From NCBI GenBank assembly GCA_004431415.1, contig QPMI01000489.1, positions 1 to 64,000 of the forward strand: 64,000 nt of DNA, in the 5' to 3' direction. The first letter of the stretch is position 1, and the number at the start of each line of letters is the position of its first letter. Source of the stretch: Cyanophora paradoxa CCMP329 (taxonomy: Eukaryota; Plantae; Glaucophyta). Shown here piece by piece: positions 1 through 64,000 of this stretch. A program made the translations under genes and the position numbers. The notes under the pieces are model-generated. The model did no database searches and was not told where the DNA came from. It saw only the letters and a list, made by a program, of their open reading frames with translations.

Positions 1-568
1 CTATCAAGAATTCGAAGGACCCTTCCGCTCGCACACCGTCTGGTCGACTTCCGAACACGCATCAAATTTGGGCTTACCTTACTCAGAATATACCCGGTGA
101 GCATATGCATGAAATCAATGGCTCATGTTTCCATCTCTGAACTGATACCCCGCGTGTCAGGCGTTGATTTCGGACCAGAGCCTGGCCAGGGAATTAAAAG
201 AACGCGTTCAGCCGGAAACGACTCAGCAATAGACTTCAGCCAGAAGCCATTACGGCGCGAACGACGATCCCAATTCCTCAGACGCATCTGTTGACTCCAG
301 TGCATCGCGCACGCGGCAGCGCGGTGGCAGGCTCAGGCTGCAGCGAGAGTCCTCCAATCTTTAGCTTCAGCTCCGTATGTCGGTTCGAGCGTCTTAAATG
401 TTTCTGGTTTTTTTAATTCTGAGTGATTCGAAGGCGACAAGCCAGTGAAGCGCAAGAAGCGAGAAAAACGAAGTCCCCGCTTGTCGTTTCTTGCTCCCGT
501 GGCATGATTGAATTCAGTCGATGTGACAACTTTCCACGGCGCTGGCAACTCGCGGCTGAGGTTGTCAA

Positions 569-1255
569 ATGGTCGCTATGCGGATGAAGCTGGAGCGGTG
601 TACGATATGCGTTTTCATATCGGAAGGAGAGTCTGCCAGCATTCTGAAGAAACAAGACAACATGAAAGCCTCATCCATTGGATCGCTCTCTCGATCTTTG
701 AATTATGGCGAGCTCGGCCTCGTTGACATCAAAACGATAGCAGAGTTCATTTCCGGGGGGTCTTGCCGGAAGGGAACTCGACTTGGAGCTGGACTCGCCA
801 GAGGTTGTGATTGCGGACATAGGAGCAGGTTCAGGTGGCGTTCTGAGGGCAGCTCAGCCTCATATTTGCTCTCATGGAGAGGCAGCTTCCATTTCGTCTG
901 AAGAAACTCGTCGGATTCGAAATCTTGCAGATGTTTCTCGCAAGCTTCAAAAAACTTCAGATATCCTTTCTTCAGCAGTGCCGATCCGTTATGTTCAGCG
1001 AATTCCCAGAAGTGATTGCGTTGCTCGAGGCGTATACACAACGCACCAGAGCTGGTTATCGGCGAAGCCGGCTTGCCGACTTCGGAAGTCTGGGGTGAGC
1101 TCCCTTTTCTTACATATGGATTCCACCTACTTCTCTGTTTAATGTGATGAATGCAGAATTACGCACGCTGTTATTAGTGATCAAGTGATGGAACACGATA
1201 TTCGCGAATCAATCTTCGTCCGTCTTGCGGTTCAGTGCGCCTCGGGCTTCCTGGT
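569..1255 (+). pseudogene. DOT1-like class I SAM-dependent methyltransferase domain, frameshifted
   Basis: Joining three frames gives SLNYGELGLVDIKTIAEFISG..SPEVVIADIGAGSGGVL-GQLSLIFALM..LKKLVGFEI.., then after an intron ITHAVISDQVM. This matches the DOT1 motif order YGE / DLGSGVG..Q / GxE / motif IV. It needs +1 shifts in the G6 run at 755-760 and near 846. Motif IV is divergent. Confidence 0.55.
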
Positions 1256-2798
1256 GGGTCCAAGTTGCTGTCTTTTTTACTCTAAGCAAAGCTGTTTTGA
1301 CATCCTGTTTTTCCAAAAGATACTTTCCATCATCCATGGTCGGAACGCGATGTGCATCACTGCAGACTTCTTGGTCGTTTCAATTACCTGGGAATTCTCA
1401 GCTGCGCCAACAAGGTGATCGACGGGAATTCAGATTCAGTTTCAAGGCAGGCAAGGCTTCGGCCACGAACTGTCCCTCAAGGATTGTACTCAACGTACAA
1501 CGTGGACGCATTTCACGTGTTTCGCCTCGAACCAGAACGACTTGAGCGTCCGCTTGCTGACGTGCCGGAGTTGCCGGAATTCACGGGAGGCTTCGCTTTT
1601 CTTCCAGAGCACACGCTGGGTGACCCTTTCAATGACATCCACATGCAGAATTGTGCGTAATGATCATCTCAAAGTCTTCCATTGCCTAATTTCGAGCATA
1701 ATTATAAACAGTTTTGGAGATTGTTGGTGCGAAACAGTTGATGCGTCAACTTGGAATCCGACCCCTAGAATTCCATGGAAATGTCGTTGAGAGCATTGTC
1801 TCCAAGATTGCATCTCTGGAACGGCACCGCAAACCAGCGCCCGGGGTCGCCTTCGTATTGGAAGAGGCATTCCACTGGTAATCTATTTCTTTTAACGTAT
1901 AACAATATCGTTTCGCTTATTTTTTTCATCGCAAAGGACTGCTCACGTGCTTTTGAGTTCTCGGATGGGCCGGGAATGGTTTTTTACGATTCTCTTGGGA
2001 CCTACTTTCAAAACTCGGCTGTCATCGCTGGTGAGATGCTTTCGAGCATGCGAGGATGTGACCGCTGGTTGCCGGAAACACGACTTGAGGACCGTGTCTG
2101 TCGAATCGATTTATTTCCCTGCTCCACGTCAACTGCTCAGGACGCGTTCACATTGTCGGTCGCATTTCAATTGCTCGCATTGCTGAAATTTACCGGTACT
2201 GAAGGCTTAACGGCAGTGCGGAGTCCATGCAGGCGACTTCTTACTCCAGTTGTCTGAATGTCTGAACGACATTCTCGACGCGTCTGGCGCCGTTAGGCCT
2301 CCGACGTTGCAGATGTGGTACCCAACAGGGCAGCTGCATGAGGAAGAATACGAGAAGCAGGCTTCGTACACGTATCCGATTTCTCTCGAAGAATTCAAGG
2401 AGAAACTTACTCTGCACCTTATGGCGCGTTTCATCAATCACGATATCACGGCTTCCCCTGAAGAGCACATCAAAGAACTTGAACTCAGGTTCGGGAGGTT
2501 CAGCTTCGTATTCTTCCTTTTCATGTGCTCGTTTGCAGGTACATCTCGGAAGTCCGAGCTCAGAACTCCAGAATTGAGTCCTCTCCGCACATCCTGGAAC
2601 ACGTTCAGAAACTTTATCATACTCGCCCTCCAAACCAGGCCCGAATTTCACATGATGGATCGGAGCTGGCAAAAAAGCGGATGAATGAGGTTATCAAGGC
2701 TTACAATTCTAACTTCCAGTTTCCACATATTCCAAAAGCCGGTTCGTGAGCGTTGTTCTAGCGCTGTTCGATTTTTGACCGCGCTGTTCCGCGCGGCA

Positions 2799-3565
2799 GT
2801 GAGAGAACAACTGAGCCATGATTGCTGCGTCTGCTTCGGGGCCACGGGGTCACGTCTGCTTCTTTGCCGCGATTCTCCTGCTTGCCACAACATTGTTTCC
2901 GAATACCAGTGCACTCCTTTCAACTGCTCTTATGGCACTACCGATTGCGGAAATCGGAACTTCAAGATCGTGGGTCAGTCTTCAAGTATTTCCGTGGAAG
3001 TTTTCGACGAGCAGAATGACTGTGGTGTTGGCATCCGGAACCCGAAGTGGGCCCCCAGAATACGAGCAGGCATGTTTTTGGGAGAGCTTCTGGGGAACAA
3101 ATGCAACAGGTCCAGAGCAAGTTCCCGGTCGAAAAGCTACGCGGCTCACAACGCATGTTCGACTGAAACATCTTCTCAACTGGTTATTCCGTTCTTTCTT
3201 CCAATTACAAGTACCCTTCCTACTTGCTTGAACAGGCCTGCGCGTGCAGGTTGCTGGATATGGCAGCCGGGGCTGGCCAGTGCTGCAGAATCACAGCTGC
3301 AAACCGAACGTCGAGCTTCGACCAGTGATGGTTGGTGACAGATATCGTTTTGGGTTTTATGCTTTGTTAGACATTGAGCCAGGTGATCCCCTCACGTGGA
3401 AGTATTCGGTACGTGCTTGACGTAGTCACATTCCCACATTCTTCGAATTCACGACCTCCGGGCCTCCAGTCGGAACCCCTCGACGACAGCAGCCAAGAGC
3501 AAATATGCAAATGCCCCGAGTGCCGCCGACCCAATTGCAAAAGGCCGAATCGCATCTATGTGTAG
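2799..3565 (+). pseudogene. AWS-SET-postSET histone lysine methyltransferase (Set2/NSD/ASH1-like), possibly disrupted
   Basis: AWS DCCVC..LCRDSPACHN..QC..C..G..DCGNRNF; SET GVGIR..GMFLGELLG; intron 3183-3235; LLDMAAGAGQCCR; NHSCKPN (from 3289) ..YRFGFYALLDIEPGDPLTWKY; post-SET CKCPECRRPNC. A frame break lies just before NHSC. Upstream exons (~1300-2750) may belong to the same gene. Confidence 0.75.
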
Positions 3566-3792
3566 GGGAGAATGTAGCTTTATTAGGAATTAGGAGAGTA
3601 GCTTTTTGAGGAATTAGGAAGTAATAGATTTGAATTGATGAGGAAGCAACTGCGCCTGCAGGCATTCACACGTGCACGCGCATGCACGCACGTCATGATC
3701 ATCATGTGCATAAGCCGTCCTCGCTGATCATGAGGGGACAGAGGCATAATTAAATATTAATCGTCCTAGTGGCTCCGGCCCATCATGCGGAT

Positions 3793-4478
3793 CTCGAGGC
3801 TCGAGCTCCATCATCAGCGCCGTGTGTCTTCTAGGCTGGGCCCGGAGGGTTGCTTGCTACGAGACACGAGCTTTTGATCATGACTGGCCATGCGTCGAGC
3901 TCGCCGAGTCGCCCTGGTACCGAGGCCTGAGGCTTCATGATCACGAGCTCGATGGGCTCATGATCAGAAGAATCATGATTGTGTGCTTTATCACCAGGAC
4001 CGGATCCGAAAGGCCCGGGCCTCCGAGGCTCTGCGGCTGCATTAAGTCATGATCAGGGATCCGGAGCCTCAAAGGGAGCTGCCGAGGCCTGAGCCCAGTG
4101 AGGCTCAGCGGCGTCATGATCCGATGCACATGATCACAAGCTCGAGCTCCGAGGCTCTCAGATCTAGAGTCTATGACCAGCGCATGTCCCCTGGGCCTCA
4201 AAGGAGGCCTGAGGCTTTCTCGAGGCTCGAGCTCCCATCATCAGCGCCGTGTGTCTTCTAGGCTGGGCCCGGAGGGTTGCTTGCTACGAGACACGAGCTT
4301 TTTGATCATGACTGGCCATGCGTCGAGCTCGCCGAGTCGCCCTGGTACCGAGGCCTGAGGCTTCATGATCACGAGCTCGATGCCATGATGGGCTCATGAT
4401 CAGAAGAATCATGATTGTGTGCTTTATCACCAGGACCGGATCCGAAAGGCCCGGGCCTCCGAGGCTCTGCGGCTGCAT
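3793..4478. repeat. ~250-bp direct repeat (3793-4042 and 4219-4478) in TCATGA/GAGCTC-rich spacer
   Basis: Two near-identical copies differing by small indels, between the convergent SET and transposase genes. Confidence 0.9.
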
Positions 4479-4557
4479 GCCGCAGGCCACAAGAAATAAT
4501 AAATTTGTTACAAGCTAATTATTTGCATAAATGACGTCTTGCGCATGCAGCTGTAGG

Positions 4558-7500
4558 CTACGTTTTACGCAGGGACGTGAACGGCAGCCGCTCGCCAAGA
4601 AAGTTCCTAACCTCTCCCTTATCTGGGAAGCACTGCTGAGCTCTGATAAGGTGATCGATTGTTGGGTTAGGGAGCACACGCTCGAATTGCGACGATGTGT
4701 GGTCGGGGAGAGGCATCAGGCGCCAAGGCTCGATGGTGTCAGGCCACACCCAACGACAGAGAGGGTCCTCTTTGGTGATGTCGATTCGGTCGCAGTTCAA
4801 GTTGGGCATAAACGAGCAAGCTGAGAAGGGTAGACCGCAGCTCGAATGATGCGAAACGCACCCCGGGTGCCTTTGCGTGGGCGAACTCGAAAAGGCCTCT
4901 GGCACGAGCATAGCGCCGGACCGGCTCTCGCCGGTCAGGATGCGCTTGGATCTCCTCGGCGCTGAGGTAACCCATTCGCCCGAGGGGAATGATAGGGTAG
5001 GGATGGCCCCCCTCGTCGCAGAGCTGCCGTCGGGGAACCATCGCGATAAAGGACATGAATGAGCTGTCGTGCTTGTCGGTTGAGAGTTCGCTGGAAATGA
5101 ACAGGTGGTGGTTGGCGTAAAAGCAAGGATACATAGTTCCCTTTCGAGGTGGGACGCCAATCCATTCTCGAGGCATGATGGAGAAGTGCGGATCCATCGG
5201 ACGCCAGGGCCCAGCCTCCGGCAATACAGGTTCTATCGTGTATTCCCAGCTCGGCCTGGGTGCGCATGCTGATCATGATCACGAAGAAACAAACAAGGGG
5301 CGGATCGATATCCGGATGGTTCGAACCAGGTGCCTTTAGTCTCTATGAATCGCTCTCGCTCGTCAACGTAGAGGTCGAAGAAAACGGCCAGATACGGGGG
5401 ATTTCCGAACAGCTCCTCCCGCTCGCAAAACGAAGAGATTAAGCCACCGTACTCTTCATCGTGATTGTCATCACTGTGCAGAATTAATGCGAGTTTGTCA
5501 TCAATGTGGGGCAGATCTAGACTCTAGATCTGCAGCTGGCGGCGGCAATTGCGAATTCGAATTTCGAACCTTCCTTCAAGAATGAACCCCAGCTCTGGTT
5601 TGGTTTTCTTACTGTATTCGACGCCAGCTGTGTGAATATCGTAGCTGTAGCCACGTTTGCCCTTCCGAATGGCACCGGCTTTTTCCGTGTCAAGAAGGTG
5701 TGGAATTTTGTTCAAGAACTCGCTTGTTGCATGCTGCAGGACGGCAAGGGCTCCCATTTCCTGCAAACAAAATCCGTTCAAACGTCTCCAATACCGAAAT
5801 TCAATATGCATTGCAATAGATATTTTCACAACTTGCCTGCGTTCGTCGGGCCGCACTCGTTATCAGAGATGATTGTGCCCCGATTCCTGCAGTAACTTTC
5901 ACATTGTGACCGCCCCGCTCCGTTCCACGGGAAGAAACTGCTGGCGCCGGCCCCAGCTCGATGCATCCGTCCACTCTTCGCACATTTAAGCCGATTGCAG
6001 GCAAGCTACAGCCAATGGTTCGCGCACGCATCAACAACGAGAGCTGCATACATTGTCCAGAACGGCACGGGTACGTAGTGACGTTCGGCACCCCTTGTAA
6101 GAACTGCTAGTTTGCGGAGTTCAAGCAAGAAGTCCGGATAAACAATCTGTTACAACGTCACGGACGTGTCGGAGCCTTTGCTTTCTCAACGTTACCTTCG
6201 ATCCAATGCCGTGCAGGACGTCCAGTTGATTGATTACGAGGATCCGATAGAGGCAATTCTGTTTATCCATATCCGCATCAAGACACATGCGAAGAATGTC
6301 GCCTGCCACGTCTGCAATAGCGAACTTTTGAAAGTTTCGTCCAGTCCGTAAAAACGACGGTTCGTCCATCTGCACACATGGTTACTCCTGCTAGTCCTAA
6401 TTATAAACATCAAAGTTCGCTCTTCTCGATTTGTAATTGCGAACTTCACTTAAATTGGGTCTGGCGAATTTAATTCTTACCGTTGTTCCTGAAAAGTGCG
6501 GATATCGTGCGCGCCTTGCAACACGCTCGATAGCATCGTACAGCCGTTCAGTGGCTTCCCAGGCAAACGGCGCGTTATCTTCGAGTTCCGCGACAAGGTC
6601 GACTGGCTGGCGTGGAGGAGGCTTGCCATTTCGGAGAGCTGCTTCGTAAAGTCGCCGATCCTTTTCCATCTTTTGCTCTGCGCAGCGTATTTCCGCTTCG
6701 CTTGGCGCCCTGTAAAGGACAAGAACATCCATGTTGATGCTTAACCTTCGCATTGACGAAAGTAATTAAGTTAGTGGTTGTACGTTGCAAATCAACCACG
6801 AATGGAAGTTGGAAGATGCAACGACACACTGAATCGAGGTAGGACTGAGCTTATCACCATTATTCGCGTTGCCGCGAAGATAGTTGAAGACATCCGCCAG
6901 ACGGTTTTTGACGAGGTGGAATTCGTCAGTATGCCGCGCCCCTGAACGGTCAACACCCATGTCGAAATTCAGCTCGCCATGCCGCAGGAACTCCCAGTCG
7001 CTCTCGCTGAAGTCGCATAGGGGGCCGAGCCGAAAGTGTGGCCATTCCGCTAAAGTCGGCAAGCCTTGAACGCCTGGTCAGAGACAATTCAATGGACGGC
7101 GCGTTCGAAGGATGTTCACTTATATCCATTCTAAAAGGTTTACCGAAGGTTTTCGTTTTCACAAATTGAACAAAAGCTGTTTGCGTAATCTCTTTCCGAA
7201 ACCATCTTTGGCGTTGGATCTCTACAGCATGTCCGTCGGCTCGCTGTACCGAAGGGTGTCAGAACAGCTGCAGTGGGAACGTTTCAGTCCGTCGGCTCGA
7301 TGCACCATGCAGTAGTCCGTTCGGGCAGATGGGGGTCTATCATGATCCTTGGTCAGTACGCACAACTCCCGCATCCAGTGTTTGAGCGGGAGATCGTGTG
7401 CTTGAAACATGTTTTTCCCGGCGGTTTTGCTCTGCGCTTTCCAGAAATCCACCTTCGAAGCGGATGGCCGTGCTCGCCACTGTGCGACGCTGCAGAAAGT

Positions 7501-9627
7501 TTAGGTTTCTGTCCCGGAATACAAAGCCGCGCAAGGATGCGTTACGCGAACTTATCATAAATGCCGTTGCGCATCCGGGAGGTCATCGATATTGAGAGCC
7601 ATTGTGAAATATGCTTTGTCAGTTTTGCCGGTGAGAGGATTGCAAAACCCCACTCTGCTCAACGGTATTGAATGATTGAAAGAAAGAGACAGATTATAAG
7701 GCATGCAAACCCTTGGCTTTCGGGAGCGGGGACTCCTGGGGGCGGCGGCTGGTTGGCAACAAGCCACGGTGTAAGGAATACGCGGAACATTCCATCGAAG
7801 TTTCTCGGCTTCCCATCCATGAGAAAAACAAGGCGTTGCATTGCTGTTCTGAGCGAAACGGGGTGAGACAAGTGGCGAAAAAGCGGAAAGCGAGATAATG
7901 ATCACGCACCGCCAATTAGGATGCGCAGACATAGGTATCACAAACACAGGGGTGAAAGAGCCGCCGTGGGACCTAGAAACACGACATTAGAGTCCAGTTT
8001 TCAGAATAAGCTGTAGGTGTGGAAATGACCAGCTGTGCGTCACTGCGGAATCTGTAGAGTATGCGCACACAACTCCAAGACCGTCCGAAATTCGCACACA
8101 GCCCTCCTCGTGAAGAGAAGAGAAAAGTCTTGATTGAACAAAGTCGCCAGTGAGATGTTGGGTTTCGGATTCTTGCGACCGCAAATAGTAATCTGGAACA
8201 CGATCGCCCCCAATCTGTATTGCTCGAACGCCGTAACTGGACGCCGTTGTGTAAATTTGATCAGCCGTGGCCGCACCGACAGAATCGAAATCAACGCACT
8301 GGAACCGGGGATAATACGAAGGACTGTTCAGTAGCTGCTGAAAACTCCGGGTCGGATCAAAAAAGAAGCCCACCACACCATCGGCATAGGTTGAATGGCC
8401 ACACTCGCAGACTGTATTTGGAGGAACAGTTCCGTCTTCGATCCAGACTGTCTTGCAAATCGCCACCTTGTGCTTTGTCTCTTTATACCACATGTCCTGA
8501 AAGTGATGGAAGGCTGAGCAGGGAAATGTTAACGTTTCGAACACGAAAATTGAAAGTGGTTGATTATTTACCGCTACGAATTCTTGGATTTCTCTAATCA
8601 TTCTCTTCCAAGACCCGAGCTGCCTCGTTGCAGTTTGTTGGCCCTCAATGATGAGAGACACAGCCGCGTTGATTGATGCAAACATCTCAACAGGTGCTTG
8701 TGTAAAGCGTTTCTTCAATGCGAGGCAAAAAGTGATGTAATCCATGCGCTAGAGAACAGTTAAAAAGCCAATACAGCCAATATCAAGCAATGTATTGAAT
8801 GCTCCAGCACGCACCGACACTTTACAGCCCTCAAAAAGAGGCTCAGAATAAAAATTCTGCCTGTTGGTAGTGCATTCATCATCTGAGCCGTCGAGCGCTG
8901 CGTCCTGATCCGACTCTAGGCCATAATCCACTTGATCCGCCCTAGCTGGGTCTGCACGTATGTCGTCCGCTTGGCCTTCCTCTGCGGCTGGGTCGTCGAA
9001 AGCCTCATGAGCATGATCATCGCCATCGATGCCATCGACGATATTGGATTCATGTCCAGGTTCATTGCCGTTTTCTTGAGGACCAATACGATCAGTATAT
9101 CTACCCAGCCTTCGCAGCATACGAGCGGCTTTATTGTTGACACGTTTGCGCTTCGAATTGGAATCTGTTTGTCGCTCGTTGCCTTGAAGTGCTGCCGGGG
9201 CTGCTAATCGTCGTCTTCTTAGTGCCGCTCGAACCGAAATTGTCGGGATCGGTACGTCAAGAACTTCGGCTACGAAAGGAACGAAATCGCTTACAGGAGC
9301 TCTCCGGGCAGCTTGCTCTACTAGACTGGATCCATATTTGTCTAGGTGCAAATGTATCCTTTGCACCCAAGACGAGACGCGCTTTCCATTGCAGCGCGAG
9401 CAAGGGCACTCGACTTGCCGATCGCTGCTACTGAATCCGGTGTGCGCTAGCAGTTGATGTGCATTGAAAACCTCAGGACGCACTAACTTGCCTTGACACT
9501 TCTGACATTCGCACCGCAGTCGCTCTGACCGCTGCATGGCGTGGTTCGCACCGCTGCTCCAGGTTCTTCCCCCCCCGGGGGGTACACGGCGCAGTTTGAA
9601 AACATCGGCGTGGAGCATCTCGACCAT
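4558..9627 (-). pseudogene. CACTA/EnSpm DDE transposase (TnpD/Transposase_21-like), multi-exon, with apparent frameshifts/stops
   Basis: Motifs in family order: CECQKC/CPCSRC..HL; EPLFEGC; CECGHSTY..FFFDPTRSFQQLL; LMDGKPRNFDGMFRVFLTP; MALNIDDLP (~7576-7600); LPLKHWMR; LPTLAEWPHF..RHTDEFHLVKN (6904-6933, cf. HxLDVMHxEKN); GIGSKV..DCLSGL; MH..EMGAL..SEFLNK; C-terminal YANHHLFISS..DSS..RYARARGLFEF. Confidence 0.8.
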
Positions 9628-10176
9628 CCGTAAGCATCTTGAGCTCTTCTGAGTGTGCTTAGTCTTGCTGTAGTGCGATCGGAGTTTTCCGAAGCCCGGT
9701 ACAGCGACGCGATGAGATGCGCACCTAGGCGATGAGATGCGCTCCTAGGCAGCAATGAGACAGCAACAGAATGTCACTTAGCGCTGTTCGCAGAGTTGAC
9801 TGCCCCAATGGCCAGCCCGCGGCCGCCAGTGAGCACTAGTGGCGTGCATGCGTTACCGGCGACCCCAGCGGAAGCTAGCGGTGCAAATGGTGCGCATGCT
9901 TGTACTATGGTGCGCTTTTCCGCGGTACCAAGCCTGCGCAGTAATCGTAGCACGAAAAGCAAATGTCTTCAAGTGGAGGACTGCGTTGTTCAATGAGCTC
10001 CACAAGGTCTATGTGTACGCGTACGCTGTGGATATGCCGCTGTTGCAATCGTTTCATTAGCTCCACAGAGATTGTGGACGTGCAGAACCTCCGGCCGTGC
10101 ACATGAACTATGATACGACAACGTGCGCCCACGTTAGGTTCCCTTCTATGCAATCGTCGCAATTAGACCAACGGGC

Positions 10177-13100
10177 GTGGTTCCAATCAGGTTTTTTAAC
10201 GTCGAACGAGCTTTTCTAGCTGCAGTCGAAGAAGCCAACGAAGTGTTACCGATATCGAGCAAAATTGTCATTCCGCCTGTTCTCGGAGACGCGATGAAGA
10301 GCGTAAGAGAGCTTCATGCTGCTGCTCAGGAGGTTCGCGACATCGATCTACGCTTGGCCTCAATCACGTGCGCATTCATTTTGCAAATACGAAGCTGTGT
10401 TGCGAAAGGTTGATTCCCTGTACAGCTCCTGTGACTTGCTGGCAGACGATGTTGATATTGATCCTTCAAATTTTGATGCTCTTCTGGCAGAAAATCAAGA
10501 AGCGGCGAGGAGATGCACTCTGGCCAGAAATACTTGCGTTGAATGTACGCAGTCTTACTCGTCCCCGCTAGTATAACAGCTTACACTACATGTGCAGCTA
10601 TTGGAAAGGTCCCGAACTGTGGAAACCGAAGCAAAGGCGGAGAACCCGTTCCAGTTCCAGCGGTGTGCATGCATCCCAGCGCTTTATGGACTTGACAGCC
10701 GATGCTAAGAGCTCTCCTCACATGTTCAGGCCGGAAACTCCTCTGGCGGCCGCTTCAAAACGGTGTTCTTCAGCAATTCGAGCGTTCGAATGCTGATGCC
10801 CGAGTGCTGAAACCTTTGCCGTTGCTGTTGCTTTCAGGCAGCAACCGTCTCTGGCGAAAATATTCCAGCGGCAGTTCCTTCGTTGAAGGTGATTTCCCGT
10901 TGTTTCACCATTCGAATATCGATGCTGCCCGGTCCTGAAAATCTGGTCGGTGCTTTGCCCTCAGACTGCTGATAAAGGAGGTCCTCTGAAGGTGCTGTCT
11001 TTCTTTGTGTCTGCAATTTCTTCTTCACCGGTTACGCCTCTGATTTTGTGGAAGCCGATGACGCTTTTGGCGAACGCTGCTTCCCTTGCTCGAAATGTGG
11101 TCCTGCTGTTGTGTATTGCTATCGCAAACTGATGGGAAGCGCAGATTCTGAAGAATCAGAGCGTGAATACAGTCGGCAGATCGACGACAGCAATCCTTCA
11201 GAAGAACGATGAGAACAAAAACGATGGATCCGACCGCGAGGGGTCGGAGAAGGAGAACTCATACGCGGGTCTCGCTGCGCACCGCCTTTCGGGCGGTCGC
11301 AGTAACGCCAATGCGTGGGGTGAACTCGATTGCTGTTTGCAATCGCACGTTGAAGAACTTACGCTCTCACAAACAGCATCGGTTCTCAGGCAGCCTGCGA
11401 ACGATCCAGAGGAGCTTTGGCCTCTTCAAGTACAGACTCTTGTCGACGATATCATGAGAGTCTTTGGTGCGTTTTTCGAATTACACACGCACATGATCAA
11501 AACATGACCAACATACGTGCGCATGACAAAAAACAATCAGACGTCTCGAACACGATCTTCGGCGGCCGTCCACAAGTCCCTGTAGACTTCAAGGCAACGC
11601 TGGAGGCTTCAGTGCGGCTTCTGATTGGGACCGTTGAATATCAGAGCCGCAGACACCAGTCATCCGCGATGGCTGTTCGCTTTCTTCATGTCCTTATGAC
11701 CGGATTCATTTTTTTTGATGAAATCCGTGTCGGCAGCGTGAAGCTCTTCTTGCACTCTTCGCGAAGCTCCGAGAAAACAGCTACGACACTGCGCTTCCTG
11801 TGGGCGTTGATTGCGTGGCCATCACGCATGGTTCGGATTTGCATTCACCATTCAGTTCAGATTTCCATTCAGTTTCCATTGCAAAACGCCCAACCACGCT
11901 CAGGTTTCTCTTTCCTCGGAAGGCGCGACGAAAAGAATCCACGAGTCTTCATTCACAATGCTCGGTCTCCTTTTATTCGTATCAATTTTATGGTATATCT
12001 TCAGGCCATTTGGGACGCACTTGGGCAACCCATTTGGCTTGAGATGAAAACATCGTACAGCAGTGCGAATCGCTTTTTCGGAATATGATATCTTTTTTAA
12101 ATTCCGATGGTCCGCTACAGAGCTGATTCAACGCATCCTTCTCGCCCTCAAGTACACCTGTTGCACAATGACAGCAAACGGCGTTTATCCTGAAGGAGTT
12201 CCAGACGGAAATCCAGCACCGGTTCATATCTTTGTTTTCCTCATCATCATCATTCACCGACATACCACGTCAGGAGCCGTTCACGGAAAAGGTTGTGACG
12301 GAATGGCTAAAGGGTCACGTTAGATATCTTGTTCAAAGTCGCACCACGGAATGGAGGACTACTGTGGCTGTGTGCCAGCCATTATCTTAAATGTGCTGTC
12401 CACGGTTTTCTCATTCTTGCGACAGAACGGCGCAACCTTGTATAATGGCCCGAAAAAGATGAAACGCATGCAGAAACGAGAAGTCGAGCGGGCAAAAGAG
12501 GTTGATAAGTTCTCTAAGCAAATCATCAGCCCCGGAGACTTCAGTACTTGTTGTTCATTTTTCGATATCTTGACGTACCTGATTTCGTTTCGCAGTGAAT
12601 CCGTTCCTTGCTGCACCGGAAGCGATTCCTAACAGTCTGATGCGCTTCAACAAGTTCGAGCTGGTGGACTTGATGCACGTTGGGGCTCCGAATGCGACAG
12701 CCGAGATAGTCGGGACAGGGTTGTACGTCGGCCGTGTGGATTTATCATTCGTCAATCCGCAGCTTGTACGGGCCAACCTGTTTGAATTGGAGGAGGTGCA
12801 TGCGTTGAATACTACCTTATGAGCGCCAGTAATCGTGTTCTCGTGACGAGGCCCTTTGCGATGCCGTACAGAGCGCCCACGATCTGGTTGTCGTGACATC
12901 TGTTTGTCCAACTTGGGTTCAGAAACAGATTCCATACTTCTACATGAAGAAAGGCGTCGCAAAAGAGATCGCGGTGCAGATGGTCAGTCAGAATTCTTGG
13001 ATTGTGTGCAGCACGTGGAACCGGACTGATTGACGCCGCGCAGGTTGTAAGTCACGTAGTCTTTCCAAGATGGTTTTCGTTGCTACTTTGATGACTGCGG

Positions 13101-13500
13101 TCCCGGTGCAGCCGAACATGCAAGTGGCGAACGGAGCGAAACGAGCGATTTTCTGGGCAGGAAATCTTCTTCAAAAGAGCACTGCTAACACGAGTGCATC
13201 CGAGCCAACATCTGGCCTGCTTCTGATGCATCACGTCCGTTATATCTTAATTGTATCGATCCCATTAATCGAATCGATCCACCGATGCAGGAGGAGCTCG
13301 AGTCCGAAGCAAATAGTGCCGTCGCCTCCAAAAAGCCGAGGATCAAGGCATCTGCAGCTGGTGCCGGAACAAGCATGCTGGTGCCGGGAACAAGCATGCT
13401 GGCGCGGCCAGCAAGGGGAAACAAGGAGGGGAGGAGGAAGGAGGGCTCGAAGAGATCAGTGAGCAATTTTTCTTCGGTCGTGTCAATCGACATATTTACA
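10177..13500 (+). CDS. Putative second element gene (possibly TnpA/ORF2-like), degenerate, boundaries uncertain
   Basis: Chain of protein-like exon fragments divergent from the transposase. VDLMHVG..IVGTG (12595-12822) and VPVQPNMQVANGAKRAIFWAGNLL (13070-13200) loosely resemble the TnpA C-terminal domain. Weak. Confidence 0.3.
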
Positions 13501-13740
13501 TAAATGCTGCTCATAATTTGCGTGTCATTAATGAACCAATGAATAGGGATCAGGACGATGATGGTGACGAAGCCTCTGTGAAAAACGTGTGCCCTCTGTC
13601 AATTTCTCTTCACACGCTGTCTTTGCTCTTCATCCCTTCTTTCCATCTATCTAGATGTTCATGCAAAAGCGTGCCTGCACATTGCTCTCGCGCTTGCGTT
13701 TTTGCAGATAACAACACCATCAGAGCCATTTTGACAGAGC

Positions 13741-15033
13741 CAGGTCCGGAACCCGGCAACCTGACCGGTGCAGCTAGGTGTTCGAGATGGACGGCGTACG
13801 CCCGGGCCTCTGCAGAGAGAGGAAGTCGACTGCAAAGAGAGGAAGTCGACACGTGCACGGGCAGGTCCGGAACCCGGCAACCTGACCGGTGCAGCTAGGT
13901 GTTCGAGATGGAGGGCGTACGCCCGGGCCTCTGCAAAGAGAGGAAGTCGACACGTGCACAGGCAGGTCCGGAACCCGGCAACCTGACCGGTGCAGCTAGG
14001 TGTTCGAGATGGACGGCGTACGCCCGGGCCTCTGCAAAGAGAAGAGGAAGTCGACACGTGCACGGGCAGGTCCGGAACCCGGCAACCTGACCGGTGCAGC
14101 TAGGTGTTCGAGATGGAGGGCGTACGCCCGGGCCTCTGCAAAGAGAGGAAGTCGACACGTGCACAGGCAGGTCCGGAACCCGGCAACCTGACCGGTGCAG
14201 CTAGGTGTTCGAGATGGACGGCGTACGCCCGGGCCTCTGCAAAGAGAAGAGGAAGTCGACACGTGCACGGGCAGGTCCGGAACCCGGCAACCTGACCGGT
14301 GCAGCTAGGTGTTCGAGATGGACGGCGTACGCCCGGGCCTCTGCAAAGAGAGGAAGTCGACACGTGCACAGGCAGGTCCGGAACCCGGCAACCTGACCGG
14401 TGCAGCTAGGTGTTCGAGATGGACGGCGTACGCCCGGGCCTCTGCAAAGAGAGGAAGTCGACACGTGCACGGGCAGGTCCGGAACCCGGCAACCTGACCG
14501 GTGCAGCTAGGTGTTCGAGATGGACGGCGTACGCCCGGGCCTCTGCAAAGAGAGGAAGTCGACACGTGCACAGGCAGGTCCGGAACCCGGCAACCTGACC
14601 GGTGCAGCTAGGTGTTCGAGATGGACGGCGTACGCCCGGGCCTCTGCAAAGAGAAGAGGAAGTCGACACGTGCACGGGCAGGTCCGGAACCCGGCAACCT
14701 GACCGGTGCAGCTAGGTGTTCGAGATGGACGGCGTACGCCCGGGCCTCTGCAAAGAGAGGAAGTCGACACGTGCACAGGCAGGTCCGGAACCCGGCAACC
14801 TGACCGGTGCAGCTAGGTGTTCGAGATGGACGGCGTACGCCCGGGCCTCTGCAAAGAGAGGAAGTCGACACGTGCACGGGCAGGTCCGGAACCCGGCAAC
14901 CTGACCGGTGCAGCTAGGTGTTCGAGATGGACGGCGTACGCCCGGGCCTCTGCAAAGAGAGGAAGTCGACACGTGCACGGGCAGGTCCGGAACCCGGCAA
15001 CCTGACCGGTGCAGCTAGGTGTTCGAGATGGAC
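13741..15033. repeat. Tandem array: 12 full units plus one partial of a 101-bp unit (104- and 121-bp variants)
   Basis: Unit starts CAGGTCCGGAACCC at 13741, 13862, 13963, 14067, 14168, 14272, 14373, 14474, 14575, 14679, 14780, 14881, 14982. Confidence 0.97.
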
Positions 15034-15307
15034 GCAGTCGCTCAAGTCACATTTGCGAATTCACTTGCGTCTCAATTGCCGCTTTGCGCTTTTGCTTTGC
15101 GAGCGTTTTGCACTTCTTATTTTGTCATGCGGTTTTCGAGGGTTCTCTTTCGGGATTTTCTCTTTCGGGGGGGGGGGGGGGGGGGGGGGGGCTGATCACG
15201 ATTCGCTGAATTCCAGTTCGACATTGGCGGTGTGGGTGAAACTTGCCGGCTGCATATGTCTGCTTATTGACTTGCATATGCCGCTTATTGACTTGCATAT
15301 GCCGCAG

Positions 15308-16659
15308 ATGGAGGCTCCGAAAGCCAAGCGAAGCAAGACGGAAGACCAGCGAATCCGTCGCGATGTGCTAGCTGCTCTCAAGCTCAAAGACGAGTTGGAA
15401 TTCGACTCTCAGAAAGTGCACAACGAGGCGAATGGGGAGCGGAATCAGCGGGTCCTCGTCAAACTCCCCGTTTCAGCCGCCCGCCGCCAGCCGGGATCTC
15501 CGGATCTGGATCTGGAAAAGTGCACGAGGCCGAGCCCCCCTTCTGGTCAGAAGACGCTATTCGTACTGAACTCCGGCTGGAGTACAAACTCGAGGAACGG
15601 ACCCCTGGCGGCGTTCTCGTTACGCACTGGGAGAAGACCGAGAAAGGCTTCCTTGTTCCCGCTTTCCTCGGATTCCGCACGAAGCCAGGCCATTTCATGT
15701 TTGGGGTCGTGCGCCATTCAATTGTTGTCTTTCTCGCAATCAAGCATTATGTTTATGATTTTCCAATGCAGGTACGCGCCATGCTTGCAAGAATACGATC
15801 TTCAAGAGTATCCATCCTACGGAAGTGTATACTCCTCTGAAAGACACAGTCGCGGATCAGGATATGATGTGATTGCGCATCAATAATGCAAAAATCCGCG
15901 ACATGTTTGACGTCTTTTGTTCAGGGCATACTGGCTTGGAGTTTCGCCGACGCCACCGACTTTGGTCGCTGATAAGCTCGGATTCGGCTCAAGCAACAAG
16001 CTGCACGATTTGCTGGCAAAGAGTCGCAGTGACGTGGTAAGAAGTATATGAAAATACTGGACGGCTAGCACTTTGACTCATGATTCCGTAGATTCATGTG
16101 CCTGGTGACTGGGTCATTGAGCAATGGGTGTACCGCGACGCCTTTGAAGCCGAAAAGGAAGAGCGGAAGGACAAGAGGCAGCTGGAGGAGGAAGAGATGA
16201 GAGCAAAGTCGAACGCAGCCAGCCAAGACAGTCAGAATTCGAATGATGAGGACATGAAGAAGCTTCAGGCTGAGCAGGCCGAGCAGCAATCTCGGCATCG
16301 ACAGAACGAGGCTGATGAGGCAGAGATCGCGCGCCGATTTGAAGCCGATTCTTCGCTCCATCGCGTTCAGAATCCCGAGTTCGAAAGAGCGACTGCCGAT
16401 TACGGTCGCTTCTTCAAGGACGCTAATGTCCGTCTCCTGGTTCGTTCATTCTTTAACTCTCCTCTCCTTGTGTCGCTGCTGCAACATCATGATGCAGGAG
16501 GAGACTGCAATGGACGTGACACTTCAGCAAGGATCTTCATCACGTTCAGAGCCACTGGACCTGCTGGTCACACTTGCCACAGGGAAATCAGCTGCAGCAG
16601 TGGCATCAAATATTCCTGATGGGATGAGTCCGGCTTGTCGTCGGACGAGGAGGAGATGA
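15308..16659 (+). CDS. Orphan multi-exon gene inside the element (basic N-terminus, acidic coiled-coil segment), probably degenerate
   Basis: MEAPKAKRSKTEDQRIRRD..; VHEAEPPFWSEDAIR..; WVIEQWVYRDAFEAEKEERKDKRQLEEEE..; T-rich introns between segments. No family recognised. Confidence 0.45.
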
Positions 16660-16937
16660 CTACGCACCGCAGCCAGGTTGGTGGAGATGAGCTTGATTAA
16701 TGACCTGCCAGGCTGGTGCGCATCCCGCCAGTCCGCATGCGCACGCAAATAAGAAGAATTCCGTCCCAGCTGCAGATTTCAGGAATACGAAGCATTCATC
16801 AAACCGATTAGCTAGCTCTAGGATAGAGCTCGCGCGCAGTATCGCTTGAAGATGGGCTGCTATAGATAGCTTTTACAGAAAAAATAAAAAAAAGCAAAAA
16901 AAACGTAAAAAAGTGAACCGCTGCACCGAAACCAACA

Positions 16938-17151
16938 TTACCTCGGCGAGTTTACCCCGACGTCTTTACCTCGCCAACTTTACCTCGGCGAGTTTACACC
17001 GACGTCTTTACCCCGCTTTTCACAACTTTACCACCCTGACTTTACCCCGGCGACTTTACCCTGGTGACTTTACAGTGGTGTAACGCAAACAGCACAACTT
17101 TACCACACCCTAAGTTTACCATATGGTAAACTTAATTTCTGGCTCCCAGTG
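16938..17151 (-). repeat. CACTA terminus: subterminal TTTAC(C) repeats, 24-bp palindrome and CACTG end
   Basis: About a dozen TTTAC(C) motifs at roughly 14-bp spacing; perfect palindrome TAAGTTTACCATATGGTAAACTTA at 17111-17134; terminal CAGTG at 17147-17151. Confidence 0.8.
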
Positions 17152-20100
17152 ATAGCTGCGAGCCGCTGAGCTGCTCGCGCGCCACCTTCCCCAACCTGGA
17201 GCGCCAGGCTCCAAGTTTGAGCTCGGACGCGGCGCACGTCGGCGCTGCAGCTGCAGCTGGCAAGGCGCTGGCAATTGCAAGAGCTGAGGCTCGAGGAGAC
17301 GTCGACAAGCTCAGTGCCGCAGTGCAACACTCGCCGAGTCGACGTCGGCCGTGACCAGATCGGGGGCCTTAAAGCTCGACGATCTCATCGCGAGTGTGAA
17401 GTCAAGGCTCGGTTTTCGCGACGCCGATCGCGATCATCGTCCCGGCCGCGGGCTGGCGACGGGTTTTCGCGAGGCCGAGGCTCGCCGCGCGCGAATTCGC
17501 TGGGCTCCCGGGTCCGGCGAAACGCAAGCTCCGCAGCTGACAGGCGAGCTATGACCTGCGCCCAGGCCGCCTCGGGGCTCGCGGGGGCCGTACGCCCACG
17601 ACCACTGGGCCAGGACGCCCGTCAGGCGAAGGCTGAGGGCCTTACGCGTCGGCCGTTTCGCCCATATTGCCGAGTCGGTCGTCTTGGATGCACGCGAAAA
17701 TTGAACGCGGATCCGCTAGCCTAGCAGCGCGGGGCGCCAGCTCAGGAGATCTAGAGGGGCGGCGGTTGCAACTGCATTGCCATCGGCAAGCCCTCGAGCT
17801 CGGGAAGCCTGGCACCGCGGGGCGCCAGCCCAAGAGAGGGCGGCGGTAGATGCAATTCAAATGATTGCGTTCGAGGCGAACGGTTTCATCTGCTGGCGCA
17901 GCCTTTCGCGCCCGGCGTCCGCTGAGTCACTAGCGCTGCTCGCGGCCGAGCGCCGATCGGATAACGGCGTGAAGTTCACGGATCCGGGTCCGAGTTCGGA
18001 ATTTTGGAGCCAGGTGCACGTGGCGCTCATGATCAGGCCTGGGACTGGGGGCGCCAGCTGCAGGCTGGGCCGCGAGGCCTCATGATCAGCTGGCCCGTAC
18101 GCTTGGCCAGTGGGGCCGCGGACTCGCTGGGTCCTGCGGGCCGGGGGCCGGCCCGGAGCGCCAGGCCTCATGATCATGATCATGATTGAGACCGCAACCG
18201 TGGCTAGCGAGTGCCGAGGTGCTAGCTATAGGCGTCGGCGGGCTGAATCATGATCAGGGCCGCGGTTTGAGTTCGAAACAGGCACTCGCGGGGCCGCGTG
18301 ATCGCGAGTTTCGGCGCCCGCTGGCCTCGGGTTGGGACCTAGTTTTGCGCTCGGTCGCGAAAATATGCCGCTGGGGCGGCGGGGCGCAGGCTTAAGAGGA
18401 CGGCGTTCGAGGAGGCTCAGGGCGCCGGCGCCGGCGGTTACGTCCGGCGGTCGGCTTGTGCAGCCTCGCGCGCCCCGAGCCCGGCGGCCACTCAACGGCC
18501 GGGTCATCAGCGCCGCCGCAGTGCTCGCAGCCAAGTGCTCGCCGATTCGGCAATGATGATGGCGCGGAGCCCCCGCAGGCTCTGAGCCTAGCTCCGAGGC
18601 TCTGTGAGTGACAGCGCTCATGATCAGCCCGACGGCTGGCCATATACAGGCCTCAGCTGAAATTCTCGAATTGGAGCCGGAGCGCCGGCCGCGGGCCTCG
18701 AGCATGCGCATGCACGGTGCTCTAGATCATCGGATCTAGACCTCCGAGGCTCATGACCAGCCGCTGAGCCCCAGGCCGCGCCACTGGGCCGGGACCGCGG
18801 GTTGCAGGAGCTCGAGCGGCAGCTTGGGGGTCCGAGGAGGCTTTAAATTTCCGCTTCGAACTAGCTGCCACGGGTGCCGCGGCGTGGGGTAGTCAGCTGC
18901 AGTTGCGATCTGGGTCCGTGCCCAGCTGCATGTGCAGCTGCCAGGCTGCAGCCGCTGAGCTGCAGCCGAGTTCGGTTTGCGAATGCAAAGCGATTTGCAG
19001 ACCGCGAAGCGCGTGGCCGCTGGATTGTGGGGCCCTGGCTAGGGAGCCGTAGGGGACAGGCTTGGCGCGCAAGGCGCCGCCAGCGGCTGGGCCTTAAGCT
19101 TGTAGGGCTCGAGCCCAACCGCAATTGCGGCTTGCAACGCCGATCGGCAGCTGGCCCAGTGGGCATGCAGCGGCAGGCGACGCCAGCACGGCGCCGTCGG
19201 AGTCGTTCGAATTTCGCTTGCTTCGCCGCGAGAAAACTCGGGGGTCGAAGGCAAGGGGCCTCCGCGGCCGAGCTCGAGGCTCGTGCGGGGTGAATTTCCC
19301 GGTTTCGCGGGCAGGATCATCGGACCCCGGAAGGGCCCTGCTGCGAAAACGGTATACGGGGCACGCCGGGGGCGAGCCGTGTGCCTCGCTATAGACCCTC
19401 AGGGCCTGCCGGCTGCTGCTGCCCGGGATAGGCCGGGCCATGCCGTGCGGGGGCACTGGCGTCAGCTCTGGCACCTCCCGCACGTGCACGCGCAACTTGG
19501 CAAGCCATTGAGTCTAAGTTCAAAGCCATGGGTGCGAGAGAGGCGTCTCGCTCGCGCGCAACGTCGCAACGTCGCGCAACCTCTAGATCGATATCTAGAT
19601 CATCGGATCCGACTCGGCGATGATCTGAGACTCGAGATCCGGGCCGGTCACATGCTCAGCTGCAACGCGGCTTGCAGCCTCAAGGCTTCAGGACCTATAG
19701 CTTGGCCCGGCGGCTGAGCCTGGGCCACAGCTTATATCATCCGATGATCAGCTTCCGGAGGTCCGAATCCAACTGGGCAAGGTCCGATCCCGGCCTGCGG
19801 CTCGAGCTTGCAGCCGATCCGTACGGAGCTGGCCATGGATTCGGATTCGCACACAATATTGCTGGCTTGGCGACTCTCTCAGCAAGCTTAAGCCGGCCGG
19901 ATCCGCCGCGGCCGGCGCTGACGCTCGTAGCCAGAAGCGTGAGCGGGCCCTGGGCTGGTGTTCGAGCTCACGAGGAAGCAGCCGCAGCCTGCCGGCAGGT
20001 GCGTCCCGGGGCCAGAACCAGAGCTTCTAAAAAGCCTTTGAAGCTCAGCGGCTCGTGCGAACAGCAAGCTCAGATGGGCTTCAGGCTAGGGTCCGCTTTC

Positions 20101-20855
20101 CGAGGGCCCAGGCCCTGAGGGCTCGGGGGACTGAGCAGCTGTGCCTACAGTAGCATGTGCAGTGTGATTAAGGCTAGCGCTGGAGCCGGATCGGAGCTCG
20201 AGCTTGGGTGCCGGCCTCGATCGATCACGAGCTCCGTCTCGAGCTCCAGGCTTTTGTTTTGCAGCCTGGCCATGCATATGGCAGTACTGGTTGCAATTGC
20301 GTTCCTGAGCAGCTAGCCGTGCAGCGTGGAGCCTGCCGCAAGCAGCTCATGCAAGCAGCTCATGATCAGCGGCTGGCATGCATATATATGCTCCGGATCT
20401 GGCCATGGGTCAGAGCTAGACTCATGATCAGTGATCAGGGCCGTACGTGTACTGAGTCACCAGCCTGGCAGGCGCCGGATAGCTCAGAAATTGCAATTGC
20501 AATTGAGCGAGGCCTGCAGCTGCATGCGCAGCTGATCATCTCGCACGGCGCGGTCACCGGGTCACGAGCGCTGAAAAAGCCTCGATCGCGAGCTCGAGCT
20601 CGTGATCTCATTCCGGATCCGGATCCGCATGCACGCTGTGCGTGGGGTCGAGAGTCTGCACGTACTGTATGGCTAGCTATAGCTCAAGGCCAGTGTTCTG
20701 GCCAAGAGTCTGCACTAGCTATAGAGTACAGAGGACATTCTTCACACAAAATTCCGGGGGACATTCTTCACACGAAAAGCTCGCAGCGTAAAGCCAAGCT
20801 TATCGCGCAGAATGTCCGCGCTCGGATTCCGGCGTCCTCGCTGTCCACGGTTGAG

Positions 20856-21104
20856 CACACCCTTTCAAGAAGACAGGCTCACTACGCAGTAGTAGAGCGC
20901 TGCTTCGGGTGGCTAGCGATGCAGCGGTGACTCGAGCAGTCTGCCTCGGTCCCGGTTCGCTTGCTCTCCTCTCCATCGTCGGCTGATCAAGCACGCCCTT
21001 TCGAGAAGACAGGCTCACGACAAGGTCGTAGAGCACTGCTTCGGGCGGCTAGCGATGCAACGGTGACTCGAGCAGTCTGCCTCGGTCCCGGTTCGCTTTC
21101 TCTC
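20856..21104. repeat. Diverged two-copy tandem repeat, period 136 bp
   Basis: AGACAGGCTCAC..GGCTAGCGATGCA.CGGTGACTCGAGCAGTCTGCCTCGGTCCCGGTTCGCTT at 20871 and 21007. Confidence 0.85.
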
Positions 21105-21377
21105 TGGCCGTCGCTCGGGGCCAAGGGCCGCCGAGGTGAGCAAGCTCACATCGCACGAAACCGGAGCGATCTGCCCCCGGCTCGTGTTTGCGCTCTATTT
21201 GCGAGAGCAGCACGCCCCAGTCGTAACCGCGCTGAGCCAGAACCTCAGCCCGCGGCCGTGGGCGCCAGGCTAAGCCACGCGGCTGCCCCACGTCTCCTCC
21301 GCTGAAAGATCTGTGTGCGAGCGGCTCGCCGGGCTCTATAGGTGGCCGGCGACCGCCCGCGCTTAGTGCCGCGCGGC

Positions 21378-21666
21378 GCGAGCGAGGTCCGCGGCCGACC
21401 CAGCAGATCAAATCTGCCGACCCCAGCAGATCAAATCTCACGGGCGAGGCGCGGCGCGCACCCCGGGAGGCCGTGCGCGTGCGCAGCGACAGCACAGGCC
21501 ATGATGAACCCGGGCGCGGAGCGAGCGAGGTCCGCGGCCGACCCCAGCAGATCAAATCTGCCGACCCCAGCAGATCAAATCTCACGGGCGAGGCGCGGCG
21601 CGCACCCCGGGAGGCCGTGCGCGTGCGCAGCGACAACACAGGCCATGATGAACTCGGGCGCGGAGC
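21378..21666. repeat. Two-copy tandem repeat (~143 bp) with nested GCCGACCCCAGCAGATCAAATCT duplication
   Basis: Direct comparison of 21378-21520 with 21521-21666. Confidence 0.9.
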
Positions 21667-22502
21667 GCTGGGCTCGGGGTGCAAGGCTCGCGAGGGCCAG
21701 CACGGCCGATCGACCAGGCTCGATGTACGCCTCGGTCTTGGGCGAGGCTCGCGGGTCGCCGGTCATCGCACAGGTCTTCTTTCGTCTGCGCGAGGCCGTG
21801 CGCGCGGCGCGGCGCCGCAGGGGGCGCGTACTAGCATGGGCATCGAGGTTGTCCCTCCGAGATCCGGACAAGATCTGCGACGTCCGTCGGCGAGGGCGAC
21901 GGGAGGGCGCGTCCGACCGCATTTAGCAGTTCTCCAGAGCTAGTTCTACGTTTTCGGTGAGCTGACGGAGAGCCTGCCGGCTCGCTGTGGCTGATCGCTG
22001 TGTGCATCCCGATCGCATGCCGATCCGGGCTCGCCGGTGCGCGGGGGTCGCCGATCGACGCTGAAATGATGTTCTAGCGCTACTGGCGATGCGCCCGCCT
22101 CGCTGCTGGTCGCCGATCGTGCCGGGTTGATGTTGACGATGAGCTGCCCACGGGTTGCTCCGTAGGCAGTGGCGCCTGTCGGATAGGAGGTATTCCCACC
22201 CGATTGGGCGCCCGCGCGGTCCAGCGCGGGGCCGGCTCCCTGTGCTGGAGCAGCTGTAGATGCAGGCTGGTGTATTCTCTGTGTACCCGGAAGACTACTG
22301 ACACTGTACCCCTAGGACAGGTAGAGGCAGGCCAGCGTAGGCTACCGCGAGGCAAGCCTACAGGAAGAGACTATGCTAAGGCACTCTAGACTGCGTCAGG
22401 CACCAACTAGCTCTAGTCGCTAAGTCACCGCAAGGCCAGGGAATCGAGCCATGCGACACTAGAGTTAACGTTGCTCCTAGAGATCTCGATTTCCAAGCAA
22501 TC

Positions 22503-24505
22503 TCAAGCAGCGGGGCGGCAAGCCGCCTTGTGCTCCCGCCAGTGCGCGCGCTGGCACTCCGGCGAACAGTAGAACTCCGATCTGAATCGAAAGTTGTCGC
22601 ACGCAATATTAATAACAATCAGACCCATGGCCAAGATTAAGCGAGCGCGCACCGGCAGCGGCCGCAGCGGAGCGAACAGCCGTCGACGCCGCACGCAGCG
22701 CAGCTCCCCTCGTCCTCATCCTGGCCCGCGGCGCCACGTGCACCGCCGGCTGCGGCGCCACCGCCGGCGCCGGCGCCGGGGGTGGCCGCGCTGCGGCGTC
22801 CGCCCGCGCCCGCGCTCGCCTGGGCGCGGAGGCCGGCGAGGGCGCCCTGGAGGGTCGCCTTGAAGCGCAAGTCGCAGAGGCCGGCCGCGGAGAAGACGGG
22901 CAGCACGCCCCGCTCCGCTTCCTGCGAGAGTCACATAACATAAGCTGAATATCAGGCGGGCCGGCCGGGCATAATTGAATTATAAGAGCTTATTAATCAC
23001 ATAACATAAGGGCCTGGGCCTGGTCTAGACATAGTCCCAGGACGGGCGGGCATAAAATTAAGGCTCAAGGCGATCGCGATTGGGACCGCCGAGGACAAAG
23101 CTGAAGGCGATTGTATACGCCAGCCGCAAAGCTCAAGGATTATGCCCGGGGGCCATGCCCGGGCTCACCAGCTCCATTATATAAGTTATCATAAGGGAAG
23201 GTTGCATAGGATAACAAATTATGTATATAAGGAAGTCAGTGTCGAGGGCGGGGCTCACCAGCCCCTTCTCGTACCAACGGACGGCGTCCGCGGGGCGCCC
23301 CTGTCAACGTTCAACAGCGGATCAGCGATGCCGACCCTCGAAATAAGAAGAAGAAGCGGCATCGGAGGCGGCATCTAGATCTCGCCTCCTGCATGCAGTG
23401 GTACGCGAGCTGGAAGTGCCCCTCCGCAAACTCCCTGCGCCAAGGAATTCATGTTAACGTTATATATTATAAATTCCCTAGCCCTCTGATTTCTCGAACT
23501 GAGGCTTTCTTTAGAGCGTCAATGACCCTCAAGCTTTCTTTAGCTTACAATCAAATATAAGGGCGCACCGGTCGTCGGGGGAGGCGACGGCGACGTACGA
23601 CTCGAGGGCGGCGATGCCCTCGGCCCGCCGCCCCGGCACCCGCGACTCCCTGCGATCGCGAAACACGCGTGATTAGAACTCGTGTATCTCGTTCAAGTTG
23701 GGCACGGGCTTAGTTCTTCTTCAAGGCCGCTTAGCTCTTCTTCGCTAGCTTATTATAATCTCACAGGTCAAGGTATTGCCTGATTGGGACCTAGGGGGAT
23801 ATTGTACACGCAGCTAATTTGCAGCTATAAAGTTGTGGTCATTAATATTTGTGGGGCGCACGCGGAGCCGAGGAAGAAGAGGAGGGGCGGGCGGTGGGGG
23901 GCGTCGGCCTCGGGGCCCCGGGCCGCCGAGGAGCGCGAGGGCGCGCCGCAGGAGCCGCGCCGCCTCCGCAAAGTCCTGCGCGGCCCTGCTGTCAGGCGCG
24001 GGCGCTGGCCCCTTCTTATTGAAAGCATCGTCGATTTCGATGACGTCGTCTCTTTAAGTAAAACATCATTTCATACGAGGAAGGCAGCAGATCTAGAGAT
24101 TTAGAGCGAGACGCGGCTGCCCTGGAGAGCTCGCGAGCGATCGAGCGGGCACGGACCTGAGCGAAGACCACCAGGCTCGCCGCCAGCCTGCGCGCGCCGC
24201 GGATCCGGAGGGCGGGCGGGCGGTCAGCCGCGACCGCGGCCCCGCGCCGGGCGCCTCTCTCAAAATTCTCTCGGGGCGGGGCGGGCGGGGCGGGGCGGGG
24301 CGGGGCGGGGGCCGCGGGGCGGGGCGGGGGCTCGGGGCCCGGACGGACGAGTGGAGGGCCCAGTCGTCGGGGCGAGGGCGAGGGCGCGCCGCGCCTGCGC
24401 CGCCACCAGCGGCGCGCTCCGGCTCCGCGGGTCCTGCGCACGCGGCCGCGCGCCGTGAGCCGTGGGCAAGGGGCGCGGCGGACCGGTGGGGCCCGCGGGG
24501 GGCAT
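22503..24505 (-). CDS. TPR-MYND zinc finger protein, copy A (internally deleted; may be a pseudogene)
   Basis: MYND CAACGVDGCSLRCGRCR|..FYCSPECQRAHWREHKAAC; TPR-like DFAEAARLLRRALALL and EFAEGHFQLAY. About 1.8 kb is missing at 24462 relative to copy B; there are homopolymer frameshifts. Confidence 0.65.
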
Positions 24506-24856
24506 CAGAGCCGGGGCGCGGGGGGCCGCGGAGGGAGCGCGGCGCGGGGAGCGCACACATCGGGGGACGGCGTGCGGGCGTGGAGCGCGCGCACGGGGAC
24601 AAGGGGCGCGGGGGGACGGGCGCTGCGGAACTGGAACTGCAGCTGCAGTGGCCGCCGCGAGCCTGCGCGCAAGTCCTGCGGTTAGTCGTTAGATTTCAAT
24701 GATTTATGTATGGAAAATTGCGCATGCAGCTATATAGTATATAGAGATCTTTTTTTTGGTAAGCGAAATCTTGATCGCAACCGTTTACCAGCATAACGCG
24801 GCGGCGGCCGGCGGGCCGCGGCGGCGCCAGCTGGCGGCGTTATAATTAGTGCCGCG

Positions 24857-26715
24857 GTTTTTTTTTTGGTGAATTACCGGCCACAGTCTCTAGACACCAG
24901 CACTGCGGGGGCTGCCCAGGGGGCATAAAGACAAAAAAGCAAAAAAACTAAGACAAGAGCACGAAGAAAGATAAGACAAAGAGCCAAAATCGACAATAAA
25001 AAAGGAAAGACACAGAGCTCGAGACAGATCGATAGCGAGAAGAGACGATAAATCGAGCAGATCTAGGGACAGAGGATAACTGACACGAAGAAGAGCCAGA
25101 GCTAGAGATACCATCAATATCAGAAGGAATTACATCACTAAGAAGCGGGGGACAAAATTGAGAAAGATAAATAACAGGAAGAAGACAAGTAAGAGGAACA
25201 ACAAGACGACATGGAGGCGGAGGCGAAGCAGGACGATGCGAAAGGGCAGAGCTACGGCACGAGGTCGAGGAGGACACAGGAGGCGGAGCAGGCGGATCAA
25301 GAGCAGGCAAAAGGACAGTCAAAGGAATCACTAAAGCCGGCCGGGCTCGAGGCGGGCAATCGAACTGCAAACGACGGCGAACAACAGGTCGAGCACGAGG
25401 ACTATAGCTAGTATCGAAACTAACTCTAGCATCAACACTACGATCAGAATCCGAACCAGACCGAACTAAACTAGAAGACGAAGAAGTACGCCGGCGCCGG
25501 CGGGATACGATCGCGACCAGCGAAGCAGAAGACGAAGGCAAAGGCGGCAGTCCGGTATCAAGAACAAAGGCCGGAGGGTCCGGCCCGGCAAACCGCCGGG
25601 GGGAAGTAGAAGGAGCCGTAGGCTCGGCAAGCCGGCGACGGGTACGACCACGAGTCCGGGAGGAGATCGGGGAAGCCGGTCCCGGAGCTGAGGGCCCAGG
25701 AGCATAGCCAGGAGAAGGTAAGCCCGGCGAGAAATCTGACCCGGAGCCGGAACCCAGCGAACGACGACGACGAAGAGGCCCCCGAGGAGCCACGACGGGG
25801 GAGCTACCGAGCAAAGTACTGACAGCCGGCGCCGAACACGGCGGCGGAGGTACCCCGCAGACAGTGGCAGGCGGAGAGTCCAGGGTCGATCGAGAGATCC
25901 GCCGACGGGAACGCGGCGGGGGCCGACGAGACGGAAGAGGCGAGGAGGGGGCCGAGGAAGGGTCGGAGGTAGGGGAAGGGCCGCGAGCAGGTGACGGGGA
26001 TCGCTGCCGGCGCCGAAGAGAGGGCAGCGAAGCAGGAGAAAGGTCGGGTGGCGCCGGATCAGATGACACGGAGGTCATGGCCATGGGCGGCGCAGAGAGA
26101 GACGAGCTCGAGGGCGCAAGGGCCCGACGAGGGCGCCGGCGGCGAATCTCACGAGCGCCAGGAAGCGGGATAGGACCCGCAGATGGGACCCGAGGCGCCG
26201 AAGGGGGAGCAGGGAGCCGGAATGACGGGGAGACCGAAAAGAGGACAGTCTCGCCAACACTCGGAAGCGGGGCAGAGGCCGAGGACCCGGAGCTCGAGGG
26301 GGGGAGGGAGGGCGGAGGAGGAGAGAGAAGGCGGCTATTCGAAGGGTATGGAGAATCGAGAGCGGAGGCGAGGGAGGCCGAAGTGATGGCGAGCTCTGGA
26401 GGCGAGGGGCCTGCAAGCGGATCCGGGAAAGTGGATGCAGACGCAAAGAGACCAGGGACGTAGAGGCGGGAGGGGCATGCAAAAAGATAGTGCCGCCCAG
26501 CGTCACAGTTGCAGAAGCGGGGGCAAGAAGGATGGGCTGAAGAGGGGGCTGAACCAGGAGGACGTCAGAAAGAGGGCCTCGCAGGGGCGGAAGTGGAGGA
26601 GCAAGGGGAAGAGGTAAGAAGGGGTATGGAGCTGCAAGATGACCAGGGACCTGCCGGGGAACAGGCAAGTGAAGAGGCCCCGTGACAGCAAGTTGTAAGG
26701 AGGGAGGAGGCAGAG
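24857..26715 (-). mobile_element. Poly(A)-tailed retro-insertion (~1.86 kb), copy 1
   Basis: T10 at 24858-24867; flanking GTGCCGCG at 24849-24856 and 26716-26723 (putative TSD); strong purine skew; Ser/Pro/Arg-rich ORF, no RT motifs seen. Confidence 0.65.
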
Positions 26716-27351
26716 GTGCCGCGTTACGTGCATATATAATACTGCATATCATTATATTATTATCATAATATTACTTAGTAAGTTTCACACCGCTGGCGCC
26801 GCGCGCTGGCGCCGGCAGTACTACCGTCACGTGCACGTAGTACTGGTACCGGTAGGGGCCCGGCACGGTGGCACCGTGGCACCGGCCCGGCGGGCCCCGC
26901 CGCCCGGCCGGGCGGGGCCCGGGCCTCAAGTTGAGACAATGCCGCGCAGTGCCGAGCTGTGCAGAGGGGAAGAAGAATGTTGATGGCTTGAACGGTCGTG
27001 AACAGTCCACCCGCGATAGAAGCACATGTGCCTGTACAGCCCTCGACTCGAGCCTCGGAGCTGGCGGTCGCAGATCTATATCTAGATCTATAACTACCCC
27101 TCCCCCCCTCCCCATCCCCCTCCCTCCCCATCCCCCCCCCACCCCACCCCCACCCCACCCCACCCACCTCCGCCCGCCGCCTCCAGCCGCAGCGCTCTGC
27201 CGACAGCCGCCCCGCAGCCCCTCTCCTCGTCGGCACGGCCCCCGGTGCAGCCCCCGGATCGAAACCGGTCCGGCGGGCGCCCCGCGGCGGCCTTGAATAA
27301 AAATAGACGTCCTTCAAATTTCTGAGTTCATGATCATGATCAAAGGATATC

Positions 27352-27746
27352 TTTTTTTTTTGAGAGACTACGGTGGGGCGAACCCCCCGTAGGTAGTGAT
27401 ATTAAAGACAACAAAGCAATCACAAATCAAAGATACAGTAAACTAGCACAAAATATATACAGAATCAAGAGGGATCACGAGAAGGGACACGATCAGAAGA
27501 ACGCAAAAGATAAGGAGAACGAGCACGAGGAGAAGGAGTAGAAGAGCTCAAGGGCGTCGATGCAGAAGTACTAGTCACACTAGAACGACGAGGAGCACGG
27601 GGACGCAGCAAATAAGGAGAACGAGCACGAGGAACTACAGTCGAAGACGAAGATCTAGACGAAGACGACAAGACAGAGCTAACAGCAGAACTAGAAGACG
27701 TAGTCGCAGGAGGCAAAGGCGGTAGAACAGTAGGAGAGGCGAAACG
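27352..27746 (-). mobile_element. 5'-truncated non-LTR retroelement (395 bp)
   Basis: T10 at 27352-27361; TSD AAGGATATC at 27343-27351 and 27747-27755; empty paralogous site at ~34546-34554; stem-loop at 27368-27392. Confidence 0.9.
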
Positions 27747-27865
27747 AAGGATATCGATCGAGGTCACCGGAAAATAGAGTGTACGGAAAGGCAATTGAAA
27801 TAGATGACTTAGGGATCGAGGATATTGATATCGATATCCTCTCAGATCTAGAGTTAACGTTGCTC

Positions 27866-30800
27866 CTAGAGATCTCGATTTCCAAGCAATCTCAAGCAGC
27901 GGGGGCGGCAAGCCGCCTTGTGCTCCCGCCAGTGCGCGCGCTGGCACTCCGGCGAACAGTAGAACTCCGATCTGAATCGAAAGTTGTCGCACGCAATATT
28001 AATAACAATCAGACCCATGGCCAAGATTAAGCGAGCGCGCACCGGCAGCGGCCGCAGCGGAGCGAACAGCCGTCGACGCCGCACGCAGCGCAGCTCCCCT
28101 CGTCCTCATCCTGGCCCGCGGCGCCACGTGCACCGCCGGCTGCGGCGCCACCGCCGGCGCCGGCGCCGGGGGTGGCCGCGCTGCGGCGTCCGCCCGCGCC
28201 CGCGCTCGCCTGGGCGCGGAGGCCGGCGAGGGCGCCCTGGAGGGTCGCCTTGAAGCGCAAGTCGCAGAGGCCGGCCGCGGAGAAGACGGGCAGCACGCCC
28301 CGCTCCGCTTCCTGCGAGAGTCACATAACATAAGCTGAATATCAGGCGGGCCGGCCGGGCATAATTGAATTATAAGAGCTTATTAATCACATAACATAAG
28401 GGCCTGGGCCTGGTCTAGACATAGTCCCAGGACGGGCGGGCATAAAATTAAGGCTCAAGGCGATCGCGATTGGGACCGCCGAGGACAAAGCTGAAGGCGA
28501 TTGTATACGCCAGCCGCAAAGCTCAAGGATTATGCCCGGGGGCCATGCCCGGGCTCACCAGCTCCATTATATAAGTTATCATAAGGGAAGGTTGCATAGG
28601 ATAACAAATTATGTATATAAGGAAGTCAGTGTCGAGGGCGGGGCTCACCAGCCCCTTCTCGTACCAACGGACGGCGTCCGCGGGGCGCCCCTGTCAACGT
28701 TCAACAGCGGATCAGCGATGCCGACCCTCGAAATAAGAAGAAGAAGCGGCATCGGAGGCGGCATCTAGATCTCGCCTCCTGCATGCAGTGGTACGCGAGC
28801 TGGAAGTGCCCCTCCGCAAACTCCCTGCGCCAAGGAATTCATGTTAACGTTATATATTATAAATTCCCTAGCCCTCTGATTTCTCGAACTGAGGCTTTCT
28901 TTAGAGCGTCAATGACCCTCAAGCTTTCTTTAGCTTACAATCAAATATAAGGGCGCACCGGTCGTCGGGGGAGGCGACGGCGACGTACGACTCGAGGGCG
29001 GCGATGCCCTCGGCCCGCCGCCCCGGCACCCGCGACTCCCTGCGATCGCGAAACACGCGTGATTAGAACTCGTGTATCTCGTTCAAGTTGGGCACGGGCT
29101 TAGTTCTTCTTCAAGGCCGCTTAGCTCTTCTTCGCTAGCTTATTATAATCTCACAGGTCAAGGTATTGCCTGATTGGGACCTAGGGGGATATTGTACACG
29201 CAGCTAATTTGCAGCTATAAAGTTGTGGTCATTAATATTTGTGGGGCGCACGCGGAGCCGAGGAAGAAGAGGAGGGGCGGGCGGTGGGGGGCGTCGGCCT
29301 CGGGGGCCCCGGGGCCGCCGAGGAGCGCGAGGGCGCGCCGCAGGAGCCGCGCCGCCTCCGCAAAGTCCTGCGCGGCCCTGCTGTCAGGCGCGGGCGCTGG
29401 CCCCTTCTTATTGAAAGCATCGTCGATTTCGATGACGTCGTCTCTTTAAGTAAAACATCATTTCATACGAGGAAGGCAGCAGATCTAGAGATTTAGAGCG
29501 AGACGCGGCTGCCCTGGAGAGCTCGCGAGCGATCGAGCGGGCACGGACCTGAGCGAAGACCACCAGGCTCGCCGCCAGCCTGCGCGCGCCGCGGATCCGG
29601 AGGGCGGGCGGGCGGTCAGCCGCGACCGCGGCCCCGCGCCGGGCGCCTCTCTCAAAATTCTCTCGGGGCGGGGCGGGGCGGGGCGGGCGGGGCGGGGCGG
29701 GGCCGCGGGCGGGGCGGGGCTCGGGGCCCGGACGGACGAGTGGAGGGCCCAGTCGTCGGGGGCGAGGGCGAGGGCGCGCCGCGCCTGCGCCGCCACCAGC
29801 GGCGCGCTCCGGCTCCGCGGGTCCTGCGCACGCGGCCGCGCGCCGTGAGCCGTCTCGAGGCGCCGATCGGAGCGAGATGACCAGGTGGCTGCCGACGTGC
29901 ACGGGCGCGGGCGCTTTCCGGAAGGAAAAAATGCATTGTGCATCTAAATATAGATCGAAGCGGGGCGTACGAGGCAGCCGACCACGAGGTTGTGCGTCTA
30001 ATTATAGACCGGAGGGCGGGGCCGGGGCGCACGAGGCAGCAGAGGAGAGCGACGGCGTCGGGGTCGTTCGGGTTCTCCCTCGCGAAGCCGCGCACCTCCG
30101 ACTGCGCGAACAACAGAAGCGAGAATCGATCATGATCACGAGAAGGTTGAGTGAATAGGGGGGGGGCGGGGGGGGCGGGGGCGGGCGGAAGTCAACGTTC
30201 AAGTGGATGCATATCAAGAGAGCTTAAGGGGGCGGGGCGGGCGGGCGGGCGGGCGATAGGGGGCGGGCGGAAGTCAACGTTCAAGTGGACGCATATCAAG
30301 AGAGCTTAAGGGGGCGGGGCGGGCGGGCGGGCGGGCGATAGGGGGCGGGCGTAAGTCAACGTTCAAGTGGACGCATATCAAGAGAGCTTAAGGGGGCGGG
30401 GCGGGCGGGCGGGCGGGAGGGGGCGGGCGGGCGGACCAGGAGGCGCCCCTCAAGTTATTATAACGTATTATAACGACGAGGAGAAGCTAATTATAACGTT
30501 CAAGTGGATATATTTATCGATATCAAGAAAGGGGGCGGGCGGGCGGACGAGGAGGCGGCCCTCGATACATAAATAATACTCGCGGACCAGGTAGGAGCCT
30601 TAGGTAGGAGCGCTAATTTAACTTCCTTCTCTCTAATTAACTTTAGGGGGCGGCCGCGGGCGGACGAGGAGGCGCCCCTCGAGGGGCTGGGGGACGACGG
30701 CCACGCAGCTCTCGCGCTTCACCGCGTACGCCATGTGCGGCACCTGCCGGCCCGGCAATCAGTATCGCTATCAGCGAGGTTTAATTTAGAGTATCTCCTG

Positions 30801-31710
30801 CGCATGCGCAGCTGCATAGCCTATCATAGCATAGCTTTAACTATAAGCATCATATTAAGGGGCGGGGCGGGCCGCTCGGCGCAGGTTTTAATTCGCACGC
30901 CATGTGCGGCACCTGCCGGCCCGGCAATCGCGATCACAATCAGCGAGGGTGGCCCCTAGGCCTAAGCCTAGGTCTCCTGCACAGCTGCTGCAGCTCTGAT
31001 CCAGCTCCCAACATTAACCCAGCGCACCGCCTCGGCGATGCGGCCGGCGTGCCAGAGGGCGAACCCGGCGTCCCAGTGGCGCCGGCAGACCTGCAGCCGC
31101 GCCGCCACCTGCGCGCGCGTGCGCCGAGCCGCGTGTCGGCACCAGCGCTAGCCACAGTCACTGGGCACCAGCTGCAGCACCAAAGGGGCTGCCTATGTGC
31201 GCTAGCCATCTGCATGGCTCGCGGGGCGGGTCGCGCGGCGCAGGCTTTGTATTTAGAGAGCCTATCGTACTATATATAGCTGCAAGCATAATAATTATAA
31301 GCATCGTATTATGGCTGCGCATGCAAGCATAAGCATCATATTTAGGGGCGGGCCGGGCCGCACGGCGCTGCCGGCGTCGGCGAGGCGGCGCAGCTCGCCG
31401 CAGTCGAAGTGGTCGTCCAGCTTCAGCGTGTGCGGCAGCTGCGATCGCCCGGCGCGGGTGCCGGCCCGGCCGCGGCCCGGTCAGATTCGAAAAGCACCAC
31501 TACTCGCCACATGCATGGCCGGTAAATATCATGGGTATCCACAAAAGCGAGCAGATCTAGCTATAGAGCCGGAAGCGCATCGATTGATGGATTGGATTTT
31601 GAAGGTCGCCGGGCGCGCACCGAGGGCGGGGGGGGAAGGCGAGGAGCGCGGCGGGGGGGCTTGAGGATGGGCAAGGGGCGCGGCGGACCGGTGGGGCCCG
31701 CGGGGGGCAT
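27866..31710 (-). CDS. TPR-MYND zinc finger protein, copy B (stand-alone, starts MPPAGPTGPP)
   Basis: Exons MPPAG..PPPS | LPHTLKLDDHFDCGELRRLADAGSA | ..VPHMAYAVKRESCVAVVPQPLEG | SEVRGFARENPNDPDAVALLCCL | ..ARRALALAPDDWALHSRLAASLVVFAQ | DFAEAARLLRRALALL .. MYND. An extra G at 27901-27905 alters the last residues. Confidence 0.75.
30189..30430. repeat. 82-bp intronic unit x3 (single copy in paralogue C at ~37269)
   Basis: AAGTCAACGTTCAAGTGGA at 30189, 30271, 30353. Confidence 0.9.
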
Positions 31711-32055
31711 CAGAGCCGGGGCGCGGGGGCCGCGGAGGGAGCGCGGCGCGGGGAGCGCACACATCGGGGGACGGCGTGCGGGCGTGGAGCGCGCGCACGG
31801 GGACAAGGGGCGCGGGGGGACGGGCGCTGCGGAACTGGAACTGCAGCTGCAGTGGCCGCCGCGAGCCTGCGCGCAAGTCCTGCGGTTAGTCGTTAGATTT
31901 CAATGATTTATGTATGGAAAATATTGCAGCTATATAGTATATAGAGATCTTTTTTTGGTAAGCGAAATCTTGATCGCAACCGTTTACCAGCATAACGCGG
32001 CGGCGGCCGGCGGGCCGCGGCGGCGCCAGCTGGCGGCGTTATAATTAGTGCCGCG

Positions 32056-33914
32056 GTTTTTTTTTTGGTGAATTACCGGCCACAGTCTCTAGACACCAGC
32101 ACTGCGGGGGCTGCCCAGGGGGCATAAAGACAAAAAAGCAAAAAAACTAAGACAAGAGCACGAAGAAAGATAAGACAAAGAGCCAAAATCGACAATAAAA
32201 AAGGAAAGACACAGAGCTCGAGACAGATCGATAGCGAGAAGAGACGATAAATCGAGCAGATCTAGGGACAGAGGATAACTGACACGAAGAAGAGCCAGAG
32301 CTAGAGATACCATCAATATCAGAAGGAATTACATCACTAAGAAGCGGGGGACAAAATTGAGAAAGATAAATAACAGGAAGAAGACAAGTAAGAGGAACAA
32401 CAAGACGACATGGAGGCGGAGGCGAAGCAGGACGATGCGAAAGGGCAGAGCTACGGCACGAGGTCGAGGAGGACACAGGAGGCGGAGCAGGCGGATCAAG
32501 AGCAGGCAAAAGGACAGTCAAAGGAATCACTAAAGCCGGCCGGGCTCGAGGCGGGCAATCGAACTGCAAACGACGGCGAACAACAGGTCGAGCACGAGGA
32601 CTATAGCTAGTATTGAAACTAACTCTAGCATCAACACTACGATCAGAATCCGAACCAGACCGAACTAAACTAGAAGACGAAGAAGTACGCCGGCGCCGGC
32701 GGGATACGATCGCGACCAGCGAAGCAGAAGACGAAGGCAAAGGCGGCAGTCCGGTATCAAGAACAAAGGCCGGAGGGTCCGGCCCGGCAAACCGCCGGGG
32801 GGAAGTAGAAGGAGCCGTAGGCTCGGCAAGCCGGCGACGGGTACGACCACGAGTCCGGGAGGAGATCGGGGAAGCCGGTCCCGGAGCTGAGGGCCCAGGA
32901 GCATAGCCAGGAGAAGGTAAGCCCGGCGAGAAATCTGACCCGGAGCCGGAACCCAGCGAACGACGACGACGAAGAGGCCCCGAGGAGCCACGACGGGGGA
33001 GCTACCGAGCAAAGTACTGACAGCCGGCGCCGAACACGGCGGCGGAGGTACCCCGCAGACAGTGGCAGGCGGAGAGTCCAGGGTCGATCGAGAGATCCGC
33101 CGACGGGAACGCGGCGGGGGCCGACGAGACGGAAGAGGCGAGGAGGGGGCCGAGGAAGGGTCGGAGGTAGGGGAAGGGCCGCGAGCAGGTGACGGGGATC
33201 GCTGCCGGCGCCGAAGAGAGGGCAGCGAAGCAGGAGAAAGGTCGGGTGGCGCCGGATCAGATGACACGGAGGTCATGGCCATGGGCAGCGCAGAGAGAGA
33301 CGAGCTCGAGGGCGCAAGGGCCCGACGAGGGCGCCGGCGGCGAATCTCACGAGCGCCAGGAAGCGGGATAGGACCCGCAGATGGGACCCGAGGCGCCGAA
33401 GGGGGAGCAGGGAGCCGGAATGACGGGGAGACCGAAAAGAGGACAGTCTCGCCAACACTCGGAAGCGGGGCAGAGGCCGAGGACCCGGAGCTCGAGGGGG
33501 GGAGGGAGGGCGGAGGAGGAGAGAGAAGGCGGCTATTCGAAGGGTATGGAGAATCGAGAGCGGAGGCGAGGGAGGCCGAAGTGATGGCGAGCTCTGGAGG
33601 CGAGGGGGCCTGCAAGCGGATCCGGGAAAGTGGATGCAGACGCAAAGAGACCAGGGACGTAGAGGCGGGAGGGGCATGCAAAAAGATAGTGCCGCCCAGC
33701 GTCACAGTTGCAGAAGCGGGGGCAAGAAGGATGGGCTGAAGAGGGGGCTGAACCAGGAGGACGTCAGAAAGAGGGCCTCGCAGGGGCGGAAGTGGAGGAG
33801 CAAGGGGAAGAGGTAAGAAGGGGTATGGAGCTGCAAGATGACCAGGGACCTGCCGGGGAACAGGCAAGTGAAGAGGCCCCGTGACAGCAAGTTGTAAGGA
33901 GGGAGGAGGCAGAG
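32056..33914 (-). mobile_element. Poly(A)-tailed retro-insertion (~1.86 kb), copy 2 (co-duplicated)
   Basis: Near-identical to 24857-26715 with the same flanks; GTGCCGCG at 32048-32055 and 33915-33922. Confidence 0.65.
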
Positions 33915-34690
33915 GTGCCGCGTTACGTGCATATATAATACTGCATATCATTATATTATTATCATAATATTACTTAGTAAGTTTCACACCGCTGGCGCCG
34001 CGCGCTGGCGCCGGCAGTACTACCGTCACGTGCACGTAGTACTGGTACCGGTAGGGGCCCGGCACGGTGGCACCGTGGCACCGGCCCGGCGGGCCCCGCC
34101 GCCCCGGCCGGGCGGGGCCCGGGCCTCAAGTTGAGACAATGCCGCGCAGTGCCGAGCTGTGCAGAGGGGAAGAAGAATGTTGATGGCTTGAACGGTCGTG
34201 AACAGTCCACCCGCGATAGAAGCACATGTGCCTGTACAGCCCTCGACTCGAGCCTCGGAGCTGGCGGTCGCAGATCTATATCTAGATCTATAACTACCCC
34301 TCCCCCCCTCCCCCATCCCCCCTCCCTCCCCCATCCCCCCCCACCCCACCCCCACCCCACCCCACCCCACCTCCGCCCGCCGCCTCCAGCCGCAGCGCTC
34401 TGCCGACAGCCGCCCCGCAGCCCCTCTCCTCGTCGGCACGGCCCCCGGTGCAGCCCCCGGATCGAAACCGGTCCGGCGGGCGCCCCGCGGCGGCCTTGAA
34501 TAAAAATAGACGTCCTTCAAATTTCTGAGTTCATGATCATGATCAAAGGATATCGATCGAGGTCACCGGAAAATAGAGTGTACGGAAAGGCAATTGAAAT
34601 AGATGACTTAGGGATCGAGGATATTGATATCGATATCCTCTCAGATCTAGAGTTAACGTTGCTCCTAGAGATCTCGATTTCCAAGCAATC

Positions 34691-37600
34691 TCAAGCAGCG
34701 GGGCGGCAAGCCGCCTTGTGCTCCCGCCAGTGCGCGCGCTGGCACTCCGGCGAACAGTAGAACTCCGATCTGAATCGAAAGTTGTCGCACGCAATATTAA
34801 TAACAATCAGACCCATGGCCAAGATTAAGCGAGCGCGCACCGGCAGCGGCCGCAGCGGAGCGAACAGCCGTCGACGCCGCACGCAGCGCAGCTCCCCTCG
34901 TCCTCATCCTGGCCCGCGGCGCCACGTGCACCGCCGGCTGCGGCGCCACCGCCGGCGCCGGCGCCGGGGGTGGCCGCGCTGCGGCGTCCGCCCGCGCCCG
35001 CGCTCGCCTGGGCGCGGAGGCCGGCGAGGGCGCCCTGGAGGGTCGCCTTGAAGCGCAAGTCGCAGAGGCCGGCCGCGGAGAAGACGGGCAGCACGCCCCG
35101 CTCCGCTTCCTGCGAGAGTCACATAACATAAGCTGAATATCAGGCGGGCCGGCCGGGCATAATTGAATTATAAGAGCTTATTAATCACATAACATAAGGG
35201 CCTGGGCCTGGTCTAGACATAGTCCCAGGACGGGCGGGCATAAAATTAAGGCTCAAGGCGATCGCGATTGGGACCGCCGAGGACAAAGCTGAAGGCGATT
35301 GTATACGCCAGCCGCAAAGCTCAAGGATTATGCCCGGGGCCATGCCCGGGCTCACCAGCTCCATTATATAAGTTATCATAAGGGAAGGTTGCATAGGATA
35401 ACAAATTATGTATATAAGGAAGTCAGTGTCGAGGGCGGGGCTCACCAGCCCCTTCTCGTACCAACGGACGGCGTCCGCGGGGCGCCCCTGTCAACGTTCA
35501 ACAGCGGATCAGCGATGCCGACCCTCGAAATAAGAAGAAGAAGCGGCATCGGAGGCGGCATCTAGATCTCGCCTCCTGCATGCAGTGGTACGCGAGCTGG
35601 AAGTGCCCCTCCGCAAACTCCCTGCGCCAAGGAATTCATGTTAACGTTATATATTATAAATTCCCTAGCCCTCTGATTTCTCGAACTGAGGCTTTCTTTA
35701 GAGCGTCACTGACCCTCAAGCTTTCTTTAGCTTACAATCAATTATAAGGGCGCACCGGTCGTCGGGGGAGGCAACGGCGACGTACGACTCGAGGGCGGCG
35801 ATGCCCTCGGCCCGCCGCCCCGGCACCCGCGACTCCCTGCGATCGCGAAACACGCGTGATTCGAACTCATGTATCTCGTCGGCGAAACCTTTCGTTTACG
35901 TCAGGACAGGCTTAGTTCTTCTTCAAGGCCGCTTAGCTCTTCTTCGCTAGCCTCTTATAATCATACAGGTCAAGTTATAGTTATTTGTGGCGCGCGCGCA
36001 CGCGGAGCCGAGGAAGAAGAGGAGGGGCGGGCGGTGCGGGGCGTCGGCGTCGGCCTCGGGGGCCCCGGGGCCGCCGAGGAGCGCCAGGGCCCGCCGCAGG
36101 AGCCGCGCCGCCTCCCCGAAGTCCTGCGCGGCCCTGCTGTCAGGCGCGGGCGCTGGCGCCTTCTGTCATAAGAGGAAAGCAGCAGAGATCTAGATCTAAA
36201 GCGAGACGGAGCCTTAGAAAGACGAGGAGCCGAGCGCAGCCGCCCTGGAGAGCTCGCGATCGAGCGGGCGCGGACCTGAGCGAAGACCACCAAGCTCGCC
36301 GCCAGCCTGCGCGCGCCGCGGATCCGGAGGGCGGGCGGGCGGTCAGCCGCGACCGCGGCCCCGCGCCGGGCGCCTCTCTCAAAATTCTCTCGGGGCGGGG
36401 CGGGGCGGGGCGGAGCGGGCGGGGCGGGGCGGGGCGGGCGGGGGCGCGGGGCCCGGACGAACGAGTGGAGGGCCCAGTCGTCGGGGCGAGGGCGAGGGCG
36501 CGCCGCGCCTGCGCCGCCACCAGCGGCGCGCTCCGGCTACGCGGGTCCTGCGCACGCGGCCGCGCGCCGTGAGCCGTCTCGAGGCGCCGATCGGAGCGAG
36601 ATGACCAGGTGGCTGCCCACGTGCACGGGCGCGGGCGCCATCCGGAAGGAAAAAATGCATTGCGCATCTAAATATAGATCAAAGCGGGGCGTACGAGGCA
36701 GCCGATCACGAGGCGCCCCTCGGCGCGCGGCTTGTTGTGCGTCTAACTGTAGACCGGAGGGCGAGGGCGGGTCGCACGAGGCAGCAGAAGAGGGCAACGG
36801 CGTCGGCATTGTAATAAAGCTTGGTGCGTGCCTATATCTAATTATTGCGGGTCTTATAATGCGTGACTATATCTAATCTATAATAAAGCATGTGTGCTTA
36901 TTGCGGGTCTTATAGATCGAAGCGGGGCGGCCGGCCGCGGGGCGCATGCGCACTAGGCAGCAGAGGAGGGCCGCCCGCCCGGCCCCCTCCAACAATACTA
37001 GTGTTTGGATGCTTATTGTTATTGCGCTACTAGTGTACCTCCAACAATATGTGCTTGCTTATTGTGCGCTTATTGCTTATAATAGACCTGAGCTCGAGGG
37101 CGGGGCGCACGAGGCAGCAGAGGAGGGCTACGGCGTCGGGGTCGTTCGGGTTCCCCCTCGCGAAGGCGCGCACCTCCGACTGCGCAAACAACAGAAGCGA
37201 GAATCGATCATGATCACGAGAAGGTTGAGTGAATATATAAATCAGTGCGGGCGGCAGGGGGCGGGCGGAAGTCAACGTTCAAGTGGATGCATATCAAGAG
37301 AGCTTAAGGGGGCGGGGCGGGCGGGCGGGCGGGAGGGGGCGGGCGGGCGGACCGGGAGGCGCCCCTCAAGTTATTATAACGTATTATAACGACGAGGAGA
37401 AGCTAATTATAACGTTCCGGAGGGGACGCCATCGGCGTCTATTCTACTGACACTTGCCCCTCTATCTCAGCGACCGAGGGGCGTAGTCCAGTCCGGTGTC
37501 TTACGGGGGTGTCTTTATGGACCCCTGGGACACCCCCCCTGGCTGCGCCATCGCAGTGCAGGCGGTCACGTTGCCACTTTAGTGGGGTCGACGGCAGGGG

Positions 37601-40600
37601 CGTCGCCGCCCGGCGAGGCACCGGTCTTCGAAACCTTCCTCTTGGGAATCGATCCGGGTCTTCGCACTTCTAAACCGTGATTTCAACCACTTCTAAACCG
37701 TGATTTCTCACCTTCTAATTATAACGTTCAAGTGGATATATTTATCGATATCAAGAAAGGGGGCGGGCGGGCGGACGAGGAGGCGCCCCTCGAGGGGCTG
37801 GGGGACGACGGCCACGCAGCTCTCGCGCTTCACCGCGTACGCCATGTGCGGCACCTGCCGGCCCCGGCCGCGGCAATTGCTATCAGCGAGGGTAGTCCCT
37901 CCTGCACAGCTGCAGCTCCGATCCAGCTTCCAATCCAGCGCACCGCCTCGGCAATGCGGCCGGCGTGCCAGAGGGCGAACCCGGCGTCCCAGTGGCGCCG
38001 GCAGACCAAAAGCCGCGCCGCCACCTGCGCGCGCGTGCGCCGAGCCACGTTTTAAATTTGAATTTGGCACCGGCCACGTTTTTAAAAAAGCCTTTCCGCG
38101 GGGCGGGGCGGGGCGGGCCGGGCCGCACGGCGCTGCCGGCGTCGGCGAGGCGGCGGAGCTCGCCGCAGTTGAAGTGATCGTCCAGCTTCAGCGTGTGCGG
38201 CAGCTGCGATCGGGGAACCCGGCGCGGCCCGCGGGCCGGCCCGGCCCGGTCAGATCGGTATTTGAAAAGAACATCTACTGGCCTGAATTTGAAAGCATGG
38301 AACGGCACCCACAAAATTGAATAGAAGCGATCAGATGTAAATCTAAAGCCCCGAGCGGATTTTGGAGCTCGCACCGATGGTGGCTCTGGAGGGGGCCCGA
38401 CGGGCGCGCCGCCGCTCGAGCTCGCGATCCCCAGCACCTGTCGACGCCGATCGGACGGCGAATTAAACGTTAATCAGCGGAGAAGAAACGATATGAGGGA
38501 GGAGAAGGGGTACAGGTCGGGGCGGACCACCCGCTCCAGGCGGCTCGCGAGGCCGCCCGCCGCGTCCCCAGCGCCGCCCCCCAGCCCCTGCTGCGCCTAC
38601 GCCGGCGCCGGCGCGGAAGATGCATGTTAGATCCAAAGATCAGATCCCGTCTTCAGAGATCTAGAGAGTCAGAGTCTTAAATCTCATTAGAAGCTTCTAG
38701 TAAAGAAGGCGGGCCTCGAAGAGTGTGGCGCGCTGCGCGAGCTCCTCCCTCAGCGACGCCTGCGCGTGCGCCGCGGCCGGGGGCAGTCGTCAGCGCGGCC
38801 CGTGCGAATTAGCAGTCCGCTTAAGCTTGGCTAGTGCAAAGAAGACGGGACCAGGACCGGAGCGATCGACGGCCCTTCGACTAGACCGGGCGCGGGGGGC
38901 GCATACGCACCAGGGCGGGCTCCCGCTCGGCCTTGCGCGCCGCCCAGCGCGCCCAGCGCCGCGCCGCCTCCTCGTCCTGCGCACCCAATCGCAATTGCAA
39001 GCGTTCGCTTCAATTGATGCGAACGCTTAATTGAAGCATTAATGGAAGCGAAGGAGGAATCGGCGTCCAGGGGGCACGCGTGTGGCCAGGGGGCACACTA
39101 GAGAGGCAGGGGGCACACTAGAGGCCAGGCCCCGGGGGCACGCGTATATATGGCGAAATACTAGTGCGCCAGGTCTTTGAGGGGGATGCGGAGCGGAGTG
39201 CGCACTAGGTTATGCGTGTGGCGGAGTGCGCCAGGTCTATGAGCGGGCAGGGCGAGGGGGCAGGGCGAGGGCGAGGGCGAGGTGGCAGGGCGAGGGCGAG
39301 GGCGAGTGCGAGGGCGGAGCTCGAGCGGGCCGGGCCCGGCCCGGCCGGGCCACGACCCGAAATTCCGAAATTCCGGCGCACCCGCTCGGTGCCAGAGCCG
39401 GCCGCGTACATCTGGGCGACAAGGACCCCCGCCGGCGTGTACTCTGCCGCCGACGGCCGCGGGGATTCAAGGTGAGAAGCTTTAGACGCAGCGACAACGG
39501 CGATTGCAAGCCAATCAAAGATTAAATCCCTATCGGTAGAAGCGCAAGCTTAAGCTTAAAAGGCGGGGCCCGCCGGCGGCCCGGCGCACCGCGGATGGCG
39601 GCGTGCTTCGCCCAGCGGAACGCCCGCCCCGCGTCCCGCTCCACCCGCCGCTCCTCCGGCAGCTGCGCGCGCACGTGCGATCAGAGGCGAGGAGAGAGAG
39701 TCGGATTAGATTTAGAACAGGAGCGTCGAATTCAAACAGAGATCTCATGATCAGCCAGAGATCGAGGCGGCGTCGACGTCGAGCCATAGCCGGTTAAGTT
39801 TAACTATTTCAGGGCGCACGTCTACGTACCCCCGGCTCGGAGCCGCCCCAGAGGAGGACTGCGCAGTTGTAGGAGGCGTTGGCGTCGCCCCGCGCCGCCA
39901 GCCCCTCCAGCAGCTCTGCCCCGGCCCGCTTCAGAGGAGTCGGGAGTCGGAGGGCGGGCGGGCGGGTGGGTGCGCGACCCGTCCCGCCCCGACCCGTCAA
40001 ACGTGAAGTTTAAGTCGTCGGAGGCCTAGCTATAGGGCGGGCGGGCGGGCGGGCGGGCGGGGGCGCACCGAGGGCCTTCTTCGGGTCCTTTGGCGCGCCG
40101 TCCTTCCCGTACTGCGCACCCGCCGGCGCCTCAGAGAATTTATTAATAGCGCGAATTAATAGCCCGAATTTATTAATAGCGCGAAGACTGGATCCGCTAT
40201 ATGATTTGATTGGATCTAAGTTGTACGTATTATCAGTTGCTCTAAGGCGGGTTCCCGTCTTTATTATATGCCTAACGAGGACGCGCCATGTACGCCATGG
40301 CGAGGGCGGAGGCGGCGACGGCGTCCGCCGGGTCGGCGGCCGCCGCGGCCCCCAGGTGCTGCAGCGCGGCGCGCGCAGGCGCAGGTCAGAGTGCAGACCG
40401 GGCCGGGGCGTGGGAGAAAAGTGAAGGAAATTTGAAGGAAAGGGGGAGGGTACCTTGAAGGAGGAGTCGGCGTCCAATGAGAGGGCGGCCAGCGCCCGCG
40501 AGGCCGTCGCGAAGCCCTGCGCTCCCGCCGCGTTTCAAGGTTTTAATTATAAGGTTTTAAGCCTTTGAAGCGCGCGACTCGCGGCGAATTAAAACATATT

Positions 40601-43180
40601 CAGATTTCGATGTTGGGCGAGTCCCATAGTCAGGGCAATAACATATATAGTTCGATGTAGGGCAAATTCGAAGCGAGGGACAGATCGATCTAGGGCCGGA
40701 TGCCAGAAGCCTGGTCACAAATAATACTCGCGCCTCTTTAATTTCAAGCTGCTAACGGACTCGAATTCTAGATCTATGCATATGATCGGAGATGCGGACC
40801 TGGGCGGCGGCGGCGGCGTAGAGCGCGCGGGCGCGGGCGAGGTCCACGGGCCCCCCCTCGCCCCGCTCGAGCATCAGGCCCAGGTTGAACTGCGCGCGAG
40901 CGGGGCGGCGGCGGCCGGTTCAGAGGTGCGGGGGCTCTCCATTCTGCTTCCCGCGGCCGCCTTCTCCTTTCGCTTCTTATTCGCTCGATCGCATACATAT
41001 GCATCCTCGTGCGACGTCGAAGAGCTCTCATGTTATGCTCTCCATTGGAACGCTAGCGGTGCAGCGGACGCGGTCGGACCTGGGCGGTGGAGAGGCCGAA
41101 CTCGGAGACGGCGCGCTGGAGCCAGGCGCGGGCCCCCTCGAAGTCCTGCGGCCGGCCCGACCCGGCGGCGGCGTCGGCGGCGGCGACGGCGATTAATTTT
41201 GAGAAGAGCGGCGCGCGCGCGCGAGCAGCGCGGAAAGCGGCTGTCGCGAAAAGCGCACCGCCGGCTGGCCCAGGTCGTCCCTCCGGAGGAGCTGGCGACC
41301 GCGAGCAAGAAGGCGATTAAGATTGCGAGGGGCGATCCGAGACGGGCCGGGCCCGGGGCGCGGTCCGGCGATCTAGATCTAGAGCGGTGGGGTGGGCCAG
41401 GCCGGCTCACCTCGCCCATCCCGTTCATCGCACGCGCCTGCGACCCGTCCCGCGTGCCTTCCGACGAGACCGGACCCGATCAGCAATCCCGGGGCGGGGC
41501 GAAGCCGAGCCGGGAGGGGGGGGGGTGGGGGGGGGGGGGGGGGGGGGGGCGCCGACCCGCCTCGGCGCCCCGCCGGCACCACTCGAGCGCCTTCGCCCGG
41601 TCCGCCCGCGGCACGCCCACGCCGTCCCTGTAGGTGGCCGCCAGTGCCACGCACGCGCTGCGGGGGCGCCTCATTATCAGCGGATCCGGAGCCGATCGAA
41701 AGCTCAAGATCGAGACGATTAATCTAGGTATGGGGACTCGTTGTCAAGGGACGGGCTTGTGATTAATCAATCTAGATGTAGGGATTTAAGCTTAAGCTTG
41801 GGCTAGATCTAGGTCTACATCTCTGTTAATCCTCGACTTTAATATATACATATATACGCACTCGACGACGCCGGGGTTGGGGACGTGCCCCTCTACGATC
41901 CACGCCGGCTGCTCCGCCGCTCTCTGGTCACGATCGCGATCGCGGGGGTTCAATTCGATCGAATTCGAACTCGAAGGGCGCGAATGCAGAGGATGGGCGG
42001 GCGCGCACTTTGAGCCAGGCGACGGCCTCCTCGGGGGCGAGGGGGAGGTCCCCGGGGCCCCCGGGGCCAGGCTCCAGCAGCATCGCCCCCAACTCGAACT
42101 GGGCGGCGGCGCGGCCGTCCCGATCAGGCCGGGCCGGGCCGGAGGCCTAGCCTCGAGGGAGGCGCCGACGGGGCGGGGCGGGGCGGGGCGGGCGGGGCGG
42201 GCTTCAAGAAGCTTCTAGAAGCTCTCGTCCCGTTCTAGCAAGGAGGAGCCGCAAGCGGGGCTGGGCCGAGCCGCGCTGGCCGTCGGTCTAGGCGTCCCGC
42301 GATCAGGCCGGGGAGGATCGAGCTCGAGGGAGGCGCCGGCCCGGTGGCGGCCCGGGCGGGCCAGAAGCCGTAAGAAGCTTCTAGAAGCTCTCGCCCCGTT
42401 ATTGAAGCTCAAGCACTCAGACGCTTCTAGAAGCTCTCGACCCGTTCTTGAAGCCTAAAGAAGTTTCTAGAAGCTCTAGTCCCGTTCTAGACCGGCGGAG
42501 ATCGATCGTCCGGGCCGGGCGCAGGCGCACCTGGGCCTGGGCAAGGCCATCCTCCGCCGCCGCCCGCAGCAGCTCCGCCGCCCGCCTGCGGCTCGCCTTT
42601 CGCCCCTGCGCGCCCCGCCCGCCCGTCTAAGCCAGCCAAGGCAAGTCTAGTCTAAGCGAGGGCGGGCGAGCGGCCGCGGGAGCGTGGGCGGGGGCGGGGG
42701 CGGGGGCGGCGGCGCGCCTGGAGGCCGCTCGCCGCCAGGCGGGCCTCCTGCAACGCTCCCGAGAGCGCGTGCCTGCGCGCGGCGACGAGGGTGAGCACAG
42801 CGGAGCCGCGCCGGCCATCGGGCTGTGATTATGAGTAGGTGAGGGCGGCCATTGAGGGCGGTGTGGGGCGGGGCAGTCGGCCATTCAGAGCGGAGCGGAT
42901 GGTGATTATTATGGCGACGCAGGCGGTGCTAAGCGGGGCCGAGCTGGCCGTCGGCCCAGGCGAGTGAGTGGGGGCGGGGCGCGCCTCTCGAAGGTGGCCA
43001 TCAGCTTCTTCTGCGCCTCCGTCATCCGCCCCATCGCCCTGCGAGAAGATCGCGAGCGTGAGGGGCCTCGGGCCGGGCGCGTTTCTGGTTTCTACTAGGG
43101 GCCGACTGGGCGGGGCCGGGCGGGGCGCGCTCTCGGAGGGCAGGGCGGGGCGCGTTTCTGGTTTCTAGAGAGAGGAGGAG

Positions 43181-43230
<50 letters not shown>

Positions 43231-45420
43231 GGCGCTTTTCTGGTTCATAGGGGCGGGGCGGGGCGCGCTCCTAGGGGCGGGGTGGGGCGGGGCGCGTTTC
43301 TAGAGGCGGGCCGGGCGGGGCCGGGCGGGGCGCGCTCTCGGAGGGCGGGGTCGGCGGGGTCGATGCGTGGCGAGGCCTCCGCGATGCGCGCCAGGCTCGC
43401 CTCCTCGTGCGCCCCGGGCCGCCGCCCCTGCGCATGCGCGCCCGCCGTCACGATCGATCAGCGAGCGGTAGATTCTTTCGGGCAAAGCTCTGAGTACGCT
43501 GGGCTTGAAGCCATTCATCTAAGAGCGCTAGGCTTAGCGTGCGCCGGGGCCGGAAGAAGGGATGCATAGGGGTGGGGTTAGGCGCCGGCCTCCGAGGCCC
43601 CATAGCTAGCTATAGCTAATGGCACTTATTGCATTTAGTTAGCCTTGTAACCGGCGCGGAACGGGTCGCGAAACGAAATCCTAGTAGCCATAACGAAAGC
43701 CCTAGTAAATGATAGCGCTTATGATTAAGTATCGCTTTCGTTAGGGACGGGCGGGGCGCGCCTTGGCTGCGACGGCGGCGCGCATGCTGGCCGCCCGCTC
43801 GCGCACCGCCTCGGGGTCCTGCGGGGAGGGCTCAGGTGAGTCTGATGATCAGGAGAGTGAGACGCCGAGGGCTTCGAGGGAGGCGGGGCGCCCCCGCTAG
43901 CAAGCTTGAGACCCTTCTAGCCTTAGCCTTAAGCTTAGAGTCTTAAGCGGGGCGGGGCGGGGCGGGGCGGGGCGGGGCGGGGCGGGGCGGGGCGGGGCGG
44001 GGCGGGGCGGGCGGGGCGGGGCGGGGCGGGCGGGGCGGGGCGGGGCGGGGCGGGGCGGGGCGGGCCTCGCAGGCCCTGGGCCCCTCCAGCGCCAGCGCCC
44101 GCTCGAACTCCGCCAGCGCCTCGTCCGGCCTGGGGGAAGGGGGTGGGGGTGGGGGGGGGGGTTAGGAGGGTAAAAGAGTGAAGGGGGGGGGGTAGGCGGA
44201 CCGATCGAGGCCGGCCAGCGCCTCGGCTGCGGCAGCAGTGGGACCGAGGAGGGGGGGGGGGATGAGGGGCGGAGGGGTACTGCGGACCGGCGCGGATGAC
44301 GGGCTTGGCCCAGCCGCGGTCGAGCTGCGGGGCTCTGAGCAGGGGGGGAGGAAGCGAGAGGTGGGTACGGCACCCGGGCGGCCTGCCGGGCGGACGCGAG
44401 GGCCTCCCGGAAGAGCGATAGCTGAAGCAGCGCGGCGGCCCTGCGGGGGTACTCGATTTAGGAGGGGGAAGACAGGGGGGGTAGGGCGCGCGCGCCTGTT
44501 GGAGGGGTACTTCGCCTCTTTCGGCGCGAGGCGCGCCGCCGCGCCGTAAAGCGCCGCCGCCTCTGCGAATCTGAGAGGGTGGGGAGGGGGGGGGGAGAAA
44601 TCAGTGGGCGCGAGGTGGCGGGACGGGGGTACGCAGCGCAGCGGGGCTCGCGCCTGCCGGCCTTGAGGGCGGCGGTACCCCGCGCGTTGGCGTCCTCGGC
44701 GGTCTCCGGGGAGGGCCCCAGGGCGCCCTTTGCGAGGGCCGCCTCTGCCTCTTCCAGCGACAGGGCGGCCCGCCGCTCCTCCCGCCCCCGGCTCGGGCCC
44801 GCCGGCTTCGAATTCGAGGCCGGCGCCGGCGCCGCGGCCGCCGCCGCCTTGGAGAGGAAGACGATGTCCTGGGCGACGTCGACCCGCAGCGCCCGCGACC
44901 CGTCGCTCGCCGTCTTGAGGAAGGGGCTGCGGCGCGCGCGGCGTCGGCGCGGCGCGCAGGGCGGGCGCGGTGGGATTGCAGCGCACCGCGCGATGCAGAG
45001 CGCCTTTCCGCGGGAGAAGACGGCAGCCGGGTCCACTCCGCCGCCCAGGGAGCGCGCCGCCTCGAGGCTAGCGCCGGCGAACGCGACGGGAACGACCTCG
45101 CCGCTCTCGCTGCACTCGAAGACGCTCATGACGTTCCTCATCGTGACTGGCTCCTCGATGAGCGCCCCGCGGACGTAGCGGTCGCCCGGCGGCGCCGCGT
45201 CCACTCGCAGATCGCTCAGCGGAATCGGCCGCAGCTTCGCCAGGCGCTCCTCCGCGCCGAACGCGGCCCGCGAGCGGCCTCCGCCGCCGCGACCCGTCCC
45301 GTTGCCGAAATCCACGGTGCCCATAGGAATGCCAGCCGCCCGGAGCGCCCGCGTCTGCTCGAGGACTGCGCGGTGCCGCTGGATGACGGCCTGCCGGCGC
45401 TGCTCGAGCTCCCGACTCAT
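34691..45420 (-). CDS. Large multi-exon TPR - Sel1-like repeats - TPR - MYND zinc finger protein
   Basis: Start MSRELEQRR (ATG 45420); TPR ANARGTAALKAG|RFAEAAALYGAAARLAPKEAKYPSNR; Sel1 AQFELGAMLL..AVAWLK, ALAATYRDGVGVPRADRAKALEWCRRGAEAG, AQFNLGLMLERGEGGPVDLARARALYAAAA, ASYNCAVLLW, VAQMYAAGSGTER|DEEAARRWARWAA. Exons continue into LPHTLKLDDH (38205) and MYND (stop 34691). One phase mismatch near 38600 and homopolymer shifts mean it could be two genes. Confidence 0.7.
37417..37714 (+). mobile_element. 298-bp non-LTR/SINE-like insertion in an intron
   Basis: 14-bp TSD CTAATTATAACGTT at 37403-37416 and 37715-37728; empty paralogous site at 30487-30500; terminal tandem CACTTCTAAACCGTGATTTC x2. Strand inferred from the tail. 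Confidence 0.88.
43183..43227. repeat. Poly-G tract (45 nt), intronic
   Basis: Direct read; another G25 tract at 15167-15191. Confidence 0.9.
43948..44064. repeat. (GGGGC)n microsatellite, intronic
   Basis: Direct read. Confidence 0.95.
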
Positions 45421-45532
45421 CGCTGCTCGAGTGGGCGCGTCGGAGCGAGTGTACGCGCAGCGCTCGCCCAACGTTCACCGGACGTTGCCCCGTATACGCG
45501 TACCCCCGTCCCACAGTTTGCCATACCCAAGG

Positions 45533-47298
45533 ATGGCGGCCTTCGTCAGTTTCGCGCTGCCCGCCGCGGGCCTAGCGGCGCCCTCCTCCGGTGAGTGATG
45601 CTGCCCAGCCGTAAGCGGCCGCGACCTCCCTAACCGCCTGCACAGCGTCCGCCGTGCTCTGCCAGCCCCGCACGCTCGGGGCCCGCTCGGCCTCCAATGA
45701 GACGGTGCTGCGTCGCACGTTCCTTCACGGCGCCGACGCCAAGCTCCTCGGCGGCCCTAGGTTCCTTGCCGTCGGCACGCGGTGGGCGTCTCCCGCCTTC
45801 CCGCCCATCGCCGGCCGCGGCCGCGCCGTTCTTCGGCATTGCTGACATCGGAAGCAGCGCTCTGCCGCTCCGCGTGGTCGCCACTGGCGAGGACGCGCCG
45901 TCGGACACGGAAGATGCGGGCGAGAGCTCTTACTTCAAGCCCCGCCACCACAGCCACGCGGCGGAGGTCGCCACGCCTCCGGAGCTGCCGTCCTCGACGG
46001 CCAAGAACCTCCTGCTGGACGAGATCGCGAGCAGCGACGGCGGCCTCGGCGCCTCCGCCTCGAAGCGCGCCGCCGTCGAGGAGGCCCGTGCCACGCGCCG
46101 CGCGCCGCCTCAGCTTCCGCTGACGCGTCGCGCAGGCTGTCGCTGAGCTTGTCCAGTCGACGCCCTCCACTTTCGCCCTCGACTCCATGTGCGCTAAGCT
46201 TTGCCTCGATCCCTCGCCCCTGTCCCCGCGCGCCCCGCCGACCCGGCCCGGCGCCCGCCCGTCCGCCCGCCCGCCCGGACGCACGCAGGTCCGGTCTGAC
46301 GGGGCAGTGGCGGTTCGCGTGGACCAGCGACCGTCGCGTGCTCGCCACCCGCCGCCTTCTCGAGTCCGGCAAGCCCTTCGGCGTCCAGGTACCCCCCTCC
46401 CACTTCTTCCCCCACATGCCTCTCCTTGACCCCGCAAAGGCGAACGACGTTCTTCTCGACATCGACGGCCCCAGCATGCGCGCCGAGGGGCTGGTGCGCT
46501 TTCGCTGTGCCCCCGTCCGCCCCGCCCCCCAAAGACCGGGATCGAATCCTCCGGATCGAATTTCAGGTCTCGGTCAAGCTCCCGGCGGGCGTGAAGGTCG
46601 AGACCCGCGTCGGCGTCGACTACCGGAAGGAGTCCGGCAAGCGGTCCGCGCCCGTACCCCCCCTCGTCCGATCCCCCCTACCCCCTTTTGAATCGGCCGT
46701 ACCCCGCAGGCTCGAGGAGGCGTACAGCTCCGTCGCATTCATGTCGAACCTCTCGAGCGCCGACGGCGTCCAGGTGCGAAGGCATACCCCTCCCAGGAGA
46801 AAGAATTGACTCTGATCCCGCACCCCAGATCCCCGAGACCCTGCCCGGCGGCGCCCAGCTGCAGCAGCTCGCGGGGGCGGTGCGCCCAACCCCCCGACCT
46901 AGCGCGCCCCTCACGCCCTGCGTTTGACGTTCGCGTACCCCCCGCAGCTCCTGAACACTGCCGGCACGCTCCTCCGGCGCCTCGAGGTCCCCCTGGGTAC
47001 CCCCGCCGCCTTCGCGCAATGGTGTACCCCCGCGGCGCGCGCTCACGTACCCCCAGAGGGCCGCTACAAGCGGCAGCTGGTCGTCCTCTACGCGGACGAG
47101 GACATGATCGTGAGCCGCTCGCAGAACGGCTCGCTTGACGTCCTCCTGAAGGTGCCCCGCCCCCCCGAAGATGATTCGATCCGGATCGAATTCGAATTTG
47201 ATCCGCAGGTGTCGGACGAGACGTCCGTGGGGAGCCGCGAGGTCGCCGCCGACGAGCCGGCGCGCACCGTCGAGATCCCCATCGACTACGACAGCTGA
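45533..47298 (+). CDS. Plastid-targeted PAP/fibrillin family protein (multi-exon)
   Basis: Transit peptide MAAFVSFALPAAG..RRTFLHG; AKNLLLDEIASSDGGLGAS..VEE|AVAEL; LTGQWRFAWTS; C-terminal LYADEDMIVSRSQNGSLDVLLK; stop at 47296-47298. Confidence 0.85.
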
Positions 47299-48284
47299 GC
47301 TGAGCGGCGCGCGGCGCTCGCTTGGCTTGCAGCTCGGCTCACAGCCGCTTTATCCCGCCCTTACAACAGTGCCGTTCGCTCCTCTCCAAGGCCCATGGGC
47401 CCGCACCTGTTACTGCTACAGCGATTGCTAGCGAGCTGAGATCTAGGGGCTCGGTTGGCTTGTCCAAGTTCGGGGGTGGGGGTGGACTCCGGGAGGCGCG
47501 GCTCCCTGCCCGGCAGCCGGGCCTGGGGCTCAGCAGCTGGCGGGCCCCACCCAGCCTGGCCCCACGAGAGGTTCGGCCTTCGGCCTCTGCTCTGCACAAT
47601 ATCGATCGCGTAATCGCGCGACCGCGGGCGATCGCTCGCGCGGCGGCCGAGCTCAGCATGGCAGCGGCTCGACTCAGTAGCGCCCGCGGCGGCGTAGCTG
47701 CGGGCCGGCCTAGGCCTGCGGCGAGCGCGCCGCGATCGAGCGCCGGTCCCGCGCCCGCGCGCGTCCGCGCGGCAGATCGACGCCGGCATGCGCAGTGGGC
47801 CGGCCGCTCGCGAGTCCGACGCGACGGTCGCGAATCTCGCGATCGAGCCGGCGAGCGCCGGACCCGTCCCGCGGTGACGCGCGCGTCACCGCCGGCCGTC
47901 AGAACCGAACGGTGCCGGTAGCCCCCGCGGATCCGCAACCGCGCGGCCACAGGATCGGATCTGCCTTTCAGTTCTTTATCGGCGCACGCGCGCCAGCTCG
48001 CCGAATCCAGAGAAGCGCGAACGCCTCCTCTTCCCTCAACTTCTACAGCAGCAGCAGCCGCTGAGCAGGTAGTAACGCAGGAGCGCGGTTATCGCTTTAA
48101 ACGCCACTGGCCCAGCTACCACGCTTAAGGCTATCGCCTTCTTCTTAAGCGCATGCAAAGATAGCCTCGTGCACTTATACGTACGGCGGTCTCGGTGGCC
48201 CGAAACCAGCATTGGCGGCAGGCGAGCAAGTGCATGTCAGGCATCGGCGAGGGACGGCGATCCAGGCAAGGGTCGGCTGTCAGG

Positions 48285-49806
48285 ATGAGTAGGAACCAAC
48301 AGGTCGGCCGACGAGTGCCGACGTCCTCTCTCCCTTTCGTCCCTCTAGCGGGCGAGACGGTGAGCATCTGGTTACGCCCCCGCACACACGCACGCTCCTG
48401 CTGACATAGGCGCGCTCTCTTCCTTGCCATGCCAGGTGTACCATCAGGTCTGCTGCTGCCTAAGAGACCTATCCACTCCCTCGGCACCCCGCCCTGACGC
48501 CCGCCGCTCGCCACAGGCCCGGGAATGTCAATTCGACGTGGAGACGTCCGTGGGCCCGATCATTCGGTTCTTCGGGACTTGCTTCGTGTCATACAGGTTC
48601 GCCACATCTCGCGCAGAAGCGCCGGCCGTTCCTGATGCGTATGTCGTCGCGCAGGCGTATCGTTATGGTGGAGGTCCCGCGGCTCGAAGAGGCCTCCAGC
48701 TCGCATCCGCGGATCATATCCATTCCGTTGGTGCGTGCTCGCGAGGCGATCGACGGGGCTTTCGTGCGCGTAATGCTCACTTTTGATCGCAGGAGGTCGT
48801 CGACGAGGAGACTATCTCGAACGACTACAGCGCGCCGCGGGAGCAGCAGATGATCTCGTTCAAATCCCTCGACTACGAGGCACCGGCCGTGTACATCGTG
48901 CGCTGCCTCCTGGCCGATCGCGGGAAGGCGGAGGCTGCGCTCGTGCGGACGTACCTCGTTCTGCTGGCGCGCCTCTGCGCGACGCGGTTCCGGCCGGAGA
49001 TCATGGAGCAGCACTCGGGTCAGGACGTGCAGGTCTTCGACGGCGAGGAAGCCGACTCGGCTTCGGCGGCGGCGGCGGCGGCGCGGCCGCCGCGGCCGCC
49101 GCCGCCGCGGCGCGCCGGGCGCCCAACGCTGACGGGCGGTTTCGTGGCGGGACTCCGCGGCCTGCTCCGCGGCTCCCGCGGTCCGCCCGCTCAGGCGGCG
49201 CCGCCCGCCCCGCCTCCGGCGCCGGCGCCCCAGCCGCCGCCTCAGCCCGCGCCTGCAGCACCGGCGCAGCCGGCCGAGGCGGCGGCGGCGGCGTCGCCCG
49301 CGCCGTGCCGCGTGGAGGAGGAGGAGGAGAAGCTCCGGTTGCAGCCGGCGGCTGCCTCCTCTTCTTCTTCGCCCCCCGCTTGCTCTTCGGGCCCGCCGAC
49401 GGCGCGGAAGACTCGGCCGGCGTCGCTCTCGGATGTGGCGGGGGGCGAATCCGTCGAGCTCAAGCTCCCGATGGTCGACATGGACAGCGGCCGCCTCTGC
49501 TACGTCAGACAGGCACGCAAACGAACATTTGATCCGCTCGGAATTCGAATTCGAAGCCAGCTGGCCTGCTCGCTGACTTCGAAAAACGCGCAGCGCATCG
49601 AGCCGCGCCGGGCCGCCTTTGTAGACGCCCGCACCGGAGACATCTTCCTCGCCGCCGAGCCACGGGCCGCCCTCGAGAAGCTGGCGGCGCAGGCGTCGGG
49701 GCAGGCGGCGCTCCCGTGCGGGCCGCTCGCCCGGCGCTACAGCGGCGTGGACGTGCAGCGGGCCCTTCGCCAGATGCGCCAGCTGGCCTCGCTCTGCCCC
49801 GCGTAG
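48285..49806 (+). CDS. Hypothetical protein (multi-exon, Pro/Ala-rich middle); start uncertain
   Basis: Long ORF 48850-49806 with host-like codon usage and spliceable upstream exons. No family recognised. Confidence 0.6.
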
Positions 49807-51012
49807 CGCGGCCGGCGCCCGTTCGGGCGTACGCTTTCGAATTCCTACTCCGGCTTCCAATCCTACTCCGGCCAGCGCCTTTTCCATCGCAAGCGCACAA
49901 TTGTCCATATATATAATCAGGTATATCTATCTGTATGATCGCGTTCGAATTCGTATTTTTCAAGTAGATAGGTATGCAGATATATAGCCCGATTATACAG
50001 TCGTGGTTAAGCGGGGGCTCGACGCCCCTCGCGCAGTGTACACTTCAGATGAAACATTAGCCTAGTAGTGTAGCCTGGTAGTCTCATGAGTTGTACAGCG
50101 GTCCGGACTTGGCCCGGGCCGGCCCATTTTCGGCCTCTGCCCGAGCCACGCCCGACCGGTACCTTGGCGCCATTTGTTTTTGCGAGAAGAGTGGTTGACA
50201 GTGTGTACTGCAGATCAAATTATTTCCGTTTCACGTAGTAGTTTAAGATTCCATCGCACTGTTCTTTCCCGTTTGGGTACTCGTGTTGTCACAGTATAGA
50301 TCCGACGTATACGTAGATAGTAATCTAATCCCTCAGGCTTGCTTTCAAAGCTTAAGATCGTTTCAAGCTAACTAGCCATATGCATAGAACAGCTCTCGCC
50401 CCATGCATGTCTATCTTGTATCTCGGCACAGCTCACAGCGCTAGCTCGCGTTTTCAACGCGCCAGCCTCGCCTCGAATCGTGAATAGCCTTCAGCCTCAG
50501 AGCAGCTAGCGCTAGAGAATAGCCTCCTGAGCTAAACAGCTGCAGTGCCCTTGGCCCATGGGCACCGTAAGTTGCCATCCAGTGCGCAAAACTGCTCGCG
50601 TGTACCGTAGCTATAGTACCTGTACTATACGGTACATATACCAGTGTATCTGAGTGTTCGAATTCTTTAAATTCCGGATCCAATTCTGCGAATTGTAATA
50701 ACGTGAATCTGATGTGGGCTTTTCCAGCATGCTCTCGATCGTGCATATCATAGTATGATCAGGCGCACTCGCGCCTGTGCCACGGCGACTGAGTGTGGCC
50801 GGCAAGGTGCCGCATGCGCAGTGCCGGCTGATGCGCATGCGGCCGGACATCTGCGGCCGGCAGGCTGCCGGCTGGTGCCGCCGCAGCTGCAGTGCGCATG
50901 CAGGTCTAGTGCCATGAATTTCGAAAATAGCTCGTGCACGTGCTCTTCGATCGCGATGCAATTCAGATAGATATAGAGACGATACCCGGCCCTGAATTCG
51001 AATTTGAAATGG

Positions 51013-52044
51013 CTACAGGGAGGCGGGGTGCGGCCGCCTGAAGAAGACCGCGTGCGGAGGCTGCCCCGGCTTCAGCTTAAAGAGCTCAATAAGCGCGTAG
51101 GCTGCGGAAGGGATGAGCTCGAGGGGCGGGCAGGGGGGCACGGAGAGAGGTAGGGGGGTACAAGCGCACCGCAGGTGCCGATGGAGCCGGTGCAGATGAG
51201 GAGGACGAGCCACAGTAGCTGCAGGTACCACCTGGAGAGGACCTCTTTCGAAGGGGGGGGGGAGACGGGAAGGGGTACACGGATCCGGACCTGCCGTGCT
51301 CCTTGTAGAAGACCCAGCAGTAGATGGCGAAAACGTTCGTGTAGAAATCTTTCAGAGTCGTGATCTGCGGGCGTGCGGTTCGGCGGTTGGGGGCAAAGCT
51401 GCAGGGTGATTGGGGAAGGGGGGCGGGGGGCCATAGTTACGTGCCATCCACTTGATGCTGCAGGGAAGGGGCGGCGTGAGGGAGGGCGCTGCCAGCTGCA
51501 GGGGCGGGACACCGAGCCGGGTACCTTCCGAGGTAATCCCACTCTTTGATCAGGTTGTTCGTCCAGCTGCGGCGCAGGACGCGGGGCGGGGCGGGGCGGG
51601 GCGGGGCGGGAGGCGGTTAGCTGCAGCCTGAAGGGGCGTGCGCCGACGAAGAGCCACCGGCATGCCGCAGAGCAGCGCACCACGTGTCGATGACTGCGAA
51701 GCGCTCGGTCAGCCGCCGCACGAAGAACGGCACGGGCGTAGCTTAGCTGGGCACGTGCGGCGGGCGAGGCTAGTGCTTCCGCCGGCAGCGCTCTGGGCGC
51801 TCGCGCACCGGTGTAGGTCATCCATACAAAGAGCGTGCCGAAGATGATCTGAGCGTCGGCCGCGGCGTTTACGGCGGGGGGTGGGTACTTCGCCGCAGCT
51901 GCAGCGTTTAGGGCGCGCGGGTCGAACCTTGAAGGCGAGCACAAGGTATTGGTTCCTCCTCAGCTCGGTATCGCTGAGCCCCTCAGTCCCGTACGAATCG
52001 GCGCGCATCGTGGAGTGGTCGCGCAGCAGCGCTTCGCCGCTCAT
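51013..52044 (-). CDS. DUF1475-family membrane protein
   Basis: Spliced ..KWM..|ITTLKDFYTNVFAIYCWVFYKEHGR|WYLQLLWLVLLICTGSIGTC|AYALIELFKL, matching the plant DUF1475 pattern TLxDFYxN..WVxYKE..W.VLL.C.GS..TC.Y. Confidence 0.8.
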
Positions 52045-52161
52045 CTGCGTTCGGCTCAGCTCCTCGAGCTTTCTGCTGTGCGCGCGGGCGCACGCGGTGC
52101 CGGACTGCCGTCTTGCAGCCTCTTGCTGGCTTGCGGGGTACAAGTGCGGAATCAGGTTGAA

Positions 52162-54785
52162 ATGGCAAACGACGCGAAAGTAGCGACGAAGGCGGCTCCG
52201 GACGCGAAGGAAGACGGCGCCGGAGCCAAGGTGCGCAGCGCCGCCGCGCGCTCCGACGAGCGCGGGCGCATGTTTTCCCTCCGGCCGCCGCGGACCGCCT
52301 ACGTCGCTCACGCGGCTCCGGCACGCGCAGAATGACTCGAAGCCGGCAGCTCCGGCGCCCGTCTACGCCAACGGCGTCGTGGTCCGTCGGCTTCATTCGC
52401 GCCGCGTCATCAGCCTGACCAGCGCCGGCAGAGCATCGGCGGCCTGCTCGGGCTCATCGCGTTCGGCTTCTTTTGCTTCGTGCTCGTCAAGGAGCACGCG
52501 TTTGAGGAGGAGATCGAGCTCGAGGCGGCGAAGGCCCGCGAGCTGTACTTCAGTGCGCGGCCGTTCGAAAACGCTTCGCAATGCGTAAAGCGCTGAGCGT
52601 CTTCCAATTCGCAGCGCCCGTTCAGTCGAGCATCGGCGGCCTCCTCATCGGCGAGCGCATTGCCGCCCGCCGCCGTCGGTGCCCCGCGCGCAATGCGCTG
52701 ACCTCTGCGCGCTCTCAGGTCTTTCGGTGTTCTTCATGCTCCGCCTCGGCGGTTCGCCCGCCTCCGCATCGCCTTTCGCGCGTCTCGCGCCTCCCGACGC
52801 TGATGCTGTACGCCCCGCCTCTCTGCAGGCCGCGTCACGGGGATCAGCGGCATGCTTTCCGAGTTTCTCTTCGGCGGATTCCCCGCCTGGCGCTTCTTCT
52901 TCCTCTTCGGGTACGTACCCCTCCATTCCTCCTGGAACCGGGTACCGCAACTCAGCAACCGTACCCCCCAGCCTGTTCTTCACTGGCGCGTGGCTCTACG
53001 AGCAGAAGCCCTCGAGCTTCGACTTTGCTCGCGACATGTCCGCTTCCTTCTCCGCCGTCGCCGGTACCCCCCCTCCCGCGTCATTCCCCCTCTCCCCTTT
53101 TGAACGCGTACCCCCAGGCTTCCTCGTCGGCTTCGGAGCGCTGATGGGCAACGGGTGCACCTCCGGCCACATGATGTACGCCCGCCCACTCTTTCGCGTA
53201 CCCCCCTCCCTTCCCCTCCCTGACTGTACCCCCTATCCGCAGCTGCGGGATGAGCCGCCTGTCCCCCCGTAGCCTCGCCGCCACCGTCATGTTCTTCCTG
53301 GGGGCTGTCGGCGTAAACGCCGCCTTCCGCGATCAGGCGCGCCTCGCCATACCCCCGGCCCGTTTCTTTCGCGTACCCCCCCCCGCTCACCCCCCGGGGC
53401 AGCTCGGCGGCCTCCCCGCGACCCGCGGCATCGCGAAGATGGCCCCGTACCCCGACGAGGAGCGCATGCGCTTCATGCTCACTGTGCGCTCGCCTGTACC
53501 CCCCTTCTCGATCCTTTCTTGACGCCCCATCAGGCCCTGGTCGGCGTGACGGGCACGTACCTCGTCCTGTGGGCCGTCTCCTCCCTTAAATCGATCCAGG
53601 AGTCCTCGCGCTTCCAGGTACCCCCCTCCCCTCCCCCCGCAGCTTTCGCCGCAGCGCCTCAACTTTCGCCGCAGCGCTTCCTGATGAACGTCGTGTGCCT
53701 CGTCTCGGGCGGGTCCTTTGGCCTCGGCCTGGGCCTCTCCGGCATGCTCCGCAGCTCCAAGGTCCGAGTCGGCGCCCGAATCGGAAGAACCTGCGATAGG
53801 AAGCGCGTCACTTGACGAAAGCTCAAAAGCTTCTCAAAGCTCGAGCTCGGAAGCTTTATTAGGCGGGATGACGCCTTGGCGCCGCCGTCAACCGCTTAGG
53901 TTACGCCGCAAATGAATTGAGCGCCGCTGACGCCCCTTTTGACAGGTTCTCGGGTTCGTCGACGTGACCGGCAAGTGGGACCCCTCCCTCGTGTGCGTCG
54001 CCGGCGGCGCCGTGGTCCCCAACATGATCCTGTACGCCCCCTGTCCCCCCCCCCCCCCGGCCTAGGAAAGTCACCTGAGACGCCTTCGGGAAAGGTACTT
54101 TGCGCACGTTAAGGGCCTCTCGAAGCCGGCGCTGGCCCCCGCGTTCGCCCCCTGCTCGGTCCGCCCGCCCGCCCGCCCGCCCGGCGCTTGTCCGCCTGTC
54201 CTGCCCCTGCCTCCTCCTCCTCCTCCTCCCCCTCCTCCTCATATGAGCCATCGAACTCAGATGTCCTCCATCGACCTCCGGCTCCTCGCCGGCTCCCTCA
54301 TCTTCGGGTACGCGATTCCCGGCCCGCCCGGGTACGCAGTTCAGAACCGGCTGAGCTGGTCCCGCGCAGGATCGGGTGGGGCCTGGGCGGCGTGTGCCCC
54401 GGCCCGATCATCGCCGGTGCGCCTTCCCCGCCTCTAAAACTTCCGTCCTGCTGCTCTAGATCTGCGTCCCTTTCGGACCCCGCTCCTAAAGCTAGTTCCT
54501 TCCCCGCTTTCCGAATTTCTGGATCTGTAAATTTCGTCTCGCTAACAGTCGATTATCCGCAGCCGTGCCCTCTCTCGAGCCCCACGTTCTCTTCGCGGGC
54601 CTGGGCATGCTCGCCGGTGATCACATTTGATCTCCGATTCGATCTGATCACATTTGATCTCCGATTCGATCTGATTACAATTATTCGCGTACCCAGGCAT
54701 GTTCGCGTTCCGGTTCGGGCATATGCTCGTCGGAGGTGCCCCGAGCGCCGTCCCGAAGGCCGCCAAGGGATCCAAGTCCAACTAG
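52162..54785 (+). CDS. Fused YeeE/YedE-family (sulfur-compound/thiosulfate transporter) membrane protein
   Basis: FT|PVQSSIGGLLIG; GRVTGISG; LVGFGALMGNGCTSGHM.CGMSRLSPRSLAAT; FGLGLGLSGM..K|VLGFVDVTGKWDPSL; IFG|IGWGLGGVCPGP; stop at 54783-54785. Confidence 0.92.
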
Positions 54786-55110
54786 CGTACTTAAGTGTGA
54801 AGGTAGCTATAGGCAGTAGCTCGATAAGATATATAGCAGTCAACAGGCGTCGCCGTGAAGGCAGAGGCGGCCAAGGCCGAGGGCTCCAAGGCCAGTTAGA
54901 GAAACCCCTAAACTTGCAAGTAGAATACGGTAGCTCGACAAGATAGCAGTGGATCGGTGCTGTTGACGCACTGCTGCGCCTAGCAGCTGCAGAGCTCGGG
55001 GCTACTGCAGCCGGGGGCTCCGGATCCCGGAGTTCGAAAGCGAAGGAACCGAAGCGCGAACGTTAGCGGCGGGAAGCTTAAGCTTGACCACGCCGTGACG
55101 ACCATGAAGC

Positions 55111-55397
55111 TTAAGGCGAGCGCCCGGCGGCCGCGGCCGCGCGCGCCAGCGCCGCGCGCGCGCGCGCGGCGTGCACATGCGGCGGCGCAACTTGCGATCG
55201 GCGACCGTCGGACTCCAGAGCTGCCGCAGCGCAGGATGCAGCTCCCGGAGTCCGACTCGGCGCCGGCGATACGTATACTTAAGGCGAGCTCGAGCGCCCG
55301 GCGGCCGCGCGCGCGCCAGCCATGGCCAGCGCCGCGCGCGCGCGCCAGCGCCGCCGCGGCGCGGCGCGACCGGTACCGGAGCTGCCGCAGCGCAGGA
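55111..55397. repeat. Diverged two-copy repeat (period ~168 bp) upstream of the peptidase gene
   Basis: TTAAGGCGAGC..GCCCGGCGGCCGCG at 55111 and 55279; GAGCTGCCGCAGCGCAGGA twice. Confidence 0.75.
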
Positions 55398-55560
55398 GCG
55401 CCAGATCTAGCGCAGCGCAGGATATATCTAAAGATCAAATTGCATGATCTCGGACGCGGGTTCGGCTCCGCAATTAGGGGTTTCGTGGCTGGCCCCGAAT
55501 GCGCCTCGCCGGAAGGCCTGCATCGCACCGCAGTCGTGTAGCTAGCTAGAAGAAGCCATC

Positions 55561-58500
55561 ATGGATCGCGCGGGCGAGCCAGACGAGCTCGATCCGCCGA
55601 AGCTCACCCCCACTCCGAGGCGCACATGGTCGCGCGGCGGCGAGAAGTCGCCCCCGATAGGCATCCCCGTTCCTCGCCGGCACGGTGCGGCCCGTGCGCT
55701 CGCGCACGGTCGGACTCGGGACTCACCAGGCGCCTCGCGTACGCAGCCGCCAGCCCGTTCTCGGACGGCGAGGGCGACTCGATGATGATGTTCCCGCCGC
55801 AAGATGGAGACTTCCCGCTCGACGGGAACCCGCGGCTGCTCGACTCCCCCCGATCGCTCCCTGACATGAAGCTCATCAGTTCCAGCCCGGACACGCTGCC
55901 CCTGAACGGGGCGCCGCCGTCAACGAGCATGGAATCGGACATGCCAGTCATTCGCATCGGCTCGCTCGAGATGCCCTCGCGGCTGGCGAAGGAGCCTGCG
56001 AAGAAGAAGGCCCCTCCGAAGCCGCCCGTCGCGCAGAAGATCCCACACCTCGTGAAGACCCCGTTCGAGGAGTATATAGACGAGTACCACTGGTTCCGCG
56101 ACAAGGCGAACCCCAAAGTCATGGAGTGCGCTACGCGCTGGAACGCGACATTTGATCCGCGCTCGCTGAGGCCGCGCAGGTACCTAGAATCCGAAAACAC
56201 GTACGCGGAAGCAATCATGAAGAACACGGAGGACCTTCAGACGACCCTGTACAACGAGTTCTGCTCCCGCTCGCTAGACGCGGATGCGGAGGCGCGCCCC
56301 GCCGATCGCCCCACGCCGCGTCCGCGCGCCGCGGGCTCAGGCGCGCGCAGGTTCCCATTCGCGTCGATAACTACTACTACTACAAGCGCACGGAGCCCGA
56401 CAAGCAGTACACGGTACGCGGCGGCGGCTGCAGCTGCCGCCGCGGCGCCCGCACGGCCGCCGCGGCCGACGCCTCCGCGCCCCTCCTCCGCAGGTCCACT
56501 GCCGAAAGTTCGACTCGCTTGACGCCTCCGAAGAGGTTGTTTTCGACGAGAACGAGTGGGCAGAGGGCGAGGACTACTTCGAGGTGGGCGTACCCGTACC
56601 CCCCGCCTCCGCCCCGCCGCCCCCACCGACGCGCGCCCGGCCCGGGTACAGCTTGGCGTCTTCGAGGTCGCGCCGAACCACAACATAGTCGCCCTGGGCA
56701 CCAACACGACCGGTGACGAGCGGTTCACCGTATACTTCAAGGCGGGCTTATCTGCTTCGCCCTATCTGCCTCTCCGGGATTCAAACCCGCCCCTCCTCGC
56801 AGGACCTGGGTACCGGCTCGCTCCTGGACGACGAGATTCCGGTGCGTCTGCCCGCCTTCCCCCCCGCCCCTCTCTCCGCGCCTCGCCTCCTGAAGCCGCC
56901 GCCAGAACGTAAACACGCTCCGCTGGGCCAACGACAACTCGAGCGTCCTGTACACGGTACCCCTCCCCCTCTCTGTCTGTCAGGCGATCCAACTCTATCG
57001 GCCACCGGGTGAACTTCCGCCTCAGGTGATCCACCCGACGACCGGGCGCTCGTACCGGCTCTACAGGCACCGCCTCGGTACACCCGTCGCCGAAGACGAG
57101 CTCATGCACTCGGTGCGCCCCTCCCCCCACTCGCTTCCCTCCCCCGCCCCTTCAGAGCGCCCCCCTCCCGTCCTTCATCTGAGCGCCCCCCACCCCCTCC
57201 CCCTCCCCCCGCCACCCTGCAGGAGGACGACGAGGCGTTCGTGCTGAGCATCTCGATGACGAACAGCGGCAAATTCTTCCTCCTCCGCCTCGCCGGTGCG
57301 TGCGCGGGGCGAAGGCGGGCGGGGCGGGCCGCGCGCCCTGCGGCGGCCAGACTAGACGGGGCAGGCAGGCAGGCAGCAGCTAGCTCCATTGTAGGGACGG
57401 CTCCATTGTTCTAGATTCGGGGGGAGGGGGGGGGGGAGGGGGGGTGGGGTGGGGGGGTTAGCTTGACGGCTCAAGGGCGTTCGACCGACAGGCCCAGCCC
57501 ATCCCATTCCAGCCCCGCCCCGCCCCGCCCCGCCCCGCTCCCCCAGCATTGTACCCCCCGCCTCACCCCCCGACCGCTTCTTCGTTCACAGACCAATCGA
57601 CGGCTGAGGTTCGCTTCATGGACGCCGACGACCCGAAGGGCTACTTCCGCGTCCTGTACCCCCGCGAGCCCAACATCGCCTACTTCGTCGAGGTCCGATT
57701 CTTCGCACTCAATTTACCCGTACCCCCTGCAGCTCTGCGATCAGATTTGATCTCATCTGATCTGATCTGATTTCGAGCAGCACCACGGGAACAAGTTCTT
57801 CGTTCTCACGAACGACGACGGCGCCGTCAACTTCAAGCTCGTGCAGGGTACCCCCTCGTTTCTTCCCCCCCCCTCGGCGTCGGTTTGAACAGCCGCGGGG
57901 CAGTACCCGTCATCTCGCCGCAGAAGAAGAACTGGCGGGAGGTCCTCGCCAGCAACGAGCAGGTACCGCTCCCGTACCCCCCTTCCTTCCCTTCCCGCCT
58001 TCCCGTACCCCTCACCGCCCCTTCCCGTACCCCCCTCTTTTGCAGGTGCTTCTGGAGCAGATGTTCGTGTACAAGCACCACTTAGTCCTCTTCTGCCTCC
58101 GCGACACCCACCGCGTCATCAAGGTCAGATCCGATCCGATCCGAACCGATCCGATTTCTGATCCGATCTGATCTGATCCGACTTCTCCCCCCCTCCCATC
58201 GCTCAGATCATGGACTTGTCGGACGGGGAGTGGCACACGGTCGAGTTCGGCGAGCGTCTCACAAGCGTCTGGCCGGGCAACTACGACGACGAGGACATTC
58301 GCATGGTCCGAGCGCACGTATATATAAGATCCACGGTTCAGTATAAGTCTAGAAGCCCAAAACGACATCCGCATGGTTCGAGCACAAGCACACACATAAG
58401 ACCCGCGGCTCATATATGAGACTATAGACTGGGACCTACATATTATAAACTATAGATGACGAACACATCCGCATGGTCCGAGCGCACATATTCGACCCGC

Positions 58501-60846
58501 GTTTCAGTTTTGTTAGCTCGCTTAGGAGCTCAGAGCTCAGACTATAGACAGACTATAGACTGGGCCCGAGACACAAAGTCGAAGAGCCCAAGAGCACATC
58601 ACTCTGTCTATGTCTCCTTTCTTCCTGCCGAATATCTGCCTGATACCCCCCGCTCCCCCCCCCCCCAGATCACGGCGTACAAGACGAACAAGATCCGCTT
58701 CCTGAAGTCCTCCTTCCTCGACCCGGTACCCCCCTCCCCGCCCGCCGAATCCCCGTACCCCCCTCCGTTCCTAACAGGAGCGGCGGCTCCTTTTCGCAGG
58801 CGACGTACTATGACTACGACATGGACAACCGCGCCAAGACGAAGCGAAAGGTCCGCAGCGAACGAAGCGAGGGCGGGCTAGCTGGCCGGCCAGCTAGCCA
58901 AGCCGGACGCTTAGACGGTTAGCTGCGACGAAGGGAAAGGTCCGGATCCGGGGGGGTGGGCGAGGGGAGGGCACGGTGCCAGCCAGACCTACAAGACCTA
59001 TAGGGCGTACCGGTAGCTAAGCCAGTCTTAGCCGGACGGGTCTGAGCCAGTCTCGGCCCGGTTAGCTGCGCCCCCTCCTCTCCCCCGCCGGGGCTGACAG
59101 ACCGATCGAGCGCAGACCGACACGGTTCTGGGGGGGTACGTCCCGGCCATCTACCACCAGGAGGTCCGTTCAGCTCGAAGCGAGCGTACCCGTACCCGTG
59201 CCGAATCGTGCCCCGCCGTCCTGGTTCTGATTCTTCTGTCCCGGTTTCAGCGCATCTTCGCGACCGGTCACGATGGCGTGGAGGTGGGTTCCGGCCGTGT
59301 CTTTGCCCACGACCTTTAGATTCACGCACCCCCCTCCGCCCAGATCCCCATCTCGCTCGTGTTCCGCAAGGATATGCGGGACCCCGAGAACGGCAACTAC
59401 TGCCTGGTACCCCCTTTCCGTGCACGCGTACCCCCGGGCTCCCGCGAACCCCGTACCCCAGATGGAGGCGTACGGCGCGTACGGCGGAAACAAGCACCCC
59501 CGCTTCGATCCCCACAAGGTCCGAAAATCGCTGTACCCCTCAGCTCGCAGCTTATACCCCCCTGCAGCTCTCCCTCCTCGACCGCGGCTTCGTCTACGCG
59601 ATCGCGCACGTCCGGTACCCCCCTTTGCGCCTCCGTACCCCTCGACGGCCCTCACGCTCCCCCGCAGCGGCTCGGGCATGAGGGGACGCCAGTGGTACCT
59701 CCAGGGCAAGGTTTTCAACAAAAAGGTACCCCTCCCGCTTTCTTACATCGTTCGTTGCCCAACGGTGTACCCCAGAACACGTTTTACGACTTCATATCCT
59801 GCGCCAAGCACCTCGTTAGCGCGGGGTACACCCGCCACGAAAGGTCCGCCGCCGTACCCCTCCGAAACGTTCTTTCCCCTTCGCCTTATCCCGAGCTTCC
59901 TTCCTTCCTTCCTGTACCCCAGGCTCGCGATCTACGGGCGCTCGGCGGGCGGACTCCTCATGGGCGCCGTGTTGAACATGGCCCCTGAGCTGTTCAAGGT
60001 CGCTGTCGTCGAGGTCCGCGTACCCCCCGGCGCTTCCCCCCCCACGCCCGCGACGTCTCCCGGTTCGAATCCGAGCAGGTGCCTTTCGTGGACTGCATCA
60101 ACACGATGATCGACCCGAGCATCCCGTGGGTCGCCTTCGAGTACTCGGAATGCGCGTACCCCCCTTCCCCTTCCTCCGCACTTTTCCCCTTGTAACCCAG
60201 GGCGCAGGGGGCGATCCCCGGTCCAGCCGAGAGATGTACGACTACATGAAGAGCTACAGGTACCCCTGGATCACTTCGCCCCCCCTCCCCCCCAACCTCC
60301 CGATCGTCACTCACGCCCCGGCAGCCCGTACGACAACGTCAAGCCGCAGAACTACCCCCACATCCTAATCAGTGCGCCCATCTTGTACCCCCCCCCCCTC
60401 CACGCCACGCCGCCCGCCTATCCTCCGCCGCGCTCACCTCTCCTCAGCGACCGGCTGGAACGACCCCCGGGTACAGTACTGGGAGCCCACGAAGTGGACC
60501 GCCCGCCTCCGGTGCCCCTACCCCCCCTTTCCCTTCTTCCCCGTACCCCCGTTCCATCTTAACCCGGCCCGGGCGTACCCCCCAGGGCCGTGAAGGAAGA
60601 CTCGAACATTCTGCTGCTCCGGACGCACATCGCGGGTGCGCGGGGCGCCGGCGCCTTCGGGGGAGGCTAGAGAGGCTTTCCGCGCGGTGCTTTCCTAAGA
60701 TGCAGGACTTTCCGATAAGGCTACGCCTTCCTCTCTGCCCTCCTCCCTCTCAACCCCCCCCCTCCCCCCGCAGGGCACATGGGGAGCACGGGGCGGTACG
60801 ACCACCTCGAGGACCTCGCCTTCAACTACGCCTTCGTCATCGACAG
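55561..60846 (+). CDS. opdB: Oligopeptidase B / protease II (S9A) portion of a many-exon gene
   Basis: PPVAQKIPH..DEYHWFRD..YLESENTY; beta-propeller exons; YGAYG, LSLLDRGFVYAIAHVRG, NTFYDFI, GRSAGGLL (Ser), VPFVD, EYSEWGDP, SPYDN, NDPRVQYWEPTKW (Asp), AGHMG (His), YAFVID. Confidence 0.95.
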
Positions 60847-61034
60847 GCGCCCGCCCGCCCGTCTCTTTAGCTCCAAAAGCTTTAGCTTCCTTAGCTTCCT
60901 ACTTAGCTTCCTTCTTAGCTCTTGAAGAGTCGTTTTAGCTCTGTGTCTTCGTCATCGACCGGCGCCCGCCCCGCTCCACTCCGCTCTGGGTGGGTGAACG
61001 CTCACTCGCCTGTCGGCCGCCTCCGCGTGCGCAG

Positions 61035-64000
61035 GCTGGAGGTGCAGCGGCACATCACGGTGGCGCAGCCGCTGGTCAAGGTCGTCCCGCCGACTGCCCT
61101 CGCCCCCGTAGACCTCATCCGCATGTTCCAGGGCTTCCAGGTCCGTCGAGTTGACCGATCTAATCCCCGTCAGCCAATGGGTCGGTTTGATAATATAAGC
61201 CAATTTAGATTAGACGAGATTCGGGGCTCCTCTAGACGACGCCTTTCAAGGCTTTGGATGCTTGAGACGGCTCTTGCTTGTCCCCAGTTTCATCGAGAGC
61301 CCGGCTTCTTAAGACGGCCTTGGTCTAGTGTGGGGCATGCCTAACCAACGCGCCCGCCGTCTTAAGACGGCCTTGTTAAGACGGCCTTGGTCTAGTGTGG
61401 CTCGTCTAACCAACGCACGCGCCCCTCGCCTCGCCTCGCCCCACCAACGTGGTCGAACAAACTCCGAGACTCTTTCCCACCGACGCACGCGCCCGCCCCT
61501 CGCCTCGCCCTCAGATCACGATGGCGCTGCACGCGGCGCTGGAGCTCGGCCTCTTCGACCACCTCGCCCGCGCCGGCCGCGCCTCCTGCGACGCCCTCGC
61601 AGAGGCCGTCAACTGCAGGTCCGCCCGCAGCATAGCATCGGGGAGGGGAGGGAGGGAGGATGGCGAGCTAGCTGGGTAGCTGGGCAGCTGGGTGGCTGGG
61701 CCGGCCCAGCCCAGCGTCGCGCTAAGGGCTCCTGTACAAGCGCTGAAAGCTCTGGACGCGCCTCACCTCCTTCGCCCCGCGGCGCAGCGAGCGGGGTACG
61801 CGGATCCTGGCGGACGCGCTGGTGGCGGCCGGCCTCCTGGAGCTCATCGACGGCGACTACACAAACTCCGAGGTCCGCCCGCCCCTTAAAGAGGGCTTTC
61901 TAGGGCTTCTGGGGCTTTCTAGGAAGGTCCGCGGGGGAGGCTGTGGGGGCGAGGGGCGGCGCGAGACGTAGGATGGGGGGACTGGCGCCGGCGTCTCTGT
62001 TTCAGCAAGTGGCGGCTTCTTGGGGCTTCTAGGGCCACTCCGAGGTCCTTGGTCCGCGGGGAGAAGGCTGCGGGGTCGAGGGGCGAGCGGCTTTATGGGG
62101 CTCCAGAGTGCGAGGCAAAGTCGAGGAAGAGCCCGAGAGGGAAGGAAAGAAGAAGAAGACGAAGTTAACTAAGCAAGCTTACTAACTGACTAGCTAGCTA
62201 GCTAACTGCTTAGCTAGCTAACTAACTGATTAGCTAGCTAACTAACTGATTAGCTAGCTAACTAACCAACTAGCGCACTAACTGGACGATTCCGGGGTCT
62301 TCGCGCCGGCTCACCCCGCCCGCCCCCCCGCCCGCCCGCGCAGGTGGCGGCGACGCACCTCGTCCGCGGCCTCGCCAACTACATCGGCGACGTGCGCCGC
62401 TACCCCCCTGCCCGCCCCGATCCCACTACCCCTCCTCCCTGCCCCCCTCCCCCCCCCCCCCCCCCCTGCACCCGAGCGCCCTTCCTTCTCCGCCCTCTTC
62501 TCCCTCTCCTCCCTTCCTTCACCCTCTACCCCCTCCCTGAGCCCTGTACCCCCGGCAGGTGCGGAACTACCTCGTGAACGACTTCATGTGGGACGCCATC
62601 CGCCGCCTTCCCGAGGCCGTCCGCGACGGCGGGCCCAAGGTCAGATCAGATCGGATCCGATCAGATCAGATCAGATTTGATCTGAGCCCATCTGAGATTC
62701 GATCCGATCTGATCTGATTTGATCCGAGCAGAGGCCTGCGGAGGCGGAGGCGGAGGGGGGCCCCGGCGTCGCCCTCTCCCACATGCAGCAGGCCCGCCCT
62801 GTACCCCCCTCTCCTCTCCCCCCCTCTCCCGCTTCCTTCTCTCTTGTTCTTCTTTCTTTCGATGCGCTGAGGCCTTTTTGCGAACGCTCGCAGCATTGGG
62901 AGAACGTGGCCCGCTACAATACCGTTCAGTCGGCGAGGTACCCCTCCCGCCCTCTTTCCCCCCCCCCCCTTCCTGAGCCTCTCTCGCCTCGTTCGCAGCG
63001 TCGGGCAACAGGTTACGTCCCTGCTCGCCCCCTGGGCCGGTGCGCGTTCTGTACCCCTCCACTCGTCCCCTCCCACTTACCCTCCTGCACCCCCAGCGAG
63101 GCACAAGCCGCTGCACGTGCTGGACGTCGGCTGCGGCGCCGGTTTCCTGGGTACGAAAGTCGTACCCCCCAGATCCTTCTTATCCAGTTTCTTCGTCTCA
63201 CGCCTTCTAATTTCCCTTCCGCGCAGGCTTCAGCGTGCTACAGAGGCACGCCCACGCGCGCCTGTGGAGCCTGGACTGGCCCTCGATCATCTCGATCGCC
63301 CGCGGCTACGGTACCCCCCTTCTCTCCCCTCCCCTCCCCTCTCTTTCGCTTACCTTCTTCTTTCGTTCGCCTCAGCCGAGCAGCTTCAGCTGAGCGAGCG
63401 CGTGACGTTCATCGAGGGCGACCTATTCCTTACCCCCCTCGGCGGGCCCTACGACCTCATCGTCCTCGGCCAGGTCCGTACGCCCCTCCGCCACTCGGAT
63501 TGCGTACCCCCCCCCCTCCCGAGCTTATTCCCCTCTTTTTCGGCGCAGGTCCTGCACCAGCTTTCGGAGGAGCAGTGCAACCTTTTCCTGCGGCGAATCC
63601 TGACGGTCCTCAAGCCCTCCGGACGCGTCGTCATTCACGAAACTGTCTCGTGCGCCGTACCCCTCCCTCCCTTTCTCCCCCGCCCCGATCCCCCCGGGGG
63701 GGTACACGGGCGAGCGTCCGAGCGCGGTGGGCGGGGGTACAGGGGCCTCGACGACGGCTCCTCCTCCATCCACCCCTCCCTCTTCTCCCTCTCCATGCTC
63801 GTCCAGGTCCGCGTACCTTCCAAAAACCTCGCCTACCCCCCTTTGACCCCTCTACCCCCCAAAAGGCACCCGAGGGCGAGGCGTACCCCCTGTCCTGGTA
63901 CCAGCGGGTCCTCTCGGACGCGGGCTTCGCCCCCCCCTCCCTGCACCACCTCCAGGTCCGTCTTCTCTCCCCCCCTCCCTCCGGCTTCTGTACCCCCTCA
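61035..64000 (+). CDS. O-methyltransferase (dimerisation + Methyltransf_2 type), probably the C-terminal domain of the peptidase gene; runs off window
   Basis: LIRMFQGFQ|ITMALHAALELGLFDHL; RILADALVAAGLL..YTNSE; VLDVGCGAG; LDWPSII; RVTFIEGDLF..YDLIVLGQ|VLHQLS..LKPSGRVVIHE; GEAYPLSWYQRVLSDAGF. Confidence 0.88.
62164..62283. repeat. Intronic (AACT/AGCT)n simple repeat with ~20-bp period
   Basis: TAGCTAGCTAACTAACTGAT repeated. (GATCA/GATCT/GATCC)n tracts also occur at ~57740-57770, 58125-58180 and 62640-62725. Confidence 0.9.

Follow-up and report, generated by a model that had tools for sequence, protein, structure and literature searches.

Does a DNA transposon of Cyanophora paradoxa CCMP329 carry its own histone methyltransferase gene? 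This question is raised by contig QPMI01000489.1 (assembly GCA_004431415.1), of which positions 1 to 64,000 were analyzed (the window). An initial annotation had described 1-17151 as a giant CACTA transposon that may encode activating histone methyltransferases, one DOT1-like and one of the AWS-SET-postSET type. The transposon end in the window very probably carries its own SET gene. It is fairly probable that 1-17151 represents the right part of a giant EnSpm/CACTA element, in which a methyltransferase-like and ASH1/NSD/SET2-type SET gene is a resident accessory.

The low-GC block and its right end

The lower GC content that had been reported for 1-17151 is evident. It is 0.49-0.59 across the block, compared with 0.57-0.75 to the right, and the block is at about 50% GC in a genome of about 65%. 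Parts of the element correlate with each other in 4-mer signature (r 0.65-0.82) and correlate with host segments at r 0.01-0.43. The following features were identified in and around the element.

1-17151, no strand: low-GC block, the right-hand part (at least 17 kb) of an EnSpm/CACTA-type element as judged from GC and 4-mer signatures, with the left end outside the window
3601-4540, no strand: GC-richer spacer with a unit of about 430 bp present 1.9 times as direct repeats and many TCATGATCA palindromes
4561-9744, minus strand: TNP2/EnSpm-like transposase gene region, its frames split by introns and assembly indels
10138-12629, plus strand: open frames, head-to-head with the transposase, that searches matched to no family
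13735-15071, no strand: 13-unit tandem array (unit length 101/104 bp), in which 12 units contain the palindrome GGCGTACGCC
15292-16660, plus strand: open frames of unassigned family that adjoin the right end
16932-17131, no strand: subterminal CTTTACC-type repeats and the palindrome AAGTTTACCATATGGTAAACTT, from repeat and motif searches
17139-17151, minus strand: terminus CACTGGGAGCCAG, flanked by ATA

The CACTG terminus was read as CACTGGGAGCCAG on the minus strand and, as had been stated, it is followed by ATA. This flank (17152-17154), the only one within the window, is possibly half of a 3-bp target duplication. There are 15 copies of TTTACC in the 64-kb window, and nine of these are within 16951-17115 with a spacing of mostly 14 nt. 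Such TTTACC-type motifs near the right end form the short subterminal repeat arrays that are expected of EnSpm/CACTA elements. An inverted copy of CACTGGGAGCCAG was not found elsewhere within the 64-kb window, nor was a GGTAAA cluster found anywhere in it, including 1-17138. EnSpm/CACTA elements have inverted 5'-CAC(TA/TG)...GTG-3' termini and a 3-bp target duplication. Thus, the right end has no inverted partner inside the window and the left end appears to be outside of it. A left terminal inverted repeat between 3565 and 4558, which the initial annotation had named as the case against itself, was searched for and is absent.

The transposase is represented by weaker matches. Pfam Transpos_assoc matched 9331-9432 with 23.5 bits (E 6.4e-5), which is under the cut-off of 27.7. 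Two TNP2-type CxCxxC...HL..GF fingers are present at the N-terminus, the second at 9433-9513. The motifs C.CG..Y, FFxP..L, SDG, HSW, YNL, and IDDL can be seen by eye in the translation, in an order that we take to be that of TNP2. Neither Transposase_21 (Pfam) nor a DDE core was matched among the 15 minus-strand pieces, whose reading frames are interrupted by introns and indels. A giant CACTA transposon, as originally proposed, is supported by the single terminus with its subterminal repeats, by the composition of the block, and by the weak match at the transposase N-terminus.

The accessory gene and its methyltransferase-like parts

The SET gene is on the plus strand and faces the minus-strand transposase gene, in keeping with the convergent arrangement first described. 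Its parts are as follows.

569-3565, plus strand: accessory gene with short introns, consisting of a methyltransferase-like N-part, a middle part, and an AWS-SET-postSET C-part; the start may be further left
701-1252, plus strand: class-I SAM-methyltransferase-like region, DOT1-like by motif (NYGELG, DIGAGSGG, VGFEI, VIGEAG, VISDQ)
1861-2149, plus strand: Ulp1-like motifs (HW, YDSL, Q..DAF) found by eye, with Ala at the catalytic Cys site
2823-2963, plus strand: AWS-like cysteine pattern, by eye from the translation
3021-3408, plus strand: SET domain, its N-half (GxG, GELLG) by motif and its C-half by Pfam (E 6e-9)
3506-3538, plus strand: post-SET-like CxCxxC...C, by eye from the translation

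The gene is made up of successive open frames on a single strand. GT-AG introns of 37-62 nt can connect them, and the stop codon is at 3563-3565. A stop-free GT-AG solution is available at every exon junction, and one more correction is required at the junction of exons D and E. Illumina contigs were compared with the window, and one of them spans 1-3809 and continues for approximately 7.2 kb leftward. The comparison revealed 27 one-base indels within 1-3809; beyond the indels with listed positions there are 13 further ones in this stretch. Those at 847, 1046, and 3132 coincide exactly with switches of frame, and their removal fuses the frames. With the extra bases at 847 and 1046 removed, as the reads support, a single frame of 134 codons (741-1144) is obtained. 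A DOT1-like part that is truly split over three frames was therefore rejected as an artefact of assembly. Single-base indels occur here about once per 140 bp, so that many apparent split genes or pseudogenes in this genome are artefacts.

The C-terminus of the accessory gene is, as judged from its sequence, an ASH1/NSD/SET2-type SET lysine methyltransferase. Pfam SET (PF00856) matched 3232-3417 with 36.7 bits (E 6e-9; cut-off 22.4), with the C-half at approximately 3274-3405 on the plus strand. NHSCKPN is found at 3289-3309 and the catalytic Tyr is in PLTWKYS at 3385-3408. The profile match, NHSC, and catalytic Tyr of a SET lysine methyltransferase are all present, with the C-half alone scoring. 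When the C-half was ranked against PDB, ASH1L was first (8.7e-7), followed by NSD3, NSD1, and NSD2 (4e-5 to 2e-4), and SET1 (3e-4). SETD2 (4e-3), Clr4/SUV39 (0.04), and EZH2 (0.1) were all behind ASH1L and NSD. The domain is nearer to the ASH1/NSD/SET2 group than to SUV39, EZH, and SET1, a weak placement since just 41-46 residues were aligned. No Pfam or PDB match was found for exon-sized pieces of the AWS, the SET N-half, and the post-SET. Of the AWS-SET-postSET domain first placed at 2799-3565, the SET C-half is upheld by Pfam and by its nearest relatives, ASH1L and NSD; the remaining parts were matched by no tool.

The N-terminus resembles, at the level of motifs, a class-I SAM methyltransferase of DOT1-like character. 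NYGELG (701-718), DIGAGSGG (816-839), VGFEI (910-924), VIGEAG (1055-1072), and VISDQ (1170-1184) are present. These are read as YGE, DxGxGxG, GxE, an acidic motif II, and motif IV, and their order and spacing presumably match those of DOT1L. The catalytic VNN(F) motif of DOT1L includes N241. In a by-eye alignment the equivalent stretch of the gene reads VISDQ. Pieces of 32-113 aa did not match the DOT1 profile (PF08123) in Pfam or DOT1 structures in PDB. Of the DOT1-like domain that had been assigned to 569-1255, the methyltransferase-like motifs can still be seen by eye, and the DOT1 identity found no match in any tool.

The N-terminal domain could instead be another class-I methyltransferase, for example a DNA N6-adenine methylase like that of PAG2, or an inactive fold, and the element would then encode no double histone writer. 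We give this nearly an even chance. The pieces matched neither DOT1 nor another family in Pfam, PDB returned none, VISDQ occupies the VNN site, and the YGE piece resembles cNMP-binding domains at chance level (E about 1). A coupling of a PF01555 methylase with SET is known from PAG2 (10.1101/2025.02.11.637652). The presumed DOT1L-like order and spacing of the motifs argue against this alternative. In addition, motif I precedes motif IV, which is not the order of PF01555 (beta-class), and PF01555 was not matched by Pfam in the pieces of the accessory gene.

The middle part was not matched as Ulp1/C48 by Pfam or PDB, and its AQDAF has Ala in place of the Cys of the His-Asp-Cys triad. The most extensive proposal is a glaucophyte CACTA family in which several diverged copies retain a fusion of DOT1-type (H3K79) and ASH1/NSD-type (H3K36) enzymes with a degenerate SUMO-protease-like module. 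The fusion would write euchromatin-type marks on the element, which would so resist silencing linked to CpG methylation. This is considered unlikely. Of the histone methyltransferases first attributed to the element, the ASH1/NSD-like SET gene is real and has an element-like composition, and the N-part is a candidate DOT1-like enzyme by motif.

Probable residence of the gene in the element

GC3 is 0.48-0.69 for the SET gene. The transposase pieces have 0.45-0.60, and the Pfam-confirmed host exons (Peptidase_S9 and O-methyltransferase) have 0.70-0.76. The 4-mer signature of 1-3600 was compared with those of the other three parts of the element (r 0.70-0.79) and of nine segments of host DNA (r 0.01-0.38). 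Both measures match the transposase part and not the host, which argues for a long co-residence of the gene in the element. Word depth in two DNA runs is also alike, at 921 and 142 for the gene and 893 and 142 for the transposase end.

The 0.9-kb spacer between the SET and transposase genes is different. Its 3-mer/4-mer signature has r of about 0.2 with the element and its best r, 0.53, is with the host flank 17152-23151. Word depth is twofold over 4218-4478. This host-like spacer allows for two adjacent elements, in which the methyltransferase-SET gene would belong to another low-GC element or remnant beside a left-truncated CACTA copy. Such an arrangement is possible and has a rather low probability. 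In its favor are a spacer unlike either side, the TCATGATCA palindromes that spacer and host intergenic DNA have in common, and a left CACTA terminus that is not within the window; red-algal PAG genes are also known to shift among transposon superfamilies (10.1101/2025.02.11.637652). However, the spacer edges contain no terminus-like sequence, a GC-rich tandem array also occurs deep in the element (13735-15071), and the 4-mer match of 1-3600 to the transposase part is as close as that of element parts among themselves.

Plant CACTA elements often capture gene fragments. The gene might be such a capture (transduplication, Pack-type), in which SET and methyltransferase exons from the host form a decaying chimera without a function of its own. 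Most of the gene is without a Pfam match, and its DOT1-like and Ulp1-like catalytic motifs deviate. No expression of the SET gene was detected in two putative RNA runs: the first contained four contigs of 151 nt, all unspliced and at depth 2, the second contained none, and spliced RNA was not seen in either. Yet a recent capture would still resemble the host, and the GC3 and oligonucleotide signature are element-like rather than host-exon-like. Those breaks in frame that were open to checking are errors of the assembly, stop-free joins are available for all exons, and the NHSC motif and catalytic Tyr are intact. Capture of this type is improbable.

If the gene is a resident accessory of the element, it would sit, intact, between the two termini. 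Its product may methylate histones, of H3K36 type, on or around the element. This methylation could counter or redirect host silencing, as proposed for PAG2 of red-algal Plavaka. DNA transposons of C. paradoxa have been reported to be heavily CpG-methylated (PMC12344493). The alga can be cultured and its methylome data are published, so that the idea is directly testable.

Known transposons with chromatin-modifying genes

No relative turned up in the public protein and metagenome collections that were searched. The DOT1-like, AWS, SET N-half, post-SET, and DDE pieces were matched neither by Pfam nor by phmmer against PDB, and neither the ESM Atlas nor a scan that covered 1.8 billion proteins gave a match. 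Transposon-borne SET genes are already known from HarbingerS, MuDR, Helitron, and the PAG2 of red-algal Plavaka. The doubt about novelty that had been voiced was justified, as a methylase-SET fusion in a giant Plavaka of the EnSpm superfamily has been published.

The H3K36 methyltransferases ASH1L, NSD1-3, and SETD2, of AWS-SET-postSET type, have NHSC and the catalytic Tyr in common with the SET gene, in which AWS-like and post-SET-like cysteine patterns can be read by eye. Their reader domains are absent from the gene described here. HarbingerS and Phytophthora MuDR encode a SET histone methyltransferase, according to Kojima and Jurka (2014) as cited in PMC12730594. These are likewise cut-and-paste DNA transposons with a SET gene beside the transposase. 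They belong to other superfamilies and another host lineage, and the SET domain here is within a larger multi-domain protein. Fungal transposons, among them EnSpm, Plavaka, and KDZ, contain TET/JBP dioxygenase genes (PMC12730594). VANC is described in the same source, by citation, as the anti-silencing protein of Arabidopsis VANDAL. Like the SET gene, these are transposon-encoded factors that are presumed or shown to act on the element's own epigenetic marks. TET/JBP and VANC act on DNA methylation, whereas the SET product would write histone lysine methylation; function has been shown for VANC only.

The closest parallel is the giant Plavaka of Bostrychia moritziana, a member of the EnSpm superfamily described in a preprint, in which PAG2 combines a PF01555 DNA methylase (N6-adenine type) with SET (10.1101/2025.02.11.637652). 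Both elements are giant (17-19 kb), and both have a SAM methyltransferase-SET accessory gene, internal tandem arrays with palindromes, and a number of additional accessory genes; most copies are silent in both. The comparison is one of architecture. The hosts are red algae in one case and a glaucophyte in the other, and the methylase part, PF01555 in PAG2, appears DOT1-like by eye here. The terminus is CACTG, compared with TGT or CATCA in fungal Plavaka. If the gene is truly element-borne, histone methyltransferase cargo reaches a third archaeplastid lineage, the glaucophytes, as well as CACTG-type EnSpm elements, and SET is paired with a different methyltransferase than in the red-algal PAG2. 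This would suggest that modules of methyltransferase and SET are a recurrent answer of giant DNA transposons to host chromatin silencing.

Structure of the low-GC block

The sequence from 1 to 17151 has a GC content of 0.49-0.59, versus 0.57-0.75 over the rest of the window. This block is read as the right-hand part of a giant EnSpm/CACTA-type transposon. The following features are considered here.

1-17151, the low-GC block (the element)
569 (or earlier)-3565, plus strand, the SET gene: a methyltransferase-like N-part with the DOT1-like region, a Ulp1-like middle and an AWS-SET-postSET C-part
3601-4540, spacer of 0.9 kb
4561-9744, minus strand, TNP2/EnSpm-like transposase region, convergent with the SET gene
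10138-12629 and 15292-16660, plus strand, sets of long open frames that matched no Pfam or PDB family
13735-15071, 13-unit tandem array, GC-rich, with units of 101/104 bp and a higher-order 205-bp pattern
55542-60106 and 62871-63998, plus strand, host reference exons: Peptidase_S9 (oligopeptidase-type), then an O-methyltransferase-like open frame

The right end of the block, at 17151, reads CACTGGGAGCCAG on the minus strand and is followed by ATA. Just inside it are CTTTACC-type repeats, spaced mostly at 14 nt, and 9 of the window's 15 occurrences of TTTACC fall within 16951-17115. A 22-nt perfect palindrome, AAGTTTACCATATGGTAAACTT, formed by two inverted subterminal motifs, is found at 17110-17131, 8 nt inside the terminus. 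Motif searches of the rest of the window found neither a GGTAAA cluster nor the terminus in inverted orientation; thus, the left end of the element lies beyond position 1. In the element, the observed/expected ratio for CpG is ~1.06, which shows no depletion, and decay through methylation was therefore ruled out as the cause of its low GC.

The minus-strand piece 8752-9744 has a weak Pfam match to Transpos_assoc (23.5 bits versus a cut-off of 27.7) and contains two CxCxxC...HL..GF fingers. By eye, the motifs downstream of these are in the order of TNP2 transposases. No piece searched matched Transposase_21 in Pfam. Homologous-protein searches with 7990-8748 and 8752-9744 were blank, as were two metagenome scans for relatives. 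A low-recognition ESM Atlas match of a transposase piece to Dynein_C was rejected, and a single-sequence AlphaFold2 model of 7990-8748 (pLDDT 35.7) was too poor for fold comparison. The open frames at 10138-12629 and 15292-16660 may be accessory or TnpA-like genes.

Other palindromes are present. Twelve of the 13 units of the array at 13735-15071 possess a perfect one, GGCGTACGCC (12 matches versus 0.12 expected by chance). The window has 22 occurrences of the palindrome TCATGATCA, built as X followed by its reverse complement and then X again. They are concentrated in the spacer within the element and in the flanking host DNA, at sites that include 3693-4394, 5270-5273, and 18027-18618. CACTA elements generate 3-bp duplications, and for this reason the Cyanophora paradoxa CACTA family is a candidate source of TCATGATCA. 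Runs of ~25 G are found at 15167-15191 in the element and at 24365-24404 and 26031-26077 in host DNA.

Reading frames and domains of the SET gene

The assembly was compared with Illumina-based contigs from two DNA runs (2012 and 2024). A single contig of ~11 kb spans 1-3809 and extends ~7.2 kb further left. Between it and the window there are 27 one-base indels in 1-3809, or ~1 error per 140 bp. One 8-base indel at 4379 and two more indels in 4449-6000 were also found. The places of 12 indels were listed, 11 of them in 1-3809, and these are mostly extra bases in the assembly. The coding indels among those listed, 847, 1046, and 3132, are each exactly at an apparent switch of reading frame. The DOT1-like region had seemed to be spread over three frames; with 847 and 1046, both contradicted by the reads, removed, it becomes one open frame of 134 codons (741-1144). 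The frame switch left near 755-760, where no indel was listed, is in a run of six G and would have to be corrected in the same direction. Dropping 3132 places the N- and C-halves of SET in one frame, and a 39-nt GT-AG intron (3211-3249) takes out the only stop left between them. Every exon junction of the gene has a stop-free GT-AG join, with introns of 37-62 nt; the preferred exon D/E join requires one further base correction. From the listed indels and these joins, the SET gene is likely to be intact. A decaying captured fragment is considered very unlikely. Frameshifts apparent in the Cyanophora paradoxa assembly should not be taken as pseudogenes.

Statistical support was obtained for two domain calls only, the Transpos_assoc piece and a SET piece, 3232-3417, which matched Pfam SET at 36.7 bits (E 6e-9). 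Among solved structures, this piece ranked ASH1L first (8.7e-7), followed by NSD3, NSD1, and NSD2 (4e-5 to 2e-4), SET1 (3e-4), and SETD2 (4e-3), with Clr4/SUV39 (0.04) and EZH2 (0.1) far behind. This ranking, on a short alignment, backs the earlier assignment of the domain to the Set2/NSD/ASH1 group. The C-half possesses the NHSC motif and the catalytic Tyr. The SET N-half and the AWS and post-SET cysteines were recognised by eye from motifs. A homologous-protein search with the AWS-SET piece was blank. The one repeat protein returned by a search of protein representatives (2685-3335) aligned only to an out-of-frame tail and was rejected as spurious. A single-sequence AlphaFold2 model of 2799-3131 (pLDDT 45.5) was too poor for fold comparison.

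The N-part shows, by eye, the class-I methyltransferase motifs NYGELG, DIGAGSGG, VGFEI, VIGEAG, and VISDQ, whose order and spacing agree with those of DOT1L. However, VISDQ stands where DOT1 has VNN, and a cNMP-binding motif matches the YGE piece just as weakly, at E ~1. The N-part is therefore named only class-I methyltransferase-like, possibly DOT1-like. The Ulp1-like motifs (HW/YDSL/Q..DAF) were also recognised by eye. Pieces called by eye matched nothing in Pfam, in a search of 1.8 billion proteins, or in the ESM Atlas, where the DOT1 piece gave no usable match; with PDB phmmer, the AWS/SET-N, DOT1-like, Ulp1-like, and unknown-gene pieces gave nothing beyond chance-level matches (E ~1). 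These negative searches covered separate, uncorrected pieces in window coordinates.

Probable association of the SET gene with the element

It appears somewhat probable that there is one element with a resident SET gene. GC3 is 0.48-0.69 in the SET gene and 0.45-0.60 in the transposase pieces, and is higher (0.70-0.76) in Pfam-confirmed host exons. By composition-corrected 4-mer signature, 1-3600 resembles the three other parts of the element (r 0.70-0.79) as closely as those parts resemble one another; against nine host segments, r is 0.01-0.38. In the read runs, word depth is equal over the SET gene and the transposase end. These agreements argue against two adjoining elements, an alternative considered unlikely that draws on the spacer and on the absence of a left terminus from the window. 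The spacer (3601-4540) is GC-richer, contains a 430-bp unit repeated 1.9 times, and is full of TCATGATCA palindromes; its signature is nearer the host flank (0.53) than the element (0.2-0.3). However, GC-rich arrays also occur deep inside the element (13735-15071), which softens this objection. No terminus was found between the SET gene and the transposase. A left terminus within 3565-4558, which the initial annotation had named as contradicting its reading, was not found by motif search and was rejected.

Self-comparison revealed no second copy of the element in the window. Only one contig per run matched at an identity of at least 90%, so other copies must be diverged. No spliced reads were found in the runs examined; from one putative RNA run, four unspliced contigs of 151 nt were recovered at depth 2, and a second yielded none. 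In Cyanophora paradoxa, DNA transposons are reported to be highly CpG-methylated and methylated genes to be silent (PMC12344493).

As a whole, the initial observation is partly confirmed, and the reading of a giant CACTA element that carries its own histone methyltransferases is plausible but only half supported. The ASH1/NSD-like SET domain with element-type composition stands, and the DOT1-like part has no support from the tools.

Comparison with known transposon-borne SET genes

SET genes are carried by HarbingerS and Phytophthora MuDR elements (Kojima and Jurka, 2014, cited by PMC12730594) and also by Helitrons. The red-algal Plavaka elements, giant members (17-19 kb) of the EnSpm/CACTA superfamily, possess PAG2, an accessory gene that joins a PF01555 DNA methylase to SET (10.1101/2025.02.11.637652). 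The initial annotation knew of no CACTA element with both writers. With SET cargo already published in these groups, novelty is below its estimate. Functional analogues are the TET/JBP genes of fungal EnSpm and Plavaka elements and the VANC gene of VANDAL (PMC12730594).

Plavaka with PAG2 is the closest known system. Unlike it, the Cyanophora paradoxa element has a glaucophyte host and a CACTG terminus, and the methyltransferase partner of SET has no PF01555 match. Like Plavaka, it is giant, with several accessory genes and a palindrome-bearing tandem array. In the red-algal elements, tandem arrays of inverted repeats adjoin another accessory gene, PAG3 (10.1101/2025.02.11.637652), and by analogy the array at 13735-15071 may likewise be a protein-binding array.

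What the first reader, a model, noticed from the sequence alone, without database searches (positions are those of the whole stretch)
55561..64000. Oligopeptidase B fused to an O-methyltransferase
Seen: the peptidase exon ends ..YAFVID-AG|gcgccc and splices in phase (60847-61034) to G-CTG.., giving RLEVQRHITVAQPLVKVVPPTALAPVDLIRMFQGFQ|ITMALHAALELGLFD: a short linker, then a dimerisation plus SAM-binding O-methyltransferase. The Ser/Asp/His triad and DVGCGAG are intact. Known: OpdB is normally a stand-alone S9A peptidase cutting after basic residues; S9A enzymes act as macrocyclases in amatoxin, orbitide and omphalotin pathways, the last alongside a (different-family) methyltransferase. Inference: a cleave-and-methylate peptide-tailoring or signalling enzyme. 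No precursor peptide gene was seen.
Basis: partly seen in the sequence, partly recalled or inferred. Interest (0 to 1): 0.8.

Follow-up and report, generated by a model that had tools for sequence, protein, structure and literature searches.

The report
Peptidase–methyltransferase fusion gene in Cyanophora
In the alga Cyanophora paradoxa, spliced RNA shows that a trypsin-like oligopeptidase B gene and a bacterial-type methyltransferase gene, annotated as two genes, form one reading frame for a two-enzyme protein of about 1,200 residues; its purpose is unknown.

Summary
I rebuilt a 44-exon, stop-free model of 1,167 residues (55626-63955) that runs off the window end.

- **Splicing:** intron-free contigs from four studies run from the peptidase exons across 60846|61035 (a GC-AG intron) and 61140|61515 into the methyltransferase exons. 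Contig positions fit the model to the base at eight check points. The TGA at 60923 is spliced out.
- **Domains:** exon-by-exon scans give collinear Peptidase_S9_N, Peptidase_S9, Dimerisation and Methyltransf_2 hits. Solved oligopeptidase B chains are the best matches. The Ser670/Asp756/His790 triad, the DVGCGAG SAM motif and the conserved His are present.
- **Organism and annotation:** EukProt identifies Cyanophora paradoxa. Its annotation (g14711.t1) calls a truncated stand-alone methyltransferase, and the RNA contradicts that model.
- **Methyltransferase origin:** the domain's first helix lies in exon 31, spliced to the peptidase. The nearest relatives found are stand-alone bacterial or metagenomic enzymes, 46% identical or less, often in natural-product-type clusters. 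None of 162 such loci has an S9A peptidase nearby or fused.

The fusion is real. I could not search for the same architecture elsewhere, because no long query existed by reference. The scan has not found this on other DNA.

The parts
55626..64000 (+). Fused gene, 44 exons within the window. The open reading frame is 1,167 residues and continues past the window end.
   Evidence: Exons: 55626-56125, 56180-56291, 56351-56413, 56494-56583, 56652-56741, 56803-56841, 56906-56956, 57026-57112, 57223-57295, 57592-57692, 57781-57847, 57904-57962, 58046-58123, 58207-58305, 58669-58725, 58800-58850, 59116-59163, 59251-59283, 59344-59406, 59462-59518, 59568-59614, 59668-59725, 59776-59843, 59923-60013, 60079-60151, 60208-60259, 60325-60371, 60448-60511, 60586-60635, 60774-60846, 61035-61140, 61515-61618, 61788-61872, 62344-62391, 62559-62639, 62732-62791, 62894-62937, 62999-63039, 63097-63150, 63227-63310, 63376-63473, 63549-63649, 63743-63806, 63866-63955. 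The model has no stop codon. From 58207 onward it fits the RNA contigs to the base. Exons before 58123 are inferred from frame, splice sites and collinear Pfam hits.
55626..56030 (+). N-terminal extension of about 135 residues, rich in Arg, Ala, Ser and Pro, with no family match.
   Evidence: Exon 1 has no Pfam hit. The start codon is the first in-frame ATG after the in-frame stop at 55539-55541. The true start was not verified.
55561..55785 (+). Upstream ATG in another frame, opening a 74-codon ORF.
   Evidence: It would lie inside the X1 contig's 5' end if exon 1 has no intron (offset 109).
56031..59406 (+). S9A beta-propeller domain, from the end of exon 1 to about exon 19.
   Evidence: Collinear exon hits to Peptidase_S9_N at profile positions 36-66, 73-92, 94-124, 126-155, 193-222 and 284-305. 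Each hit is below the family cut-off on its own (E 0.007-0.07).
59462..60846 (+). S9 catalytic alpha/beta-hydrolase domain, exons 20-30. Triad: Ser670 (59942-59944, within GRSAGG), Asp756 (60462-60464), His790 (60776-60778).
   Evidence: - Peptidase_S9 hit on the Ser exon, E 1.7e-8.
- Best solved matches are all oligopeptidase B: 2xe4, 4bp8, 7ne7.
- The last exon aligns to residues 651-672 of the 676-residue Serratia OpdB, so the domain is complete at the splice donor.
60139..60150 (+). E-Y-S-E, the S1/S2 specificity stretch of oligopeptidase B. Serratia has E-Y-D-E here.
   Evidence: Alignment. The first Glu is kept and the second acidic residue is Ser. Assigning these to the P1 and P2 roles rests on my memory of the Salmonella OpdB Glu576/Glu578 work.
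60847..61034 (+). Intron 30, GC..AG, 188 nt. It contains the in-frame TGA at 60923-60925 that would end a stand-alone peptidase.
   Evidence: It is skipped in the contigs of all four runs. The 359-nt contig distance matches the exon sum.
60832..60971 (+). 25-nt direct repeat (60832-60856 and 60947-60971, 96% identical, spacing 115 nt). The first copy spans the exon 30 donor. TTAGCT-type repeats lie between the copies.
   Evidence: It suggests a 115-nt duplication or insertion inside the fusion intron. The TGA lies in the inserted part.
61035..61140 (+). Exon 31: a linker of about 24 residues followed by the first helix of the methyltransferase (PVDLIRMFQGFQ). It contains ATG 61123.
   Evidence: - Spliced on both sides in the RNA contigs.
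- Its last 14 residues match the N-termini of bacterial relatives: 71% identity in L002 and L003, just upstream of the main match.
- The family consensus in alignment A1 agrees.
61515..61872 (+). O-methyltransferase dimerisation domain, exons 32-33.
   Evidence: PF08100 hit with E 2e-6 on exon 32 alone and E 6e-12 on P0001.
62344..64000 (+). Methyltransf_2 catalytic domain, exons 34-44. SAM motif DVGCGAG is at 63123-63143 and the conserved His1085 at 63555-63557. The last ~29 residues lie beyond the window.
   Evidence: - PF00891 hit with E 3.4e-23 on P0001.
- 44 columns are invariant across 21 family members, including these residues.
- The contig continues past 63955 with letters that encode GAGEKLLVTS, as in P0001.

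Best explanation
This is one nuclear gene of Cyanophora paradoxa. Its mature mRNA encodes a two-enzyme protein of about 1,196 residues.

**Layout**
- A low-complexity N-terminal extension.
- A complete oligopeptidase-B-type S9A serine peptidase (beta-propeller plus Ser670/Asp756/His790 hydrolase domain).
- A linker of about 24 residues.
- A complete Methyltransf_2-family SAM-dependent methyltransferase with its dimerisation domain.

**Shown**
- The exon structure from 58207 onward, the in-frame splice that removes the peptidase stop, and the intact catalytic motifs.
- The peptidase's closest solved relatives are oligopeptidase B chains.
- The methyltransferase's closest relatives found are bacterial or metagenomic.

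**Inferred**
- The fusion arose when a bacterial-type methyltransferase gene downstream of the peptidase gene was captured by a GC-AG intron that skips the peptidase's last few codons and its stop.
- The protein dimerises through the methyltransferase.
- The peptidase module cuts short peptides after Arg or Lys. The first specificity Glu is kept; the second is Ser, so the preference for paired basic residues is probably relaxed.
- The methyltransferase module methylates a small, probably phenolic, substrate, using the conserved His as base.

I put the fused protein being made at about 0.8. I put one module acting on the other's product at about 0.25.
For: **Fused transcript**
- Intron-free contigs in four studies join the two halves. 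X1 (3,994 nt) and X5 (3,791 nt) each do so in a single contig.
- The model is stop-free over 1,167 residues and fits contig positions at eight points with a constant offset of 109.

**Domains**
- Collinear Pfam hits exon by exon.
- Oligopeptidase B structures are the top PDB hits for the Ser, Asp, His and S1 exons.
- The peptidase is complete to within about four residues of a bacterial OpdB C-terminus at the donor.

**Methyltransferase**
- The family's conserved N-terminal helix is encoded in exon 31, upstream of the annotated start.
- 44 columns are invariant across 21 members, including the SAM-motif residues and His.
- The nearest relatives found are stand-alone bacterial or metagenomic proteins of 330-350 residues, 41% identical by BLASTP and 46% in the alignment.
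- 13 introns in the methyltransferase part show it is resident in the nuclear genome.
Against: - All RNA evidence comes from assembled contigs, which drop minor isoforms and give no transcript ends. The runs are only guessed to be RNA by their records, although intron-free contigs can only come from spliced RNA.
- The public annotation (P0001 = g14711.t1) calls a separate methyltransferase.
- ATG 61123 sits where some bacterial relatives start, so an internal start is possible.
- There is no protein-level evidence.
- No second organism with the fusion was found or could be searched for.
- Exons before 58123 and the start codon are not RNA-checked.
Confidence: 0.8

Rival explanations
1. Dedicated cleave-and-methylate enzyme. 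The peptidase releases or trims a peptide, and the fused methyltransferase methylates that same product, as in a RiPP-like or signalling-peptide pathway.
For: - Stable in-frame fusions usually join functionally linked enzymes (general Rosetta-stone reasoning).
- Tyrosine- and amino-acid-directed members of this fold exist among the solved relatives: MfnG and SibL.
- The closest metagenomic relative, P0002, sits beside a radical-SAM/SPASM gene. This is a single case.
Against: - 0 of 162 bacterial or metagenomic loci of the methyltransferase family carry an S9A peptidase within 8-10 kb.
- Recurrent neighbours are natural-product small-molecule enzymes.
- RiPP methyltransferase models score far below their cut-offs.
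- Known S9A macrocyclases are prolyl-oligopeptidase type, whereas all best solved matches here are oligopeptidase B.
- No precursor gene was seen.
Confidence: 0.2
2. Two separate genes, as annotated. The fused contigs reflect a conjoined read-through transcript, and the proteins actually made are a stand-alone peptidase (ending at TGA 60923 when the intron is retained) and a stand-alone methyltransferase starting at ATG 61123 or 61521.
For: - The annotation has a 382-residue stand-alone model.
- Three of 20 bacterial relatives in A1 start at the position of ATG 61123.
- Contigs cannot exclude minor isoforms.
Against: - Every contig that reaches the junction, in four studies, is spliced 60846|61035 and is in frame.
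- No contig covers 60847-61031 as an unspliced continuation. The only extra piece there diverges at 61032 and so comes from elsewhere.
- The annotated model is contradicted by the RNA. It lacks the conserved first helix and carries a 37-residue stretch derived from an intron, which the contig lengths exclude.
Confidence: 0.1
3. Assembly or contamination artefact: the bacterial-type methyltransferase is not really next to the peptidase in the alga.
For: The nearest relatives found are all bacterial or metagenomic.
Against: - The methyltransferase part has 13 spliceosomal introns of the same style as the peptidase part.
- Independent RNA contigs join the two halves with no differing letters.
- DNA run X12 holds 92% of the stretch's sampled words.
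Confidence: 0.02

Closest known systems
Oligopeptidase B (MEROPS S9A; solved examples Leishmania major 2xe4, Trypanosoma brucei 4bp8, Serratia proteamaculans 7ne7)
   Same: It has the propeller plus alpha/beta-hydrolase layout, the GxSxGG Ser, the Asp in (N/H)D..VQYWEP and the His in GH.G. It also has the EWG(D/N)P and SYSPYDN stretches. OpdB chains outrank prolyl endopeptidases for every exon tested.
   Different: - It carries an N-terminal extension of about 135 residues.
- A methyltransferase replaces the last few C-terminal residues.
- The second acidic specificity residue is Ser.
Methyltransf_2 small-molecule methyltransferases (2r3s from Nostoc, uncharacterised; RedM; ASMT 4a6d; DnrK; DsyB)
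   Same: It has the dimerisation domain plus Rossmann SAM domain, the glycine-rich motif, and the conserved His and Glu. Match to 2r3s is E 5e-32; PF00891 is E 3e-23.
   Different: - It is 46% identical or less to any relative found.
- It is fused behind a peptidase, whereas all 79 relatives found are stand-alone proteins of 216-434 residues. That search could only see proteins up to 668 residues.
- The substrate and the atom methylated are unknown.
S9A macrocyclases with partner methyltransferases (omphalotin OphP with OphMA; amatoxin POPB; orbitide PCY1)
   Same: An S9A peptidase is functionally associated with peptide tailoring. This comparison rests on my general knowledge.
   Different: - Those are prolyl-oligopeptidase-type enzymes encoded separately from their partners.
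- OphMA belongs to an unrelated methyltransferase family.
- There is no precursor peptide here and no evidence of macrocyclisation.

Membership tests
Peptidase family S9A, oligopeptidase B subtype | N-terminal beta-propeller domain (Peptidase_S9_N) | tested here: met
   Six exons hit PF02897 in collinear order, profile positions 36-305. Each is below the family cut-off alone (E 0.007-0.07). The joined model was not scanned.
Peptidase family S9A, oligopeptidase B subtype | Catalytic domain with Ser, Asp, His in that order, and GxSxGG around the Ser | tested here: met
   PF00326 E 1.7e-8 on the Ser exon. The Asp and His exons align to the catalytic stretches of Serratia OpdB.
Peptidase family S9A, oligopeptidase B subtype | Closer to OpdB than to prolyl endopeptidase | tested here: met
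   OpdB chains top the PDB list for all four exons tested. Prolyl endopeptidases score lower or are absent.
Peptidase family S9A, oligopeptidase B subtype | Acidic pair that selects basic P1/P2 residues (Glu576/Glu578 of Salmonella OpdB, recalled from memory) | tested here: inconclusive
   E-Y-S-E here against E-Y-D-E in Serratia. The first Glu is present and the second acidic residue is replaced by Ser.
Peptidase family S9A, oligopeptidase B subtype | Cleavage after Arg/Lys of peptides under about 30 residues | not testable with these tools
   This needs an enzyme assay.
Methyltransf_2 (COMT/ASMT-like) SAM-dependent methyltransferases | N-terminal dimerisation domain | tested here: met
   PF08100 E 2e-6 on exon 32 and E 6e-12 on P0001. 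The first helix in exon 31 matches bacterial N-termini.
Methyltransf_2 (COMT/ASMT-like) SAM-dependent methyltransferases | Methyltransf_2 catalytic domain with the glycine-rich SAM motif | tested here: met
   PF00891 E 3.4e-23, above its cut-off. The SAM-motif residues D, C, G, G of DVGCGAG lie in invariant columns of A1.
Methyltransf_2 (COMT/ASMT-like) SAM-dependent methyltransferases | Catalytic His base typical of O-methylating members | tested here: met
   His271 of P0001 (His1085 of the model) is invariant in 21 sequences. Its role as base is inferred from the family, and O-, N-, C- or S-methylation cannot be told apart from the sequence.
RiPP macrocyclase/tailoring systems with S9A peptidases | Prolyl-oligopeptidase-type enzyme with a precursor peptide gene nearby | tested here: not met
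   The peptidase is OpdB-type. No precursor was identified. ORFs upstream (44-55.5 kb) gave no informative Pfam hit, though that is a weak test in an intron-rich genome.

The most novel reading that the evidence does not exclude
The fusion marks a new peptide-derived metabolite or signal pathway in glaucophytes. The OpdB module would excise a short peptide or amino acid after a basic residue, and the attached bacterial-derived methyltransferase would methylate it, for example on a Tyr hydroxyl or a carboxylate, within one dimeric enzyme. The architecture would be unique to this lineage.
Probability: 0.15. Interest if true: 0.7.

Novelty: new variant of a known kind. Interest (0 to 1): 0.45.

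Why it matters
- **Annotation:** it corrects the Cyanophora annotation. Two gene models become one, and the annotated methyltransferase is truncated and carries intron-derived residues.
- **Gene fusion mechanism:** it gives a clean example of a fusion made by an intron that skips a stop codon. It joins a eukaryote-style peptidase gene to a methyltransferase whose closest relatives found are bacterial.
- **Enzymology:** if the two activities are coupled, this would be the first oligopeptidase B tied to a defined downstream chemistry. The physiological substrates of that enzyme family are still poorly known.
- **If not coupled:** it is an ordinary lineage-specific domain fusion.

Tried and rejected
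- I assembled it only inside a script to check frame and lengths. All searches were exon by exon, by reference.
- **No architecture search:** for that reason I could not run an architecture search for long fused proteins. The search for homologous proteins sees only 0.55-1.75 times the query length, and no long stop-free reference exists.
- **Representative search:** exon 42 (33 residues) against 1.84 billion representatives of any length found only Cyanophora's own P0001. So there is no close orthologue, fused or not, in that library. A 33-residue query cannot see distant relatives.
- **Metagenome scans:** the scan with P0001 found nothing. The scan with alignment A1 found only bacterial-type relatives, 46% identical or less.
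- **Neighbourhood test:** no S9A peptidase next to methyltransferase relatives, 0 of 162 loci over 2.1 Mb.
- **Literature:** four full-text searches found no paper on such a fusion.
- **Atlas look-alikes:** all were plain bacterial Methyltransf_2 clusters.
- **NCBIfam:** only sub-threshold generic class-I hits.
- **Upstream ORFs (44-55.5 kb):** nothing informative.
- **Extra depth at 60858-61054 in X1 and X5:** I rejected it as intron retention, because that contig diverges at 61032 instead of continuing into exon 31.
- **First neighbour-clustering script:** it timed out and was redone.
Full report
**What is there**

The region is GC-rich eukaryotic DNA with very short exons. Starting from the three-frame translation and the splice joints seen in RNA contigs, I built a model of 44 exons from 55626 to 63955. 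It translates without a stop into 1,167 residues and runs off the window end. Five of the 43 introns are GC-AG, including the critical one at 60847-61034, so a GC donor is normal for this gene.

**RNA evidence for the fusion**

The look-up of sequencing runs listed eleven runs of one organism that hold about 0.23 of the stretch's sampled words, which is close to the exon share. It also listed four runs filed in 2012 under one sample, holding 0.41-0.92 of the words, which are probably the DNA source.

I laid Logan contigs of four runs from four studies (X1, X5, X8, X16) on 58100-64000. They touch the window only in exon-sized pieces with no differing letters, so they derive from spliced RNA even though the run records do not say so.

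- In X1 (3,994 nt) and X5 (3,791 nt), one contig covers peptidase exons (58205-58304, 59921-60011). It then covers 61032-61137, 61512-61614, 61784-61870 and continues to 63864-63956.
- X8 (1,802 nt) and X16 (2,615 nt) contigs also cross from the peptidase into 61032-61137.
- The contig distance between 60013 and 61035 is 359 nt. That is exactly the sum of my six exons ending at 60846.
- Eight check points from 58207 to 63866 all fit the model with one constant offset of 109.
- The three letters CAG fit both sides of the joint. This is why the aligner places it at 61032.

The TGA at 60923-60925 is therefore spliced out, and the frame continues from ..YAFVID into the linker and the methyltransferase. 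A small extra piece of depth in 60858-61054 in X1 and X5 belongs to a contig that diverges at 61032, so it is not retained intron. Contigs cannot exclude minor isoforms and do not show transcript ends.

**Domains, exon by exon**

Pfam scans of single exons give collinear hits:
- Peptidase_S9_N at profile positions 36 to 305, over six exons.
- Peptidase_S9 at positions 43-63, 66-94 (E 1.7e-8, the GRSAGG exon) and 151-170.
- Dimerisation PF08100 (E 2e-6) on 61515-61616.
- Methyltransf_2 (E 6e-4) on 63549-63647.

Against solved structures, the Ser, S1, Asp and His exons all hit oligopeptidase B first: Leishmania 2xe4, Trypanosoma 4bp8 and Serratia 7ne7. The last peptidase exon aligns to residues 651-672 of the 676-residue Serratia enzyme. 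The peptidase is therefore complete at the splice donor and loses only its last few residues.

The triad is Ser670, Asp756, His790, numbering from ATG 55626. The specificity stretch reads E-Y-S-E where Serratia has E-Y-D-E. From memory of the Salmonella OpdB work, the first Glu governs P1 and the second acidic residue governs P2. The first is kept here and the second is not.

**Organism and annotation**

A 33-residue methyltransferase exon, searched against 1.84 billion representative proteins of any length, hit only P0001 at 100% identity. P0001 is EukProt Cyanophora paradoxa tig00020851_g14711.t1, 382 residues. The genome is therefore the glaucophyte Cyanophora paradoxa, as an earlier follow-up note in this scan also states.

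P0001 is an annotated stand-alone methyltransferase starting at MALHAALE (ATG 61521). The RNA contradicts it in two ways:
- It lacks the family's first helix.
- It carries 37 residues taken from intron 61873-62343, which the contig lengths exclude.

P0001's C-terminus (GAGEKLLVTS plus 19 more residues) agrees with the letters by which the contigs continue beyond 63955. This gives a total of about 1,196 residues.

**The methyltransferase half**

P0001 passes the Pfam cut-offs for Methyltransf_2 (E 3e-23) and Dimerisation (E 6e-12). NCBIfam gives only sub-threshold generic hits.

Its best solved relatives are 2r3s (an uncharacterised Nostoc protein, E 5e-32), RedM, ASMT, DnrK and DsyB. The family methylates O, N, C or S atoms of small molecules, and the atom cannot be read from the sequence.

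The word search found 79 relatives, all stand-alone proteins of 216-434 residues from bacteria or metagenomes. The best is 41% identical by BLASTP and 46% in the alignment. This search only sees proteins up to 668 residues.

The alignment shows that the family begins with ..SP.(D/E)(I/P)(I/L).(M/L).QG.Q.T(A/S)IL... Exon 31 ends PVDLIRMFQGFQ and exon 32 begins ITMAL, so the domain starts inside exon 31, the exon spliced to the peptidase. Three relatives start at the Met equivalent to ATG 61123, which keeps an internal-start isoform conceivable.

**Context of the relatives**

I fetched 162 loci of relatives, 2.1 Mb in all: two by exact look-up, 80 from bacterial genomes and 80 from metagenomes. 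None contains anything matching peptidase exons 2-30.

Recurrent neighbours in Actinomycetota are EryCIII-type glycosyltransferases, a second O-methyltransferase, NDP-sugar nucleotidyltransferases, FAD aromatic-ring hydroxylases, SDRs and SARP regulators. That is a natural-product, small-molecule context. Neither the fusion nor the linkage is inherited from bacteria. The family background points to a small-molecule substrate rather than a peptide.

**How it most likely works**

Shown:
- One spliced mRNA carries one open frame with two complete, motif-intact catalytic modules.

Inferred:
- The fusion arose because intron 30 skips the peptidase's tail and stop. A 25-nt direct repeat with 115-nt spacing straddles that donor, so the intron has been remodelled.
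- The protein dimerises through the methyltransferase.
- The peptidase cuts short peptides after basic residues.
- The methyltransferase methylates a small, probably phenolic, substrate.

I put the fused protein at 0.8, direct coupling of the two reactions at about 0.2-0.25, and separate proteins as the main products at about 0.1.

**Novelty**

Both halves belong to well-known families. The architecture was not found in the literature searches or among the relatives I could reach. I class it as a new variant of a known kind, of moderate interest.

Noticed in passing
window 60832-60856 and 60947-60971: A 25-nt direct repeat (96% identical, 115 nt apart) duplicates the exon 30/intron 30 boundary inside the fusion intron, with TTAGCT-type microsatellite between the copies. 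The in-frame TGA lies in this inserted part.
   Followed up: partly
window 57739-57771, 58128-58186, 62641-62732: The same GATC(T/C)-type short tandem repeat sits in three different introns of this gene. Other introns carry TAGCT-type arrays (61669-61701, 62172-62283).
   Followed up: no
window 55100-55370: Just upstream of the gene there are two similar blocks: cttaaggcgagc followed by a GC-only alternating run (GCGCGCGCC..). Their role, promoter-proximal repeat or otherwise, is unknown.
   Followed up: no
window 55561-55785: An upstream ATG in good context opens a 74-codon ORF in another frame that overlaps the main start at 55626. It would be a uORF if exon 1 has no intron.
   Followed up: partly
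P0001 (EukProt Cyanophora g14711.t1), window 61521 onward: The public gene model is truncated at the N-terminus and includes 37 residues from intron 61873-62343 that are absent from the RNA contigs.
   Followed up: yes
L001:7529-9673 (minus strand), beside L001:10001-11050: The closest metagenomic relative of the methyltransferase (P0002) is divergently adjacent to a 714-residue radical-SAM/SPASM protein. This is a single case.
   Followed up: no
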